From an uncultured Alphaproteobacteria bacterium (GTDB lineage: Bacteria > Pseudomonadota > Alphaproteobacteria > ATCC43930 > CGMCC-115725): a stretch of DNA of 64,000 nt. The notes below the pieces were generated by a model, which saw nothing but the letters and a program-made list of their open reading frames with translations, was not told where the DNA came from and did no database searches. This document shows, in pieces, positions 1 through 64,000 of the stretch (its first letter is position 1; every line of letters begins with the position of its first letter). A program made the translations under genes and the position numbers. The stretch is taken from NCBI GenBank assembly GCA_963775525.1, contig CAVZJF010000040.1, positions 4,697 to 68,696 of the forward strand, in the 5' to 3' direction.

Positions 1-59
1 TGCGCCGGGCCGGCCGAAGGGGCTAAGACCCGACGGGCATTCAGCGAGGGAGAACCGGC

Positions 60-1763
60 GTGGCGCGCGGAGAAGACCAACACAGAAATCCGAAATCCAA
101 CATCGAGATCGCCCAGGAAGCCGAAATGCGGCCAATCGGCGAGATCGCCGGCGAAACGCTCGGCATCCCGGATGCGGCGATCGAGCCTTACGGCAAATAC
201 AAGGCCAAGATCGCGCTCGACTATGTCCGCTCGCTGCCGCCCCGGCCGAACGCCAAGCTGATCCTCGTCACCGCGATCACCCCGACCCCGGCCGGCGAAG
301 GCAAGACGACGACGACGGTCGGGCTCGGCGACGCGCTGAATTTGATCGGCAAGAAGACCATGCTGTGCCTGCGTGAGGCGAGCATGGGCCCGTGCTTTGG
401 CGTCAAAGGCGGGGCCGCCGGCGGCGGCTATGCCCAGGTGGTGCCGATGGAGGACATCAACCTCCACTTCACCGGCGACATTCACGCCATCGGCGCCGCC
501 AACAATCTGCTCGCGGCGATGGTCGACAACCACGTCTATTACGGCCTCGAGCCGCGGATCGACCCGCGTCGGGTCACCTGGCGCCGCGCCATGGACATGA
601 ACGACCGCGCGCTGCGCACGACGATTTCCTCGCTTGGCGGCATCGCCAACGGGTTCCCACGCGAAGACGGGTTCGACATCACCGCCGCCTCGCAGGTTAT
701 GGCGACCTTCTGCCTGGCGACGAGCCTGCAGGATCTGCAGCGGCGGCTCGGCAACATCCACGTCGGCCAGACCCGCGAGCGCAAGCCGGTGACCGCCGCC
801 GACGTCAAGGCGGCGGGATCGATGACCGCGCTGTTGAAGGACGCGCTCGCGCCCAATTTGGTGCAGACGATCGAGCACAACCCGGTCTTCATCCATGGCG
901 GCCCGTTCGCCAACATCGCCCATGGCTGCAACTCGGTGATCGCGACCACGTCGGCGCTCAAGCTCGCCGATTACGTCGTCACCGAAGCCGGCTTTGGCGC
1001 CGACCTCGGGGCCGAGAAGTTCATCGACATCAAATGCCGCAAAGCGGGGCTGAGCCCGGCCGCCGCCGTCGTGGTGACGACGGTGCGGGCATTGAAGATG
1101 CATGGCGGGGTGGCGCTCAACGCGCTGCGCGAGGAAAACGTCGAAGCGCTCGAAAAGGGCTTTGCCAACCTGCACCGGCACCTCGCCAACATCCGCCAGT
1201 TCGGTCTGCCGGCGGTGGTGTCGGTCAACCGTTTCAGCGCCGACACGCCCCGCGAGCATGCCCGGTTGAAGGAGCTGTGCGCGGCCGAGGGTGTGAAGGC
1301 GGTGATCGCCGACCATTGGGCGCAGGGCGGCGAGGGCGCGGTCGAGCTCGCCCATGAGGTCGTCGACCTCGCCGAGAGTGGGGCCGCAAAGCTTAACTTT
1401 CTTTATCCCGACGAGATGCCGCTCCTTGAAAAAATCCGCACCATCGCCCAGCGCATCTACGGCGCCGCCGACGTCGAGGCCGCCAAGGCGGTGCAGGACC
1501 AGTTGGCTGCGCTGCAGGATCAGGGGTTTGGCAATTTCCCGGTCTGCATCGCCAAGACCCAGCTCAGCTTTACCACCGATCCCAACGCCAAGGGCGCGCC
1601 CAGCGGACATACGGTGGCGATCCGCGAGGTGCGGCTGTCGGCCGGAGCCGAGTTCGTGGTCGCGATCTGCGGCGAGATCATGACGATGCCCGGCCTTCCC
1701 CGGGTGCCGTCGGCGAACAATATCGAGGTCGATTCCGAAGGCCGCATCACCGGTCTGTTCTGA
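60..1763 (+). CDS. fhs: Formate--tetrahydrofolate ligase (10-formyl-THF synthetase)
   Basis: Intact 567-aa ORF with GTG start. It has the [16 protein letters not shown] nucleotide-binding loop and resembles the FTHFS family end to end. Confidence 0.95.
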
Positions 1764-1783
1764 TCTGTCGTAAGGGCGGCGCC

Positions 1784-2212
1784 ATGAAGCTCGACGAAGC
1801 GACCGGGATGGCCTACCCACGTAAGCTGGTCGAACAGATCGTTCTTGGGCTGTCAAACCCTCTCAACCGCCATCTCACGAAACTGGTTGGCTTCGACTTC
1901 ACGCCCGAAATGCGAAAGCATTTCCGGCGTGAAGTGAGGACCTGGCTGAACGAGCTTCAGGCATTGCGGCTGAAGCCGAACAGCCGGCCCGGCTCGTACA
2001 AACTATACTATGATCTATTGTTCGACTATCCCTTTGGAGGGGTGGAAATACAAAATATGCGAGTAATGATGGACTTGATCACCGACGAGTATGAAAACGC
2101 GCGGCCGGTTAAACGGCCTGAGGACATGGTCGAGTGGCTGAAGCAATTTCATGCCAGGTTGGCTGAACGCCTCCACAACGGAGAAGCGGTACTCGACCTG
2201 ATCCCGGAATAG
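1784..2212 (+). CDS. Hypothetical protein, 142 aa, no family recognised
   Basis: Clean ATG ORF 20 nt after the fhs stop. Composition is protein-like, helical and charged. G+C is visibly lower than in both flanking one-carbon genes. Confidence 0.5.
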   Translation: MKLDEATGMAYPRKLVEQIVLGLSNPLNRHLTKLVGFDFTPEMRKHFRREVRTWLNELQALRLKPNSRPGSYKLYYDLLFDYPFGGVEIQNMRVMMDLITDEYENARPVKRPEDMVEWLKQFHARLAERLHNGEAVLDLIPE

Positions 2213-2387
2213 GGACTGGCTGCCCGCCCCGCGGTCGCTACCGGCGACGAGCGGTGGGTAGTAGATTCCCGGAACGGATGTGACGCCAAACCGAAGGAAG
2301 TAGGCAATGTTACGGATGCGCCTCATAGATGAGGAGTGGCAAGGGCAAGGACGCGCGGCGCCGTCACGATACTGTCTGCGCGGCTAG

Positions 2388-2969
2388 GTGGGCGGAATGG
2401 ATCCGGGCGCGGTGAAGATCTGGCGGCGGGCGGAGCGCCAGCGCCTGCTGGGGCTGCGCACCGGGACGCCGGCGGCGGTGCGGCGGGCCTGGGGCGGCGC
2501 GATCGAGGCGCAGCTCTACGCCGAGCTTGCGGAACGGCCGGGCGTCACGCTCGGCGTCTATTGGCCGTTCCGGGCCGAGTTCGACCCCCGCCCGCTGGTC
2601 CACCGGCTGATCGCGGAAGGCTTCGGCGCGGCCCTGCCGGTGGTGGTCGACAAAAAGGGGCCGCTCGAATATCGCGACTGGCGGCCCGGCGACCCGCTTG
2701 TCGACGGGGTGTGGGGCATCCCCATTCCGGAACGGCGTGAGGTCGTGGTGCCGCAGGCGGTGCTGGCGCCGCTGGTGGGCTTCGACCCGCAAGGCTACCG
2801 CCTGGGCTATGGCGGCGGCTATTTCGACCGCACCCTGGCGGCTCTCGCGCCGCGCCCATGGGCGATCGGCGTCGGCTTTGAATTGTCACGGCTTGAAACG
2901 ATCTACCCCCAGGATTTCGACATCCCGATGAACTTGATCGTCACCGAGGCCGGGCGGCACCGGCGGTAA
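2388..2969 (+). CDS. 5-formyltetrahydrofolate cyclo-ligase (MTHFS)
   Basis: 193-aa ORF with YWPFRAEFD and C-terminal GYRLGYGGGYFDRTL motifs typical of the family. An alternative ATG lies at 2397. Confidence 0.85.
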   Translation: MGGMDPGAVKIWRRAERQRLLGLRTGTPAAVRRAWGGAIEAQLYAELAERPGVTLGVYWPFRAEFDPRPLVHRLIAEGFGAALPVVVDKKGPLEYRDWRPGDPLVDGVWGIPIPERREVVVPQAVLAPLVGFDPQGYRLGYGGGYFDRTLAALAPRPWAIGVGFELSRLETIYPQDFDIPMNLIVTEAGRHRR

Positions 2970-3006
2970 CGCCGGCAGTCAGGCCAAGTTCCGGCGCTAT
3001 CCGGAT

Positions 3007-3045
3007 GAGACATAATTTTGTCTCATGACGACCCAATTTTGTCTC
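3007..3045. promoter_or_regulatory. Candidate operator: inverted repeat GAGACA-N6-TGTCTC plus a second AATTTTGTCTC copy 21 bp downstream
   Basis: Read directly. The arms are at 3007-3012 and 3019-3024. The 11-nt direct repeat is at 3014-3024 and 3035-3045, in an AT-rich gap 50-90 nt upstream of the DUF1111 ORF. Confidence 0.3.
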
Positions 3046-3091
3046 GGTCGCATAGATCAGAAGACGATTAGGATCCCGGTTCCTTTCGGTT

Positions 3092-4534
3092 TTGGGGAAC
3101 CGAGCCATGATTGGCCGTTTTACAACTCGGCGGATTGCCGGGATCGGGACGCTTGTGCTCTGTGCGACGGTCTGTTCCGGCTCCGGCGCGTTTGCCGGAG
3201 GCTCGTCCGGCGGTGGCGGCGGTCCCCCACCGAGCGGGCCGACGGACCCGGGCGTGCGCGGCGGGCCGGCGGGTGCGGGCGGGCCGTTGCCCGGTCTCGG
3301 GACGGCCGAGCTCAATCTGTTCAACGCGGCTCTGGCCCGGTTTCGGGCGGTCAACTTGGTGTCGGGCACGATCAGCGACGCGCCGTCCGGCACGATCAAC
3401 GGAAGCGGCCTCGGCCCGCGCTTTAATCTGAACAGCTGTGTCGGCTGCCACTCTCAGCCCGCGGCTGGAGGGACCAGTCCCGCTAAGAACCCGGAAATCG
3501 CGGTCGCGACATTGGACGGGGCCGCAAACACGATCCCTTCGTTCATCTCCCTGCACGGTCCAGTGCGCGAGGCCCGCTTTATCACCAACCCCGACGGCAC
3601 GCCCGACGGCGGCGTGCACGACCTGTTTGTCATCTCCGGACGGACCGACGCGGCCGGTTGCAACATCGCCCAGCCGAATTTCACTCAGGCAGTTTCCCAA
3701 AACAACATCATCTATCGCATACCGACGTCGGTCTTTGGCGCCGGACAGGTCGAAAACACACCCGACGTCAATCTCGAAAATGACGCGGCGGCGGTTTCCA
3801 GCCAGCGTCAGGCCAATGGCGTCGCCGGCGCCTTCAACCACAGCGGCAATGACGGCACCATCACCCGGTTTGGCTGGAAGGCGCAAAACAAGTCGATGCT
3901 GATGTTCTCCGGCGAGGCTTACAACGTCGAGCTGGGTGTGACCAACGAGCTGTTCCCTAATGAGCGCGACGACACGCCGAGCTGCCAGTTCAATGGGCTG
4001 CCCGAGGATGCGACCAATCTCGCCGACACAGGGCTCAGCAACAGCCCAGCCTCGGATCTGTCTTCCGACATCGTGAATTTCGCCGCGTTCATGCGCCTTT
4101 CGGCAGGCCCAAAGCCGGCGGCAGCCGCCGCCACGACTGCTGGCGCGTCGACAGCCCGTGGATTGCAGGCTTTTACCAATGTCGGCTGCAATCTCTGCCA
4201 TATTGCGAAGCACACGACGGCCCAGTCGATCTTTACCGCCCAGAGCAACGTCGCGTTCGCCCCGTTCAGCGACTTCGAGCTGCACGACATGGGGGCGGGC
4301 TTGCAGGACAACATCGTGCAGGGCCAAGCCGATGGCGCCCAGTTCCGCACCGCGCCGCTGTGGGGGGTCGGGCAGCGGATCTTCTTTTTGCACGACGGAC
4401 GCACGCAGAATTTGCTGCAGGCGATCGAGGCGCATTCCAGCAGCGGGTCCGAGGCCAATGCCGTCATCGCCAACTTCAATGCGTTGCCGGCCGCGTCGCA
4501 ACAGGACATTCTGAATTTCTTGCGCGCGCTCTGA
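3092..4534 (+). CDS. Di-haem oxidoreductase family protein (DUF1111, cytochrome c peroxidase-like), secreted
   Basis: 480-aa ORF with an N-terminal signal-like segment. It has two CxxCH haem motifs (SCVGCHS, GCNLCHI), GLGPRFN before the first, and an RFGWKAQ motif. The likely ATG is at 3107. Confidence 0.8.
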   Translation: MGNRAMIGRFTTRRIAGIGTLVLCATVCSGSGAFAGGSSGGGGGPPPSGPTDPGVRGGPAGAGGPLPGLGTAELNLFNAALARFRAVNLVSGTISDAPSGTINGSGLGPRFNLNSCVGCHSQPAAGGTSPAKNPEIAVATLDGAANTIPSFISLHGPVREARFITNPDGTPDGGVHDLFVISGRTDAAGCNIAQPNFTQAVSQNNIIYRIPTSVFGAGQVENTPDVNLENDAAAVSSQRQANGVAGAFNHSGNDGTITRFGWKAQNKSMLMFSGEAYNVELGVTNELFPNERDDTPSCQFNGLPEDATNLADTGLSNSPASDLSSDIVNFAAFMRLSAGPKPAAAAATTAGASTARGLQAFTNVGCNLCHIAKHTTAQSIFTAQSNVAFAPFSDFELHDMGAGLQDNIVQGQADGAQFRTAPLWGVGQRIFFLHDGRTQNLLQAIEAHSSSGSEANAVIANFNALPAASQQDILNFLRAL

Positions 4535-4577
4535 GCCCAGGCCAAATATCCAAGCCCCCGTCGCTGGGTGGGTGATA

Positions 4578-5441
4578 TCAGTCGGGTCCTCCAGGCGGTT
4601 TGAACTCGAAGGTCAAGCCGGTTTCGACCTCGCTCGGTCGCCCCGCAACGCGGTACGGTTCGAAACGCCACCGCCCCAGAGCCTCCTCGATGCTCCGCCG
4701 CTGGCCTGCGACCGCACGGATGACGTGGATATGCGCCACGCCGCCATCGGCTCCAATGACGAGCCGCACCGGAATGGCGGCGAATTGCGGTGCGGCGGGA
4801 ACCGGCTCGACCTTGCGCCGGATGGTTTCTGCCGTCGCATATCCTTTAATACATTCGGGAACAGACCGGCCGTGATCGAGGGAGAGCCGGTCGAGGCTTG
4901 CCGCGAGCTGCCGCAGGGACTCGCGCTCGACGCCGGCAAAGGTGAAGACGACGACATGACAGCGAATGTCGGTGGCGAGGACGACGCGTGACAACGGGCT
5001 GCCTGGTAAGTCGACCCTGGCAAACGAACGCCCGGCAATCGTCACCGCACCGGTGACGGCGGCCGGGTTCGCGCCGGCGGCGGAAATGCTTCGCACCAGG
5101 TTGCGCGTCATCTCGCCGGCGTCGGCGATCGGCGGCGCTGCGAAAAACCTGTCTTGCGCGGCGATCAGGACCGTCGCCCTCACATCCGGCGGCGGCACGG
5201 GCGTGCTCAGCACGTAATAGCCGGCGGCGGACGGGCGGGGCGGTTGCGGCCCCGCCGTCCAGCCCGGCGGCAACGGATAGCGCAACCCGAAATACGGGTT
5301 GACATAGGCGTCGCCGGTTACGGCCCCCTGTTCCGGGTCCGCATTGGCCCGATCTGCCGCCCGCGCAGGCTGCACGGCAACCCCGCAGGCGAGCACGATC
5401 GACATCAGCGACTGCCGCAGAGCCCGATCGCAACATCCCAT
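4578..5441 (-). CDS. Secreted protein with TonB C-terminal-like domain
   Basis: 287-aa ORF with a signal peptide ending AVQPARA. The last ~80 aa (PVRLVIGADGGVAHIHVIRA...RWRFEPYRVAGRPSEVETGLTFEF) look like a TonB_C fold. The middle region was not recognised. Confidence 0.5.
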   Translation of the reverse strand: MGCCDRALRQSLMSIVLACGVAVQPARAADRANADPEQGAVTGDAYVNPYFGLRYPLPPGWTAGPQPPRPSAAGYYVLSTPVPPPDVRATVLIAAQDRFFAAPPIADAGEMTRNLVRSISAAGANPAAVTGAVTIAGRSFARVDLPGSPLSRVVLATDIRCHVVVFTFAGVERESLRQLAASLDRLSLDHGRSVPECIKGYATAETIRRKVEPVPAAPQFAAIPVRLVIGADGGVAHIHVIRAVAGQRRSIEEALGRWRFEPYRVAGRPSEVETGLTFEFKPPGGPD

Positions 5442-5585
5442 CCTTCCTCCTCCGCAATCGACGCGAGGAGGTCAGGATATCCTCTGCGGCAACAGAGCGG
5501 CGTCTGCGCGACCCTCGGTCCCAATAAAGCCCCAGCCTGCTAGTGGGTCAGTTCTGACGCTCAGCACCCACCCGCTTACCTCTTC

Positions 5586-5665
5586 GTCATTCCCGCGAAA
5601 GCGGGAACCCAGGGCGGCGAGCGCCGAGCGCTTGCCCTGGACCCCCGCCTGCGCTGGGGCGACGG
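5586..5665. repeat. REP-type intergenic palindromic element, family A (GTCATTCCCGCGAAAGCGGGAACCCAGGGC core)
   Basis: Hairpin TTCCCGC-GAAA-GCGGGAA followed by CCAGGGC...GCCCTGG. Near-identical cores recur at 45472-45502 (inverted) and 62099-62140. Confidence 0.75.
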
Positions 5666-5723
5666 TCAGCAGGAATGGGAGTCATTTGTCAGGTTAGCAC
5701 CACCAGCAAGGCTGTGGCTCGGA

Positions 5724-7043
5724 TCAGGCGACCGACAATTCCGCCTGGAGCACCTTCCCGCGGGTCTCCGGACCGAACATCACCGCGATGGCGGCGCTGG
5801 TGCAGCCAAACACGGTGCCGATCAGCATCGGGATCGCAAACCCCAACTGCCAGTTGATGGCGAAGTAGGTGATGACCGGCGCAACCAGGCCGCCGAAGAT
5901 CGCGCCCTGGTGGTAGACAAAGCCGCTCGCCGTCGCGCGTACCTCGGTCGGAAATCGTTCGCTGAGATAGGCCGGGTAGAGGACGTGCATGCCGCCGCCG
6001 CCAAACGCGCCCTGGATCGTGAAAAACACCACGATCATCGCGTAATTGTGGGTCATCAGATAGAGCGGCGCGATCGGGATGGTCAGCAGGGCGGGGATGA
6101 TGATTGCCGAGCGACGGCCGATGCGGTCCGCCAGCCAGCCCCACAGCGAACCCGACAAAAAGAACACCACGCTCTGCAGCATGACCGGCAATGCGACCAA
6201 CCCCGGGCTCAGATGCAAGTCCTTCTGGAGGTAGGTCGGGAACAGCCCGCCGATCGAGTAGCCGACGATAAAGGCGCTGGCCATCCACCAGCACGCGGTC
6301 AGCGTGTTGTACAGCATGCCGCGCTTGAACACCTTGAGCAACGGCATGCGGACCTCGCGGTGCTGGAGGCGCTGCAATCGCCGGTTTTCGACCCAGACCG
6401 GCGGCTCTTTGACAAACTTGCGCACATAGACGATCGACAACGCCGGCAGGACGCCGATCATCAACAGCCCGCGCCAGCCGATCGACGTATACAACAAGCC
6501 ATAGGCCGCGCTCGACAGCAGAGCGCCAATACCCCACGAGGCCTGCAATACACCGGCCATAAAACCACGCGAGCGGATCGGCCAGGATTCCATCGCCAAT
6601 GCCGCGCCGCACGGCCATTCCGCGCCCATGCCGATGCCGAGCAGCGCCCGGAACAGAAACAGAAACCAGAACGCCGGCGAAAACGCAGCGATGAAATTGC
6701 AGACCGAGTACCACCCGATCGAGATCATCAGCGGCTTTTTGCGGCCGATCCGGTCGGCAAGCCAGCCCGAGGCGGTAGCTCCGACCAAACGCATCCACAA
6801 CGTCAAGGTGAAGACGGCGGTGACGGCGGTCAGCGGGACATGGAATTCCTGCGCGATGGGCAGCATGATCAGCAGGAAAATCGTAAAATCGAATGCGTCC
6901 AGCGTCCAGCCGAGCCAGGCGGCCGACCAGGCCAGCCATTGCTCCTTGGTCGGCTCCTTCCACCACGGGACAGGCTTAACGGCGTCGACGGCGATGGTCA
7001 TAAACACCTCCCCTCGGATGGGCCCTTGAACGGGACCTTGCAT
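5724..7043 (-). CDS. MFS transporter (sialate/anion:H+ symporter-like subgroup)
   Basis: Intact 439-aa ORF with about 12 hydrophobic spans and an N-terminal WWKEPTKEQW...LDAFDFTIF motif. It is a paralogue of the next gene. Confidence 0.85.
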   Translation of the reverse strand: MQGPVQGPIRGEVFMTIAVDAVKPVPWWKEPTKEQWLAWSAAWLGWTLDAFDFTIFLLIMLPIAQEFHVPLTAVTAVFTLTLWMRLVGATASGWLADRIGRKKPLMISIGWYSVCNFIAAFSPAFWFLFLFRALLGIGMGAEWPCGAALAMESWPIRSRGFMAGVLQASWGIGALLSSAAYGLLYTSIGWRGLLMIGVLPALSIVYVRKFVKEPPVWVENRRLQRLQHREVRMPLLKVFKRGMLYNTLTACWWMASAFIVGYSIGGLFPTYLQKDLHLSPGLVALPVMLQSVVFFLSGSLWGWLADRIGRRSAIIIPALLTIPIAPLYLMTHNYAMIVVFFTIQGAFGGGGMHVLYPAYLSERFPTEVRATASGFVYHQGAIFGGLVAPVITYFAINWQLGFAIPMLIGTVFGCTSAAIAVMFGPETRGKVLQAELSVA

Positions 7044-7164
7044 TTTCGATTACCGCCGCCCTCGGGCGGGTCTTTCTGAAGATTTGAAAAATCGGCGGCG
7101 CGAAGCAAAAGGGCCTCGTCCGGTGATGCCGGAAGAGGCCCTGCTGTTGGTTTACGAACCGCCT

Positions 7165-8439
7165 TTAGGCCACGACCAGCTCAGGCGACATTTCGGTGCC
7201 TCTGGTCTCCGGGCCGAACGTGACGGACAGAATGAAGTTGGCCAGGCCGAACAGCGTCCCGATCGCCATCGGGATCGCGAAGCCGAGATTCCAGGTAATC
7301 GCGAAGTAGGTCAGGATCGGCGGCACCATCGCCCCTGGGATGGCGCCGACATGGTAGCAAAAGCCGGTCGCGGTCCCTCGGATCTCGGTCGGGAACCGCT
7401 CCGTCAGATAGCTCGGGACCTGGCCGTACATTCCACCCCCGGCGAACAGCCCCTGCGCGACGAAGGCGATCACCACCCAGGTAAAATTGCCGGAAAACAG
7501 ATAGATCGGCACCAGAGGGATCGCGCACAGCGCCGGGATGATCATCGCGGGGCGCCGGCCGATGCGGTCCGACACCCAGCCCCAGCCCGAGCTGGCGAGA
7601 AATACCAGGATGTTGGCGAAGGCGATCGGCGTCGCGATCAGCGCCGGGCTCAAGCCCAGATCCTTTTGCAGATGGGTCGCAAACAGGGCGTTGATCGAAT
7701 AGTAGGTGACAAAACCCGCCGCCTGGAACCAGCACGTGGTCAATGTGTTGCCAAGCATGCCGCGCTTGAAGATCTTGAGCAGCGGCACCCTTACTTCGCG
7801 CTTCTGGGTGCGCTGGAGCCGGCGGTTCTCGAGCCAGACTTCGGGCTCTTTGACAAAATAGCGAATGTAGACCAGCGCCAGCGCCGGGGCGATACCGACC
7901 CACAGCATGCCGCGCCAACCGATATACTGGTAAAAGATGCCGTAGACTAGGCTCGACAGCAGAAAACCAAGACCCCACGATCCTTGCAGCACGCCGCTCA
8001 TGAAACCGCGCGAGCGCATCGGCCAGGTCTCCATCGCCAACGAGGCCCCGGCCGGCCACTCCGCTCCCATGAACAAGCCGAGAAGGGCGCGGAACAGCAA
8101 CAGGAACAAGAAGGTCGGCGAGAACCCGGCGATGAAATTGCATAACGAATAGCCGAAGATCGAAATCATCAACGGCAATTTGCGGCCGGCGCGGTCGGCG
8201 AGCCAACCTGAGGCGGTGGCGCCGACGAGGCGCATCCACAGGGTGAGGGTGAAGACGATCGTGACGGCGGTCAGCGGGACGCCGAACTCCTTGGCTATCG
8301 GCACCATGATCAGCAGGAAGATCGTGAAATCGAAGGCGTCGAGGGTCCAGCCCATCCACGCCGCCCCAAAGGCGTACCACTGGTCCTTGGTCGGCTCCCG
8401 CCACCACGCAACGTCCCTTACGATCTCCGCCGCCGCCAT
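7165..8439 (-). CDS. MFS transporter, tandem paralogue of 5724-7043
   Basis: Intact 424-aa ORF, colinear with the neighbouring MFS along its whole length (WWREPTKDQW...LDAFDFTIFLLIM...). Confidence 0.85.
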   Translation of the reverse strand: MAAAEIVRDVAWWREPTKDQWYAFGAAWMGWTLDAFDFTIFLLIMVPIAKEFGVPLTAVTIVFTLTLWMRLVGATASGWLADRAGRKLPLMISIFGYSLCNFIAGFSPTFLFLLLFRALLGLFMGAEWPAGASLAMETWPMRSRGFMSGVLQGSWGLGFLLSSLVYGIFYQYIGWRGMLWVGIAPALALVYIRYFVKEPEVWLENRRLQRTQKREVRVPLLKIFKRGMLGNTLTTCWFQAAGFVTYYSINALFATHLQKDLGLSPALIATPIAFANILVFLASSGWGWVSDRIGRRPAMIIPALCAIPLVPIYLFSGNFTWVVIAFVAQGLFAGGGMYGQVPSYLTERFPTEIRGTATGFCYHVGAIPGAMVPPILTYFAITWNLGFAIPMAIGTLFGLANFILSVTFGPETRGTEMSPELVVA

Positions 8440-8912
8440 AACGCCGTCTCCTGTTCGACATGGCTCCTTGGTGGAGCCTTGCAGGAACTGTAGAGCAGCA
8501 ATGCGAGAATGTCGCTAGATTTTTTCGGTCGGTGTTGCCCGCGGTTTAGGCAGAATCCGACGCGGCGACAGCCCCCGCCGGCGCCGGGATCGCCCTCGGT
8601 CGCCCGGTTTGAGGGTCGCGAGCAGCACGCCCCCGGACGAGCTTTCGGTCATGGTCGCAGCGTGAAAGACCCGGGCCGCGTCGCGCGAGCCCTATAATTG
8701 CCGGAACTGTCGCCCGCTTCGACCGACGGGGCGCGGAGGAATGACCGGAACGAGGAAAACGCATCGCTCGCTCGCACGCTGATTGCATATCAGCCGGAAC
8801 CTTCAGACCGGGCTGGAGCCGCGCAAAGCCGATGCCGACGATCCTTGCTTCCGTTAGAAAACGTGTGTCCGGCCGAAGCTCACGGGCCGAACCCATCGGA
8901 GCGAAGGGGGAC

Positions 8913-10178
8913 ATGGCCGAACCGCCAGTCGGGACGATCGGGGACGCCGGCCCCCAGCAAGGCGACGAGCAATGGCAGCGCACCTTGTGGGCGATGGTCG
9001 CCATCCAGTTCGTCATGACCATGTCGTTCTCGATGCTGACCCCGATCATGCCGCTGTTTTTGCCGGCGCTGGGGGTCCAGTCGCCGGCCGCGATCGCTCT
9101 GTGGGCCGGCATCCTCGCCGGGGTTACCTCCTTTGTCGCGGCCTTTGCCTCGCCGTTATGGGGCCGCCTCGCCGATCGTCACGGGCGCAAGTTGATGCTG
9201 CTGCGGTCGAGCGTGGCCGTCGGGCTGTTCGCGGGGCTGATGGGTGCCGCCGGCAATGTCTGGCAGGTTTTCGCGTTTCGCGCGCTGATGGGTGTCTTCG
9301 CCGGGTTTTCGAGCACCGCGATCGCTCTGGTCGCGGGTCAGGCGCCCGAGGACCGGCTCGGCTTCGCGCTCGGCTGGCTCAGCACCGGCCAACTCGTCGG
9401 CTCCCTGGTTGGCCCGTTGCTCGGCGGCGCGCTCGCCGACGCCACCGGCAGCTACCGCATCCCGTTCTATTGCACGTCGGCGATCATCCTGATGTCGACG
9501 GGCTTTGTGTGGTTCGGCGTGCGCGAGCGCTTTGTCGCCGCCCCGCAAGGACGTGGCCGCCGCGCCATGCTCAGCGGCCTGATCGCGGTGGCCCGCTCGC
9601 CGGGGCTGCTGGCGCTGTTCTTCGTGCTGCTGATGGCGCAGTTCGGAGTGCGCACGGTGCAGCCGGTGGTGACTTTGTTCGTCAAGGAGATGCTCGGTCC
9701 GCGACCCGATATCGCCACCCTGAGCGGCATCGCCTTTTCGATCACCGGGCTGGCGAACGTCGTGGCGGCGCCGTTTCTCGGCAACAAGAGCGACGTGATC
9801 GGCTACCGCCGGGTGTTGCTGATCGCGCTGCTGGGGGCGACGGTGACCACCCTGCCGCAGGCGTTCACCGAAAACTATTTTGTCTTTACCGCCCTGCGCT
9901 TTGCCGTCGGGCTGTTTATCGGCGGCATTTTGCCGACCGCGAACGCCCTCGTCGGACGCCTCGTCCCGCGGGCGCAGCGCGGCACGGTCTACGGCATCAC
10001 CGCGTCGGCGATGTTTCTCGGCAATTCGCTGGGTCCCCTGAGCGGCGGCGCGGTGGCGGCAGCGTTCGGGTTGCGGTGGGTGTTTCTGATCACCGGCGCG
10101 GTGCTGCTGGCGAACCTGATCTGGGTTTATTACCGGGTCCCGGAATACGTCGACGACAAAGAGCAGCAGGCGGCATGA
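8913..10178 (+). CDS. MFS efflux-type transporter (DHA1-like)
   Basis: The ORF-track frame is 8832-10178. The ATG at 8913 follows GAAGGGGGA. The protein is multi-span and hydrophobic with a GRLADRHGRK loop motif. Confidence 0.8.
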   Translation: MAEPPVGTIGDAGPQQGDEQWQRTLWAMVAIQFVMTMSFSMLTPIMPLFLPALGVQSPAAIALWAGILAGVTSFVAAFASPLWGRLADRHGRKLMLLRSSVAVGLFAGLMGAAGNVWQVFAFRALMGVFAGFSSTAIALVAGQAPEDRLGFALGWLSTGQLVGSLVGPLLGGALADATGSYRIPFYCTSAIILMSTGFVWFGVRERFVAAPQGRGRRAMLSGLIAVARSPGLLALFFVLLMAQFGVRTVQPVVTLFVKEMLGPRPDIATLSGIAFSITGLANVVAAPFLGNKSDVIGYRRVLLIALLGATVTTLPQAFTENYFVFTALRFAVGLFIGGILPTANALVGRLVPRAQRGTVYGITASAMFLGNSLGPLSGGAVAAAFGLRWVFLITGAVLLANLIWVYYRVPEYVDDKEQQAA

Positions 10179-10617
10179 AGAGGGCGTGGCTGTGGCCGCA
10201 GCCGCCGCGGAGGTGGCGTACAACCGGCGCCGGAACTTCGTGGCGGCCGGGCCCGCCGAGACCCCGCGACGCCGAGGCCATTTCCTTTTGGCATGGCGTT
10301 CGCCAAGTCTGCAAGGTTAACGGCCGGATTGGGGAGCGAGAAAAAGGGGCGTCCGCGAGCCCTCCTCGCCTCATTTGTTAATAATTCGCCGCCCGTCGAC
10401 AAAGTAAGCCGGGAAAGGGACGCCACGCAAACGCGCTAACCGCCGCCGCGAAAGCATTCGGCCGCAGGCGAGCTTCGGGCGGAAATAGACACCAGCTCTT
10501 TTTTGTGTTGATTGATTGCAAAAGATGCCATAATTTCAAACTTCTGCGATGTCGTAAGACAGCAGGTTTTCCGACCTTGCGATTGCTGTTGCAGCCGTAC
10601 ATTGAGGGAGCCGGTCG

Positions 10618-13600
10618 ATGGCAGCGGTAAGTTGGAAAAGCGCCGTCAGCGCCAACTGGACCATCGCAGCCGATTGGAGCACCGGCGCCATTCCCGGCGC
10701 CGCGGACGACGTGACCATCGGGGTTGGCGGTTCCTACACGGTTTTGTTGACCACCCCGGTCACCGTCCATTCGATAACGGTCAGCGACGTCAACGCCACT
10801 CTGGCGATCGACGACCCGTCCAAGACCGAGACGGTGTCGGGCAATTTCGTCAACAGCGGCGCCGTCGACGTTGACACCAACGGCTACGGCGGCACCACGG
10901 TCAATATCGGCGGCACGCTGACCAACAGCGGCACCCTGACCATCGGGAGCACCTCCAGCTCCGGCGGCTCGTTGAGCGCTACGGTGATGACCGCCGCGGG
11001 GCTGGTCAATACCGGCGCGATCGTGCTGGAGGGCCCGTTCTCGACGGTGCTCGACATCAACGCCGCGGCGCCGGCCACCCTGACCGGCACGGTCGACCTT
11101 CACGGCAATTCACGGCTGGAGTTCGCCAGCGGCGGCATTACCGCGATCGCCAGCGGCGCAACACTCCTGGAGGACAGCGGAGCGGCGCTGGTGGCGCTGG
11201 CTTCGAACACCAGCACCAACAGCGCCTTGACCGGGCTCGCCAACAACGCCGGCTACCTGATACTCGAGAACAGCGCGGCGCTGGCGATTTCGGTCAATTT
11301 TACCAACAGCAATTATCTGGAAGTCGATTACGCCGGTGCTGGCGGCAGCAGCCTGACAATCGGCGGGACCCTGACCAACAACGGTCAGCTCTATATCGGG
11401 AACGCCAGTCAGATCGCCGACTCGGCGGTAACGGCACAGGGTCTCTCCAATGCCGGTACGATCGACATCACCAGCGGCGGCGCGGGGTCGACGCTGGCGG
11501 TTACCGGGGCCTTTGGCAACACCGGCACCGTCATCGACGGCTACGGCAGCGGCGGCGCCAGCTCCCTGACGGCAGGGACGCTGACCAATGCCGGCTATCT
11601 CTATCTGGAGAACGGCGCGGCGCTGACGACGAATTTGGACCTGACCAACAACTACGTCCTGGAGGTCGATGAATCGGGGAGTGGCGGCAGCAGCCTGACG
11701 GTCGGTGGAACGCTGACCAACAAAAATTATTACTTCTACGTCGGCAACAGCAGCATGACCGCGGCGGCGACGGTGAGCGCCGCGGCGCTGAGCAACTCAG
11801 GGTCGCTCTATCTCTACAGCGGGACGGCTGCCGCGGCGCTGGATACCACAGGAGCTTTTGGCAATACCGGCGCGGTCTACGTCGACAACAGCGGGGCCGG
11901 GGGCAGCACCGTGACGGTGGGCGGGGTGCTGACCAACAACGGCACCTTGTCGATCGGCAACACCAGCCAGACCAAGGCGACCAAGGTGACCGCGGCGGGT
12001 CTGGCCGGCACCGGCACGGTCGATTTGAGCGGCGGTGCGACGGCGGCGGCGCAGGCGACATTGGACGTGACCGGGGCGGCGCCGGCGACCTTGAACGGCG
12101 CCTATTCTCTGGTCGGCAACGCGCTCTTGGAGTTTGGCAGCGGCGGGGTGACGCGCGATCGGCAGCGGCGCCAGCCTGACCCTGAACGGGCCCAAGGCGC
12201 TGGTGGCGCTGAGCAGCGGGCTGACCAGCAACAGCGCGTTGAGCGGGCTCGCCAGCAACGCCGGAACCGTGATCCTGGAAAACGGCGCGGCACTCGCCAC
12301 CACCGTCGCCCTCGACAACACCGGCATCGCCTATGTCGACTACTACTACGGCAGCACCGGCGGCAGCAGCCTGACGGTCGGCGGCGCCCTGACCAACGAG
12401 GACGGCCTCTACATCGGCTACTATGGCAACAACGCCGCGACGACGACGGTGAGTGCGGCGGCGCTGAGCAATTTCGGCACGCTCTATCTCTACAGCAACA
12501 CCGCGGCGGCGACGTTGAAGGTCGCCGGGGCGTTCAGCAACGGCCGCAACGACATCGTCTACGTCGACAACAGCGGGGCCGGGGGCAGCACCGTGACGGT
12601 GGGCGGGGTGCTGACCAACAACGGCACCTTGTCGATCGGCAACACCAGCCAGACCAAGGCGACCAAGGTGACCGCGGCGGGTCTGGCCGGCACCGGCACG
12701 GTCGATCTGAGCGGCGGTGCGACGGCGGCGGCGCAGGCGACATTGGACGTGACCGGGGCGGCGCCGGCGACCTTGAACGGCGCCTATTCTCTGGTCGGCA
12801 ACGCGCTCTTGGAGTTTGGCAGCGGCGGGGTGAGTGCGATCGGCAGCGGCGCCAGCCTGACCCTGAACGGGCCCAAGGCGCTGGTGGCGCTGAGCAGCGG
12901 GCTGACCAGCAACAGCGCGTTGAGCGGGCTCGCCAGCAACGCCGGAACCGTGATCCTGGAAAACGGCGCGGCACTCGCCACCACCGTCGCCCTCGACAAC
13001 ACCGGCATCGCCTATGTCGACTACTACTACGGCAGCACCGGCGGCAGCAGCCTGACGGTCGGCGGCGCCCTGACCAACGAGGACGGCCTCTACATCGGCT
13101 ACTATGGCAACAACGCCGCGACGACGACGGTGAGTGCGGCGGCGCTGAGCAATTTCGGCACGCTCTATCTCTACAGCAACACCGCGGCGGCGACGTTGAA
13201 GGTCGCCGGGGCGTTCAGCAACGGCCGCAACGACATCGTCTACGTCGACAACAGCGGGGCCGGGGGCAGCACCGTGACGGTGGGCGGGGTGTTGACCAAC
13301 AACGGCACCTTGTCGATCGGCAACACCAGCCAGACCAAGGCGACCAAGGTGACCGCGGCGGGTCTGGCCGGCACCGGCACGGTCGATCTGAGCGGCGGTG
13401 CGACGGCGGCGGCGCAGGCGACATTGGACGTGACCGGGGCGGCGCCGGCGACCTTGAACGGCGCCTATTCTCTGGTCGGCAACGCGCTCTTGGAGTTTGG
13501 CAGCGGCGGGGTGACGGCGATCGGCAGCGGCGCCAGCCTGACCCTGAACGGGCCCAAGGCGCTGGTGGCGCTGAGCAGCGGGCTGACCAGCGACAGCGCG

Positions 13601-16180
13601 CTCGAGCGGCCTCGCCAGCAACGCCGGTACCATGATCCTGGAAAACGGCGCGGCGTCGACGACCACGGTCGCGCTCGACAACACCGGTATCGTCTAGGTC
13701 GACGAGTACTACGGCAGCACCGGCGGCAGCAGCCTGACGATCGGCGGCGCCCTGACCAACGAGGACGGCCTCTACATCGGCTACACTGGCAACAACGCCG
13801 CGACGACGACGGTGAGCGCGGCGGCGCTGAGCAATTTCGGCACGCTCTATCTCTACAGCGACACCGCGGCGGCGACATTGAAGGTCGCCGGGGCGTTCAG
13901 CAACGGCCGCAACGACATCGTCTACGTCGACAACAGCGGGGCCGGGGGCAGCACCGTGACGGTGGGCGGGGTGCTGACCAACAACGGCACCTTGTCGATC
14001 GGCAACACCAGCCAGACCAAGGCGACCAAGGTGACCGCGGCGGGTCTGGCCGGCACCGGCACGGTCGATTTGAGCGGCGGTGCGACGGCGGCGGCGCAGG
14101 CGACATTGGACGTGACCGGGGCGGCGCCGGCGACCTTGAACGGCGCCTATTCTCTGGTCGGCAACGCGCTGCTTGGAGTTTGGCAGCGGCGGGGTGACGG
14201 CGATCGGCAGCGGCGCCAGCCTGACCCTGAACGGGCCCAAGGCGCTGGTGGCGCTGAGCAGCGGGCTGACCAGCGACAGCGCGTTGAGCGGCCTCGCCAG
14301 CAACGCCGGCACCGTGATCCTGGAAAACGGCGCGGCACTCGCCACCACCGTCGCCCTCGACAACACCGGCATCGCCTATGTCGACTACTACTACGGCAGC
14401 ACCGGCGGCAGCAGCCTGACGGTCGGCGGCGCCCTGACCAACGAGGACGGCCTCTACATCGGCTACTATGGCAACAACGCCGCGACGACGACGGTGAGTG
14501 CGGCGGCGCTGAGCAATTTCGGCACGCTCTATCTCTACAGCAACACCGCGGCGGCGACGTTGAAGGTCGCCGGGGCGTTCAGCAACGGCCGCAACGACAT
14601 CGTCTACGTCGACAACAGCGGGGCCGGGGGCAGCACCGTGACGGTGGGCGGGGTGCTGACCAACAACGGCACCTTGTCGATCGGCAACACCAGCCAGACC
14701 AAGGCGACCAAGGTGACCGCGGCGGGTCTGGCCGGCACCGGCACGGTCGATTTGAGCGGCGGTGCGACGGCGGCGGCGCAGGCGACATTGGACGTGACCG
14801 GGGCGGCGCCGGCGACCTTGAACGGCGCCTATTCTCTGGTCGGCAACGCGCTCTTGGAGTTTGGCAGCGGCGGGGTGACGGCGATCGGCAGCGGCGCCAG
14901 CCTGACCCTGAACGGGCCCAAGGCGCTGGTGGCGCTGAGCAGCGGGCTGACCAGCAACAGCGCGTTGAGCGGGCTCGCCAGCAACGCCGGAACCGTGATC
15001 CTGGAAAACGGCGCGGCACTCGCCACCACCGTCGCCCTCGACAACACCGGCATCGCCTATGTCGACTACTACTACGGCAGCACCGGCGGCAGCAGCCTGA
15101 CGGTCGGCGGCGCCCTGACCAACGAGGCTTCAGGCCATCTCTATGTCGGAACCAGCGGGAGCGCCCAGTCGACGACGGTCACCGCGGCATCGTTGAACAA
15201 CAGCGGATATGTCGACCTGACGGGAGGATCCGGGACCAACACCGGGAAGCTGAGCCTCGGCGGCGCCTCGTCGGACAGCGGCCAGATGTACATTTACGGC
15301 GGTGACGTGTTGGCCCTGGGCAGCACTCTCACCGTCACCGGCAGCCTTTGGCTGTACGGCGGAACGATTTCCGGCGGTACGTTGGCGGGGGCGGGCACGA
15401 TCGAGGTGGCCGCCGCGCCGACCAGCACGCTGACCAATGTTGCGATTGCGGCCGGAACGACCGTCACCGCCGCGGCCGGCAGCACGCTCACCGACAACGG
15501 CGTCACGGTCAACGGGTCGCTCTATGGCAGCGGCTCGGCCACTCTGAATTTTGCCAAGGCCGGGAATGACAGCCTCGCCAATATCTCGGGTTTCACGACG
15601 ATCGGGCTCGCCAATGGCGCGGCGAACACGCTTGACGCTGCAGGCGATTAATTTTACCGGCGTCGCCGGCGGCACGATCACCGTCAACGACGGCAATTCC
15701 GGCAACACGGTCAGCGGGTCGTCGCTGACATCCGCCGATGCGATCGTGGTCCACGCCGGCAGCGGCGCCGACAGCCTGACCGGCGGCGCCGGCAACGACA
15801 TTTTTTACGCCGGCGGCGATACGACGATGACGGGCAACGCCGGCGCCAACCAGTTCGTGTTCAGCGCGCCGGGGGCCTCGAACACGATCGTCGATTTCGC
15901 CGCGTCCTCGACAAACGAGCTCGTGTTCAGCAATTCCGGCTTCAGCCTCGGCCAAAGCGGGGCCAGCGCGACGCCGCAGGCGCTGCCGACGACCCTGTTC
16001 GCATCGAACAGCACCGGGGCCTTCGGCACGACCGCGCAGCGCTTCGCCTATGACACCACCAACGGGCAGCTGCTTTACGACGCGCAAGGCAGCGCCTCGG
16101 GCAGCACCCCGCAGCTCGTCGCCACCCTGACCGGCCATCCCGCAATCAGCGCCGCGACCCAGTTGTTCTTCGTCAGCTGA
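10618..16180 (+). pseudogene. Giant repetitive secreted protein (~1850 aa if stitched), probable type I secretion substrate; frame broken 4 times plus one in-frame TAG as sequenced
   Basis: Gly/Thr/Ala/Asn-rich beta-repeat sequence is readable across frames 1>2>0>1>2, with breaks near 12154, 13603, 14171 and 15634. The C-terminus has GGAGNDIFYAGG (RTX-like) and a ...FAYDTTNGQLLYDAQGS...ATQLFFVS tail typical of T1SS cargo. The breaks are visible as extra bases when repeat units are compared with one another. Confidence 0.7.
11878..15126 (+). repeat. Tandem array of ~4.8 near-identical 681-bp (227-aa) coding units inside the giant gene
   Basis: The marker TACGTCGACAACAGC recurs at 11878, 12560, 13241, 13923 and 14605. 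Spacing is 681 nt, or 682 nt wherever a single extra base sits. Confidence 0.9.
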
Positions 16181-16279
16181 TCCAGCGGCCGGTCGCGGCT
16201 CGATACTTCCGCTCGGATCGCCGACACTTCGCCATGGCGGTCGCTCTGAGACGAGCGTGAACGAGCGTGGAGGCATGGC

Positions 16280-17227
16280 GTGAGCGAGCAACAAAGCCCG
16301 TCACCGGGGGCGCGGCTGCGCGCGTTGATCCACCGCAAGGACCGGGTGCTGGCGGTATTGCACACGCCGAGCGCGGCGCACGCCCGGATCATGGAGCTGG
16401 CGGGCTGCGAGGCCGCGTTTGTCGGCACGTCGGGCGTTGTCGGCGCTTACACCGGGCTCGCCGATGTCGGCACCGCGACGATGACCGAATGCGTGACGAT
16501 CGCCGGCTGGATCGCGCAGAGCGTCAAGTTCCCGGTGATCATGGACGGCGACACCGGTCACGGAGGCATCATGGCGGTGCGGCGGATGGTCCGCGAATGC
16601 ATCCGCGCCGGGATTGCCGGGGTGCGCATCGACGACCAGCCGATCGAAGGCAAGCGCAAGACCCAGAGCGCCGGGGTCGAAATCGTCCCGCTCGACCAGG
16701 CGGTCGCGCGCTACCGCGCCGCCGTCGACATGAAGAACGAGATCGATCCGGATTTTGTCGTGATGGCCCAGTGCTATGCCCGCGACGCCGCCAATGGCGG
16801 GCTCGACGATTGCCTGACGCGGCTCTCGGCCTACGAGCGCGAAGCCGGGGTCGACTGGGTCCAATTCGAATCGCCGCATGACGCAGACGAGATCCGCCGC
16901 GCCCGCGCCGCCGTCGCCGGCCCGTTTTCGTTTATGAAGGGCCGGCTGCCGCGCTATCTCGGCCTCGACGAGCACCTCGCATTGGGGGTCTCGATAGCGT
17001 GGTATCCGGGCTTCACCCATCACGTCATCTGGGCGGCGCTGTGGGACTTTATGCAGGAATTCCAGGCGCGCGGCGTCGGCGCCTGGGAGGATTTCGTCAA
17101 TGCGCGGCGGGACCGGCCCTATCCCCATCCCGAGCCCGGACCGCAGGAGGAAGGCCTGGAGAAGCAGCGCCAGCTCGAGGAGCGCTATTTCTCCGCCGCC
17201 GCCCTGGCCAAGTATCGCGGCAAATAG
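16280..17227 (+). CDS. Isocitrate lyase / PEP mutase family enzyme
   Basis: Intact 315-aa ORF with FVGTSG...DGDTGHGG...IDDQ motifs of the PEP mutase/ICL superfamily. Confidence 0.75.
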   Translation: MSEQQSPSPGARLRALIHRKDRVLAVLHTPSAAHARIMELAGCEAAFVGTSGVVGAYTGLADVGTATMTECVTIAGWIAQSVKFPVIMDGDTGHGGIMAVRRMVRECIRAGIAGVRIDDQPIEGKRKTQSAGVEIVPLDQAVARYRAAVDMKNEIDPDFVVMAQCYARDAANGGLDDCLTRLSAYEREAGVDWVQFESPHDADEIRRARAAVAGPFSFMKGRLPRYLGLDEHLALGVSIAWYPGFTHHVIWAALWDFMQEFQARGVGAWEDFVNARRDRPYPHPEPGPQEEGLEKQRQLEERYFSAAALAKYRGK

Positions 17228-17251
17228 ACACGCAAAGCGGAGGGATCGGCG

Positions 17252-18404
17252 ATGGCGCGCGACGGCTTCAAAATCTTCGACTCCGACACCCATGTCGGCC
17301 CGTTCATGGAATCCTCGACCCCTATCTGGCGGCGGCGGAAAGGGCGCGGCTGGCCGGGTGGGAGCAATGGAAGAACACGCATTCGCGAACCGGCAAGACG
17401 ACCTATCTGAGGGGCGGGCGCAGATATCAGCGCCGGCTCGGCAGCGCTGCCCCCGACACCGCGCCCGCGCGCTATATGGCTGCTTTCGCCGGCGCGAACC
17501 GGTCGCCGCCCTCGCCGCGCGTCGACGACGACCCGGCCGAGCGGATCGGCGACATGGATCTCGAAGGCGTCGACGTGAACCTGACCTTGCCTTCGGGCTG
17601 GTTCGGCACCTGGACGGCGGGCGACGATGTCGCGCTCGAAACCGCGATGTACCGCGCCTACCACCGGTGGATGGCGGATTATTGCGGCGCCTTTCCCGGC
17701 CGGCTCGGTGGCATCGTCCTGGCCTCGGCCCGCGACGTCGAAGGAAGCGTGGCCGAAATCCGCCATTGGGCGGGATCGCGCTGGGCCTGGGCGGTGATGG
17801 CCTATGCGCCGGCCGGAATGCCCCTCGACCATCCCGCCCTCGAACCGATCTGGGCGGCGGCGGCGGAGCACGACTATCGCGGTGGTGCTGCATACCTTCA
17901 CGGTCATGCCGCCCTACGCGCCGGGCGGCGAGGACACCTGGGAAAATTTGTTCCTGCAGCGCTCGGCGGCGCACCCCTGGTGCGGCATGCGCAATATGGC
18001 GGCACTAATCGGCAGCGGCGTCATGGATCGATATCCGACTCCTGCGCATCGGCACGCTCGAAGCCGGGCACGGCTGGCTGCCATTCTGGATGGCGCGCAT
18101 CGACGAACATGCGCATACCGTCAAGGCGGCGCTCCCGGAGCTGAGGTGCAAGCCCAGCGAATACGTGCTCGGCGGCCGCTATTTCCAGAGCATCGAGATC
18201 CCGGAGGGCGAACGGCTGACCAATTCCGTCATCGATTTGCTGGGCGAGGACGTGCTGATGTACGCGTCGGATTATCCGCATGGCGAGAGCTGGTTTCCGA
18301 TATCGGCGGAGACCGTGCTGGCCTGGGACATGGCGACGGAGCGCAAACGCAAGCTCTTCTGGGATAACGCCGTGCGGCTCTATGCCCGCTGCGGTCTCGA
18401 ATGA
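17252..18404 (+). pseudogene. Amidohydrolase-2 family protein (ACMSD-like decarboxylase/hydratase type); 3 frame breaks as sequenced
   Basis: The ATG follows GGAGGGA. Sequence runs MARDGFKIFDSDTHV, then LDPYLAAAE..., IAVVLHTFTV..., LRIGTLEAGHGWLPFWMARIDEH...SDYPHGES. It is stitched from three ORF-track frames, with breaks near 17310, 17875 and 18038. Confidence 0.7.
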
Positions 18405-18471
18405 TTGGTCGCGCATGGTGATCGGGATATGATCCGGTCCCTGCGAAGCCGGTGAACAAGGAGGAGCGATC

Positions 18472-18976
18472 ATGGACCAGGACGCCAAGAAGACGGCGTT
18501 GCGCATGATCCCGTACGGGATCTACGTGCTGACCGCCGATGACGGGCAGGGCAACATTGCCGCCGCGACCGTCAATTGGGTGACGCAGACCGCGTTCGCG
18601 CCGCCGTTGGTGGTGGTCGGGGTCAAGACCGATTCCCACGCCTATCCGATCGTCAAGAACACCAAGAACTTCACCCTCAACATGCTCGGCAAGGACGCCA
18701 AGGGCATGGCGTTCACCTTCTTCAAGCCGACCAAGCTCGAAGACGGCAAGCTTTCCGGCCAGGCCGATCCACAAGGGTTCCAACGGCTTGCCGATCCTTG
18801 ACGGGGCGCTGGCCGCGGTCGAATGCAAGGTCACCGGCATCGTCGAGCAGGGCGACCACCACATCGTCGTCGGCGAAGTCGTCGAGGCGCACCTGCCAAA
18901 GCCGGTCACCGGCCGCCCGGACGCGGCGATCCTCGAAATGAAGGATCTGGGCGACAACGTCTTTTACGGCGGCTGA
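18472..18976 (+). pseudogene. Flavin reductase family protein; 1 frame break
   Basis: IPYGIYVLTADDG...ATVNWVTQTAFAPPLVVVGV continues in the next frame as LPILDGALAAVECKV...HHIVVGEVV. The break is near 18762. Confidence 0.75.
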
Positions 18977-19059
18977 GTTGCCGCGCCGATCCCGCCCTCC
19001 CCGTCCCTCGCGACCCGCGGCGAGACAGTTGAAGGACAAACCTGAACGGAGGTCAGCCG

Positions 19060-20302
19060 ATGTCACTCGAGCCCGCGCTGCAATGGCCCACCGAAGGCAA
19101 CGCCCGCGTTCCCTATCGGGTGTTTTCCGATCCGGAAATCTATCGCGAGGAGCTGGCTCGGATTTTTCTCGGGCCGAGTTGGCAGTTCCTGAGCCTGGCC
19201 GGTGACTTGCCCCGGCCCGGCGACTACCTGACCACCTTTCTCGGCGAGACCCCGGTCATCGTCACCCGCGGCAACGACGGCGCGCTGCATGCGATGGTCA
19301 ACCGCTGCGCCCATCGCGGCAATCTCGTCTGCCTGAAACGGCGCGGGCACGCGGACAATCTGACCTGCGTCTACCACGCCTGGCGCTACGACCTCGAAGG
19401 CAACCTCGACAGCGTCGCGTTTCGCCGCGGCATCGCCGGCAGGGGCGGGATGCCGGCGAGCTTCCAGCTCGAAGATCACGGGCTCAAGAAGCTGCGCGTC
19501 GACCAATTCGGCGACCTGGTGTTCGGCACGCTGTCGCCCGAGGCGCCGCCGCTCGGCGACTACATCGGCAACCTGATCGGCTCGCGCATCCACCGGGTGT
19601 TGCACGGCAAGCCCAAGGTTCTGGGAACGACCTCGCAGATCCTGCACAACAATTGGAAGCTCTATTTCGAGAATGTGCGCGACACCTATCACGCGACCTT
19701 GTTGCACTCGTTCTTCACGACCTTCAGGATCTCGCGGCTGACCTCGGAGGGCGGCGTCGACATCGCCGAGAACGGCGCGCATCATGCGAGCTATACGCGC
19801 AACAAGGTCGACCGCGTCGGCGCCGGCGCCTCGGACGAGCTTTATGCCGGCATCCCGTCGCTGCGCGAGAATTTCCGGCTCGCCGATCCCGGCTTTCTGT
19901 CGATGACCGAAGAATTCGGCGACGACACGACGACCCAGATCCTGTCCGTGTTCCCGAATTTCGTGTTGCAGCAGATCCAGAACAGCATCGCGCTGCGGGT
20001 GGTGCTGCCAAAGGGGCCGGACAAGACCGAGCTGCAATGGATCTATCTCGGCTTTGAGGAAGACGACGCCGAGATGACCGCGCTGCGCCTCGCCCAGGCC
20101 AATCTCGTCGGCCCGGCGGGCTACGTGTCGATGGAGGACGGTGCGGTCGGCAATTTCATCCAGCGCGCGATCCCCGGCGCCGAAGACCGAATGCTCGGTG
20201 CTCGAAATGGGCGGGTTCGACCACGTCTCCGAACCCAACCGCACGACCGAGGCGTCGATCCGCGGCTTCTGGCATGCCTATCGCCCGCTGATGGGGTTCT
20301 GA
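19060..20302 (+). pseudogene. Rieske-type aromatic ring-hydroxylating dioxygenase alpha subunit; 1 frame break near its 3' end
   Basis: Rieske motif CAHRGN...CVYHAW. The C-terminus is recovered in the +1 frame (CSVLEMGGFDHVSEPNRTTEASIRGFWHAYRPLMGF, stop at 20300-20302). The break is near 20190. Confidence 0.8.
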
Positions 20303-20306
20303 GACG

Positions 20307-20787
20307 ATGGATTTCGAGGCGGTGGTGCGGCGGCTGGAGCTGGAGCAGCTGTACGCCGATTATGTCCACTGCCTCGACGCCGACGAACTCGGAGCGCTGG
20401 CCCGATTTTTTCACCGAGGACTGCTTTTACCGCGTCACCTCGGCGGAGAACTACGAGGCGGGGCTGCCCCTCGGTCTGATCTATGCGACGTCGCGCAACA
20501 TGCTGAAGGACCGGGTCAGCGCCCTGCGCGAGGCCAACATTTACGAGCCGCAGCGCTATCGCCACCTGGTCTCCTCGATCCGGGTCGTCGCCGAGACCGC
20601 GGGGGCCCTCGATGTCGAGGCCAATTTCCTGGTGGTGCGAACCCTGCAGGACGGTGACATGGCGATATTTGCCGCCGGCCGCTATGTCGACCAGATCGTG
20701 CACGACGGCGCCGGCTGGAAATTTGCGCGCAAGCATGTCGTCCTCGACAGCCGCCAGATCGACACCCTGCTGGCCATCCCGATCTGA
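20307..20787 (+). pseudogene. Ring-hydroxylating dioxygenase beta subunit; 1 frame break
   Basis: MDFEAVVRRLELEQLYADYVHCLDADEL shifts near 20390 to ERWPDFFTEDCFYRVTSAENY...LLAIPI. The 575-aa track ORF is an artefactual alpha-beta fusion. Confidence 0.75.
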
Positions 20788-21388
20788 TCGGTCCTCCCGA
20801 CCGGGAGCGCCGGAGCGTGCGGTGCGCATAACCGCGGTAAGCGAGGACGCCGATCAGAAACTCGGGCACGGTGCAGAACTGGCCGTCCCAACCCGAGGTC
20901 GGGTTTTCGCCGGCCATCATCCGGTTGACCGCCATGACGGCAGCCAAGGTGAAAAAGAGTTAGAATAGGGCCTGATCTCGCTACTGACTTCTTAAGCCGC
21001 CCTTGCTGGAAACGACGACGGCAGCCACGAGCGACACTCCAGCGGCTTGGCGCCAGTTGCGCAGCGATCCGCGCACCGTCTATGATGGCAGGGCTATCCT
21101 ATTATTCACAAGGCGTCGCCGCGCGATGACGCTCCACGACGACGCCGGAGACAGAATGCTTCAACCTCGACGTGCCGAAGGCTGCTCTCGACGGCCGGGG
21201 CAACGCTGCGTCAAGGCTTCCCGATCACGGCCACAATCGCACGAGGACCCCCTCCGCCTCGCCCGCGCGAATCAGCGGCGGCCGGTTCGCGGACTCCGTG
21301 CAGTCTTGTCGGACCTCCGCTAGGTCGGCAGGCGCTTATGCGAGCCGGCCGGCCATCGCAAGTGTTTGGAAAAACGGGAAGCAAAAGC

Positions 21389-22351
21389 ATGGAAGACCCG
21401 CCCTCCCTGCACCTCGGCGTCCCTTCCCGCGAACAGGCGAGGCGGGCGGGCAAGCCGCCTGCCTTTCGTCCGCTGCGGCTCCTCGCCGCCATTTGCATCG
21501 GGGCGCCCGTTTGCGCATGCAAGATGGGGGTGCTCGATCCCCAGGGGCCGATCGCCGCGGCGGAGCGGCTGATCCTGATCAACACCACCGCGATCATGCT
21601 TGTGGTGGTCGTTCCGGTAATTTTGCTGACGCTCGCCGTCGCGTGGTGGTTTCGGTCGTCGAACTCGCGCGCCGGCTACAATCCCGATTGGTCCTATTCG
21701 GGGCACATCGAGCTTGTCGTCTGGTCCATCCCGGCAATGGTGGTGATCTTGCTGGGAGGCGTCGGCTGGATCAGCTCGCACGCGCTCGATCCGCGGCAGC
21801 CGATACCCTCCCCGGTCCGCCCGTTGGAGATCGAGGTCGTTTCGCTCGACTGGAAGTGGCTGTTCATCTACCCGCAGCAAAAGATCGCAGCCGTCAACCA
21901 GCTGGTCATCCCGGTAAAGACCCCGGTGAACTTTCGGTTGACCTCGGCGACGGTGATGAATTCCTTTTTCGTGCCGCAGCTCGGCAGTCAAATTTACACG
22001 ATGGCGGGGATGGCGACGCGCCTGAGCCTGCTCGCCGACAATCCAGGCGAATATCCCGGCCTGTCTGCGCAATTCAGCGGCGACGGCTTCTCCGACATGC
22101 ACTTTCTCGTCAAAGCGGTGACGCCCGGCGAGTTTGACGCCTGGGTCGCGGGCGTGCGCGGCACGGGCGCCGCGCTCGACCGCCGCAACTATGCCTTGCT
22201 CGCGCGGCGCAGCAAGGCCGTGGCTCCGATAACCTACCGCACGGTCGATCCCGAGCTGTTCGAGGCGATCGTCAACCAGACTGCGCCCCCGCCGGAAAAA
22301 GCCCGCCTCGGAATGTCCGGTCCGGTCATTTCGCCGCGTTCGGAGAACTGA
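21389..22351 (+). CDS. cyoA: Cytochrome bo3 ubiquinol oxidase subunit II
   Basis: Lipobox-like GAPVCAC, two transmembrane segments, and a cupredoxin-like C-terminal region ([20 protein letters not shown]). The start is uncertain; the track ORF begins at 21338. Confidence 0.85.
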
Positions 22352-22352
22352 C

Positions 22353-24324
22353 ATGCTGGGCAAGCTGACCTGGGCCGCGATCCCGTTTGACGAGCCCATC
22401 CCGATGGGCGCGTCGCTGCTGGTGGTTGTCGTGATTTTGGCCGTTCTGGCCCTGGTCACCTGGAAGGGCTGGTGGCCCTATCTGTGGCGCGAGTGGTTGA
22501 CCAGCGTCGACCACAAGCGGATCGGCGTCATGTACTTCGTGCTCGGGCTGGTCATGCTGGTCCGCGGCTTTACCGACGCGATCATGATGCGCTCGCAACT
22601 GGCGTTCGCGGCGGGCGACGCGAGGGGGTATCTGCCGCCGCAGCACTACGACCAGATTTTCTCGGCGCATGGCACGATCATGATCTTCTTCGTGGCGATG
22701 CCGTTTGTCATCGGCTTGATAAACTTCGTCATGCCATTGCAGCTCGGCGTGCGCGACGTAGCGTTCCCTGTCCTGAACTCGGTAAGTTTTTGGCTGACGG
22801 CAGCCGGAGTGCTGCTGGTCAACGCATCTCTTGTCGTCGGCGAGTTTGCCCGCACCGGCTGGTTGGCGTACCCACCCCTGTCGGAACTCGACTATTCGCC
22901 GGGGGTCGGCGTCGATTATTACCTGTGGTCGCTGCAGATCTCCGGGATCGGCACGCTCTTGACGGGCATCAACTTCGTCACGACGATCCTCAAGCTGCGC
23001 GCTCCGGGCATGATCTACATGCGCATGCCGATCTTCTGCTGGACGGCGCTCGCTTCCAGTCTGTTGATCGTCGCCGCCTTTCCTGTTCTCACGGCCACCT
23101 TCGCGATGCTGCTGCTCGACCGCTATCTCGGGATGCACTTTTTCACGAACGAGATGGGCGGCAACCCGATGATGTACATAAACCTGATCTGGGTCTGGGG
23201 CCATCCGGAGGTTTACATCCTGATTTTGCCGGCATTCGGCGTCTATTCCGAAGTTATCGCTACTTTTTCAAGTAAGTCGCTGTTCGGCTACCGCTCCATG
23301 GTCCTCGCGACGATGGCCATTTGCATTCTGTCCTTTCTGGTCTGGCTCCACCACTTCTTCACCATGGGCGCGGGCGCCGACGTAAACGCGTTTTTCGGCG
23401 TCATGACGATGATCATTGCGATCCCGACCGGCGTTAAAGTGTTCAATTGGCTGTTCACGATGTATGGCGGTCGCGTCCGTTTTTCCACGCCGATCCTGTG
23501 GTCGCTCGGCTTTATAGTCACGTTTGTCATCGGCGGAATGACGGGCGTATTGATGGCCGTGCCGCCGGCCGACTTCGTGCGTCCACAACAGCCTGTTCCT
23601 GGTCGCCCATTTTCACAACGTCATCATCGGCGGCGTCGTGTTCGGCGCGATGGCGGGCTACAATTACTGGTTCCCGAAGGCGTTCGGCTTTACGCTGGAC
23701 GAACGCCTCGGCAAAGCCAGCTTCTGGTGCTGGTTCGTGGGCTTTTATCTTGCCTTCGTGCCGCTCTACGCGCTGGGCCTCATGGGCATGACCCGCCGCA
23801 TGCAGCATTACTCGGAAGTCGGTTGGCAGCCCTTGCTGATCGTCGCCGAGATTGGCGCAATTGTTATTCTCGTGGGCATCGTGCTGATAATCGCGCAATT
23901 GGTGGTCAGCATCCGGACGCGCGAACACCGCCGCGACATTACCGGCGACCCTTGGAACGGCCGGACGCTGGAATGGTCCACGACCTCGCCTCCGCCCGCG
24001 TACAATTTCGCGCTGATGCCCAACGTCGAGTTTGTCGACGCCTATTGGGGCATGAAGCAGCCGGGGAGAAACGCGGTTCAGCCGACCTACGAGGACATCG
24101 AGATGCCGCGCAACAGCGCCACCGGTTTTGTCACCGCGTTTTTTGCCGTGGTGACGGGCTTCTCCCTGATCTGGCATATCTGGTGGATAGCCGTGCTCGG
24201 CCTTCTCGGCGCCGTCGTCACAGCTCTGGTCTTCGCCTGGGGTGACGATCGCGAGGAAGAGATCCCGGCGGCAGAGATCGCACGGATGGAACGCGATCGC
24301 GCGAGGGTGGGGAGCCCGGCGTGA
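22353..24324 (+). pseudogene. cyoB: Cytochrome bo3 ubiquinol oxidase subunit I; 1 frame break
   Basis: Haem-copper oxidase subunit I sequence ([15 protein letters not shown]...). The frame shifts near 23580 to [17 protein letters not shown]... through to the stop at 24324. Confidence 0.9.
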
Positions 24325-24962
24325 CGGCGACAACCGTCGCGGCGACCGCCGACGCCGCGTCTCGTACCGCCGGCGCGCGCGGCCGGGGCTCAGGGGGGCC
24401 GGCCCCGACGCGGGTCGTCGTCGCATACGGGTTTTGGATTTTCCTGCTCAGCGACATCATCATGTTTTCGGCGCTGTTCGCGGCCTACGCGGTCCTGTCG
24501 CCGCGGACCGCCGGGGGACCGAGCGGGCGTGAACTGTTCGACCTACGCCGGGTTTTCGCCGAGACGACATTCCTTCTCTTTTCGAGCTACACCGCCGGGC
24601 TTGGCGCGGTCGCGGTGGAGAACCGGCACGCGCGGAATTTCTACATTTTTGCTGCGCTTACTTTCACGCTCGGGGCCTTGTTTCTCGCATCGGAAATCAG
24701 CGAATTCGCGGGCATGGTGGCGCGAGGGGCCGGTCCGTCGCGCAGCGCCTTTCTGTCGGCTTTTTTCACTCTCGTCGGCACGCACGGAGCCCACGTCACG
24801 GTTGGCCTGCTGTGGCTCACATTCATGGTCGTCCAGGTCGCCTTCAAGGGATTTCGCGCCCACGTGGTTCGGCGTCTGCTGTGCTTCAGCCTGTTCTGGC
24901 ACGCGCTCGACATTATCTGGGTCGCGCTGATGACCATGGTCTATCTTTTCGGGGCGCGCTGA
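24321..24962 (+). CDS. cyoC: Cytochrome bo3 ubiquinol oxidase subunit III
   Basis: Intact 213-aa ORF overlapping the cyoB stop, with typical subunit III transmembrane pattern and operon position. Confidence 0.85.
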   Translation: MTATTVAATADAASRTAGARGRGSGGPAPTRVVVAYGFWIFLLSDIIMFSALFAAYAVLSPRTAGGPSGRELFDLRRVFAETTFLLFSSYTAGLGAVAVENRHARNFYIFAALTFTLGALFLASEISEFAGMVARGAGPSRSAFLSAFFTLVGTHGAHVTVGLLWLTFMVVQVAFKGFRAHVVRRLLCFSLFWHALDIIWVALMTMVYLFGAR

Positions 24963-25351
24963 TGGACGAGCATGGAGAAAGACAATTTCGCTCGGACGAT
25001 CGCGCCCCCGGCGTCGAGCAGGGCGGAACGTCGCTCAACGTCAAGCTCTATACGGCCGGCTTGATTCTCGCGGCGGGGCTCACGCTGACCTCGTTCTGGA
25101 CGGCGGGAACGACCTCGCTTTGGGAACCCGGCGTCACGGTTGGGCTCACGGTGCTCGCAATCGCGCAGATGGGCGTCCACCTCGTCTTCTTCCTGCGCAT
25201 GAGCACCGGGCCCGATCACACCAACAACGTGCTGGCGCTCGCGTTTGGCGTCCTGATCGTAACCTTGGTCATGGCCGGCTCGTTGGTGATCATGGCCAAC
25301 CTCGACGGGAACATGCTGCCGATGCCCAAACTGATGGACATGCAGCGGTAG
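24962..25351 (+). CDS. cyoD: Cytochrome bo3 ubiquinol oxidase subunit IV
   Basis: The ATG overlaps the cyoC stop (TGATG). The product is 129 aa with three hydrophobic spans. Operon position fits. Confidence 0.8.
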   Translation: MDEHGERQFRSDDRAPGVEQGGTSLNVKLYTAGLILAAGLTLTSFWTAGTTSLWEPGVTVGLTVLAIAQMGVHLVFFLRMSTGPDHTNNVLALAFGVLIVTLVMAGSLVIMANLDGNMLPMPKLMDMQR

Positions 25352-25433
25352 CGGCAAGCGCTTTGCGCCGGCCCGGTTCCGCGAGGCGGGGCCGCGCCAT
25401 TTTTGCTCCGGCACAGTTCTCGAAGGCACACCT

Positions 25434-26049
25434 ATGACCGACGAAAAGCAGCGTGTCGTCGTGGGCGTAAGCGGCGCCAGCGGGATCGTCTACGCGGCGC
25501 GTGCGTTGGAAATGCTGCGCTCGGTCAAGGTCGAGACGCATCTCGTCGTCAGCCGGTCCGCCGAGTTGATGCGCGCCTATGAGAGCGCCCTCAGCCGAAC
25601 GGATCTAGAGGCGCTGGCCGATGTGGTGTACTCGATCAACGACGTCGGCGCGCCGATCGCCGTCGGGCTCGTTCAAGACGCTCGGCATGATCGTCGCGCC
25701 CTGCTCGATGCGCAGCTCTCGCGGAGATCGCCAGCGGGGTGACCACGTCGCTGCTGACCCGCGCCGCCGATGTCGTGCTGAAGGAGCGGCGCCGGCTGGT
25801 GCTGATGGTGCGCGAGACGCCGCTCAGCCTGACCATCTCCGCAACATGGCGACGCTGACCGAAGCTGGGGGCGTCATCTTCCCGCCGGTCCCGGCCTTCT
25901 ACATGCGTCCGACCACGATCGAGGCGCTCGTCGACCACTCGGTCGGACGAGCGCTCGACCAGTTCGGCCTCGATGTTGAGACCTTCCCGCGATGGGACGA
26001 GGCGTTTCGCCGCAAGCAGCTGAAGGGTGAGGCCGCATTGGAGGACTGA
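25434..26049 (+). pseudogene. ubiX: Flavin prenyltransferase UbiX; 3 frame breaks
   Basis: VVVGVSGASGIVYAARALEML continues as [18 protein letters not shown], then [38 protein letters not shown], then [23 protein letters not shown]. Breaks are near 25661, 25717 and 25834. Confidence 0.8.
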
Positions 26050-26256
26050 CAGAAGCGCAACCCAGCCGGGGCAAATGCCGGCGATCTCTGATCCGAGAAG
26101 CGTGCTCGAAAAGAACGGGGGACCGCGGCGGGGCGAGAAAGCCGATCCGATAGGTTGCGCGGCGCTGTTGCGCATGGCCGAAGAGGCCGCTAGATCAGTG
26201 TCGGCGGCAGAACCCGAAGCGGTGCGCCTCGCTGCCGGCTGATCGGGAGGAAAGCG

Positions 26257-26517
26257 ATGCACTGGCTGTGGGTCATCATCATCGGGTTTCTGGCGGGGGC
26301 GATCGCCAAGCTGTTCGTGCACGGGCCGGGCGGGTTTATCGTCACGACCTTGCTCGGCATTGTCGGCGCGATCTTCGCGTCGTGGCTCGGGCAGCGCATC
26401 GGCTGGTATCGCGCCGGGCCAGAATGCCGGCTTTATCGGCGCGATCGTCGGCGCGGTGCTGATCCTGGCGATCTACCGGGCGATCTTCGGCAGCCGGCAG
26501 TATCGACGCGCTCTTGA
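26257..26517 (+). pseudogene. GlsB/YeaQ/YmgE family small membrane protein; at least 1 frame break, 3' end unresolved
   Basis: [20 protein letters not shown]...[12 protein letters not shown] shifts near 26418 to [24 protein letters not shown]. That frame then runs without a stop into gyrA. Confidence 0.6.
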
Positions 26518-26694
26518 GGCAGCGGCTCGCCGCTGGGCGCCGGCGAGGCGGCGGGCTACGGTTCGAAAGCGTTTGTTTGCACCGCAAAATGCGGTAATCT
26601 CTGGCCGCGAATACCTATATTATAGAGAGCGGCGCAGCCGCTGCGGCTCGGCCGCGATCTTCAATCTCAGCCAACCATATCCGATCGAGCAGCC

Positions 26695-30068
<3,374 letters not shown>

Positions 30069-30473
30069 GTCGAAATCGGCTCGACCTTCAGTCGGCGGCA
30101 GGGACCCCGGCGCGCCGCATCCCTGGCGGATCGCGCCGCGTCCAGCGCTGATATTTCTGATCCCTGCCGACCGGCTGGCGCGGCGCCGTCCCGCAGGCGG
30201 CCCTGATTTCCAAGAACGCCGCGCGCAGGTCGCTCGCGGTGCTGCACCTAACTCCGTAGCGGTGACGACGGACCACACGGCGCCGACCCCGGCCGGCGTC
30301 AGCCCGCTCAAACGCCATGGCGGACGATTACCTGCCTCGTGAGCGGATCTGGCCGGCACATCGCCGAAAGGCAACCCGCTCGAATCCCGGCCCTGTGTGA
30401 AGCACCTCACAGCACCTCCGGGAATTTAAGGTTATCAGGTCGCGATCGGACGCGATTCCGTCAGGAGATCGTC

Positions 30474-30665
30474 ATGAATGCGTCGTCGCCAATGCCTCTG
30501 CGCTGGTCGGAGCAGGCCGAGGCGGAAGAGGTTTGCGCCTTGGCGCTGGTCGAACATGGACAGGAGAGTGCTGTTGTGCGCCCCGTTGGAGACCCAACGT
30601 CAGCCTCCTCTGCCGTATGGCGACCGGCACTGTTGCCATGGCTACTCGGTTGGTTTACGTATTGA
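30474..30665 (+). CDS. Possible small protein (63 aa), unknown
   Basis: ATG preceded by AGGAGA at a 6-7 nt spacing. Hydrophobic C-terminal end LLPWLLGWFTY. No family recognised. Confidence 0.25.
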   Translation: MNASSPMPLRWSEQAEAEEVCALALVEHGQESAVVRPVGDPTSASSAVWRPALLPWLLGWFTY

Positions 30666-30847
30666 GCCTGCAAATAAAACGAGACAACGGGTGGCGAAGC
30701 GATCCTTCACGATCACCAGCTGAATTGTCTCACCAAGCATGACGGTCGCGGAGCCGGCTAATTGGCGCTCGCGCTCGTCCCGTTTGACACGAACGGCCCG
30801 CAAGCTGATCGCTTCACGCGGGTTGTTGGAGCGTGTAGGGGACTGTC

Positions 30848-31543
30848 ATGACCAGCGCGACATACCTGGAAAAGCGCCAACTCTTCGAGCGACACTTCCT
30901 GCTTGGGAGTTTGAGCGAGAGTGAAATCGACACGCTTTTGAGATTTTCGCGGGTTGAGCATTATCCCGCGGGTCACGAAATCTTCGCCAAAGGCTCACCC
31001 GGCGACAGCATGATGCTGGTGCTGCGCGGCAGCGTCAGAATCAGTTCGATTTCTCTGACCGGTAAGGAAATCGTCCTAAATATTATCAATACCGGTGATA
31101 TCGTCGGCGAAATCGCAACCCTCGATGGCGGCGAGCGTACCGGCGACGCAGTGGCTATCGGCGATTGCGAACTCCTGGTGCTGGCTCGCCGCTACTTCAT
31201 TCCGGTTCTCGAAAATCACGCCGACATCTGCCTGAAGCTGATCAAGATTTTGTGCAAGCGCTTGCGGCGCACAAGCGCGCAGGTCGAAGACCTGCTGTTC
31301 CTCCATCTCGAAGGTCGGATCGCAAAGGCGCTGTTGGAACTTTCCGAACGTTCCGGGCGGCTGGACGTCGAAGACCGGATGCTCGAACTGCATCTGTCGC
31401 AAAGCGAACTCAGCAACATCGTCGGCAGCACGCGCGAGAGCGTCAACAAGCAGCTGCAGATATGGCAAAGAGCGGGCTTCATCGATATTGCCAAGGGAGC
31501 GATCGTAATCCGCGACCCCGCCGCGCTCGGGCAGCTGATCTAG
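30848..31543 (+). CDS. Crp/Fnr family transcriptional regulator
   Basis: Intact 231-aa ORF with a cNMP-binding-like N-terminal domain and a C-terminal helix-turn-helix (LSQSELSNIVGSTRESVNKQL). G+C is lower than upstream housekeeping genes. Confidence 0.85.
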   Translation: MTSATYLEKRQLFERHFLLGSLSESEIDTLLRFSRVEHYPAGHEIFAKGSPGDSMMLVLRGSVRISSISLTGKEIVLNIINTGDIVGEIATLDGGERTGDAVAIGDCELLVLARRYFIPVLENHADICLKLIKILCKRLRRTSAQVEDLLFLHLEGRIAKALLELSERSGRLDVEDRMLELHLSQSELSNIVGSTRESVNKQLQIWQRAGFIDIAKGAIVIRDPAALGQLI

Positions 31544-31911
31544 GGCGTGTCGTCGATTGAGCCGATTGCATCGGCATCGAGATTAACGGCGGCGAGATTG
31601 ACGGCGGCGAGAGAATTTCGCGCGGGCTTGTCGTAACGGGCGGCGATCGCCGAGGCGCTCCGGCAGGCCGCGCCGCGGAATTTCGCGCGCGGTATCGATA
31701 GTGCGCCATCTCGACGCATCGGCGGTTGCCTAAACTGCGCGATGTCGTCGGCCCTTAGGTCGACCGCCGGCGCATAGCCTGGCGCTGCGCGTTCGACGAG
31801 AAGGTGCGAACCGCCGGGCCCGCCACGCTGCCAGCTCGATGGCCCGAACTCGGTCGGAAGATGGCGCCGAAGAGAGCCGTTGCGCCGGTCGGCCTCATCG
31901 AGCGAGGCCAT
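31540..31911 (-). CDS. Hypothetical ORF, 123 aa (weak)
   Basis: Track ORF only. It contains a translated 15-nt tandem repeat (AAVNLAAVNL). No family recognised. Confidence 0.2.
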   Translation of the reverse strand: MASLDEADRRNGSLRRHLPTEFGPSSWQRGGPGGSHLLVERAAPGYAPAVDLRADDIAQFRQPPMRRDGALSIPRAKFRGAACRSASAIAARYDKPARNSLAAVNLAAVNLDADAIGSIDDTP

Positions 31912-32221
31912 CCGATCGAGATGCTCATCGGAGGGCTCCGTTAGACGTGGGCAATCCGAGGGTCTCGGGGCCCTGACACAAACCCCTTAGTAGATCGCCA
32001 TTCCACGCGCCCCTCTTGCGCGATAATCAAACTGCGGCAATCATAATGCGAGATCTCCTGGGCCCCGTCCTGGTATCGCTGCCTTCTCATCCATATCGCC
32101 GCACAGCCGTGAGACGCTCCAGAGCACTTCCGCGAAATGAATAGGGCGATTTCAGAGACATGTGTGTCTCTTCGGAGCGCAAGATGTGTACCGGATCCAC
32201 TCAACCGCAATGTCGCCGCGA

Positions 32222-32720
32222 TGGTCTTCACCTGGCAGGCGACGTAACCGATGCGGAATGGGGCGCGACCCAAGCATTGCTGCCATAGCCGAAGCAGTTG
32301 GCGCGGCCGCGCGCCAACCTCGACGCGGCAAGTCGTCAATGCGATGCCGTATTCATTGACGGCGGGTTGTCGCGGCGGCTGCCAAAAGAATTACCGCCGT
32401 TCTCAGCGGCGCGACGGTTCTCTATCCCTGGCGGAATGCCGAGTCATGCCAGACCATCAATCACTCTCTGATAATGCCGGTGCGCGAGGCGGCTGGCGCG
32501 CCGGGCCGGCCCCGGGGGCGTCGACAGCCAGTGGGCCAAGACCGCCGTGACCGACAGTCCCGGGGTTACAACCCCGGCAGAAGATTGCCTCGAAAGCCAG
32601 AGGACGAGAAGCCGATGAGAATAATACGCCAGGTTCTGCTCATCCCGGGCTTCGCCCGTGCTCATCGCCTTCTCGGAAGCTTCTCGGCCGATGAGACAAC
32701 CAATCAAGATGGGCTCGTCC
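32222..32720 (+). mobile_element. Degenerate IS5-family transposase fragment (N-terminal DUF4096-like part through the first DDE region)
   Basis: Pieces are scattered over the frames: TDAEWGATQALLP-stop, RPRANLD, VVNAMPYSLTAGC, LPKELPP, VDSQWAKT, RGYNPGRR. Together they match the LTDAEW..PLLP...GRPR..D.R.VVNAI.Y.L.TGC.WR.LPK.FPP...IDSQSVKT...RGYDAGKK pattern. There are stops and shifts, and no inverted repeats were identified. Confidence 0.5.
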
Positions 32721-35611
32721 CAAAACCTGCCGAGGTGCGGGCCGAAGAAGCCGAGAGCGCCATGGCGCGGCGCGATTGGCCGGAAGCGATCTCGCGCTGG
32801 AAGGCGATTGTAGAACTGCACGGGACAGGCACGCCCGCCACCGCGCATGCCGCACTGGGCCATGCCAGTCGCCTGCAAGGAGACCTCGCCGGCGCCGAAG
32901 CAGCTATCCGGGGTGGGCTCGCACGGTATCCAAAACACGGCGGCTTGCAGACCGAGCATGCCGAGATCGCCATGGCGCAGCGGGATTGGCCGGAAGCAAT
33001 CTCGCGCTGGCGCTCGATGCTGGCGACACAGGGGAAGAACACCCCAGCCGCCGCTTATGCCCGGCTTACCCGCGCCTATCGCCTTCTGGGAGACTTCGCC
33101 GCCGCCGAGACGGCCATCCGGGACGGGCTCGCGCGATATCCGAAGCATGTCGGTCTGGAGGCCGAACAAGCCGAGATTGCGATGACGCGGCGGGACTGGC
33201 CGGAGGCCATCTCGCGCTGGCGGACGATGGTGGCGACGCATGGTAAGGATGCGCCCGCGGCTGCTCATGCCGGGCTCTGCCGCGCTTATCGGCTGCTCGG
33301 CGACCTCGTCGCCGCCGAGGTCGCCGTGTTGGACGGGCTCGCCCACCACCCCAACCACGCCGGCTTGGGGGTCGAATACGCCGAGATCGCCATGGGGCAG
33401 CGAGACTGGGCGGAAGCGCTCTCGCGCTGGCGGGCTATTGTGCAGACCCACGGAAAAAATTCACCACCCGTCGTACGTGCCAGGCTGCAGGAGGCTGAAA
33501 AAGCCAGTTCAGGGCAGAATTGGCTTTCCCAAATTCCGGCGGGCGTCCGCTGGCAATTGGCGGAAGGGATGTTCGACGTCGAAATCGGCGCGCTCGAGGC
33601 CACGATCGCTCTGGCAAGTCGTCAAGCAACGGCAGTGGCCGAATTGGTCAGCACGTTTGCCGACGCGGAAGGCGCGCTCGCCGGCCACCGGCAACTTTAC
33701 GAGTTGCAGGCCACGACCGAGATCGACGACCTCTCGTCGGAGCTGACGACCGCCTTGCGGCGGATACGCGCGCTCGGCCGTCGAACCGAAACAATGCTGG
33801 GATCCTTCGACGCGATAATCGGACGGTCGGTGCCGACGCCGGCCGGGTCGAGGCAGCATTTTCCGCGCGCCGCATGGCGGGAAGCGATTGTCAAGCTGGC
33901 GCTCGACGTCTATCGCGAGCGTGGCCTCCAGACCTCCCTGTTTTGGCTGTTTCGGGCAGGGCTGGTCGAGGATCGGGCTGTCCTGCTGGCGAATTTCGGC
34001 ACCGCCGTAAGAGAGATCGACCGCGCCGCGGCCGTCCGGGCGTTTTGGCTGGCCTATGGTACGTCGCCGTCGCCGAGCATGGCCGAGAGAATGGCCGGCA
34101 GGATGTATCAGTCAGGCGATCTATCGAATTCCAGTGCGCTCCTCAGGGCCGCGCCGGTAGGCGCATCGACGGCGGTCGCCTCGCCATATGTAAGCGAGAT
34201 GCGCTCGACCGTGGCGATGTTCCAAAGCGGCGTCGAGATACCGGAACGCATCGAACCGAAGCTCGCCGGCAATGCCCGGCGCATCGCCTACGTAGCGTCC
34301 GGGTCATGGCCGTTTCAGGAGGTCGGCTACACCGTCCGGACGCACCGGATGCTGACCGCGCTCGAAGCTGTCGGCGTCGAGTGCGTTTGCTTTACGCGTC
34401 CCGGTTATCCGTGGGATCGGCCCCGAGCGCTGGCGCCGGGCGCTTCCGTCGAGCTCAATCACACCATCGGGACGGTTTCGTATGTACATACGCCGCTGCC
34501 GCACTCGGCGCAGCAGCCGGAGCGCCTTATCCAACAGATGAGCGTTGCGCTCGAAGACCATTTTCGCGCTTCTGGACACACGATCGTGCAGGCCGCGTCC
34601 AATAGTCGAAACGCGCTGCCGGCGCTGATCGCGGCGCGGCGCGTCGGCGCCAAATTCATTTACGAAGTGCGCGGCCTGTGGGAGCTTACGGCGGCATCGC
34701 GCTTTGCCGGATGGGAGGAGACCGAGCGCTACGAGTTTGATCGTCGTCTGGAAGTTCTGGTCGCCTCACATGCCGACCACGTGCTGACGATCACCAACGG
34801 GGTGGCGCAGGAGTTGGTCAAGGGGGGCGTTTCGCCGGAGCGGCTGTCCCTGCTGCCCAATGCCGTCGATCCGGACGCCTTCGAACCTAAGCCGAAGGAT
34901 CAAGGGCTGCTGACCCGGCTCGGTCTCGAGCAGAGCGATTTCACAGCGGTCTATGCCGGCTCGCTTACCGCTTACGAAGGTCTGGATGACCTGATCATCG
35001 CATTGTCGCTTATCCGTCACGAGGGGCTCAGCCCCAAATTCGTGATCGTCGGCGATGGCGAGCAGGCGAAGGAGCTGCGCGCCATCGCCGCCCAACACGA
35101 CATGGCGGATAGCGTTAAGTTTGTCGGCAGAGTACGCCCCGACGAGATTCAAGCTTATCTGTCACTGGCCGATGTCGTCGCGATGCCAAGAAAGCCATAC
35201 CGGGTTTGCGAGATCGTGACCCCGCTGAAGCCGTTCGAGGCGATGAGCATGGAAAAAGCGGTGGTGCTCAGCGACCTGCCGGCTCTCAGAGAGATCGTCA
35301 GCGATGGTGATACCGGGTTGATTTGCAAGCCAGCCGATCCGGCAGATCTGGCGGCGGTGCTGAAGCGCCTGGCCGCCGACCCCGCTCTGCGCACGCGACT
35401 TGGGCGGGAGGCCCGCAAATGGGTGTTGGATCACCACTCGTGGTCGGCGAACGCCGACACCCTCGTGCAGCTGTACCGTTCACTGAGCGGTCTCGCGGCG
35501 CTCCCGAGGGATTATTCGGATGCTTGCGGCCCAGGCAAATACGATCGCCCACCAGAACATGACGCGGTTTACCCTGCCAGAGAAACCAGCGCTTACAACG
35601 TTCAGGCGTGA
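32615..35611 (+). CDS. TPR-repeat protein fused to a GT4-type (group 1) glycosyltransferase
   Basis: Long intact ORF (the track frame starts at 32474). The N-terminus has 3.6 copies of a 70-aa TPR-like unit. The C-terminal ~400 aa resemble GT4 (FIYEVRGLWE...GRVRPDEIQAYLSLADVVAMPRK...PLKPFEAMSMEKAVV). The start is ambiguous (32615 or 32762) because the 5' end overlaps IS-derived sequence. Confidence 0.75.
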   Translation: MRIIRQVLLIPGFARAHRLLGSFSADETTNQDGLVPKPAEVRAEEAESAMARRDWPEAISRWKAIVELHGTGTPATAHAALGHASRLQGDLAGAEAAIRGGLARYPKHGGLQTEHAEIAMAQRDWPEAISRWRSMLATQGKNTPAAAYARLTRAYRLLGDFAAAETAIRDGLARYPKHVGLEAEQAEIAMTRRDWPEAISRWRTMVATHGKDAPAAAHAGLCRAYRLLGDLVAAEVAVLDGLAHHPNHAGLGVEYAEIAMGQRDWAEALSRWRAIVQTHGKNSPPVVRARLQEAEKASSGQNWLSQIPAGVRWQLAEGMFDVEIGALEATIALASRQATAVAELVSTFADAEGALAGHRQLYELQATTEIDDLSSELTTALRRIRALGRRTETMLGSFDAIIGRSVPTPAGSRQHFPRAAWREAIVKLALDVYRERGLQTSLFWLFRAGLVEDRAVLLANFGTAVREIDRAAAVRAFWLAYGTSPSPSMAERMAGRMYQSGDLSNSSALLRAAPVGASTAVASPYVSEMRSTVAMFQSGVEIPERIEPKLAGNARRIAYVASGSWPFQEVGYTVRTHRMLTALEAVGVECVCFTRPGYPWDRPRALAPGASVELNHTIGTVSYVHTPLPHSAQQPERLIQQMSVALEDHFRASGHTIVQAASNSRNALPALIAARRVGAKFIYEVRGLWELTAASRFAGWEETERYEFDRRLEVLVASHADHVLTITNGVAQELVKGGVSPERLSLLPNAVDPDAFEPKPKDQGLLTRLGLEQSDFTAVYAGSLTAYEGLDDLIIALSLIRHEGLSPKFVIVGDGEQAKELRAIAAQHDMADSVKFVGRVRPDEIQAYLSLADVVAMPRKPYRVCEIVTPLKPFEAMSMEKAVVLSDLPALREIVSDGDTGLICKPADPADLAAVLKRLAADPALRTRLGREARKWVLDHHSWSANADTLVQLYRSLSGLAALPRDYSDACGPGKYDRPPEHDAVYPARETSAYNVQA
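32740..33500 (+). repeat. 210-bp (70-aa) tandem coding repeat, ~3.6 units
   Basis: The GCCATGGCGC(G/A)GCG(C/G)GA(T/C)TGGCCGGAAGC motif recurs at 210-nt spacing. Internal ATGs are at 32762, 32972, 33182 and 33392. Confidence 0.8.
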
Positions 35612-35684
35612 TCTTGTCCTTCTTGCTTTTCGCCCCGCTCCGTCGCCACAGCAAAACCGCACGCCCGCTATCCGCGAAGATTGC

Positions 35685-36959
35685 TCAAAGATGGCGGTGG
35701 TCGCGCAATGCGGCAACAACCAAGCTGCCGACCAGATAAGCTAGAGAGGCGGCCGCTAACACGAGTAGAACATTGCGAACTGCTCGCGGTTCAGTAGCCT
35801 CTTGCGGTGTTGTCGGCTTGATGAAATCGACAAGATACGTGTGCTGGCGCAGCGTCGCAGCGCGGGCTGAATTGAGCAAGGACAGCGCCGAGGTGTATAT
35901 TGCTTGGGACAATTGCTGCTCCAGCAACAAATTTTCATATTGGCCGAGCAGGCTCGCATAGTTCTTGTTGCCTTCCACCCCCGCCAGCAAGCCGCGGTCG
36001 GACCGCATCTGCTTTTCAAGAGCGGCGATCCAGGACTGGAGCCCCTGCACCACCGGGGTGTCAGGACGCGCGTAGGAAAGCGCGGCTTGGAGCTGGGCCC
36101 GGGCGCTGGACAGTTGGCCGAATGTCGTCCCGGCTACGGTCCCGACCGCGCCGGCCGTCGCGGGAGGGTCGATATCGCCATGGGCGTTGCGAAAATCCCT
36201 GATTTTGTTGTCGACGGCAGCAAGGCGCTGCTCCGCTCGCGCCACTTCGGAGCGAGCGAAATTCAGTAAATCCTCGCGCATCTGCCGGTAGGCGTCATTG
36301 AGCTTTTGTTGACCGAGTTGGACCAGGGTTTGCGCGATAAGCTGTGCATCGGCGGGGCTGAAAGCTTGGACCTGCACCTTGAGGACCGGATCAGACTGAT
36401 CCGAAGTGACAGCTACGTGATGCTGATAATAGCGCTGGAAGCGCTCGACCGACGCATTGACGGGCAACCGTGAGAACAAGTCGATCGAGCCTGCGTTCCA
36501 CATCTTGCGCAGACCGATCGCGTGGTCAGCGGCGAGCATCGCCTCGTTGGATTGCAAATAGTTCTGAACCATCTCCTGATCGGCGTTCGCGTCGCCGCCG
36601 CCGGAATTGTCGACCAACGACAACAGCGAAGACGCCGAGGAGCCGGAAGAGGCTGCTTTACCTAGCGCGGGAAGACCGCCGCCCGATCCGGAATCGGAAT
36701 TAAGGATCATCTGGGTTTCGGAGACATAACGGTCGCTGGCGATGAAGGCGTAATACAGCCCGGCGACCAGGGTCGGTAGTCCAACGCACAGCGCCAGTGC
36801 AGCGAACCGCCGGCGCTGCCGGGCCCGGCGGTCGTCGTAAAGCGTAGGAACCGGGCGTGTGATGGTCCCAACGATCAGCGCATCGGCGTGCCGCGGAGCC
36901 GGCGTCGGATTGTCGCCGCGGACGAGAATCCGCGGGCGACCGAGACCGCGAAGTTTCAT
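35685..36959 (-). CDS. kpsE: Capsule polysaccharide export inner-membrane protein, KpsE/CtrB family
   Basis: Intact 424-aa ORF. N-terminal transmembrane segment followed by FIASDRYVSETQMIL, a long coiled periplasmic region, and a C-terminal transmembrane segment ending AALRDHRHL (compare E. coli KpsE ...VIEDHRD). Confidence 0.8.
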   Translation of the reverse strand: MKLRGLGRPRILVRGDNPTPAPRHADALIVGTITRPVPTLYDDRRARQRRRFAALALCVGLPTLVAGLYYAFIASDRYVSETQMILNSDSGSGGGLPALGKAASSGSSASSLLSLVDNSGGGDANADQEMVQNYLQSNEAMLAADHAIGLRKMWNAGSIDLFSRLPVNASVERFQRYYQHHVAVTSDQSDPVLKVQVQAFSPADAQLIAQTLVQLGQQKLNDAYRQMREDLLNFARSEVARAEQRLAAVDNKIRDFRNAHGDIDPPATAGAVGTVAGTTFGQLSSARAQLQAALSYARPDTPVVQGLQSWIAALEKQMRSDRGLLAGVEGNKNYASLLGQYENLLLEQQLSQAIYTSALSLLNSARAATLRQHTYLVDFIKPTTPQEATEPRAVRNVLLVLAAASLAYLVGSLVVAALRDHRHL

Positions 36960-37162
36960 GACTACGATCCACGGCAGTAGAAATTCGCCACCTTATCAAT
37001 GCCGACAAGTAGCCTCAGATATCCGCGGCGAAGAACCATGCCTGCGTCGCAGTATTTATTAGAAAGGGTGGCGGTCAGTCGAGATGGCCGGCGAAGCAGC
37101 AAACAACAGGGTCCCGTCGGCCGACCGCGTCCAATGGCGCTTCGACCCCTCCGCCAGATAGT

Positions 37163-39013
37163 TCACGGCGCTATCACATAGCGCCGGGTCGATCGAACCA
37201 CCACCATCATCAGCGCGAGGCCGACGAAGACGAAGGTCAAGGGATAATGCCAATTCGCATAACGCGAGCGGTAGGACGCGAAAAATCCATCCCGCACGAA
37301 CTCGATCAAATGCAACAGCGGGTTGAACAGTGCAAAAAAACGCATTCGCGGCGGAAGCATGTTGGCATAATAAAAGGCGCCGGAAAAGAAAAACATAAGA
37401 CGAAAAAAAATTGTCTCGACCACCGCCAGACCAGGAATTACCAACTGCCCCAGGCCAAATAAAGTGCCGACGACCATTCCCAGAATGCTGATGCAGGTCA
37501 GCGCCGCCAACATGGTCAGCGGATCGTTGAGCTGCAGCGAGCCCTGATAGAGAGAAAGGCCGGCGACGATCAGCACGAGCACGACAAGACTAGTAAGGTA
37601 TTGCAGCAGGGAGCTCGCCAAGATGAGCAGCAAAGGCGTCACTTGTCGAAAATAGAGAAAATTCAGATTTGACCGAACCGCGCTGCTCGCGGCGGCCTGG
37701 ACGCGGAGATAGAAGCAGAAGAACGGGACAATCCCGGCCACGAGGAACGCTATTGTTGGCGTATTGTAAGGCTCGCGGCGGCCCGCCATCGCGTACACGA
37801 CACTGAGTGCGCCAACATATGCCAGCGGCTGGGCGATCGCCCATAAATATCCGATCCCGCTGTGATGATGGCCGGTCAGCAAATCGCGCACCATTATCGT
37901 GCGAAGGGTGCTGACAAAGCCAACGGCTGCGGCTCTTAGGCTCGGCCGGCGCTCGAGCGCCGGGTCGTCGAAGCGCGGTGCGAATTCGTTCGGGATGGCA
38001 ATCGAGCTGATCTCGGGCATGCCGGCATCGCCGTCCATCGGCCGACCGAGCTCCTGCTCCAACGACAGGATCGCCGATTTTAGACCAGGCACATCGGCGT
38101 TGGTGCGAAACGCTCTGGCCAAGGCAATTTCCGCCTGTTCGCCATTGCCGATCGCAAGGTATATGCGGCCCAGCTCGAGAAACGTGACGGCGTCGAGCGG
38201 GTCGAGACCAACGACAATCTTAAACAGGGCCAACGCTTCGTCGGTCTGACCGGTTTTGAACAGGGCCAATGCGCAAAGCCTGGCCGCAAAGCGGTAGATG
38301 TCGGAATATTCCGGGATCGCTTGCAGCTGCTCGATTGCTTCCTCGCAGCGGCCGAGCCGGATCAACACGTCGCCGAGCATCAGTCGCGCGGCGCTGTTGT
38401 CGGCGGCCAGCGCCACCGCCTGCTCGAAATATTGCGCCGCGATATCGAGATTTTTCATCCGCTCATGGGCTATGCCCAGCCGGGACCACAAGGCCGCGAC
38501 ACCCCCGCCGACGAAATAGTCCCGTTCGGTCTCTGCCGCCGCGCGATCGAGGACGGCTTCCATATCGCGCACGCCCTGTCTGTCGCCGTAGCGCGCGAAA
38601 CGGCAATTAGCTTCGAGATAGATCGCCAGCGGGTCGTCAGGAACGGCGGCCAGGGCTGCGCTCAGCCAATCGTCGGCATCCTCCGCTTTTTCCTCTCGCA
38701 GAAAGTAATCGCCTACCCGGAGCCGAACCTCCTGCGCGGCGGCGGCCGGCAGCAGCGCGTCGAGCCCGCCGACAAGCGCCTCGACTCGGTGATACAATGA
38801 CTGGCTGCGATTGGGATTATGCGCGGATATATCGGCCAACGCATCGACGGCGTCATCGAAATTTCGCACCATTACCTGGGTCACCGCCCACAGGACGCGC
38901 GCCCTCGGCGCCGTACCCTGCTTGCCCGCGCCGAGCACTGTGAGGATTCGATCCGCTTGCTCGTAGGCCCCGAGACGGAGGGCGGCAACCGCCCGATCGA
39001 CCTCGTCCACCAT
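37163..39013 (-). CDS. kpsM: ABC-2 type polysaccharide export permease (KpsM-like) with a ~350-aa N-terminal TPR domain
   Basis: The C-terminal ~260 aa are colinear with KpsM (GIGYLWAIAQPL...FNPLLHLIEFVRDGFF...). The N-terminal half has multiple TPR-like helix pairs. A start at 39013 follows AAGGGGGA; the track ORF extends to 39109. Confidence 0.75.
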   Translation of the reverse strand: MVDEVDRAVAALRLGAYEQADRILTVLGAGKQGTAPRARVLWAVTQVMVRNFDDAVDALADISAHNPNRSQSLYHRVEALVGGLDALLPAAAAQEVRLRVGDYFLREEKAEDADDWLSAALAAVPDDPLAIYLEANCRFARYGDRQGVRDMEAVLDRAAAETERDYFVGGGVAALWSRLGIAHERMKNLDIAAQYFEQAVALAADNSAARLMLGDVLIRLGRCEEAIEQLQAIPEYSDIYRFAARLCALALFKTGQTDEALALFKIVVGLDPLDAVTFLELGRIYLAIGNGEQAEIALARAFRTNADVPGLKSAILSLEQELGRPMDGDAGMPEISSIAIPNEFAPRFDDPALERRPSLRAAAVGFVSTLRTIMVRDLLTGHHHSGIGYLWAIAQPLAYVGALSVVYAMAGRREPYNTPTIAFLVAGIVPFFCFYLRVQAAASSAVRSNLNFLYFRQVTPLLLILASSLLQYLTSLVVLVLIVAGLSLYQGSLQLNDPLTMLAALTCISILGMVVGTLFGLGQLVIPGLAVVETIFFRLMFFFSGAFYYANMLPPRMRFFALFNPLLHLIEFVRDGFFASYRSRYANWHYPLTFVFVGLALMMVVVRSTRRYVIAP

Positions 39014-39245
39014 CGTCCCCCTTCGCCGCGGCGAGGCTGTATGCGCGCGCCCAGGATAATTTACAAGAAGGCGCTCTGAGGCTGGGCAAGAATCCCGGCG
39101 CATCGACAACGTGCGTGCTTCAAGACACGCTTCGGCTGCGCCGGAGCGCTCCGCGGAATTGGTTGCGATCGAAATCAGTTGCGGAGCGGCGTCCGAGACG
39201 GAGAATCACGCCTAATTAATTGGGAAATCCGAGGAATGTCGGATA

Positions 39246-42200
39246 ATGAGGGCGCTTTCGGAGACGGCGGCCACGGCGCTTGGAATAGGTTCTATGTCAC
39301 CCGACGAAGAAGTAGAGGCTCAAGGCGCTAAAAACATTACCCTCGAAAACATGATTTCCTATTCGGGTGATGCGCCGGCGTCGCTCGAGACGTTCGACCT
39401 TGCCCTGTTCAAGCGGCTCAATGCGGAGTTCGCCGCCGCTCCCCTTGTCCCCGCCCCGCGCGAGCAAAATACCGCTACACGACCGAGATCGGCCGCAGGC
39501 GCGGCAAGATGCTGGAGCGCAAGATCGGGATCGATCACCTGCGCGTGATCGAGGTCGGTTGCGGCGACGGCATGCTGTCGCGGCTGCTGGCGCGCGAGCA
39601 TTCCTGTGAGGTCGTGGGTGTCGACGTGTGCGTCTATGACGATTGGACAGCGCCCGCGGAGGGCGATCTGACCTATCTCGTCCACGACATCAGCACCGGT
39701 GACAATGCTGCGCTCGGCCTCTTCGATCGCGTCGTCTCCTTTGCCGTCTTCGAGCACATCGTGCATCCGCATGGCGCGCTGAAGGCTGTCTACGACCTGC
39801 TGAAGCCCAACGGCAAGGCTTACATCTATGCCAATCTCTATCGCGGCGCGAAAGCGTCGCATCGCTATCGCGAGGTATCTTTTCCTTGGCCGCACCTGTT
39901 GTTTCAAGCCTCGGTCTGGCAGGAGTTCTACATCGAGCTTTTCGGGGAGCCGATGCAGGCGGCCTGGGTCAACAAGCTGACCTATGACCAATACGTCAAC
40001 ATGGCGCAGCGCGTCGGCTTCAGGATTGTCGAGCATTTTCCATCCGCACCGTATTTCAACGAGGACTTTTACCGGCGGTTCGAATACGAGCTCGCGGCCT
40101 ATCCTAAATTCGACCTGATGCACGATTTCATTCATCTCGTGCTCGAAAAGCCCGGCGCGGCCGTCGAGCCGATGCGCGATCGACGCTCGCTTTTGGACTA
40201 CCCACCGCAAAGGAGGGACGACGAGGAAACCTATGCCAGGCTGTTCTGGCGCAGCGTTAGGGCTGAGAGCCCCGATTGGCTGGGTTACGAAGCGCGTTGG
40301 CGGCAATCGCGCCGGAACGCAGCGACCGCGATCGACGACGGCCAACCTTGGGTCACCTATCCCGCGATCGATTTTCTCGAGCGGCATCTGACCGCGCGCC
40401 ATCGCGTGTTCGAATGGGGCTCGGGCGGCTCGACCTTGTTCTTCGCCGCACGGGCTGGCGAGGTGATTTCGGTCGAGCATGATCGCGGCTGGTTCGAAAA
40501 GGTTCGGGACCGCATCGCGGCGAAGCCCAATGTTTCCCATCGGCTGATCGAGCCGGTCGAGGAATTGCCTGGTGAGGAATTGGCTGGCGAGGAATTGCCC
40601 GGGAGCTGGCGCTACAGTTCGGGTGCGCGCGGCTGCGAGGGCCTGAGCTTTCAGGCCTATGTCAAAGCGATCGAGGCGCAGGACGACGCCTCGCTTGATC
40701 TCGTTGTCGTCGACGGCCGCTCGCGGATGGGCTGCGTGTCGGCCGCTGCCGCCAAAGTCGCGCACGGTGGCTGGCTGTTGCTCGACAACGCCAATTATCC
40801 GCGGTACCGCGAACGGCTGGACGAGCTGCGGGACGGCGTTTTGCAGGGCTGGCGCGAAATCGGTCTCGCCGGCCCCGGCCCCTATTCGCGCACGCCTTGC
40901 TGGGAAACCGTGATCTGGGAGCGCCCGCGCGAGGCGGCGCGAGCGGTGTCGGGACATGCCGCCGCCCTCCGGCAAGCCTTGGCGAAATTGCCGGTACGGC
41001 CCTACGACCGCGAGCTCGCGGGAGAGATTTTGGAAATCGGCGGGTTCGAATTTGAGCTTGGAGAGCGATTTAGCTGGGAAGACCATGCGGAATCTCCCCG
41101 TAGCCGAAGCTTGTTTCTACAATCATGGCACCCGCTGGAGCCACTTTTTATAGATTATGCCGAAAATCAGGATCCGAACGTATTGCAGTCTATTTGCCAG
41201 AAAGTTTGCGGGTGGCTCGCGCTCTTTGGCAATGTTCCGCTTGCTCGTCCTCCTCGAGACACGGCCGAGCATCCAGGCGTTTTCATTGCTGCCGATACTG
41301 CGATCGGTAGTCGCTTCTACCGCCTGGCCTATCTGGTCGCTGCGACAGCGACCGTCACCGCGATCGACGACGCGATCTTCGAAGAGCTGCTCGGCGCCCT
41401 GCTCGCTCACCGCCTCGCCCTTGCACTCGATGAAAATTTTGCGCCTCATTCGAATCATGGCGTGCTGCAGGCGCTGGCGCAGGTCTGCGGAGCTTTCCGC
41501 TTTCTGACGCTCGAAGATCCCTTTGCGTCGATGCTCGGCATGGCGGAGGCCTATGATCAGGGTAAACATCGCCTGATTGCCGTGCTCAGCGCACAGGTCT
41601 GCGCCGATGGCGTTCATCGCGAGCACTCGCCGATGTACCACGTCATTGTGACGAATGCCCTCGAGTGGATCGTGACCCAAGGTATCGTTACTGACGCCTC
41701 CTTGCTCGATATCGCCGGTCGAATGCAGGCAGCAGCCTGGTGGATGTTTGATTCCCGCGGCCGCATCGCCAACCTGGGCGATTCCGATCTCGAGCCCGAC
41801 CTGACTTGCGACGCCCGCGGTGCTGACCGCGCCTCGCCGCAGGCGCCGGCACATGCCGTGTTTCCCGAAGGCGGCTATTGGTTTGTAAAGGGACCGGGCG
41901 TCTTTCTCGCGCAAACGGCGGCGTTCCATTCGCGCGTTCACAAGCAGGCCGACACATGCGCTTTTCTCTGGCGCGACCGCGGTCTGGATATCCTGATCGA
42001 TGCCGGCCGCTTTGGTTACGTCGGGCGCACGGCGCCGGGAGAGCCTGCCTTTCAAGAGGGGTTCTGGTACGCGGACGCGAGGCGGCGCTATGTCGAGTCG
42101 ACGAATGCCCATAACACCCTCTGCGTCGATCGGCGCAATCACCCGCGCTCGCGCAGCCAGTCCTTCGGGTCGGGGATCGTGGCCGCCGTCGAGCGCGATC

Positions 42201-42762
42201 GCGTATTTGCCTGCGAGTCCAGCATCCAGAATTTGCCGCGGCTGACCCATATGCGCGTACTGGCGCTGAAGCCGGGGGAGTGGTTGCTCTGCATCGACAC
42301 CGTTCGCGCCCGCGACGGCTTGTCCCATCTGGCGACGCAGAATTTCCATCTGCATCCTGCTTGGAATCTGGAGCGGCAGGGCGAGAGCAACGCTCTCTTC
42401 GGGCACGCTTCCGGGGCCACCTTGGTTATGACGTGCATGTTTGAAGGTGCGCGCGTCAGCGATATGGCGCGCGGGCGCGGCGTGCCCGAAAGGGACGATC
42501 CCGACGAGCTGTTCGGCTGGTGGTCACCCCGCCATATGCATTCGAACCCTGCGAAGCGATCAGCGTGAGCGCGGAGGGCAGTTACGTTACCCTCGCTACG
42601 CTATTCACGTTCGGCGATGTCGAGATTGACCGCGCGTTCACGAGTTTCAACACGACAAGGCGGCGTCTGCGCTTCCGCTGGAGGGGGCCTGAGGGCACGC
42701 AGACGCTGACGCTTGACCGTGACAATGTCGCGGCCGGCCAAAGCCGGCTGGCGATCCTGTAG
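39246..42762 (+). pseudogene. Tri-domain protein: class I SAM methyltransferase + second methyltransferase-fold domain + heparinase II/III-like domain; probably 2 frame breaks at the extreme ends
   Basis: The core is a 1019-aa intact ORF (39509-42568) with VIEVGCGDG...FEHIVHP, then VFEWGSGGSTLFFA...VVDGRSR, then HSNHG...EHSPMYH...NAHNTL. The upstream frame (FDLALFKRLNAEFAAAPLVPAPREQN) joins near 39470. The downstream frame (YAFEPCEAISVSAEG...) joins near 42530. Confidence 0.65.
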
Positions 42763-42774
42763 CTGCCGCGGCGG

Positions 42775-42845
42775 GTTACGCTTCGCCCGCCCGCCCTGCG
42801 CGCTGTAGTATTGCAGGTCGGGCGGACGAGCCCGCCGAACCCACG
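42775..42845. repeat. REP-type imperfect palindrome
   Basis: GGTTACGCTTCGCCCGCCCGCCCTGC and GCAGGTCGGGCGGACGAGCCCGCCGAACC form a long imperfect hairpin. Confidence 0.5.
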
Positions 42846-42904
42846 CGCGGGCGGATCGAGCCGCCGAGGTTTGTCCTCATTTCGCCACAGGGAAGGACAG
42901 CAGC

Positions 42905-43363
42905 ATGACCACAGCAAAGGGCTTTGTCGTACCCGCGGGCGGCGGGAAGCATTTCGATAGTCCGACGCCGGGCCGCTCCTTTGCCTTAAAGCTCCTCGGC
43001 CATGAGACCGATGAGAGCATCATGCTGTTTGAGGAAACCCTGCCCGCCGGCACCAAGAGCCTCCTCCATCTGCACCGCGACAGCGACGAGGTCGCCTGGG
43101 TGCTCGCCGGCGAGATCACCTTTCAGATCGGCGACGAGGTCACCGTCGGCGGGCCCGGCGCCTGCGCGTTCATGCCGCGCAATCTCCCGCATGCGTGGAA
43201 GAACAGCGGCGGCGACACCGGCCGCGTGTTGTTTCTCTACACCCCGGCCGGCGCCGGCGGCCTCATCGAGGACCTCGCGGAGCGCCGCCCGGCGAACGCC
43301 GACGAACACAACAAACTCTTCCAGCGCCATCGCTGGGAAGTCGTCGGCCCAAACCCGCTTTGA
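42905..43363 (+). CDS. Cupin domain protein
   Basis: Intact 152-aa ORF with cupin motifs (LHLHRDSDEVAWVLAGE...PRNLPHAWKN). Confidence 0.75.
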   Translation: MTTAKGFVVPAGGGKHFDSPTPGRSFALKLLGHETDESIMLFEETLPAGTKSLLHLHRDSDEVAWVLAGEITFQIGDEVTVGGPGACAFMPRNLPHAWKNSGGDTGRVLFLYTPAGAGGLIEDLAERRPANADEHNKLFQRHRWEVVGPNPL

Positions 43364-43423
43364 GGGCGACGCCTTTGCGCGGGTGCCCTCCGAAATAATC
43401 GGCGTCCGGTTCGTCGGGGGTGT

Positions 43424-43487
43424 GTAGCGCAGGGCAACCCGCCATCGGTTCCGGCGGGCGCGGCGGGTCGAACCCGCCCTGCGCTTG
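43424..43487. repeat. REP-type hairpin (AGCGCAGGGC ... GCCCTGCGCT)
   Basis: Perfect 10-nt inverted repeat with additional internal pairing, located just after the cupin stop. Confidence 0.5.
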
Positions 43488-43557
43488 ACGAGAAGGCTTT
43501 CGACGACCGCTCCGGTTTTGTACACTCTCGCAACGTCTCAAAAAGGAGTGCCCGGAC

Positions 43558-44505
43558 ATGACGGAAGGTGCGCAGAGGACAAGGTTCACGGCAGGACCGC
43601 TGACGTTCGTCGTCAGACATGAACTGTGGGACGGCAACATCCACGATCACGCCGACCAGGGTGTCTCGATCGCAGTAGCGGCGGATGTCGCCGGCAAAGA
43701 GACGACGCTGTTGCGGTTTAACTGCTTCGACCAGGAAAAAAGCTACGTCTACGGGCCGGAAAATCATGATCAGGCAGGATCGACGACGCCGGGTGACCTG
43801 CCCGAAACCCTGAGCGGGTCGGTCAAGCTCTACCGAATGGACCCGATCGCCGACGGCAACCCGATCGGCTGGACGACCCGGACGCTGGAGAAGAAGCTGC
43901 CGAAGATGCTGGAGCGAGCCGGCTACCCGCAAATCGCCGCGGCGACCGATCTCACCGAGGCGCGGCGCGTCCTGCCCGAGGTCGAAGCCTGCGCCAGGGA
44001 ATTGTTCGCCGCCAAGCGCAACACCGTAAAGCATAACCGCGGCACGGACATCTTCGATGCCGGGAATATCCGGTTCGGGCTCGAGATGCGGCGGCAGGCT
44101 GGGGGAGACGGCGGGCTCGCCGTCCATGTCCTGACGGATGTCGGCGGGTCGATGGGGAAAGCTTATGTCGAAGAAACCGAGATCCTTGCCTTCGACTGTT
44201 TCTGGCAATTCCCGCATTACCACTACGGCCCGCGCAACAAGAATCACCGCATTTTTTGGGACAAGACCCTGGTCGAGGATCCGCTCGGCTGGGTGTTCGA
44301 CCAGTTCGAGAACCGAAAACTGGGGCTCATGATCGAGCGGGCGGGTTACCCGGGAGTCGCGGCCGATCTCGACCTCGAAAAAATCGCCTCCCTTCTGCCG
44401 GTGGTAAAGCAGAAGGCGCGCGAGATGCAGGCGGAAGGCGAGAGACTGACCGGCCACCCGGGGTTGCCGTTGGAGCCGACCCCGAACCTGGCCGGCGGCG
44501 GCTAA
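43558..44505 (+). CDS. Unknown protein, 315 aa, made of two homologous ~150-aa halves
   Basis: Intact ORF. LLRFNCFDQEKSYVYGPEN...GWTTRTLEKKLPKMLERAGYPQIA is mirrored by ILAFDCFWQFPHYHYGPRN...GWVFDQFENRKLGLMIERAGYPGVA. Confidence 0.6.
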   Translation: MTEGAQRTRFTAGPLTFVVRHELWDGNIHDHADQGVSIAVAADVAGKETTLLRFNCFDQEKSYVYGPENHDQAGSTTPGDLPETLSGSVKLYRMDPIADGNPIGWTTRTLEKKLPKMLERAGYPQIAAATDLTEARRVLPEVEACARELFAAKRNTVKHNRGTDIFDAGNIRFGLEMRRQAGGDGGLAVHVLTDVGGSMGKAYVEETEILAFDCFWQFPHYHYGPRNKNHRIFWDKTLVEDPLGWVFDQFENRKLGLMIERAGYPGVAADLDLEKIASLLPVVKQKAREMQAEGERLTGHPGLPLEPTPNLAGGG

Positions 44506-44699
44506 AGCGCACAAGCCCGCACGCAGGCGGGTGCGGCGCCCGGTCGCCCGCCTGCGGTGCGCTGGCGCGACCGCGGGGTGCACTCTGCGCACTCCCCCGG
44601 CGTCGCGTGGCTCGCGGTAGCGGGTTGCCGAGTTGGCTGGTATACCATATACCATGCGGGATGCGCGAACCCGGCCCGCGACCAAGCCCCACCCTCGAC

Positions 44700-45401
44700 A
44701 TGCCGCGGCTCGACACCGGCGCCAGCTTTCGCAAGGAAGCCTATGCGGCGTTGAAGCGGGCGATCACCGCGATGGACATCTACAACCATCCGCAGGAGAT
44801 CCGGCTCGACGAGCGGCGGCTCTCGGAGGGGCTGGGCGTCAGCCGCACGCCGATCCGCGAGGCGATGACACTGCTTGAGCAGGAGGGCTTTGTCCGCACC
44901 CGGCCGCGCCGCGGCATCTATGTCGTGCGCAAGTCGAAGCGCGAGATCGTCGAGACGATCACGGTCATGGCGGCGCTCGAAAGCATGGCGGCGCGGCTCG
45001 CCGCCGAGCGCGCCGCCGACGCGGAAATCGCCGAATTGCGCCGGCTGATGGATGCGTTCCACAATGGGCCGGATGGACAAACAGAGGGCGGCGAGCGGCT
45101 CGAGGAATATTCCGACGCCAACATTGCTTTCCACCAGGCGATCATCCGCATGAGCGGCTCCGCGCTGCTCGCCGAGATGACCGAAAACCTGTTCATCCAC
45201 ATGCGCGCGATCCGCAAGATCACGATCCACCAGGACAACCGGGCGGCGCGCTCGATTGCCGACCACATGCGGATCATCGAGGCGCTCGAACGCCGTGACC
45301 CGGAACTTGCCGAGCGGCTGGCGCGCGAGCACACCTTGGGGCTCGCAGCACACGTCGAAGAGCACGGCGATTTTCTCGACGCGACGCGCGACGATGTTTA
45401 G
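44700..45401 (+). CDS. GntR family transcriptional regulator (FadR/FCD subfamily)
   Basis: Winged helix-turn-helix (LSEGLGVSRTPIREAMTLLEQEGFV) followed by an all-helical FCD-like C-terminal domain. Alternative starts lie upstream in the same frame. Confidence 0.85.
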   Translation: MPRLDTGASFRKEAYAALKRAITAMDIYNHPQEIRLDERRLSEGLGVSRTPIREAMTLLEQEGFVRTRPRRGIYVVRKSKREIVETITVMAALESMAARLAAERAADAEIAELRRLMDAFHNGPDGQTEGGERLEEYSDANIAFHQAIIRMSGSALLAEMTENLFIHMRAIRKITIHQDNRAARSIADHMRIIEALERRDPELAERLAREHTLGLAAHVEEHGDFLDATRDDV

Positions 45402-45471
45402 GATTTTTATCAAGCCTCCGATCGTCACCCTTGCGCTAGCAGGGGTCCCGGGCGACCCCTATGCTCCTGCC

Positions 45472-45502
45472 GCCCTGGGCTCCCGCTTTCGCGGGAATGA
45501 CG
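45472..45502. repeat. REP family A copy (inverted orientation)
   Basis: The reverse complement CGTCATTCCCGCGAAAGCGGGAGCCCAGGGC differs by 1 nt from the 5586 copy. Confidence 0.75.
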
Positions 45503-45533
45503 TTGAGGAGCAGTCGAGCTCGGGAAAGAAACG

Positions 45534-46763
45534 ATGAGCAAAGCGCTGGAAGGTGTCCGCATCCTCGATTTCGGCCATGTCCAGGCGGGGCCGACCGCGA
45601 CCCAGCTGTTGGCGTGGATGGGTGCGGACGTGATCAAGATCGAGATGCCGGGGCGCGGCGACATCACCCGCGGCCAGTTGCAGGACGTGAAGGGCGCCGA
45701 CAGCCTCTATTTCACGATGCTGAACTCGAACAAGCGCAGCATCACGGTAAATTTGAAGGCGGCGGGCGGCCGCAAGATAATCGAGGATTTGGTCAGGCGC
45801 TGCGACGTGATCCTGGAAAATTTCGGGCCCGGCGTGCTCGACCGCCAAGGCTTCACCTGGGAGCGCTTCCAGGAACTGAACCCGCGCGTCATCTACGCCT
45901 CGATCAAGGGCTTTGGCCCCGGCCCCTTTGTCGACTGCAAGGCTTATGAGAACGTCGCGCAGTGCATGGGCGGCTCGGCCAGCACGACCGGCTGGGACGA
46001 CGGGCCGCCGACGGTGACCGGCGCCCAGATCGGCGACAGCGGCACCGGGGTGCACACCGTCGCCGGCATCCTCGCCGCCCTCTTCCAGCGCGAGCGCACC
46101 GGCAAGGGCCAGCGCGTCGAGGTGGCGATGACCGACGCCGTATTGAACCTCTGCCGGGTCAAGATGCGCGACCAGCAGCGGGTCATGAAGGGGCCGCTGC
46201 CGGAATACCCGAACAAGGAATTCGGCGACGCCGTGCCGCGCGCCGGCAACGCGTCGGGCGGCGGCCAGCCGGGGGCGGCGCTGCGCTGCGCTCCGGGCGG
46301 CGACAACGACTGGGTCTACGTGATCATCCAGCCGCCGTGCTGGGAGCCGCTGATGAAGCTCGCCGGCCGCGACGAGCTGATCACCGATCCCGCTTACGCG
46401 ACCCCGCAGGCGCGCCTGCCCAAGATCCCCGAATGCTTCTCGCTCATCGAAAAATGGACGATGACCAAGACCAAGTTCGAGGTCATGGCGGCGCTTAACG
46501 AGGTCGACGTGCCGTGCGGCCCGATCCTGTCGATGAAGGACATCTACGAGGACAAGTCGCTCTACGAGCGCGGCTACCTCGTCGAGCTCGACCATCCGAC
46601 GCGCGGCCGCTACGTGCAGGTCGGCTCGCCGATCAACCTCTCGGACTCGCCGGTCGAGGTCAAGCGCTCGCCGCTGTTGGGCGAGCACACCGACGAGGTC
46701 CTCGGTTGGCTCGGCTACGGCGCGGACGAGATCGAGAAATTGCGCGCGGAAAAGGCGGTTTAG
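45534..46763 (+). CDS. frc: Formyl-CoA transferase (formyl-CoA:oxalate CoA-transferase)
   Basis: Intact 409-aa ORF, closely colinear with Oxalobacter Frc as I remember it ([10 protein letters not shown]...[12 protein letters not shown]...[10 protein letters not shown]...[11 protein letters not shown]). Confidence 0.9.
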
Positions 46764-46788
46764 CCCGTGACGACAACCCGCTTCGTTA

Positions 46789-46923
46789 TCTCCCTCTCCG
46801 CCCCTTGGGGGGGAGAGGGTCGGGGTGAGGTGGGGGATTGCACACCATCTGCCGGCACCCACCTCACCCTCCCGTCGCCGGGCGACGGGCCCCTCCCTCT
46901 CCCCCCAGAAGGGCGGAGAGGGA
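46789..46923. repeat. REP-type composite palindrome (CCCTCTCC...GGAGAGGG hairpins, GGTGAGGTGGG/CCCACCTCACC arms)
   Basis: Read directly between frc and fdsB. The track ORF 46825 translates through it. Confidence 0.7.
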
Positions 46924-46935
46924 AAGCGCAGCGGC

Positions 46936-48639
46936 ATGCCGCCACAGGTGAGGCACGACCGCCGCATCCATCCCGGCTCGGGGCGGCGGCGCGGTCTCGA
47001 CCATCCGAAGGGCCGGCAGGTCGATCCGGCCGCGCTGGAGGAGGTGCAGGCATTGCTCGGCGAACGCGAGCGCCGCCGCGACCTTTTGATCGAGCACCTG
47101 CATCTGCTGCAGGACCATTTCGGCTGCCTGCATGCACGCCATCTGGCGGCATTGGCCGAGGAGATGCGGCTGGCCCTCGTCGAAGTCTATGAGGTCGCCT
47201 CGTTCTACGCCCATTTCGACATCGTCATGGACGACGAAAAGCCGCCGCCGGCGGTGACGGTGCGGGTTTGCGACAGCCTCAGCTGCGAGCTTGCCGGCGC
47301 GCCGCAATTGCTGGCCGACCTTCAGGCTCGGCTCCCCGATGGTGTCAGGGTCGTGCGTGCGCCGTGCATGGGCGGCTGCGACAAGGCCCCGGTGGTCGCG
47401 ATCGGCCACGCCTTGCACGAGCACGCGACCTCTGCCTCGGTCGCGGCCGCCGTCGCCGCGGGCGAAACGCATCCGCCCGTCCCGGGCTATGTCGGCATCG
47501 ACGCCTACCGCGCCGAGGGCGGCTATCGCCTATTGCAATCCTGCCTCGCCGGCGAGCGGACACGCGAGCAGGTGATCGAAGCGCTCGAACACTCCGGGCT
47601 GCGCGGCCTCGGCGGCGCCGGGTTTCCGACCGGGCGCAAATGGCGCCTGGTCAGCCAGGAGCCCGCCCCCCGGCTGTTGGCGGTCAACGGCGACGAGGGC
47701 GAGCCCGGCACCTTCAAGGACCGCTATTTTCTAGAAACCGACCCGCACCGGTTTCTCGAAGGCATGCTGATCGCCGCCTGGGTGGTCGAGGCCGAGGACG
47801 TCTACATCTACCTGCGCGACGAATACCCGCAATGCCACGCGATCCTCGAAGCGAGATCGGGGCGATCGAGCAGGCCGGGCTGTCGCCGCACGCTCATATT
47901 CACCTCCGCCGCGGCGCCGGCGCCTATATCTGCGGCGAGGAATCGGCGATGCTCGAATAGCATCGAGGGCAAGCGCGGGTTGCCGCGCCAGCGCCCGCCG
48001 TTTCCGGCGCAGGTCGGGCTGTTTGGCCGCCCGACCTTGTGCAACAACATCGAGACGCTCTACTGGGTGCGCGACATCGTCGAAAAGGGGGCCGACTGGT
48101 TCACCGGGCAGGGCCGCAACGGGCGCAAGGGCTTGCGCACCTTTTCGGTGTCGGGACGGGTGCGCGACCCCGGCGTCAAGCTCGCCCCGGCCGGGATAAC
48201 CGCGCGCCAGTTGATCGACGAATTCTGCGGCGGCATGGCCGATGGCCACACCTTCAAGGGCTATCTGCCGGGCGGCGCCTCGGGCGGCATCCTGCCGGCT
48301 TCGATGGCCGACCTCCCGCTCGATTTCGGCACGCTCGAAGCCCATGGCTCGTTCACCGGCTCGGGTGCCGTTGTGGTTTTGTCCGACCAGGACGACATGC
48401 GGGCGGTGGCGTTGAACCTCTTACGCTTTTTCGAGGACGAGAGCTGCGGCCAGTGCACGCCGTGCCGCGCCGGCACCGAAAAGGCGGTCAAATTGATGAC
48501 CGCCCCGCATTGGGACGAGGATCTGCTGCAGGAGCTGACGCAGGTCATGGCCGACGCCTCGATCTGCGGGCTCGGCCAGGCCGCGATGAACCCGGTCAAG
48601 CAGGTGCTCAAGCACTTCCGCGAGGACGTAACCGGCTGA
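46936..48639 (+). pseudogene. fdsB: NAD-dependent formate dehydrogenase beta subunit (NuoE-like + NuoF-like fusion); compensating -1/+1 pair scrambles ~35 codons
   Basis: N-terminus has DLLIEHLHLLQDHFG...EVASFYAHF (2Fe-2S thioredoxin-like), followed by a NuoF-like region. The expected RRGAGAYICGEESAMLES motif is present only in another frame between ~47852 and ~47958. Confidence 0.85.
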
Positions 48640-48663
48640 TGCCGACGGACAGCACCGCCCATC

Positions 48664-48755
48664 GTCATAGCCGGGCTTGTCCCGGCCATCCACGCCTCCG
48701 AATTGGCGGGATTGCCGAAGGTCTCGTGGATGCCAGGAACAGGTCCGGGCATGAC
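48664..48755. repeat. REP family B hairpin (GTCATAGCCGGGCTTGTCCCGGCCATCCACG and its imperfect inverted copy)
   Basis: 31-nt arms at 48664-48694 and 48725-48755, just after the fdsB stop. Confidence 0.7.
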
Positions 48756-48784
48756 GGCTTTATTTGGGATACAGAGGTCGTGCA

Positions 48785-49198
48785 ATGACCGATCCGATCG
48801 GCGTCGCCGACACCCTCCAAATCCCTGCTGACCCCTCGCTGGCAGAAGAATTGGCGCGCGAGGAGCTGGTCGAGATGGCCAATCTGACCACCGCCCAGAC
48901 CGGCGTGGAAGGGACGATCTTTATTTCGACGGCGATGGGCGCGCACGGCCCGCGGGTCAAATACTTTCTCCAGCCGGGGAGATCACAGCCTAGTTTCTCC
49001 GTTTCGATTGCCGATATGCCGAACGTTGTCGCCAACAGCCTGCCGCCGCGGGTTGTCCGCCAGATGTCGCCGCAAGTGATCGAATGGGTATCGCGCAACA
49101 AGGATGCTCTACAGGATTTCTGGCGTCACGGAGATACTTGGATCCAGCCAGAAGTCAACGACTTCATTCAAAAGCTGCGTCGCATTTTATTGCCGTAG
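48785..49198 (+). CDS. Cassette ORF1, 137 aa, DUF4160-like (tentative)
   Basis: Starts with the duplicated MTDPI codons behind the AGAGG Shine-Dalgarno. The core GTIFISTAMGAHGPRVKYF...SVSIADMPNVVANSLPPRVVRQMSPQVIEWVSRNKDALQDFW resembles the DUF4160 layout as I remember it. Confidence 0.45.
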   Translation: MTDPIGVADTLQIPADPSLAEELAREELVEMANLTTAQTGVEGTIFISTAMGAHGPRVKYFLQPGRSQPSFSVSIADMPNVVANSLPPRVVRQMSPQVIEWVSRNKDALQDFWRHGDTWIQPEVNDFIQKLRRILLP

Positions 49199-49215
49199 AT
49201 TTGCTCGGGCGTAAG

Positions 49216-49644
49216 ATGAATTCTCTTGAACAACAGGTTGAGGAATGGAGAACAGCGCAAGCGGCGCGCCTAAACAGAGTTATGCTCCCATGCGGATGTT
49301 GCCGAAAGGAAACCGAGGTTGGATTCGACGCTCCCGAGAAGTGCGCTTATTGCGGCGGGCGGTTCTTAGGCAGATCATACGGCCAACGCGTTGGCGGTAT
49401 CCCGATGGTGCTTTTCGTGCTTGGGTTTGGGTGGGTTATTGTTGATGGTATCCGCCGCGGAGAGTTTACTCTAAAGGGCGGTTTTTCCTCCTCGGGGTTT
49501 TCATTTTTGCAGCCAGGGGGCGAGGGCAAGACTATCCTGATCCTCGTCATAGCCGGTGCGATTGTCCTGTTCGCCGCATTCCTCCTTCAGATGGTGACGG
49601 CCGGAATGGGTGCGATGCTGAATTCCGTTAAGAGTCAGAGTTGA
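49216..49644 (+). CDS. Cassette ORF2, 142 aa, zinc-ribbon (CGCC...CAYC) protein with two transmembrane helices
   Basis: ATG at 49216. Cys cluster C-G-C-C-x14-C-x2-C, followed by IPMVLFVLGFGWVIV and TILILVIAGAIVLFAAFLLQMV. Confidence 0.5.
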   Translation: MNSLEQQVEEWRTAQAARLNRVMLPCGCCRKETEVGFDAPEKCAYCGGRFLGRSYGQRVGGIPMVLFVLGFGWVIVDGIRRGEFTLKGGFSSSGFSFLQPGGEGKTILILVIAGAIVLFAAFLLQMVTAGMGAMLNSVKSQS

Positions 49645-49719
49645 GCGCACTGGTTGAGCTACACCCGGAAGTTTCTCCGCGGGGACGGGAAATTGAAGGC
49701 GGGGTCTGGCTCGCTCTCA

Positions 49720-50191
49720 ATGGAGACGTTGGTGTGGCTGCGCGCTCGATCACTCCTCGCACCCTTTCAAAGGGTGAGTACTATTGCGAACGTAGGGTAT
49801 ATGTCCCCTGAGTTTGCCAACTTTGATCACCTCAAGGAATTGTCAAGCTATGGCGGGGCAATTATCGGATATTTACTATGGGTTGACGCATTCCTACATT
49901 GCGCAACACTTGAAAGCAAAGTCAAACTCGATGGCGATGGAAGCGCATTCCAGCAGCTCGCAGCGGGATTTATACATCCATTTTCATCGCCCCGAATGGG
50001 ATTCCGGCTACCAACTCGAAAAATGCTCTTCCGATAGCCCGGCGTTGATGGACTTCGCTCGCCGCATTGTCTCGACCGAGGTCTCTCGCATCAAAAGTGC
50101 AAATAATGTTCTCCTACTACACTGGGTGGCCGAACATTCGCGTGCTGGCGCGCCAGAACTTTCGGAATTTTTGATTAGGGACGTAAAATGA
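49720..50191 (+). pseudogene. Cassette ORF3, ~155 aa if two overlapping frames are joined; unknown function
   Basis: Frame 1 (METLVWL.../MSPEFANFDHLKEL...DGDGSAFQQLAAG) and frame 2 (LYIHFHRPEWDSGYQLEK...ELSEFLIRDVK) both look protein-like and abut near 49960. The stop overlaps the fdsA ATG (ATGA). Confidence 0.4.
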
Positions 50192-52974
50192 CCGATCCGA
50201 TCCGCTTCACGCTCGACGGCGCCGAGGTCGAGGCCCTACCCGGCGAAACGATCTGGCAGGTCGCCAACCGCCAGGGCGTCGAGATCCCGCATCTGTGCTG
50301 GCTGCCCAAGCCCGGCTACCGCGCCGACGGCAATTGCCGCGCCTGCATGGTCGAGATCGATGGCGAGCGGGTGCTCGCCGCATCCTGCGTGCGCCGGCCG
50401 ACCTCCGGCATGAAGGTCCAGACCGCGAGCGAACGCGCCCGCTTTTCGCGCAAGATGGTCTTCGAGCTCTTGGTCGGCGACCAGCCGGCGCGGGCCGCCG
50501 CACACGACCCGGGTTCGCGATTTTGGCAGTGGGCCGACCGGCTCGATGTCAGGGCAAGCCGTTTTCCGCGGCACGCCTCGCCGGCGCCGGATCGCAGCCA
50601 TCCGGCGATGGCGGTGCAGCTCGACGCCTGCATCCAATGCAATCTTTGCGTGCGCGCCTGCCGCGAGGTCCAGGTCAACGACGTGATCGGCATGGCGGCG
50701 CGCGGCCATCATGAAAAGATCGTGTTCGATTTCGACGACCCGATGGGCGACAGCACCTGTGTCGCGTGCGGCGAATGCGTCCAAGCCTGCCCGACCGGCG
50801 CCTTGATGCCGGCGACCCTGGTCGATACGAACGGCGTCTACGCCAACGCCCCCGACCGCGAAGTCGACAGCGTGTGCCCCTATTGCGGCGTCGGCTGCCA
50901 GCTGACCTACAAGATCAAGGACGACCATATCGTCGCGGTCGACGGCCGCGATGGGCCGGCCAACCACAACCGGCTCTGCGTCAAGGGGCGGTTCGGCTTC
51001 GACTACGCGCACCACTCCGACCGGCTGACCGAGCCCTTGATCCGCAAGGACGGCGTCGCGAAAAACGACACCGCCATCGACCCGGCCAACCCCTATACCC
51101 ATTTCCGCAAGGCGAGCTGGGACGAGGCGCTCGACCGCGCCGCCGGCGGCCTCGCACGCATTCGCGACCGCGAGTCTACCCCCGCGAAGCCGGGCGGCAA
51201 GCGGGCGCTCGCCGGCTTCGGCTCGGCCAAGGGGTCGAACGAGGAGGCCTACCTGTTTCAAAAGCTGGTGCGCACCGGCTTTGGCAGCAACAACGTCGAT
51301 CATTGCACGCGGCTGTGCCACGCCTCCTCGGTCGCGGCGTTGATGGAAGGGATCGGCTCGGGCGCCGTGACCGCCCCCTTCACCGCCGCGCTCGATTCCG
51401 ACGTGATCATCGTCATCGGCGCGCGCCCGACCGAGAACCACCCGGTCGCCGCCACCTTTTTCAAGCAGGCGGCAAAGCGCGGCGCCAAGATCTTCGTCAT
51501 GGACCCGCGCGGCCACACCCTGGTGCGGCATGCGACGGCGACCTTGCGCTTCAACCCCGGGCGCGATGTGGCGATGCTGAACGCGCTTCTCCACACGATC
51601 ATCGAGGAGGGGCTGACCGACCGCCAATACATCCAGGCGCACACCGAGGACTATGACAAGCTGCGCGAGCACATCCGCGACTACGCGCCGGAAAAGATGG
51701 CGCCGATCTGCGGCATCGACGCCGCGACCTTGCGTTATGTCGCCCGCACCTATGCCCGCGCCGAGCGCGCGATCATCTTTTGGGGCATGGGCATCTCGCA
51801 GCACACTCACGGCACCGACAACGCCCGCTGCCTGATCGCGCTCTCGATGGTCACCGGCCAGATCGGCCGGCCCGGCACCGGGCTGCACCCGTTGCGCGGC
51901 CAGAACAACGTCCAGGGCGCCTCGGACGCCGGGCTGATCCCGATGGTCTACCCCGACTACCAGTCGGTCGCGAACCCTGATGTCCGGGCGAAATTCGAGG
52001 GGTTGTGGCAGACCCCGCTCGACGACAAGCCGGGGCTGACCGTGGTCGAGATCATGGACGCGGTGCACCGCAACGAGATCACCGGCATGTACATCATGGG
52101 CGAGAACCCGGCGATGTCCGACCCCGACGTCCAGCATGCCCGCGCCGCACTCGCCCATCTCGAGCACCTTGTCGTCCAGGACATCTTTCTGACCGAAACC
52201 GCGAAATACGCCGATGTCGTGTTGCCGGCCTCGGCCTGGCCGGAGAAGGACGGCACCGTCTCCAACACCAACCGCCAGGTGCAGATGGGCCGCGCCGCGC
52301 TGCCGTTACCCGGCAACGCGCGGCTCGATTTGATGACGATCCAGGAGATCGCCCGGCGCATGGGGCTCGACTGGTCCTACGCCCATCCGCGCGAGGTGTT
52401 CGCCGAAATGAAGCTGGCGATGCCGTCGCTCGACAACATCACCTGGGAGCGCCTCGAACGCGAGGGTTCGGTGACCTATCCCTGCGACGCCCCGGACAAG
52501 CCCGGCAACGAGATCGTTTTCGGCGACGGTTTCCCGACCGCCTCGGGGCGCGCGAAGCTCGTGCCGGCGGCGATCATTCCGCCCGCCGAGATGCCCGATG
52601 CGGATTACCCGATGGTGCTGACGACCGGTCGCCAGCTCGAGCATTGGCACACCGGGGCGATGACAAGGCGCGCCAGCGTGCTCGACGAGATCGAGCCCGA
52701 GGCGGTGGCCAGCCTCGCCCCGCTCGAACTGCGCCGGCTCGGCATAACCGCCGGCGAGCCGGTGCGCGTCACCACCCGCCGCGGCATGATCGAATTGAAG
52801 GCGCGCGCCGACAGCGCGGTGGCGCCGGGGATGGTGTTCATCCCGTTCTGCTATGCCGAGGCCGCCGCCAACATCCTGACCAACCCGCAGCTCGACCCGT
52901 TCGGCAAGATCCCCGAGTTCAAATTCTGCGCCGCCAAGGTCGAGCCCGCCGCCGTGCGGGAGGCCGCGGAATAG
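50188..52974 (+). CDS. fdsA: NAD-dependent formate dehydrogenase alpha (catalytic Mo/W-bisPGD) subunit
   Basis: Intact 928-aa ORF. N-terminal 2Fe-2S domain (CRACMVEIDG), 4Fe-4S clusters (CIQCNLCVRAC, CVACGECVQACP, CPYCGVGC), and a molybdopterin oxidoreductase body. Confidence 0.92.
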   Translation: MTDPIRFTLDGAEVEALPGETIWQVANRQGVEIPHLCWLPKPGYRADGNCRACMVEIDGERVLAASCVRRPTSGMKVQTASERARFSRKMVFELLVGDQPARAAAHDPGSRFWQWADRLDVRASRFPRHASPAPDRSHPAMAVQLDACIQCNLCVRACREVQVNDVIGMAARGHHEKIVFDFDDPMGDSTCVACGECVQACPTGALMPATLVDTNGVYANAPDREVDSVCPYCGVGCQLTYKIKDDHIVAVDGRDGPANHNRLCVKGRFGFDYAHHSDRLTEPLIRKDGVAKNDTAIDPANPYTHFRKASWDEALDRAAGGLARIRDRESTPAKPGGKRALAGFGSAKGSNEEAYLFQKLVRTGFGSNNVDHCTRLCHASSVAALMEGIGSGAVTAPFTAALDSDVIIVIGARPTENHPVAATFFKQAAKRGAKIFVMDPRGHTLVRHATATLRFNPGRDVAMLNALLHTIIEEGLTDRQYIQAHTEDYDKLREHIRDYAPEKMAPICGIDAATLRYVARTYARAERAIIFWGMGISQHTHGTDNARCLIALSMVTGQIGRPGTGLHPLRGQNNVQGASDAGLIPMVYPDYQSVANPDVRAKFEGLWQTPLDDKPGLTVVEIMDAVHRNEITGMYIMGENPAMSDPDVQHARAALAHLEHLVVQDIFLTETAKYADVVLPASAWPEKDGTVSNTNRQVQMGRAALPLPGNARLDLMTIQEIARRMGLDWSYAHPREVFAEMKLAMPSLDNITWERLEREGSVTYPCDAPDKPGNEIVFGDGFPTASGRAKLVPAAIIPPAEMPDADYPMVLTTGRQLEHWHTGAMTRRASVLDEIEPEAVASLAPLELRRLGITAGEPVRVTTRRGMIELKARADSAVAPGMVFIPFCYAEAAANILTNPQLDPFGKIPEFKFCAAKVEPAAVREAAE

Positions 52975-52992
52975 CGGGCTAGCTCAGCTTGG

Positions 52993-53059
52993 GATTGCTT
53001 CACTTCGTTCGCAATGACAAATGGGCTGTCATTGCGAGGCGCGGAGCGACGAAGCAATC
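52993..53059. terminator. REP-type long hairpin after fdsA (GATTGCTTC..CGCAATGAC loop GTCATTGCG..GAAGCAATC); possible terminator
   Basis: Imperfect inverted repeat with 26- and 32-nt arms, starting 19 nt after the fdsA stop. No T-tract follows, so the terminator role is inference. Confidence 0.4.
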
Positions 53060-53080
53060 TCGTCACCGAGAGTCCGGCGT

Positions 53081-53522
53081 TTGCCGAATAGCGGCAGCGC
53101 TTCTCTTCTCGTCCGTCTCCGGCTGTGCCGTATCGCCGGCGCCGGCGACACCTGCCGCCTCGCCGCCCGCTCCTTACGCCTGCCTGCTGCCGACGGAACA
53201 GCGGATGTTGGTCGCCGAATTGTTCTTTGGCCGCCGCATCAAGGGGCGCGAGCCGCTGAGCGAGGCCGAATGGGCCGAGTTCGCGGCGCAAACCGTCACC
53301 CCAAACTTCCCCGACGGCTTCACCGTTTTCAACGGCGAGGGCCAATGGCGCGACCCGCGCACCGGCCACATCGCCCGCGACCCGACCAAAATCCTGCTGG
53401 TCGCCGCCAAGCGCACCCCCGACCTCGCCCACCGCCTGTCGGCGGTCATCGACGCCTACAAGACCCGTTTCCACCAGCAATCGGTCGGCCTCGTCACCCG
53501 CAACTCCTGCGCCGCGTTCTGA
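53081..53522 (+). CDS. DUF3574-like lipoprotein; start unresolved
   Basis: Lipobox LLFSSVSGC followed by AELFFGR...EWAEFAAQTVTPNFPDGFTVFNGEGQWRD. The track ORF (52989) begins inside the REP hairpin. No clean in-frame start lies near the lipobox, so another indel is possible. Confidence 0.55.
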
Positions 53523-53710
53523 CGCCGATCTCGAGCTCGAAGAGACAGATCCGGTTCGAGCGGCAAGCGGCCGTTGTCAGGGTCTTTACGCTGGACGTTC
53601 CCGCACGCGCGCGCGGTTAATTGAACCCGGTCAATGTTCGACTATAACCGTGGAACGGAGATGGGGGCGGGGACCGCATATCTGATGGCTGAATATCTGA
53701 TGGTTGACAT

Positions 53711-54913
53711 ATGACACCCCCCGACGCGGTTTCTCTCTCCGGCGACGACAGCGCCCTTCCGGACGACGAGCGGGCGGTGCTGGAGCGGGCGCGGCGGCTG
53801 ATCCCGCTTCTGGCCGAGCGCGCGGAGGAAGCGGCGGCGGCGCGGCAGGTGCCGGCGCAGACGATCGCCGAGTACCGCGCCGCCGGCATCCTGCGGATTT
53901 TGCAGCCCAAGCGGTTTGGCGGCATGCAGGGCCGGTTCAGCCTGTTCTCGCGGATCGTCGAGGAATTGACCTGGGGCTGCGCGTCCTCGGCCTGGGTCTA
54001 TGCGGTCTTGGCCGAGCACCAGTGGATCATCGCGCAATATCCCGAAGCGGCGCAAATCGACGTCTGGGGCGACGACGCGCAAGCGGTCGCCGCGTCCTCG
54101 CTGGCGCCGCGCGCCGCCGCCAAAGACGTGCCGGGCGGCTGGCGGCTGAGCGGGCGGTTCCCGTTTTCAAGCGGCTGCGACCATGCACAATGGGCGATCC
54201 TCGGCGCCTTTCTCGGCGAGGTCGGCGACCCGCGCCACATCGCCTATCTGCTGGTCCCGCTCGCCGAAATCGAGATCGTCGACGACTGGCGCACACTCGG
54301 CCTCGCCGGCACCGGCTCGAAGTCGCTGGTCGTGCGCGATGTGTTCGTGCCCGAGCACCGCGCGGTCATGGTCAGCGACCTCTTCGCCGGCACCCCGCCG
54401 GGAGCGCTGGTGCATCCCGACTATCCGGTATTGCGCGCGCCGCGCGGCTTTCTGGTGTCCTATTCGTTGCCGCCGGTCGCCATCGCGCTCGGCCGCCGCG
54501 CGCTCGCCGTCGCCTGCGCAGCGCTGGCCGGCCGGGTGTCGCGCGGCACCACCAAGGTGGCCGACTCCGAAATCGTGCAGATGGCGGTCGGCGAGGCCGC
54601 GGCCGCGATCGACGCCGCGACCTTGCTGCTCCACACCGGACGCGACACCAGCACCGCCGAGGTGTCGTCGGGCCGCAGGATCACCGAGGCCGAGGCGTTG
54701 CGCGCCCGCCGCGACATGGTCTACGCCCAGCACCAAATCGGCTGGGCGGTCGAGCGGCTGTGCGAAATGGACGGGGCCCGCTGGGTCTACGACAGCGACA
54801 CGCTGGGCATGATCCGCCGCGACGTGATGACGATCCTGACCCACCATGCGGCGAGCCGCTCGGCGGCGATGGCGCCTTACGGCCGCATGCTGCTCACCCA
54901 CGGCGCGCGCTGA
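53711..54913 (+). CDS. Acyl-CoA dehydrogenase-fold flavin-dependent monooxygenase (HsaA/DszC-like)
   Basis: Intact 400-aa ORF with the typical LIPLLAERAEEAAAARQVPAQTI...ILQPKRFGG...WRLSGRFPFSSG pattern. Confidence 0.7.
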   Translation: MTPPDAVSLSGDDSALPDDERAVLERARRLIPLLAERAEEAAAARQVPAQTIAEYRAAGILRILQPKRFGGMQGRFSLFSRIVEELTWGCASSAWVYAVLAEHQWIIAQYPEAAQIDVWGDDAQAVAASSLAPRAAAKDVPGGWRLSGRFPFSSGCDHAQWAILGAFLGEVGDPRHIAYLLVPLAEIEIVDDWRTLGLAGTGSKSLVVRDVFVPEHRAVMVSDLFAGTPPGALVHPDYPVLRAPRGFLVSYSLPPVAIALGRRALAVACAALAGRVSRGTTKVADSEIVQMAVGEAAAAIDAATLLLHTGRDTSTAEVSSGRRITEAEALRARRDMVYAQHQIGWAVERLCEMDGARWVYDSDTLGMIRRDVMTILTHHAASRSAAMAPYGRMLLTHGAR

Positions 54914-55045
54914 ACCCCACCGCCGCGCAATTCCCTTCGTTGCTCGAAAAACCCGCACCCGTCGCGAAATCTGTGACAGACTTGCGAGGTCCCGCGGGCA
55001 GCGTCGCGCGCCACTCGTGGGGTCATGCCGGAGACGGAGAAACAT

Positions 55046-56290
55046 ATGCAACTGATGTACTTCACCGAGCAGCCGATGTCGGCCTACCCGGCCCAGGAAG
55101 GTCTGGATTTCGGGGCGACGGCGCTGATGTTCTCCAACAAGTACTTCGACCCGGTCGCCGGCAGCCGGCTCTACAACGAATACCTCGAGCATTACATCTA
55201 TGCCGAGGAGATGGGCATCGAAGGCTTCATGCTGAACGAGCATCACAACGCGCCGTTCTGCATGCAGGCCAAGTGCAACATCTTTGCCGCGATCCTCGCC
55301 GCGGTGACCAAGGACGCCAAGATCATCCTGCTCGGCAACCCGCTGCCTTTGGCCGACAACCCGGTGCGGCTCGCCGAGGAATTGTCGATGATCGACATGA
55401 TCTCGCGGGGCCGGCTGGTCTCGGGCTTTGTCCGCGGCGGCGGACAGGAGCAGCTCGCGACCGGCGTCAGCCCGGCCTACAACCGCGAGCGCTTCGAGGA
55501 AGCGCACGACCTGGTCGTCGCCGCGTGGACGCGCGAGGGCCCGTTCCGCTGGGAGGGGACCCACTACCAGCACCGCGTCGTCAACCCGTGGGCGGTGCCG
55601 CTGCAAAAGCCGCATCCGCGGATTTGGATCCCCGGCGTCATCAGCCAGGAGACCATCATCTGGGCGGCGCAGCACGGCTATCCCTATATCGCGCTCAACA
55701 CCCCGATCGACCGCACCAAGCAGATCTGGCAGATCTACGACAACGTGGCGGTGCAGGCTGGGTTTACCCCCGGTCCCGATTACCACGGGCTGCTGAAGCA
55801 GATCCACGTCGCCGAGACCGAGGAAAAGGCGATCGAAAACGCCCGCCAGTTCCAGTGGATGCAGGGCGAGTTCACCGGTCTCGCTCATCCGGTGTGGAGC
55901 ACGCCCTCGGGCTACACCAGCCCGGACAACCGGCGCTCCTTTGTCGAGTTCGCCACCGGCCGGTCGAAAAACCCGCGCTACCGCCCGGCGCTCGAAAAAC
56001 AGCTCGAAGAGCTGATGATCATCGCCGGCACGCCAAAGCAGGTGATCGCCAAATTGCGCATCCTGCTCGAAGAGACGCGGCCCGGCATTCTCGGCATCTG
56101 GGGCAATGACGGCAACGTCAGCAACGAGGACGCCCGGACCTGCATCCGCCTGTTGGGACAGGAGGTGTTCCCGGCGGTGCGCGAGATGGCCAAGGAATTC
56201 GACCTCAAGAGCCCGTTCGAAACCAACCAGCCGGTCAGCGTCGACTACATGCGGGCGCCGAAGGAGCCGGTGCGCGCCGCCGCCGAATAG
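55046..56290 (+). CDS. Luciferase-like (LLM class) flavin-dependent oxidoreductase
   Basis: Intact ORF (the track starts at 55025) with EEMGIEGFMLNEHH...LAEELSMIDMISRGRLVSGFVRG typical of LLM enzymes. Confidence 0.75.
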   Translation: MQLMYFTEQPMSAYPAQEGLDFGATALMFSNKYFDPVAGSRLYNEYLEHYIYAEEMGIEGFMLNEHHNAPFCMQAKCNIFAAILAAVTKDAKIILLGNPLPLADNPVRLAEELSMIDMISRGRLVSGFVRGGGQEQLATGVSPAYNRERFEEAHDLVVAAWTREGPFRWEGTHYQHRVVNPWAVPLQKPHPRIWIPGVISQETIIWAAQHGYPYIALNTPIDRTKQIWQIYDNVAVQAGFTPGPDYHGLLKQIHVAETEEKAIENARQFQWMQGEFTGLAHPVWSTPSGYTSPDNRRSFVEFATGRSKNPRYRPALEKQLEELMIIAGTPKQVIAKLRILLEETRPGILGIWGNDGNVSNEDARTCIRLLGQEVFPAVREMAKEFDLKSPFETNQPVSVDYMRAPKEPVRAAAE

Positions 56291-56400
56291 GCAGCGGCCG
56301 GTCGCCGGCGGGTTTGCGGCGTGAAGCCTCGCCGGCGCCATCGCATCGCCGCCGGGCGTCGCCGTCGATCGCTTCCAGCGCAGCGCCCGCCGGATCGCAA

Positions 56401-56641
56401 TCAACTCAATTCGGGGTACAAGGCGGGCCGAGGGATCGCCAGGGCGATGCCGCCCTGGGCCAGCATCTCGTCGAGTTCTTCAATCCGCTGGTAGCCGACC
56501 GATAACTCGGCGTAGATAATATCGTTAATAACTAGGTCGTCAGATCGCGGCTGCGGCATTCAGTTGGCGCTGCGACCATTCGGCCCAAACCGGGTCATCT
56601 CCGACGACATCCAAAAGTACGTTGGTGTCGGCAAGGATCAT
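56401..56641 (-). pseudogene. vapC: PIN-domain toxin VapC remnant (N-terminal ~80 aa, frameshifted, C-terminus missing)
   Basis: MILADTNVLLDVVGDDPVWAEWSQRQLNAAAA shifts to SDDLVINDIIYAELSVGYQRIEELDEMLAQGGIALAIPRPA, then a stop at 56401. Too little room remains before the convergent LLM gene for a full PIN domain. Confidence 0.55.
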
Positions 56642-56870
56642 TCGTCGTCGCCGCGCAACAGCCGCATGAACTCGTCGGTCGTCATTCCGAATTTGGCGCT
56701 GCCGACGGAGGCATCAAATCGCCCGATTCCTGCTTCGCTTTCTGGCCCTCAGAACGACTTCGCCCATCCTCGGCCAGCGCGAAATCGACCATCGAGCCGG
56801 GCTTGAGGCCGAGATGATCGCGCAACCGCTTTGGGATCGTCACCTGACCCTTCGCCGTCATCCTGCTCAT
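56638..56870 (-). pseudogene. vapB: AbrB/SpoVT-type antitoxin VapB, 2 frame breaks
   Basis: MSRMTAKGQVTIPKRLRDHLGLKPGSMVDFALAEDG continues as EVVLRARKRS, then IGRFDASVGSAKFGMTTDEFMRLLRGDDE. The stop overlaps the vapC ATG (ATGA). Confidence 0.6.
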
Positions 56871-56955
56871 TTTACGCCCCGTAATACCTAATCCGTCTAT
56901 TGTAATACATAGCTCGAATTTGCCGGTTGTACCAGGATAGCGAGGGTAGTATGGC

Positions 56956-58965
56956 GTGCCTGGGAGTAATGGTGTGCTCGTAGAGATCGGCCATTTCGCG
57001 CTCGTCCTGGCCCTCCTGGTGGCGGCGGTGCAGGGGACCTTGCCGCTGGTTGGCGCGGCGGCGCGCAACCGGGCATTGATGGACCTGGCAAGGCCGGCGG
57101 CATTGCTTCAATTCGGCCTGGTGGCGTCTTCCTTTGGCGTCTTTATCCACGCCCATATCGTCTCCGATTTCTCGGTGCTCAACGTCTTCGAGAATTCGAG
57201 CCTGTCAAAGCCGATGCTCTACAAGGTCACCGGCGCCTGGGGCAGCCACGAAGGCTCGATGATGCTGTGGGTCTTCATGCTGGCATTGTTCGGCGGGCTC
57301 GTCGCATCTTTCGGCCGGCCGCTGCCGGCAAGCCTGCGGGCCCGCACGCTGGCGATCCAGGGCTTGCTCGGCTTCGGCACGCTGCTGTTCATCATCGCCA
57401 CCTCGGACCCGTTCGCGCGGCTGTTCCCGGTGCCAGGCGACGGCCGCGACCTGAACCCGCTGCTGCAGGACCCGGGGCTCGCCTTTCACCCGCCGTTTTT
57501 GTATTTCGGCTATGTCGGGTTTTCGATCACCTACTCGTTCGCGATCGCGGCCTTGATCGAGGGGCGGGTCGACGCGGTCTGGGCGCGCTGGGTGCGGCCT
57601 TGGGCGTTGACCGCGTGGTGCGGGCTGACCATCGGCGTCGCGATGGGCAGCTGGTGGGCCTATTACGTGCTCGGCTGGGGCGGCTGGTGGGCCTGGGACC
57701 CGGTCGAAAACGCCTCGTTCATGCCGTGGCTTCTGGGCACCGCGCTGCTGCACTGCGCCGCCGTCGTCGAAAAGCGCGAGGCCCTGCAGCGCTGGACCTT
57801 GCTGCTCGCGATCATGACCTTCGGCATGAGCCTGATCGGCACCTTCCTGGTGCGCTCGGGGGTGCTGACCTCGGTCCATTCTTTCGCGGTCGACCCGACC
57901 CGCGGCGTCTTCATCCTGATGCTGATCGGGATCGTGATCGGCGGCGGCCTGCTCCTCTATGCGTGGCGCGCGCCGGGCCTCGCCGCCGGCAACCCGTTCG
58001 CGCCGGTCAGCCGCGAAGGCGCTCTCGTCCTCAACAACCTGCTGCTCGCGGCCGGCATGGCGACGGTGTTTCTCGGCACCTTCTACCCGCTCTTCGCCGA
58101 GGTGTGGAGCGGGGTCAAGCTGTCGGTCGGCCCGCAATATTTCGATGCGACCTTTGTCCCGATCCTGGCGCCGGCCGTCGTCGCGATGACGATCGGGCCG
58201 GTCCTCGCCTGGCGGCGCGGCAATCTCGCGGCGGCGTTGCGCCGGCTGCTGCCGGCGCTGATCGGCGCGATGCTGGCGCCGCTGGTCGTGTTCTATTTCA
58301 ATCGCGACGCCTCTGCGGCGGCGCTCGGCGGCGTCGCACTCGCGGTGTGGGCGACGCTCGGCGTGGTTGCCGACCTCGCCGACCGCGTCGGCGCCGCGAA
58401 ATTGCCGGCCGCCAGCGTATTGCGCCGGCTGCGCCATCTGCCGCGCGGCACCTGGGGTTACGCGATCGCCCATTTCGGCGTCGGCGTGCTGGTCGCCGGC
58501 GTCACCGTTTCGACCGCGTGGCGCAGCGAGCGCATCGAGACGGTGCATGCGGGCGACAATCTACAGATCGCCGGCCGCACCCTGCATTTTGTCGGCGTCA
58601 CCGAGGGCAGCGTCGAGAATTACGACGTTCAGCGCGCCGAGATCGTCGTCGAGCGGCCAGGCAGCCTGCCTTTCACGGTCTATCCCGAGCGCCGCTGGTA
58701 TCCGATCGCAGGCAGCTCGACGACCAACACCTCGATCACCACCAACGGTTTTGGCGACCTCTACCTGGCGCTCGGCGAGGGCGACGGAAACGGCGGCTGG
58801 GTTTTGCGCGCCTATTACAACCCGCTCGTCCCGTGGATCTGGTTCGGCGCCATCCTCGCCGCGCTCGGCGGCATGGTCTCGCTCAGCGACCGGCGGTCGC
58901 GGGTGCGCGCGCCGGCGGCCGGCGGCCTGCCGGCGATCGCGGTGCGGCCAGCGGATCACGGATGA
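56956..58965 (+). CDS. ccmF: Cytochrome c-type biogenesis haem lyase subunit CcmF
   Basis: Intact 669-aa multi-span ORF with the WGSHEGSMMLW and WWAWDPVENASFMPWL tryptophan-rich motifs. An alternative GTG start lies at 56974. Confidence 0.9.
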   Translation: MPGSNGVLVEIGHFALVLALLVAAVQGTLPLVGAAARNRALMDLARPAALLQFGLVASSFGVFIHAHIVSDFSVLNVFENSSLSKPMLYKVTGAWGSHEGSMMLWVFMLALFGGLVASFGRPLPASLRARTLAIQGLLGFGTLLFIIATSDPFARLFPVPGDGRDLNPLLQDPGLAFHPPFLYFGYVGFSITYSFAIAALIEGRVDAVWARWVRPWALTAWCGLTIGVAMGSWWAYYVLGWGGWWAWDPVENASFMPWLLGTALLHCAAVVEKREALQRWTLLLAIMTFGMSLIGTFLVRSGVLTSVHSFAVDPTRGVFILMLIGIVIGGGLLLYAWRAPGLAAGNPFAPVSREGALVLNNLLLAAGMATVFLGTFYPLFAEVWSGVKLSVGPQYFDATFVPILAPAVVAMTIGPVLAWRRGNLAAALRRLLPALIGAMLAPLVVFYFNRDASAAALGGVALAVWATLGVVADLADRVGAAKLPAASVLRRLRHLPRGTWGYAIAHFGVGVLVAGVTVSTAWRSERIETVHAGDNLQIAGRTLHFVGVTEGSVENYDVQRAEIVVERPGSLPFTVYPERRWYPIAGSSTTNTSITTNGFGDLYLALGEGDGNGGWVLRAYYNPLVPWIWFGAILAALGGMVSLSDRRSRVRAPAAGGLPAIAVRPADHG

Positions 58966-59432
58966 TCTGCCGCCTGCTCGTCGTGGCGGCGCTGTTGATC
59001 GCCGTCGGCGGCCGGGCCGGCTGGGCGGTCGAGCCGTCCGAGCGGTTGGCTGATCCGGCGCTGGAGGCGCGCGCCCGCGTCATCAGCCAGGAATTGCGCT
59101 GCCTCGTCTGCCAGAACGAGTCGATCGACGAGTCGAACGCCGCGCTCGCCCATGACCTGCGTCTGTTGGTGCGCAAGCGGCTGGTCGCCGGCGACAGCGA
59201 CCGGCAGGTGCTGAATTACATCGTCGCGCGCTACGGCGTCTTTGTGTTGCTCGACCCGCCATTCGAGCCGGCGACCTGGCTGTTGTGGCTGGGACCGCCG
59301 GCGCTGGTGCTGGGGACGGGCGCGGCATTGCTGCTGCGGGCGCGGCGGCGGCACGGCGCCGGCCCGCCGCCGCCCGAGCTGACACCCGAGGAAAGCGACC
59401 GCGCCGCGGCGTTGCTCGGCGAGCGCGCATGA
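58962..59432 (+). CDS. ccmH: Cytochrome c-type biogenesis protein CcmH (CycL)
   Basis: The ATG overlaps the ccmF stop. LRCLVCQNESIDESNAALAHDLR motif and one C-terminal transmembrane segment. It is read from the tail of track ORF 57267-59432. Confidence 0.85.
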   Translation: MICRLLVVAALLIAVGGRAGWAVEPSERLADPALEARARVISQELRCLVCQNESIDESNAALAHDLRLLVRKRLVAGDSDRQVLNYIVARYGVFVLLDPPFEPATWLLWLGPPALVLGTGAALLLRARRRHGAGPPPPELTPEESDRAAALLGERA

Positions 59433-60979
59433 TCTGGTTCCTGGTCGTCGCCGGGTTGCTGACCGTCGCCGCCCTTGCCGTGCTGCTGCGGCCGCTCGTC
59501 CGCCAGCCCGGCGTCGACGACGCGGGGGAAGCGCCGAGCCGGCCGCCGCGTTGTTTCGCCGCCAGCTTGCCGCGATCGACGAGGAGCTGGCCGAAGGCCG
59601 GCTGGCTCCGGAAGAGGCCGCGACGGCGCGCACCGAGATCACCCGGCGGCTGCTCGATGGCGGCCGATCGGGAAGCGGCGAAGCCGTAGCCGCGACCGGT
59701 CGCGCCGCGGCGATCCCGTGGCGGTTCGGCGCCGCGGTAACGATCGCCGGACTGCTGCCGGCGGCGGCGATGGCCGTCTATTTTACCGTCGGCCGGCCCG
59801 CGGCGATCGACCGGACCGCCGGCGCCGACCCCGCCGCAGCCCCGCACGGCGCCGCCGAGCTTGCCGCCGCCGCCGACCGCATCAAGGAGCATCTCGCCAA
59901 GGAGCCCGCCGACCTCGAGGGTTGGACCCTGCTCGGCCGCACCTCGGCCTCGCTCGACCGCTTTCCCGAAGCGCTCGACGCCTACAATCACGCCATCGCC
60001 CTGGCGCCCGACAACGCCAGTCTGCATGCCGAGTTCGGCGAGGTGCTGGTGCTTCAAGGCCAGGGCACGGTGACGCCGTCGGCCGAGGCCGAGTTCGCCA
60101 AGGCGCCCGATGACCCGCGCTCGCGCTATTACGGCGGCCGAGGCGGCGTTGCAGCATGGCGATCGCCGCCGCCGCCAGGCAGAAATTGCAGGCCCTGCTG
60201 GCGGATGCGCCGGCGGACGCGCCGTGGCGCCAGACCGTTGCCGACCGCCTGGCGGAGCTGTCGTCGAACCGCGAGCACGGCGGCTTCCGCGGCACCTCGC
60301 CGGCCGCCGGCCCGACCGCGCAGGACGTAGCCGCCGCGCAATCGATGACCCCGGAGCAGCGCCAGGCGATGATCCGCGGCATGGTCGAGCGGCTGGCGCA
60401 ACGGCTGGAACAGCACCCCGACGACAAGGCCGGGTGGGAGCGGCTCGCCCGCGCCTATGACGTGCTGGGCGAAACCGACAAGGCGCAGTCCGCCCGGGCG
60501 CATGCCGCGGCGGCGGGAGATGCCGACGCCACCGGCAGCAGCGTCTGCCGCCCGCGGCGGCTGCCTCTGGGACGTCTGCCTCTGGGGCGGCCGCGTCAGC
60601 CGGCGAGAGCGATCCCGAGGGATGGGTCGATCGCGCCCGTGGTCTTGAAGGGCAGGGCCGCACCGCGGACGCGCTCGCCGCGCTGAAGCAGGGGAATGCC
60701 GCCTTTCCCGGTAATCTGCCGTTGCTCGAGGCCTATATGAACGCGCTCGCCGGCGGCCTCAAAGACGACAAGCTGACCCCGGAATTCGTCGCGGTGGCGA
60801 CCCAGGTCAACGCCCTCGACGCCAAGCAGCCGGCGGCGCTGTGGTATCTCGGGCTCGCCGCCGCCCAGAACGGCGACCGCTATCGCGCCGCGGCCTACTG
60901 GACGAAACTGCTCGCCGAGCTGCCGCCGAGCGACGCCCAGCGCGCCCTGGTGCAGCGCCGGCTCGACGCGCTGCGCTGA
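59429..60979 (+). pseudogene. ccmI: Cytochrome c-type biogenesis protein CcmI (CycH), TPR-containing; at least 4 frame breaks
   Basis: MIWFLVVAGLLTVAALAVLLRPL continues as LFRRQLAAIDEELAEGRL..., AAEAALQHGD, ARQKLQALLADAPADAPWRQ..., and LEGQGRTADALAALK...QRRLDALR. Breaks are near 59550, 60133 and 60163, plus one at 60520-60600. Confidence 0.75.
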
Positions 60980-61033
60980 CCGCGCCGGCATCGGCGCGCA
61001 GGCGACGGCGCGACGGTCGAGGGCGGGCGGACG

Positions 61034-62042
61034 ATGTCCCTGCCGCCGGGATTGTGCCTCGTCACCGGAGCGACCGGGTTTGTCGGCTCGGCGGTCGCGC
61101 GCGCGTTGCTGCAGCGCCGGCCGTCGCGGTGCGGGTCTTGGCGCGGCCCGGCGGCGACCGCCGCAACCTCGCCGGCCTGTCGGTCGAAATCGCGGCCGGG
61201 GCGATGGAGGACGCGGCCTCGCTCGCCCGCGCCGTCGCCGGCTGCCGCTACCTGTTTCATGTCGCGGCCGACTACCGGCTGTGGGTCCCCGACCCGGCGG
61301 CGATGTACCGCGCCAATGTCGAGGGCACCCGCGCGCTGATGCTGGCGGCACTCGCCGCCGGTGTCGAGCGGGTCGTCTACACCAGCAGCGTCGCCACCCT
61401 CGGCCTCGTCGCCGGCGGTTCGGCCGACGAAGACGACGCCGAGCCGGCTCGACGACATGATCGGACCCTACAAGCGCTCGAAATTCCATCGCCGAGGAAG
61501 TGGTCCGCGCGCTGGTCGCCGAGCGCGGGCTGCCGGCGGTGATCGTCAACCCGTCGACCCCGGTCGGCCCCGGCGACCTGAAGCCGACGCCGACCGGGCG
61601 GCTGATCCTCGAAGCCGCAAAGGGCCATATGCCGGGTTATGTCGACACCGGGCTCAACGTCGTCCATGTCGACGACGTCGCTGCCGGCGAATTGATGGCG
61701 GCGGAGCGGGGCCGGGTCGGCGAGCGCTACATCCTCGGCGGCGAAAACCTGTCGCTGGCCGCGATCCTGGCCGAGGTCGCGCACGCCGCCGGCAAGCGGC
61801 CGCCGCGTCTAAAAGTGCCGTACCCGGTCGCGTTTGCCGCGGCGGCGGTCGGCGCCGCGACGGCGCGGGTCACCGGCCGCGAGCCGTTCACGACCCTCGA
61901 CGGTGTGCGCATGTCGAAGAAGAAGATGTATTTCTCGTCGGCCAAGGCTGCGCGCGAGCTGGGCTACCACCCGCGGCCGGCGCGCGACGCCATCGCCGAC
62001 GCCGTCGCCTGGTTCGCCGCCAACGGCTATCTGAAGGCTTGA
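61034..62042 (+). pseudogene. NAD-dependent epimerase/dehydratase, HpnA-like (hopanoid-associated sugar epimerase type); 3 frame breaks
   Basis: VTGATGFVGSAVARALL continues as VRVLARPGGDRRNLAGL...YTSSVATLG, then LDDMIGPYKRSKF, then AEEVVRALVAERGLPAVIVNPSTPVGPGD...MSKKKMYFSSAKAARELGY. Breaks are near 61120, 61447 and 61490. Confidence 0.65.
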
Positions 62043-62098
62043 ATTATGGGGTGCAGTAATTTTCGTCGTTCCAGAGCCGATTCCAATCGACATAGACC

Positions 62099-62140
62099 CG
62101 TCGTCCCCGCGAAAGCGGGGACCCAGAGCCCGCCCCTGGC
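62099..62140. repeat. REP family A copy
   Basis: CGTCGTCCCCGCGAAAGCGGGGACCCAGAGCC is related to the 5586 and 45472 copies. Confidence 0.65.
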
Positions 62141-62259
62141 TTGAACAAGGGGCCAGTCCCTGCGTCCCGCTTTGGCGCACGGGGTGACGAGGAGGGAGCA
62201 AATGGGCTTGCCGTCAATCGGGCTCTGGTCCGCGCGGGAAATCGGAAGCCCGTTCTGAC

Positions 62260-63108
62260 ATGCCGACCGTTCTTTCGGTCCAATCCTGGGTCGCCTGCGG
62301 CAATGTCGGCAATTGCGCGGCGCTGTTCCCGTTGCAGCGGCTGGGGATCGAGACCTGGTCGCTGAACACCGTCGCGTTCTCAAACCACACCGGCTACGGC
62401 AAATGGCGCGGCGCTGCGGTGCCGGCGAGCGAAATCGCGCGGCTTGTTCGAGGGCATCGCCGAATTGGGCGTGTTGCCGCGCTGCGACGCGGTGCTGTCG
62501 GGCTATCTCGGCGACGCCGAGGTCGGGCCGGTACTGCTCGACATCGTCGCCCGGGTCAAGCAGGCCAACCCGCGGGCGCTCTATTGCTGCGATCCGGTCA
62601 TGGGCGATGTTCGGCCCGGGCTGGTATGTCCGCGCCGGCATCCCCGAATGGTATCGCGACCAGGCGCTCGCCGTCGCCGACATCGCCACCCCCAACCGCT
62701 TCGAGCTCGAATGGCTGACCGGCAGCCGGATCGGGACGCATGGCGGAGGCCGCCGGCCGCCGCCGCAGGCGCTGCGCCGGCGCGGACCCGGCATCGTTCT
62801 CGTCACCAGCCTGGAGGCCGGACCGGATCGGGTCGCGGTGCTCGCCGCCGGACCCGACGGGGTGTGGGCGGTCGAGACGCCGCGCCTGGCGATCGAGGCG
62901 ACCGGCTGCGGCGACGCGATGGCGGCGTTGTTTCTCGGCTGGCTGCTCAAGGAAAAGCCGTTGCCCGAGGCGCTGGCGCTCGACCGTCGCCGCGATCTGG
63001 GGCGTGGTCGAGGCGACGGTCGCGGCCGGCGGCGGCGAGCTGGCGCTGATCGCGGCGCAGGACGAGCTGGTGGCGCCGAGCCGCAAGATCACCCCGCGGA
63101 AATTGTGA
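62260..63108 (+). pseudogene. pdxY: Pyridoxal kinase PdxY; at least 3-4 frame breaks
   Basis: [48 protein letters not shown] continues as [23 protein letters not shown]...CCDPVMGD, then [35 protein letters not shown]...[12 protein letters not shown], then [26 protein letters not shown]. Breaks are near 62441, 62608 and 62981. Confidence 0.8.
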
Positions 63109-63121
63109 AATCGAAAGGAGC

Positions 63122-63151
63122 AAGACATGGAAACGCAAGACATGGAAACGC
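63122..63151 (+). repeat. Perfect 15-bp tandem duplication (AAGACATGGAAACGC x2) spanning a start codon
   Basis: Read directly. It creates METQDMET at the head of the SDR ORF. Confidence 0.9.
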
Positions 63152-63938
63152 CGGGCAAAAATCGCCGTCGTCACCGGGGCCGGGCAGCGGCATCGGCCGA
63201 GCCTCGGCATTGGCGCTGGTCGAGGCCGGGTTCACCGCGGTGTTGGCCGGCCGCCGCCGCGAGATGCTCGAGGAAACCGCGGCGCTGGCCGAGCTGCCCA
63301 GGCGGTCGCCAAGCAGCCTCGCGGCGCGCAGGGGACGCCGCGCACCTTGGTCGTGCCGACCGACGTCTCCGACCCGGCGGCGATCGCGGCTTTGTTCGAC
63401 ACGGTCAAGCAGACCTACGGCCGCATCGACCTGCTGTTCAACAACGCCGGGATCAGCACCCGCGGCATCCCGTTCGAGGAGCTGACCTACGAGCAGTGGG
63501 CCAATGTCGTCGCGGTCAATTTGACCGGCTCGTTTCTGTGCGCGCAGCACGCCTTTCGCATGATGAAGGCGCAGGACCCGCAGGGCGGGCGGATCATCAA
63601 CAACGGCTCGGTGTCGGCGCATGTGCCGCGCCGCAACTCGACGCCCTATGTCGCGACCAAGCACGCGCTGACCGGGCTCACCCGCTCGCTGTCGCTCGAC
63701 GGGCGCGAATACGACATCGCCTGCGGCCAGATCGACATCGGCAACGCCGCGACGACGCCGCAACGAGGACACCGCGCGCGGCCGCTTGCAGGCGACCGGG
63801 CGGGTCGAGGCCGAGGCGCGCATCGATGTCGAGCATGTCGCCCGCGGCGTCGTCTACATGGCGACATTGCCGCTCGAAGCCAACGTCCAGTTCATGACGG
63901 TAATGGCGACAAAGATGCCGTATATCGGCCGCGGCTGA
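63127..63938 (+). pseudogene. Short-chain dehydrogenase/reductase (SDR); about 5 frame breaks
   Basis: IAVVTGAG / [24 protein letters not shown] continues as [36 protein letters not shown]...[19 protein letters not shown], then [39 protein letters not shown]. It is stitched from three frames. Confidence 0.75.
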
Positions 63939-64000
63939 CCGCGAATTCGGCGAGCAATTCCGGCGGTCGCGCGAAGGCCGTTTCGACAGCGGCCGAGCGC

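Follow-up and report, generated by a model that had tools for sequence, protein, structure and literature searches.

A conserved TPR-KpsM fusion permease of soil Alphaproteobacteria, and the loss of the adjacent kpsT gene by internal deletion in one lineage

The KpsMT-KpsE(-KpsD) exporter of group 2 capsules (E. coli K1/K5; S. thermodepolymerans, PDB 8tsh, Nature 2024, PMC11041684) contains a stand-alone KpsM permease of about 260 aa, which begins with a cytosolic amphipathic interface helix and whose protomers make minimal contacts with each other (PMC11041684). The permease described here has the same KpsM fold in its C-terminal 258 aa, and the type V ABC exporter logic of KpsMT-KpsE applies to it; it is, however, 616 aa long, with 358 extra N-terminal residues, shows 26% identity to KpsM and scores 73 bits against the 300-bit cut-off of the NCBIfam KpsM equivalog. 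The likeness extends to the gene order kpsM-kpsT-kpsE found in relatives of the window (the whole 64-kb stretch of DNA analysed in this work) and to KpsE, which matches 8tsh_E (E 1e-35). In contrast to the group 2 system, neither the scanned ORFs of the window nor the flanking genes looked up in relatives gave a kpsC/kpsS match, and the kpsT gene of the window has been deleted.

In the Vi-antigen system (VexA-E, TviB-E; Salmonella Typhi, Bordetella, Achromobacter) an ABC-dependent polymer is made by a GT4 enzyme, and the machinery is organised by cytoplasmic TPR domains: the TPRs of TviD bind the GT4 enzyme TviE, and VexE carries 10 N-terminal TPRs (PMC8760489). That work suggests that TPR proteins keep synthesis and export together in one protected complex, with a direct link to the transporter still unshown (PMC8760489). 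The Vi TPRs are on an acetyltransferase and an acyltransferase, whereas those described here are on the permease. The window permease matched the VexB model with E 1e-16 (61 bits, cut-off 297), window proteins matched VexD with E 4e-27 (95 bits, cut-off 905), and a KpsT of the family, taken from locus L012, matched VexC with E 4e-27 (95 bits, cut-off 313); the match of the permease TPRs to VexE was weak (E 1e-4, 21 bits, cut-off 1200). All these matches are far under the equivalog cut-offs, and no TviB/C/D or VexE orthologues and no Vex/Tvi equivalogs were identified.

Wzm-Wzt O-antigen ABC transporters carry a carbohydrate-binding beta-sandwich module fused to the C-terminus of the ATPase, Wzt. 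They offer a parallel as type V ABC-2 exporters with an extra cytoplasmic domain on a subunit, which links substrate or biosynthesis status to export, but there the extra domain is a glycan-binding beta-sandwich at the C-terminus of the ATPase, and in TPR-KpsM it is a TPR array at the N-terminus of the permease. TPR arrays serve as protein-protein scaffolds in polysaccharide secretion in BcsC, PelB, PgaA and AlgK (PMC8760489; PMC12220298). Those arrays are periplasmic and link an inner-membrane synthase to an outer-membrane porin, whereas TPR-KpsM has its TPRs in the cytoplasm, as part of an ABC permease. In the TPR-containing group 2 capsule polymerases (TagF-like Cps3D, PDB 8qoy) the TPR is in a cytoplasmic component of an ABC-dependent pathway, and chain 8qoy_A was matched by the family profile via its TPRs (E 2e-11); the TPR of Cps3D, however, belongs to the polymerase and that of TPR-KpsM to the exporter.

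The locus comprises the following features, given in window coordinates:

37163..39013, minus strand: TPR-kpsM coding sequence, 616 aa plus stop (ORF translation, homologue alignment, Pfam)
38048..39013, minus strand: N-terminal cytoplasmic TPR solenoid, aa 1-322, about 18 helices (AF2, Foldseek)
37940..38047, minus strand: conserved linker, aa 323-358, motif MDxDAGxP...IPxEFxPRxDDPAL, low model confidence
37166..37939, minus strand: KpsM-type ABC-2 transmembrane domain, aa 359-616, interface helix and six membrane helices
36965..37166, minus strand: kpsT pseudogene remnant, the two ends of KpsT (tblastn, blastn)
35685..36959, minus strand: kpsE (424 aa), class-3 polysaccharide co-polymerase, cage around KpsMT (TIGR01010, 8tsh_E)
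32474..35611, plus strand: convergent gene for a TPR and GT4 glycosyltransferase protein, 1045-aa ORF (998-aa call in L001; Pfam)
39246..42764, plus strand: divergent SAM-methyltransferase and heparinase II/III-like gene (Methyltransf_23, Hepar_II_III_C; Pfam)

The longest ORF of the permease gene in the ORF list spans 37163-39109 on the minus strand (TTG start, 648 aa), and the first-pass annotation had placed the start at 39109. Alignment with homologues, which begin at the same Met or Val, moves the real start to the ATG at 39013, giving 616 aa. A plus-strand reading of 37163-39109 was ruled out: this frame is full of stops, and the gene thus lies on the minus strand.

A Pfam search found both TPR and ABC2_membrane domains in one ORF, as the first-pass annotation had expected: TPR_19 (E 3e-20), TPR_16 (E 2e-15) and further TPR families, and ABC2_membrane (PF01061) at ORF residues 403-610, with 40.0 bits against a cut-off of 26.9 and covering profile positions 4-211 of 211. 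Against the KpsM model NF050053 the permease scored 72.9 bits (E 4e-20), which does not reach the equivalog cut-off of 300; judged by sequence scores, it is classed as a homologue of KpsM and not as an equivalog. The family profile matched the KpsM chain 8tsh_C with E 7e-26, profile positions 362-610 being colinear with residues 20-268 of the chain, and the window permease as a single sequence matched it with E 2e-21. The AF2 model of the permease (pLDDT 86.7) consists of helical repeats (1-322) and a KpsM-fold domain (359-613), and Foldseek superposed it on 8tsh_C with a TM-score of 0.89 and an rmsd of 2.6 Å (26% identity, 262 columns).

The TPR solenoid (aa 1-322) was modelled with pLDDT mostly 87-96, and its Foldseek matches were consensus TPR proteins and the TPR domains of OGT and SPINDLY. 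Hydropathy before about aa 390 showed one marginal 19-residue peak (1.67), located within a TPR helix. KpsM opens with its cytosolic interface helix, which lies where the substrate canyon is entered; the position of the TPR domain must hence be cytoplasmic, next to this entrance and to the ATPase. In the linker (pLDDT 58-67) residues D327, D329, A330, G331, P333, P341 and F344 are invariant in the family alignment, and its core, LGR...(I/V/L)PxxF(R/Q)(P/L), is retained by distant fused permeases and missing from plain KpsM. The model places the loop NLNFLYFRQVTP (aa 449-460) between the second and third membrane helices; the loop is strongly conserved in the family and unaltered in the window permease. 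From the general architecture of ABC exporters, this loop, which is not named in PMC11041684, would be a contact site for the ATPase.

That the fusion noticed in the first-pass annotation is real and conserved is borne out by about 48 full-length homologues (614-631 aa, 48-79% identity) that contain both the TPR and the KpsM domains and in which the TPR domain and the linker are conserved to the same degree as the membrane domain. The permease gene has no indels relative to L001 or L026, and the fused architecture was seen in dozens of independent assemblies (ENA, JGI, NCBI, Logan). A missed stop or an indel between two genes, which had been named as a possible source of the fusion, is excluded by the fused homologues together with the absence of indels relative to L001 or L026. 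In a single chain the protein joins a TPR solenoid of about 320 aa, through a conserved linker, to an ABC-2 permease of the KpsM fold, and the family to which it belongs is conserved in MAGs of soil Alphaproteobacteria (Microflora Danica bins, 'Stellaceae').

The architecture had been called unusual, but it belongs to a broad family. In the table of the best 150 representatives of 50%-identity clusters, from a search with 20,277 hits, at least 47 were long proteins (527-1100 aa) with a C-terminal KpsM, and all ten of the sampled long C-terminal-KpsM proteins contained TPR and ABC2_membrane domains. A 727-aa type, WP_395022698.1, is an example from cultivable relatives (Dongia or Allostella). 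As to the possibility, raised beforehand, that the architecture was common and already characterised, the first part held and the second did not: a full-text literature search on TPR-KpsM or TPR/ABC-2 fusions found no characterising paper, and the fusion family is widespread, but uncharacterised in the literature searched. The annotations of its members are inconsistent and include "tetratricopeptide repeat protein", "ABC transporter permease" and "capsular polysaccharide transport system permease".

The normal operon of the family is TPR-kpsM, kpsT, kpsE. Of the 18 other loci fetched, 17 have kpsT (215-221 aa) directly downstream of the permease gene, usually with a start that overlaps or abuts the permease stop, and kpsE after it. 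The canonical operon with kpsT is listed for L002-L004, L006-L020 and the distant L027 and L028; two of the loci with kpsT are distant (32-36% identity). The sole fetched locus without kpsT and without kpsE was L005, which has an intact orphan TPR-kpsM (P0006); beside it no remnants of either gene were found, even at E <= 1. Within the same loci KpsT is much more conserved (75-97% identity) than KpsM (49-79%). The neighbourhood often includes a KpsD-like Poly_export gene, a gene of the UDP-GlcNAc 2-epimerase family and GT4 glycosyltransferases. The Poly_export gene is upstream in L006, L010, L011, L014, L015 and L020 and near in L019 and L027; none was found within 8-10 kb in the closest relatives (L008, L012, L013). 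PF05159 (kpsC/kpsS) had no match in the gene lists of the related loci within 8-10 kb. The glycosyltransferase repertoire varies among the loci, and the TPR domain of the permease stays conserved.

The first-pass annotation, which found no partner ATPase nearby, implied an exporter designed without an adjacent ATPase. This is not supported. The gap between the permease gene and kpsE is not empty: the 203-nt stretch (36960-37162), exactly between kpsM and kpsE, contains both ends of a deleted and decayed kpsT, the gene that adjoins the permease in nearly all the other loci. The 5' piece (37071-37166) corresponds to KpsT aa 1-32 and runs into a TAA, and the 3' piece (36965-37060) to aa 186-217. 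About 460 nt, encoding aa 33-185 and including Walker A, have been deleted, and the remaining codons 1-32 and 186-217 are out of frame and decayed. When five KpsT proteins of the family were compared with the window by tblastn, the two pieces were found with E 8e-8 and 5e-5, colinear and on the same strand; in blastn the remnant was 74% identical to both ends of the L012 kpsT. The deletion junction, in 36900-37250, reads ...CCACCCTTTCTAATAAATAC....

Two further contigs have the same remnant, L001 (ENA, long reads) and L026 (JGI, a separate metagenome), and the deletion is identical in the three assemblies, which differ by about 1.5% elsewhere. Over its 64 codons the remnant has a dN of 0.28 and an omega of 0.30, whereas these codons give 0.02-0.08 and 0.03-0.10 in intact kpsT genes; this decay indicates that the loss of kpsT is old. 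Thus kpsT of the window lineage was destroyed when about 460 nt were lost from within it, and it is because of this old deletion of a gene present in the relatives that the window has no partner ATPase.

Six-frame scans for Walker A and signature motifs, together with tblastn with the five KpsT proteins, found no intact ABC ATPase within the 64 kb; the two matches of the Walker A scan were in frames not taken as coding, and a hidden ATPase elsewhere in the window was rejected when these searches gave nothing credible. Poly_export (KpsD/OPX) and Capsule_synth (PF05159; KpsC/KpsS) were not found in the Pfam-scanned ORFs of the window, in which 10.6-16 kb and 58-64 kb are largely unannotated. With this scope (Walker A, tblastn, Pfam on scanned ORFs), the earlier statement that the window has no functional kpsT, kpsD or kpsC/S stands. 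So does the statement that kpsE follows the permease gene: it is the next gene on the same strand, and its product matched TIGR01010 (BexC/CtrB/KpsE) with E 5e-68 and 230 bits, under the cut-off of 437, and 8tsh_E over residues 58-422.

The convergent gene encodes a protein with TPRs at about aa 90-260 and the Pfam domains Glyco_transf_4 and Glycos_transf_1 (TIGR04063, E 3e-80). No specific similarity was found between its TPRs and those of the permease (best E 0.31), and there is thus no hint in the sequences of a dedicated TPR-TPR pair. The divergent methyltransferase-heparinase gene is intact in L001 and L026 (1172-1177 aa), whereas the window copy has lost its reading frame through single-base indels (39472 and 42539), and the ORF 39509-42568 is what remains; relative to L001, single-base indels also split parC.

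The permease and kpsE are under purifying selection despite the old loss of kpsT. Compared with L001, dN/dS was 0.037 for the permease and 0.15 for kpsE; for the TPR-GT4 gene it was higher (0.37). In the three assemblies 15 codons of the permease are variable, 14 by synonymous and 1 by non-synonymous change (neutral binomial P = 5e-8), and its rate is not accelerated relative to sister sequences, both being 73% identical to P0007. Of 164 columns that are highly conserved in the family, the window permease deviates at 9, among them L264 and G417, which do not vary otherwise, whereas close relatives with kpsT deviate at 2-4 of these columns. This excess hints at some relaxation.

The explanation that we favour, and hold to be reasonably probable as a whole, combines a conserved TPR-KpsM exporter, a TPR dock, the deletion of kpsT and a KpsT supplied from elsewhere. 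The TPR domain is most likely a docking platform for biosynthetic partners, a role made plausible by the TPR proteins of the Vi-antigen system, which act in a similar way. Such a platform would hold at the exporter either the polymer-making enzymes (GT4s, some with TPRs of their own) or the nascent chain on its lipid, and by this tethering would couple polymer synthesis to export. We infer that in the window lineage the permease probably still works, with a KpsT encoded elsewhere in the genome. Instead of docking enzymes, the TPR domain might be a module for dimerisation, keeping the two weakly contacting KpsM protomers together, or for regulation, by gating the canyon or the ATPase. This alternative is unlikely, although several observations fit it: contacts between KpsM protomers are minimal (PMC11041684), the TPR domain stays conserved while the glycosyltransferase repertoire varies by locus, and the linker, with its conserved motif and low model confidence, looks like a peptide ligand. 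In such a module the acidic, proline-rich linker might bind the TPR groove. Plain KpsM, however, functions without a module of this kind, and the Vi-antigen precedent favours enzyme-enzyme docking over it.

As for the fate of the exporter after the loss of kpsT, it could be a decaying relic, dead since the deletion, with TPR-kpsM and kpsE as functionless pseudogenes in waiting. The deletion itself, the failure to find KpsD in the scanned ORFs of the 64 kb, the changes at conserved permease columns and the dN/dS of the TPR-GT gene are what such decay would leave, but we consider it distinctly improbable: the deletion is old, as judged from the dN of the remnant, and still none of the three assemblies has a broken permease ORF, its variation is almost exclusively synonymous and its rate not accelerated, and kpsE is also constrained. 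The persistence of purifying selection long after kpsT was lost would also be expected if the ATPase were dispensable, TPR-KpsM and KpsE acting as a scaffold for the TPR-GT or modifying enzymes or as a passive glycolipid-binding platform, and the second lineage with an intact orphan TPR-kpsM (L005), free of kpsT, kpsE and their remnants, fits this as well. We give this proposal little credence in view of the kpsT genes adjacent in 17 of 18 other loci, usually with overlapping or abutting starts, and of the unaltered loop NLNFLYFRQVTP, the putative ATPase contact. Moreover, to our knowledge no ABC-2 permease acts without an NBD. The strict form of the idea, according to which selection maintains TPR-KpsM and the KpsE cage for a task that needs no ABC ATPase whatever, is very unlikely. 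The pair might then be a membrane-anchored scaffold of TPRs, or a passive platform handling glycolipids, that serves the neighbouring TPR-glycosyltransferase and methyltransferase/heparinase-like enzyme; if true, an ABC-2 permease would have been exapted for work without an NBD in no fewer than two lineages, those of the window clade and of the L005 orphan copy. An assembly or sequencing artefact as the source of the fusion or of the missing ATPase is effectively refuted. Relative to L001 the window does have single-base indels in other genes, which leave parC split and the methyltransferase-heparinase gene truncated, but the permease gene is free of indels, and the fusion recurs in independent assemblies. 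The missing ATPase is not an artefact because three independent assemblies, which differ elsewhere, share the identical deletion and the decayed remnant, and decay of this kind cannot come from an assembly error.

In ABC-transporter-dependent capsule and exopolysaccharide pathways the coupling of synthesis to export is still an open question. The covalent TPR-KpsM fusion puts a platform where the substrate canyon opens to the cytosol, and the fusion family is thus a natural, tractable system for testing such coupling. It merits a family model of its own, for which the linker core LGR...(I/V/L)PxxF(R/Q)(P/L) could be the hallmark. The window itself is a natural experiment, in which purifying selection on the permease and KpsE has continued long after the deletion of the ATPase gene in cis; given this persisting selection, one may ask whether paralogous exporters share an ATPase.

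The first-pass annotation had placed the permease gene at 37163-39109. The plus-strand reading of this interval is riddled with stops and was rejected. The minus strand does contain an open reading frame (648 aa from a TTG codon), but alignment with 44 homologues put the true start at the ATG at 39013, yielding a protein of 616 aa. Codon-position G+C values of the gene (0.66/0.44/0.71) are coding-like; its GC3 is below that of core genes (~0.85-0.90), and the G+C of the window is 65%. Both proposed domains were found by Pfam search: TPR models were abundant (TPR_19, E 3e-20), and ABC2_membrane covered the C-terminal 210 residues with 40 bits (cut-off 26.9). A family profile matched the solved KpsM chain 8tsh_C (E 7e-26), colinear with chain residues 20-268. 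AlphaFold2, run on the family alignment, gave a model (mean pLDDT 86.7) with the following parts:

aa 1-322: TPR solenoid of ~18 helices
aa 323-358 (window 37940-38047): linker, modelled with lower confidence
aa 359-613: helical membrane domain

In Foldseek comparisons the membrane domain superimposed on KpsM with a TM-score of 0.89 (rmsd 2.6 A, 26% identity), and the N-terminal half matched consensus TPR proteins and the TPR superhelices of OGT and SPINDLY. In solved KpsM the chain opens with an amphipathic interface helix on the cytosolic side, at the entrance of the canyon (PMC11041684). Because of this helix, and because hydropathy upstream of ~aa 390 reaches only one marginal peak (1.67), located within a TPR helix, the TPR domain is predicted to be cytoplasmic, adjoining the substrate entry and the ATPase.

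The fusion could in principle have arisen from an indel or a missed stop between two genes. Single-base indels do occur in the window: relative to L001, a near-identical ENA long-read contig (~98% identity), they split parC into three ORFs. Within the permease gene, however, window and L001 differ by no indel, the same TPR + ABC2_membrane architecture was found in ~48 cluster representatives (614-631 aa, 48-79% identity), and conservation of the N-terminal domain and linker equals that of the membrane domain, the 57 invariant columns being distributed across both. These observations refute the artefact and bear out the TPR-KpsM fusion described in the first-pass annotation.

The architecture had also been considered unusual. 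When 1.84 billion representatives of 50%-identity clusters were searched exhaustively with HMMER, 47 or more of the top 150 (counted from the table) were 527-1100 aa long with a C-terminal KpsM domain, and in all ten long representatives scanned TPRs preceded ABC2_membrane; one of these is P0071, the RefSeq "ABC transporter permease" WP_395022698.1 of Dongia sp. The architecture is thus much broader than the subfamily of the window; it is widespread in environmental genomes, where it has been annotated automatically (e.g. by JGI). Each component (permease, ATPase, KpsE, TPR) is of a known kind. New here is the TPR array covalently fused to an ABC-2 permease with a hallmark linker, of which no description was found in the literature searched.

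The linker is conserved, acidic and proline-rich, with the motif MDxDAGxP...IPxEFxPRxDDPAL. Its core, LGR...(I/V/L)PxxF(R/Q)(P/L), lies ~25 residues ahead of the interface helix and is shared with distant TPR-KpsM fusions. Since this core is kept at ~30% identity and is absent from plain KpsM proteins, it points to one old fusion event and a functional linker. The linker has the look of a short linear docking motif.

The neighbours of the permease are:

35685-36959, same strand as the permease and next to it: KpsE (TIGR01010, E 5e-68; 8tsh_E, E 1e-35)
32474-35611, convergent with kpsE: TPR + GT4 glycosyltransferase, TPR-GT (Pfam, NCBIfam)
39246-42764, plus strand, divergent from the permease: methyltransferase/heparinase II-III-like protein (6250-9768 in L001; 438-3971 in the JGI contig L026)

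The downstream kpsE had been correctly recognized. The third gene pairs a SAM-methyltransferase with a polysaccharide lyase-like C-terminal domain of the heparinase II/III type, an unusual combination that was not seen beside the permease genes of the closest relatives. It is intact in L001 and L026 (1172-1177 aa); in the window two single-base indels (39472, 42539) reduce it from ~1172 to 1019 aa. The other window genes scanned are metabolic (formate-THF ligase, MFS transporters, quinol or cytochrome oxidase, parC, formate dehydrogenase, CcmF).

To examine the reported lack of a partner ATPase, gene neighbourhoods of family members were collected from ENA, JGI, NCBI and Logan assemblies. In 18 of 18 loci (L002-L020 except L005, some of them duplicate contigs) a 215-221 aa ABC_tran gene begins at the permease stop or overlaps it, and in 13 of these it is followed by a KpsE gene of 416-431 aa; L002-L004, L017 and L018 have kpsT with no kpsE nearby. 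The same permease/kpsT/kpsE triad was present in the distant members L027 and L028 (32-36% identity), and upstream in several of the loci lie genes for a KpsD-like Poly_export protein and a member of the UDP-GlcNAc 2-epimerase family. In L007 (11848-13758) and L016, one gene call of 636 aa takes in both kpsT and kpsE, which reflects either a genuine ATPase-KpsE fusion or a frameshift in that long-read assembly.

In the window, 203 nt separate the permease stop from the kpsE start. Tblastn with five family KpsT proteins detected two pieces here:

37166-37071, minus strand: KpsT residues 1-32 (E 5e-5)
37060-36965, minus strand: KpsT residues 186-217 (E 8e-8)

The pieces are colinear, on the expected strand and mutually out of frame, and the 5' piece runs into a TAA. 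Both ends are 74% identical in DNA to kpsT of the relative's locus L012, with ~463 nt missing between them. The lost residues 33-185 include Walker A (GRNGAGKST, ~residues 38-46 in the relatives' KpsT) and, going by the general layout of ABC ATPases, presumably also the signature and Walker B motifs. A six-frame Walker A scan of the window gave only two matches, both in frames not taken as coding. Poly_export and Capsule_synth had no match among the scanned window ORFs, the 10.6-16 kb and 58-64 kb regions being largely unannotated. The claim that KpsT, KpsD, KpsC and KpsS are missing from the 64 kb therefore stands for intact genes among scanned ORFs, but a kpsT remnant exists at 36965-37166.

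The absence of the ATPase gene is not an assembly artefact, because the same remnant is present in L001 (one indel and one substitution apart) and in L026, a 7.4-kb contig from a separate metagenome that encodes the exact permease of the window. The remnant has decayed: it is 53% identical to KpsT in protein, whereas intact same-clade orthologues are 88-97% identical. Over the same 64 codons its dN was 0.28 and omega 0.30, as compared with 0.02-0.08 and 0.03-0.10 for intact kpsT pairs at comparable dS. The loss is therefore old. What had been presented as a permease with no partner ATPase is a case of lineage-specific gene loss rather than a design feature, kpsT adjoining the permease in relatives.

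A permease left behind by such a loss might be a dead relic, and some features lean that way: at 9 of 164 highly conserved columns the window permease differs from the family (close relatives do so at 2-4), which is a mild sign of relaxation. Seven of these columns lie in the TPR domain; the first periplasmic loop holds the other two, G417N and S419P. The selection data contradict this explanation. When window and L001 are compared, nine permease differences are synonymous and one is non-synonymous (dN/dS 0.037), against 9 and 4 in kpsE (0.15); dN/dS was 0.37 for TPR-GT and 0.23 for the methyltransferase/heparinase gene. Across window, L001 and L026, 15 permease codons vary, one of them non-synonymously (binomial P under neutrality 5e-8). 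Because sequencing errors would be mostly non-synonymous, the variation is real and selection is purifying. Compared with sister sequences in which kpsT is retained, the window permease shows no rate acceleration, each being 73% identical to the homologue P0007. The conserved loop NLNFLYFRQVTP (aa 449-460), located between the second and third membrane helices in the AF2 model and presumably contacting the ATPase, is unchanged. A second, independent case of a permease kept without an adjacent ATPase is L005 (10001-11848), an intact orphan TPR-kpsM. Its product, P0006, shares 72% identity with the window protein and differs from the family at 8 of 165 conserved columns. The flanking genes encode a Crp-family regulator and an MFS transporter, and no kpsT, kpsE or remnant of either occurs nearby.

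Between window and L001, dS of the exporter genes (35685-39013) was 0.02-0.03, lower than the 0.06-0.12 of flanking housekeeping genes (43558-46763), and the parC region is only 94% identical. This contrast suggests that the locus has recombined, or has recently swept, among strains.

Relative to L001 and L026, single-base indels break conserved genes of the window, including parC (26360-29528), and the oxidase subunit genes at 22353-25351, beyond the L001 alignment, have overlapping frames. The window probably derives from a long-read assembly with residual indel errors, and caution is needed with the lengths of ORFs elsewhere in it. The alpha and beta subunits of ring-hydroxylating oxygenases are normally separate; at 19060-20787 (plus strand) a single 575-aa ORF combines Rieske, Ring_hydroxyl_A and Ring_hydroxyl_B domains, which would amount to an alpha-beta fusion, real or indel-caused. 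In the 58000-64000 region G+C is unusually high (0.72-0.73) and the ORFs overlap one another in a tangle, with only PfkB-kinase and NAD-epimerase domain fragments recognizable; the region may consist of frameshifted sugar-nucleotide genes. The large ORFs of 10618-15651 had no Pfam match at E <= 1e-4:

10618-13635: ORF of 1005 aa
14173-15651: ORF of 492 aa, GC3 0.89

The window permease belongs to a conserved family of TPR-KpsM/KpsT/KpsE exporters from soil Alphaproteobacteria, with genome matches in Microflora Danica MAGs and in "Stellaceae" (Allostellaceae, Rhodospirillales). Since the loci looked up yielded no kpsC or kpsS match and are dominated by GT4 enzymes, the system seems closer to Vi-antigen-type or other non-Kdo ABC-dependent exopolysaccharide systems than to classical group 2 capsules; similarities to NCBIfam VexB, VexC and VexD were all sub-threshold. 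In the Vi system, the TPRs of TviD mediate membrane association and binding to TviE, a GT4 enzyme, and 10 TPRs stand at the N-terminus of VexE (PMC8760489). Given this precedent, the cytoplasmic TPR platform most plausibly serves, at the canyon entrance, as a dock for enzymes that make or modify the polymer, or for the lipid-linked nascent chain, which would couple synthesis to export. It is also possible that TPR and linker serve dimerisation or gating rather than enzyme docking.

As to the missing ATPase, the cis kpsT of the window lineage was lost long ago, while permease and KpsE stayed constrained. In the simplest reading, the permease would use a KpsT encoded elsewhere in the genome, and the strong conservation of family KpsT (75-97% identity, against 49-79% for the permeases of the same loci) would favour such sharing. 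An ATPase-independent scaffold role of the permease is a possible but improbable alternative.

The lineage-specific loss of kpsT lowers the surprise of an ATPase-less permease, and the persistence of selection after that loss is a small genuine puzzle. The TPR-KpsM family offers a direct handle on the coupling of synthesis to export.
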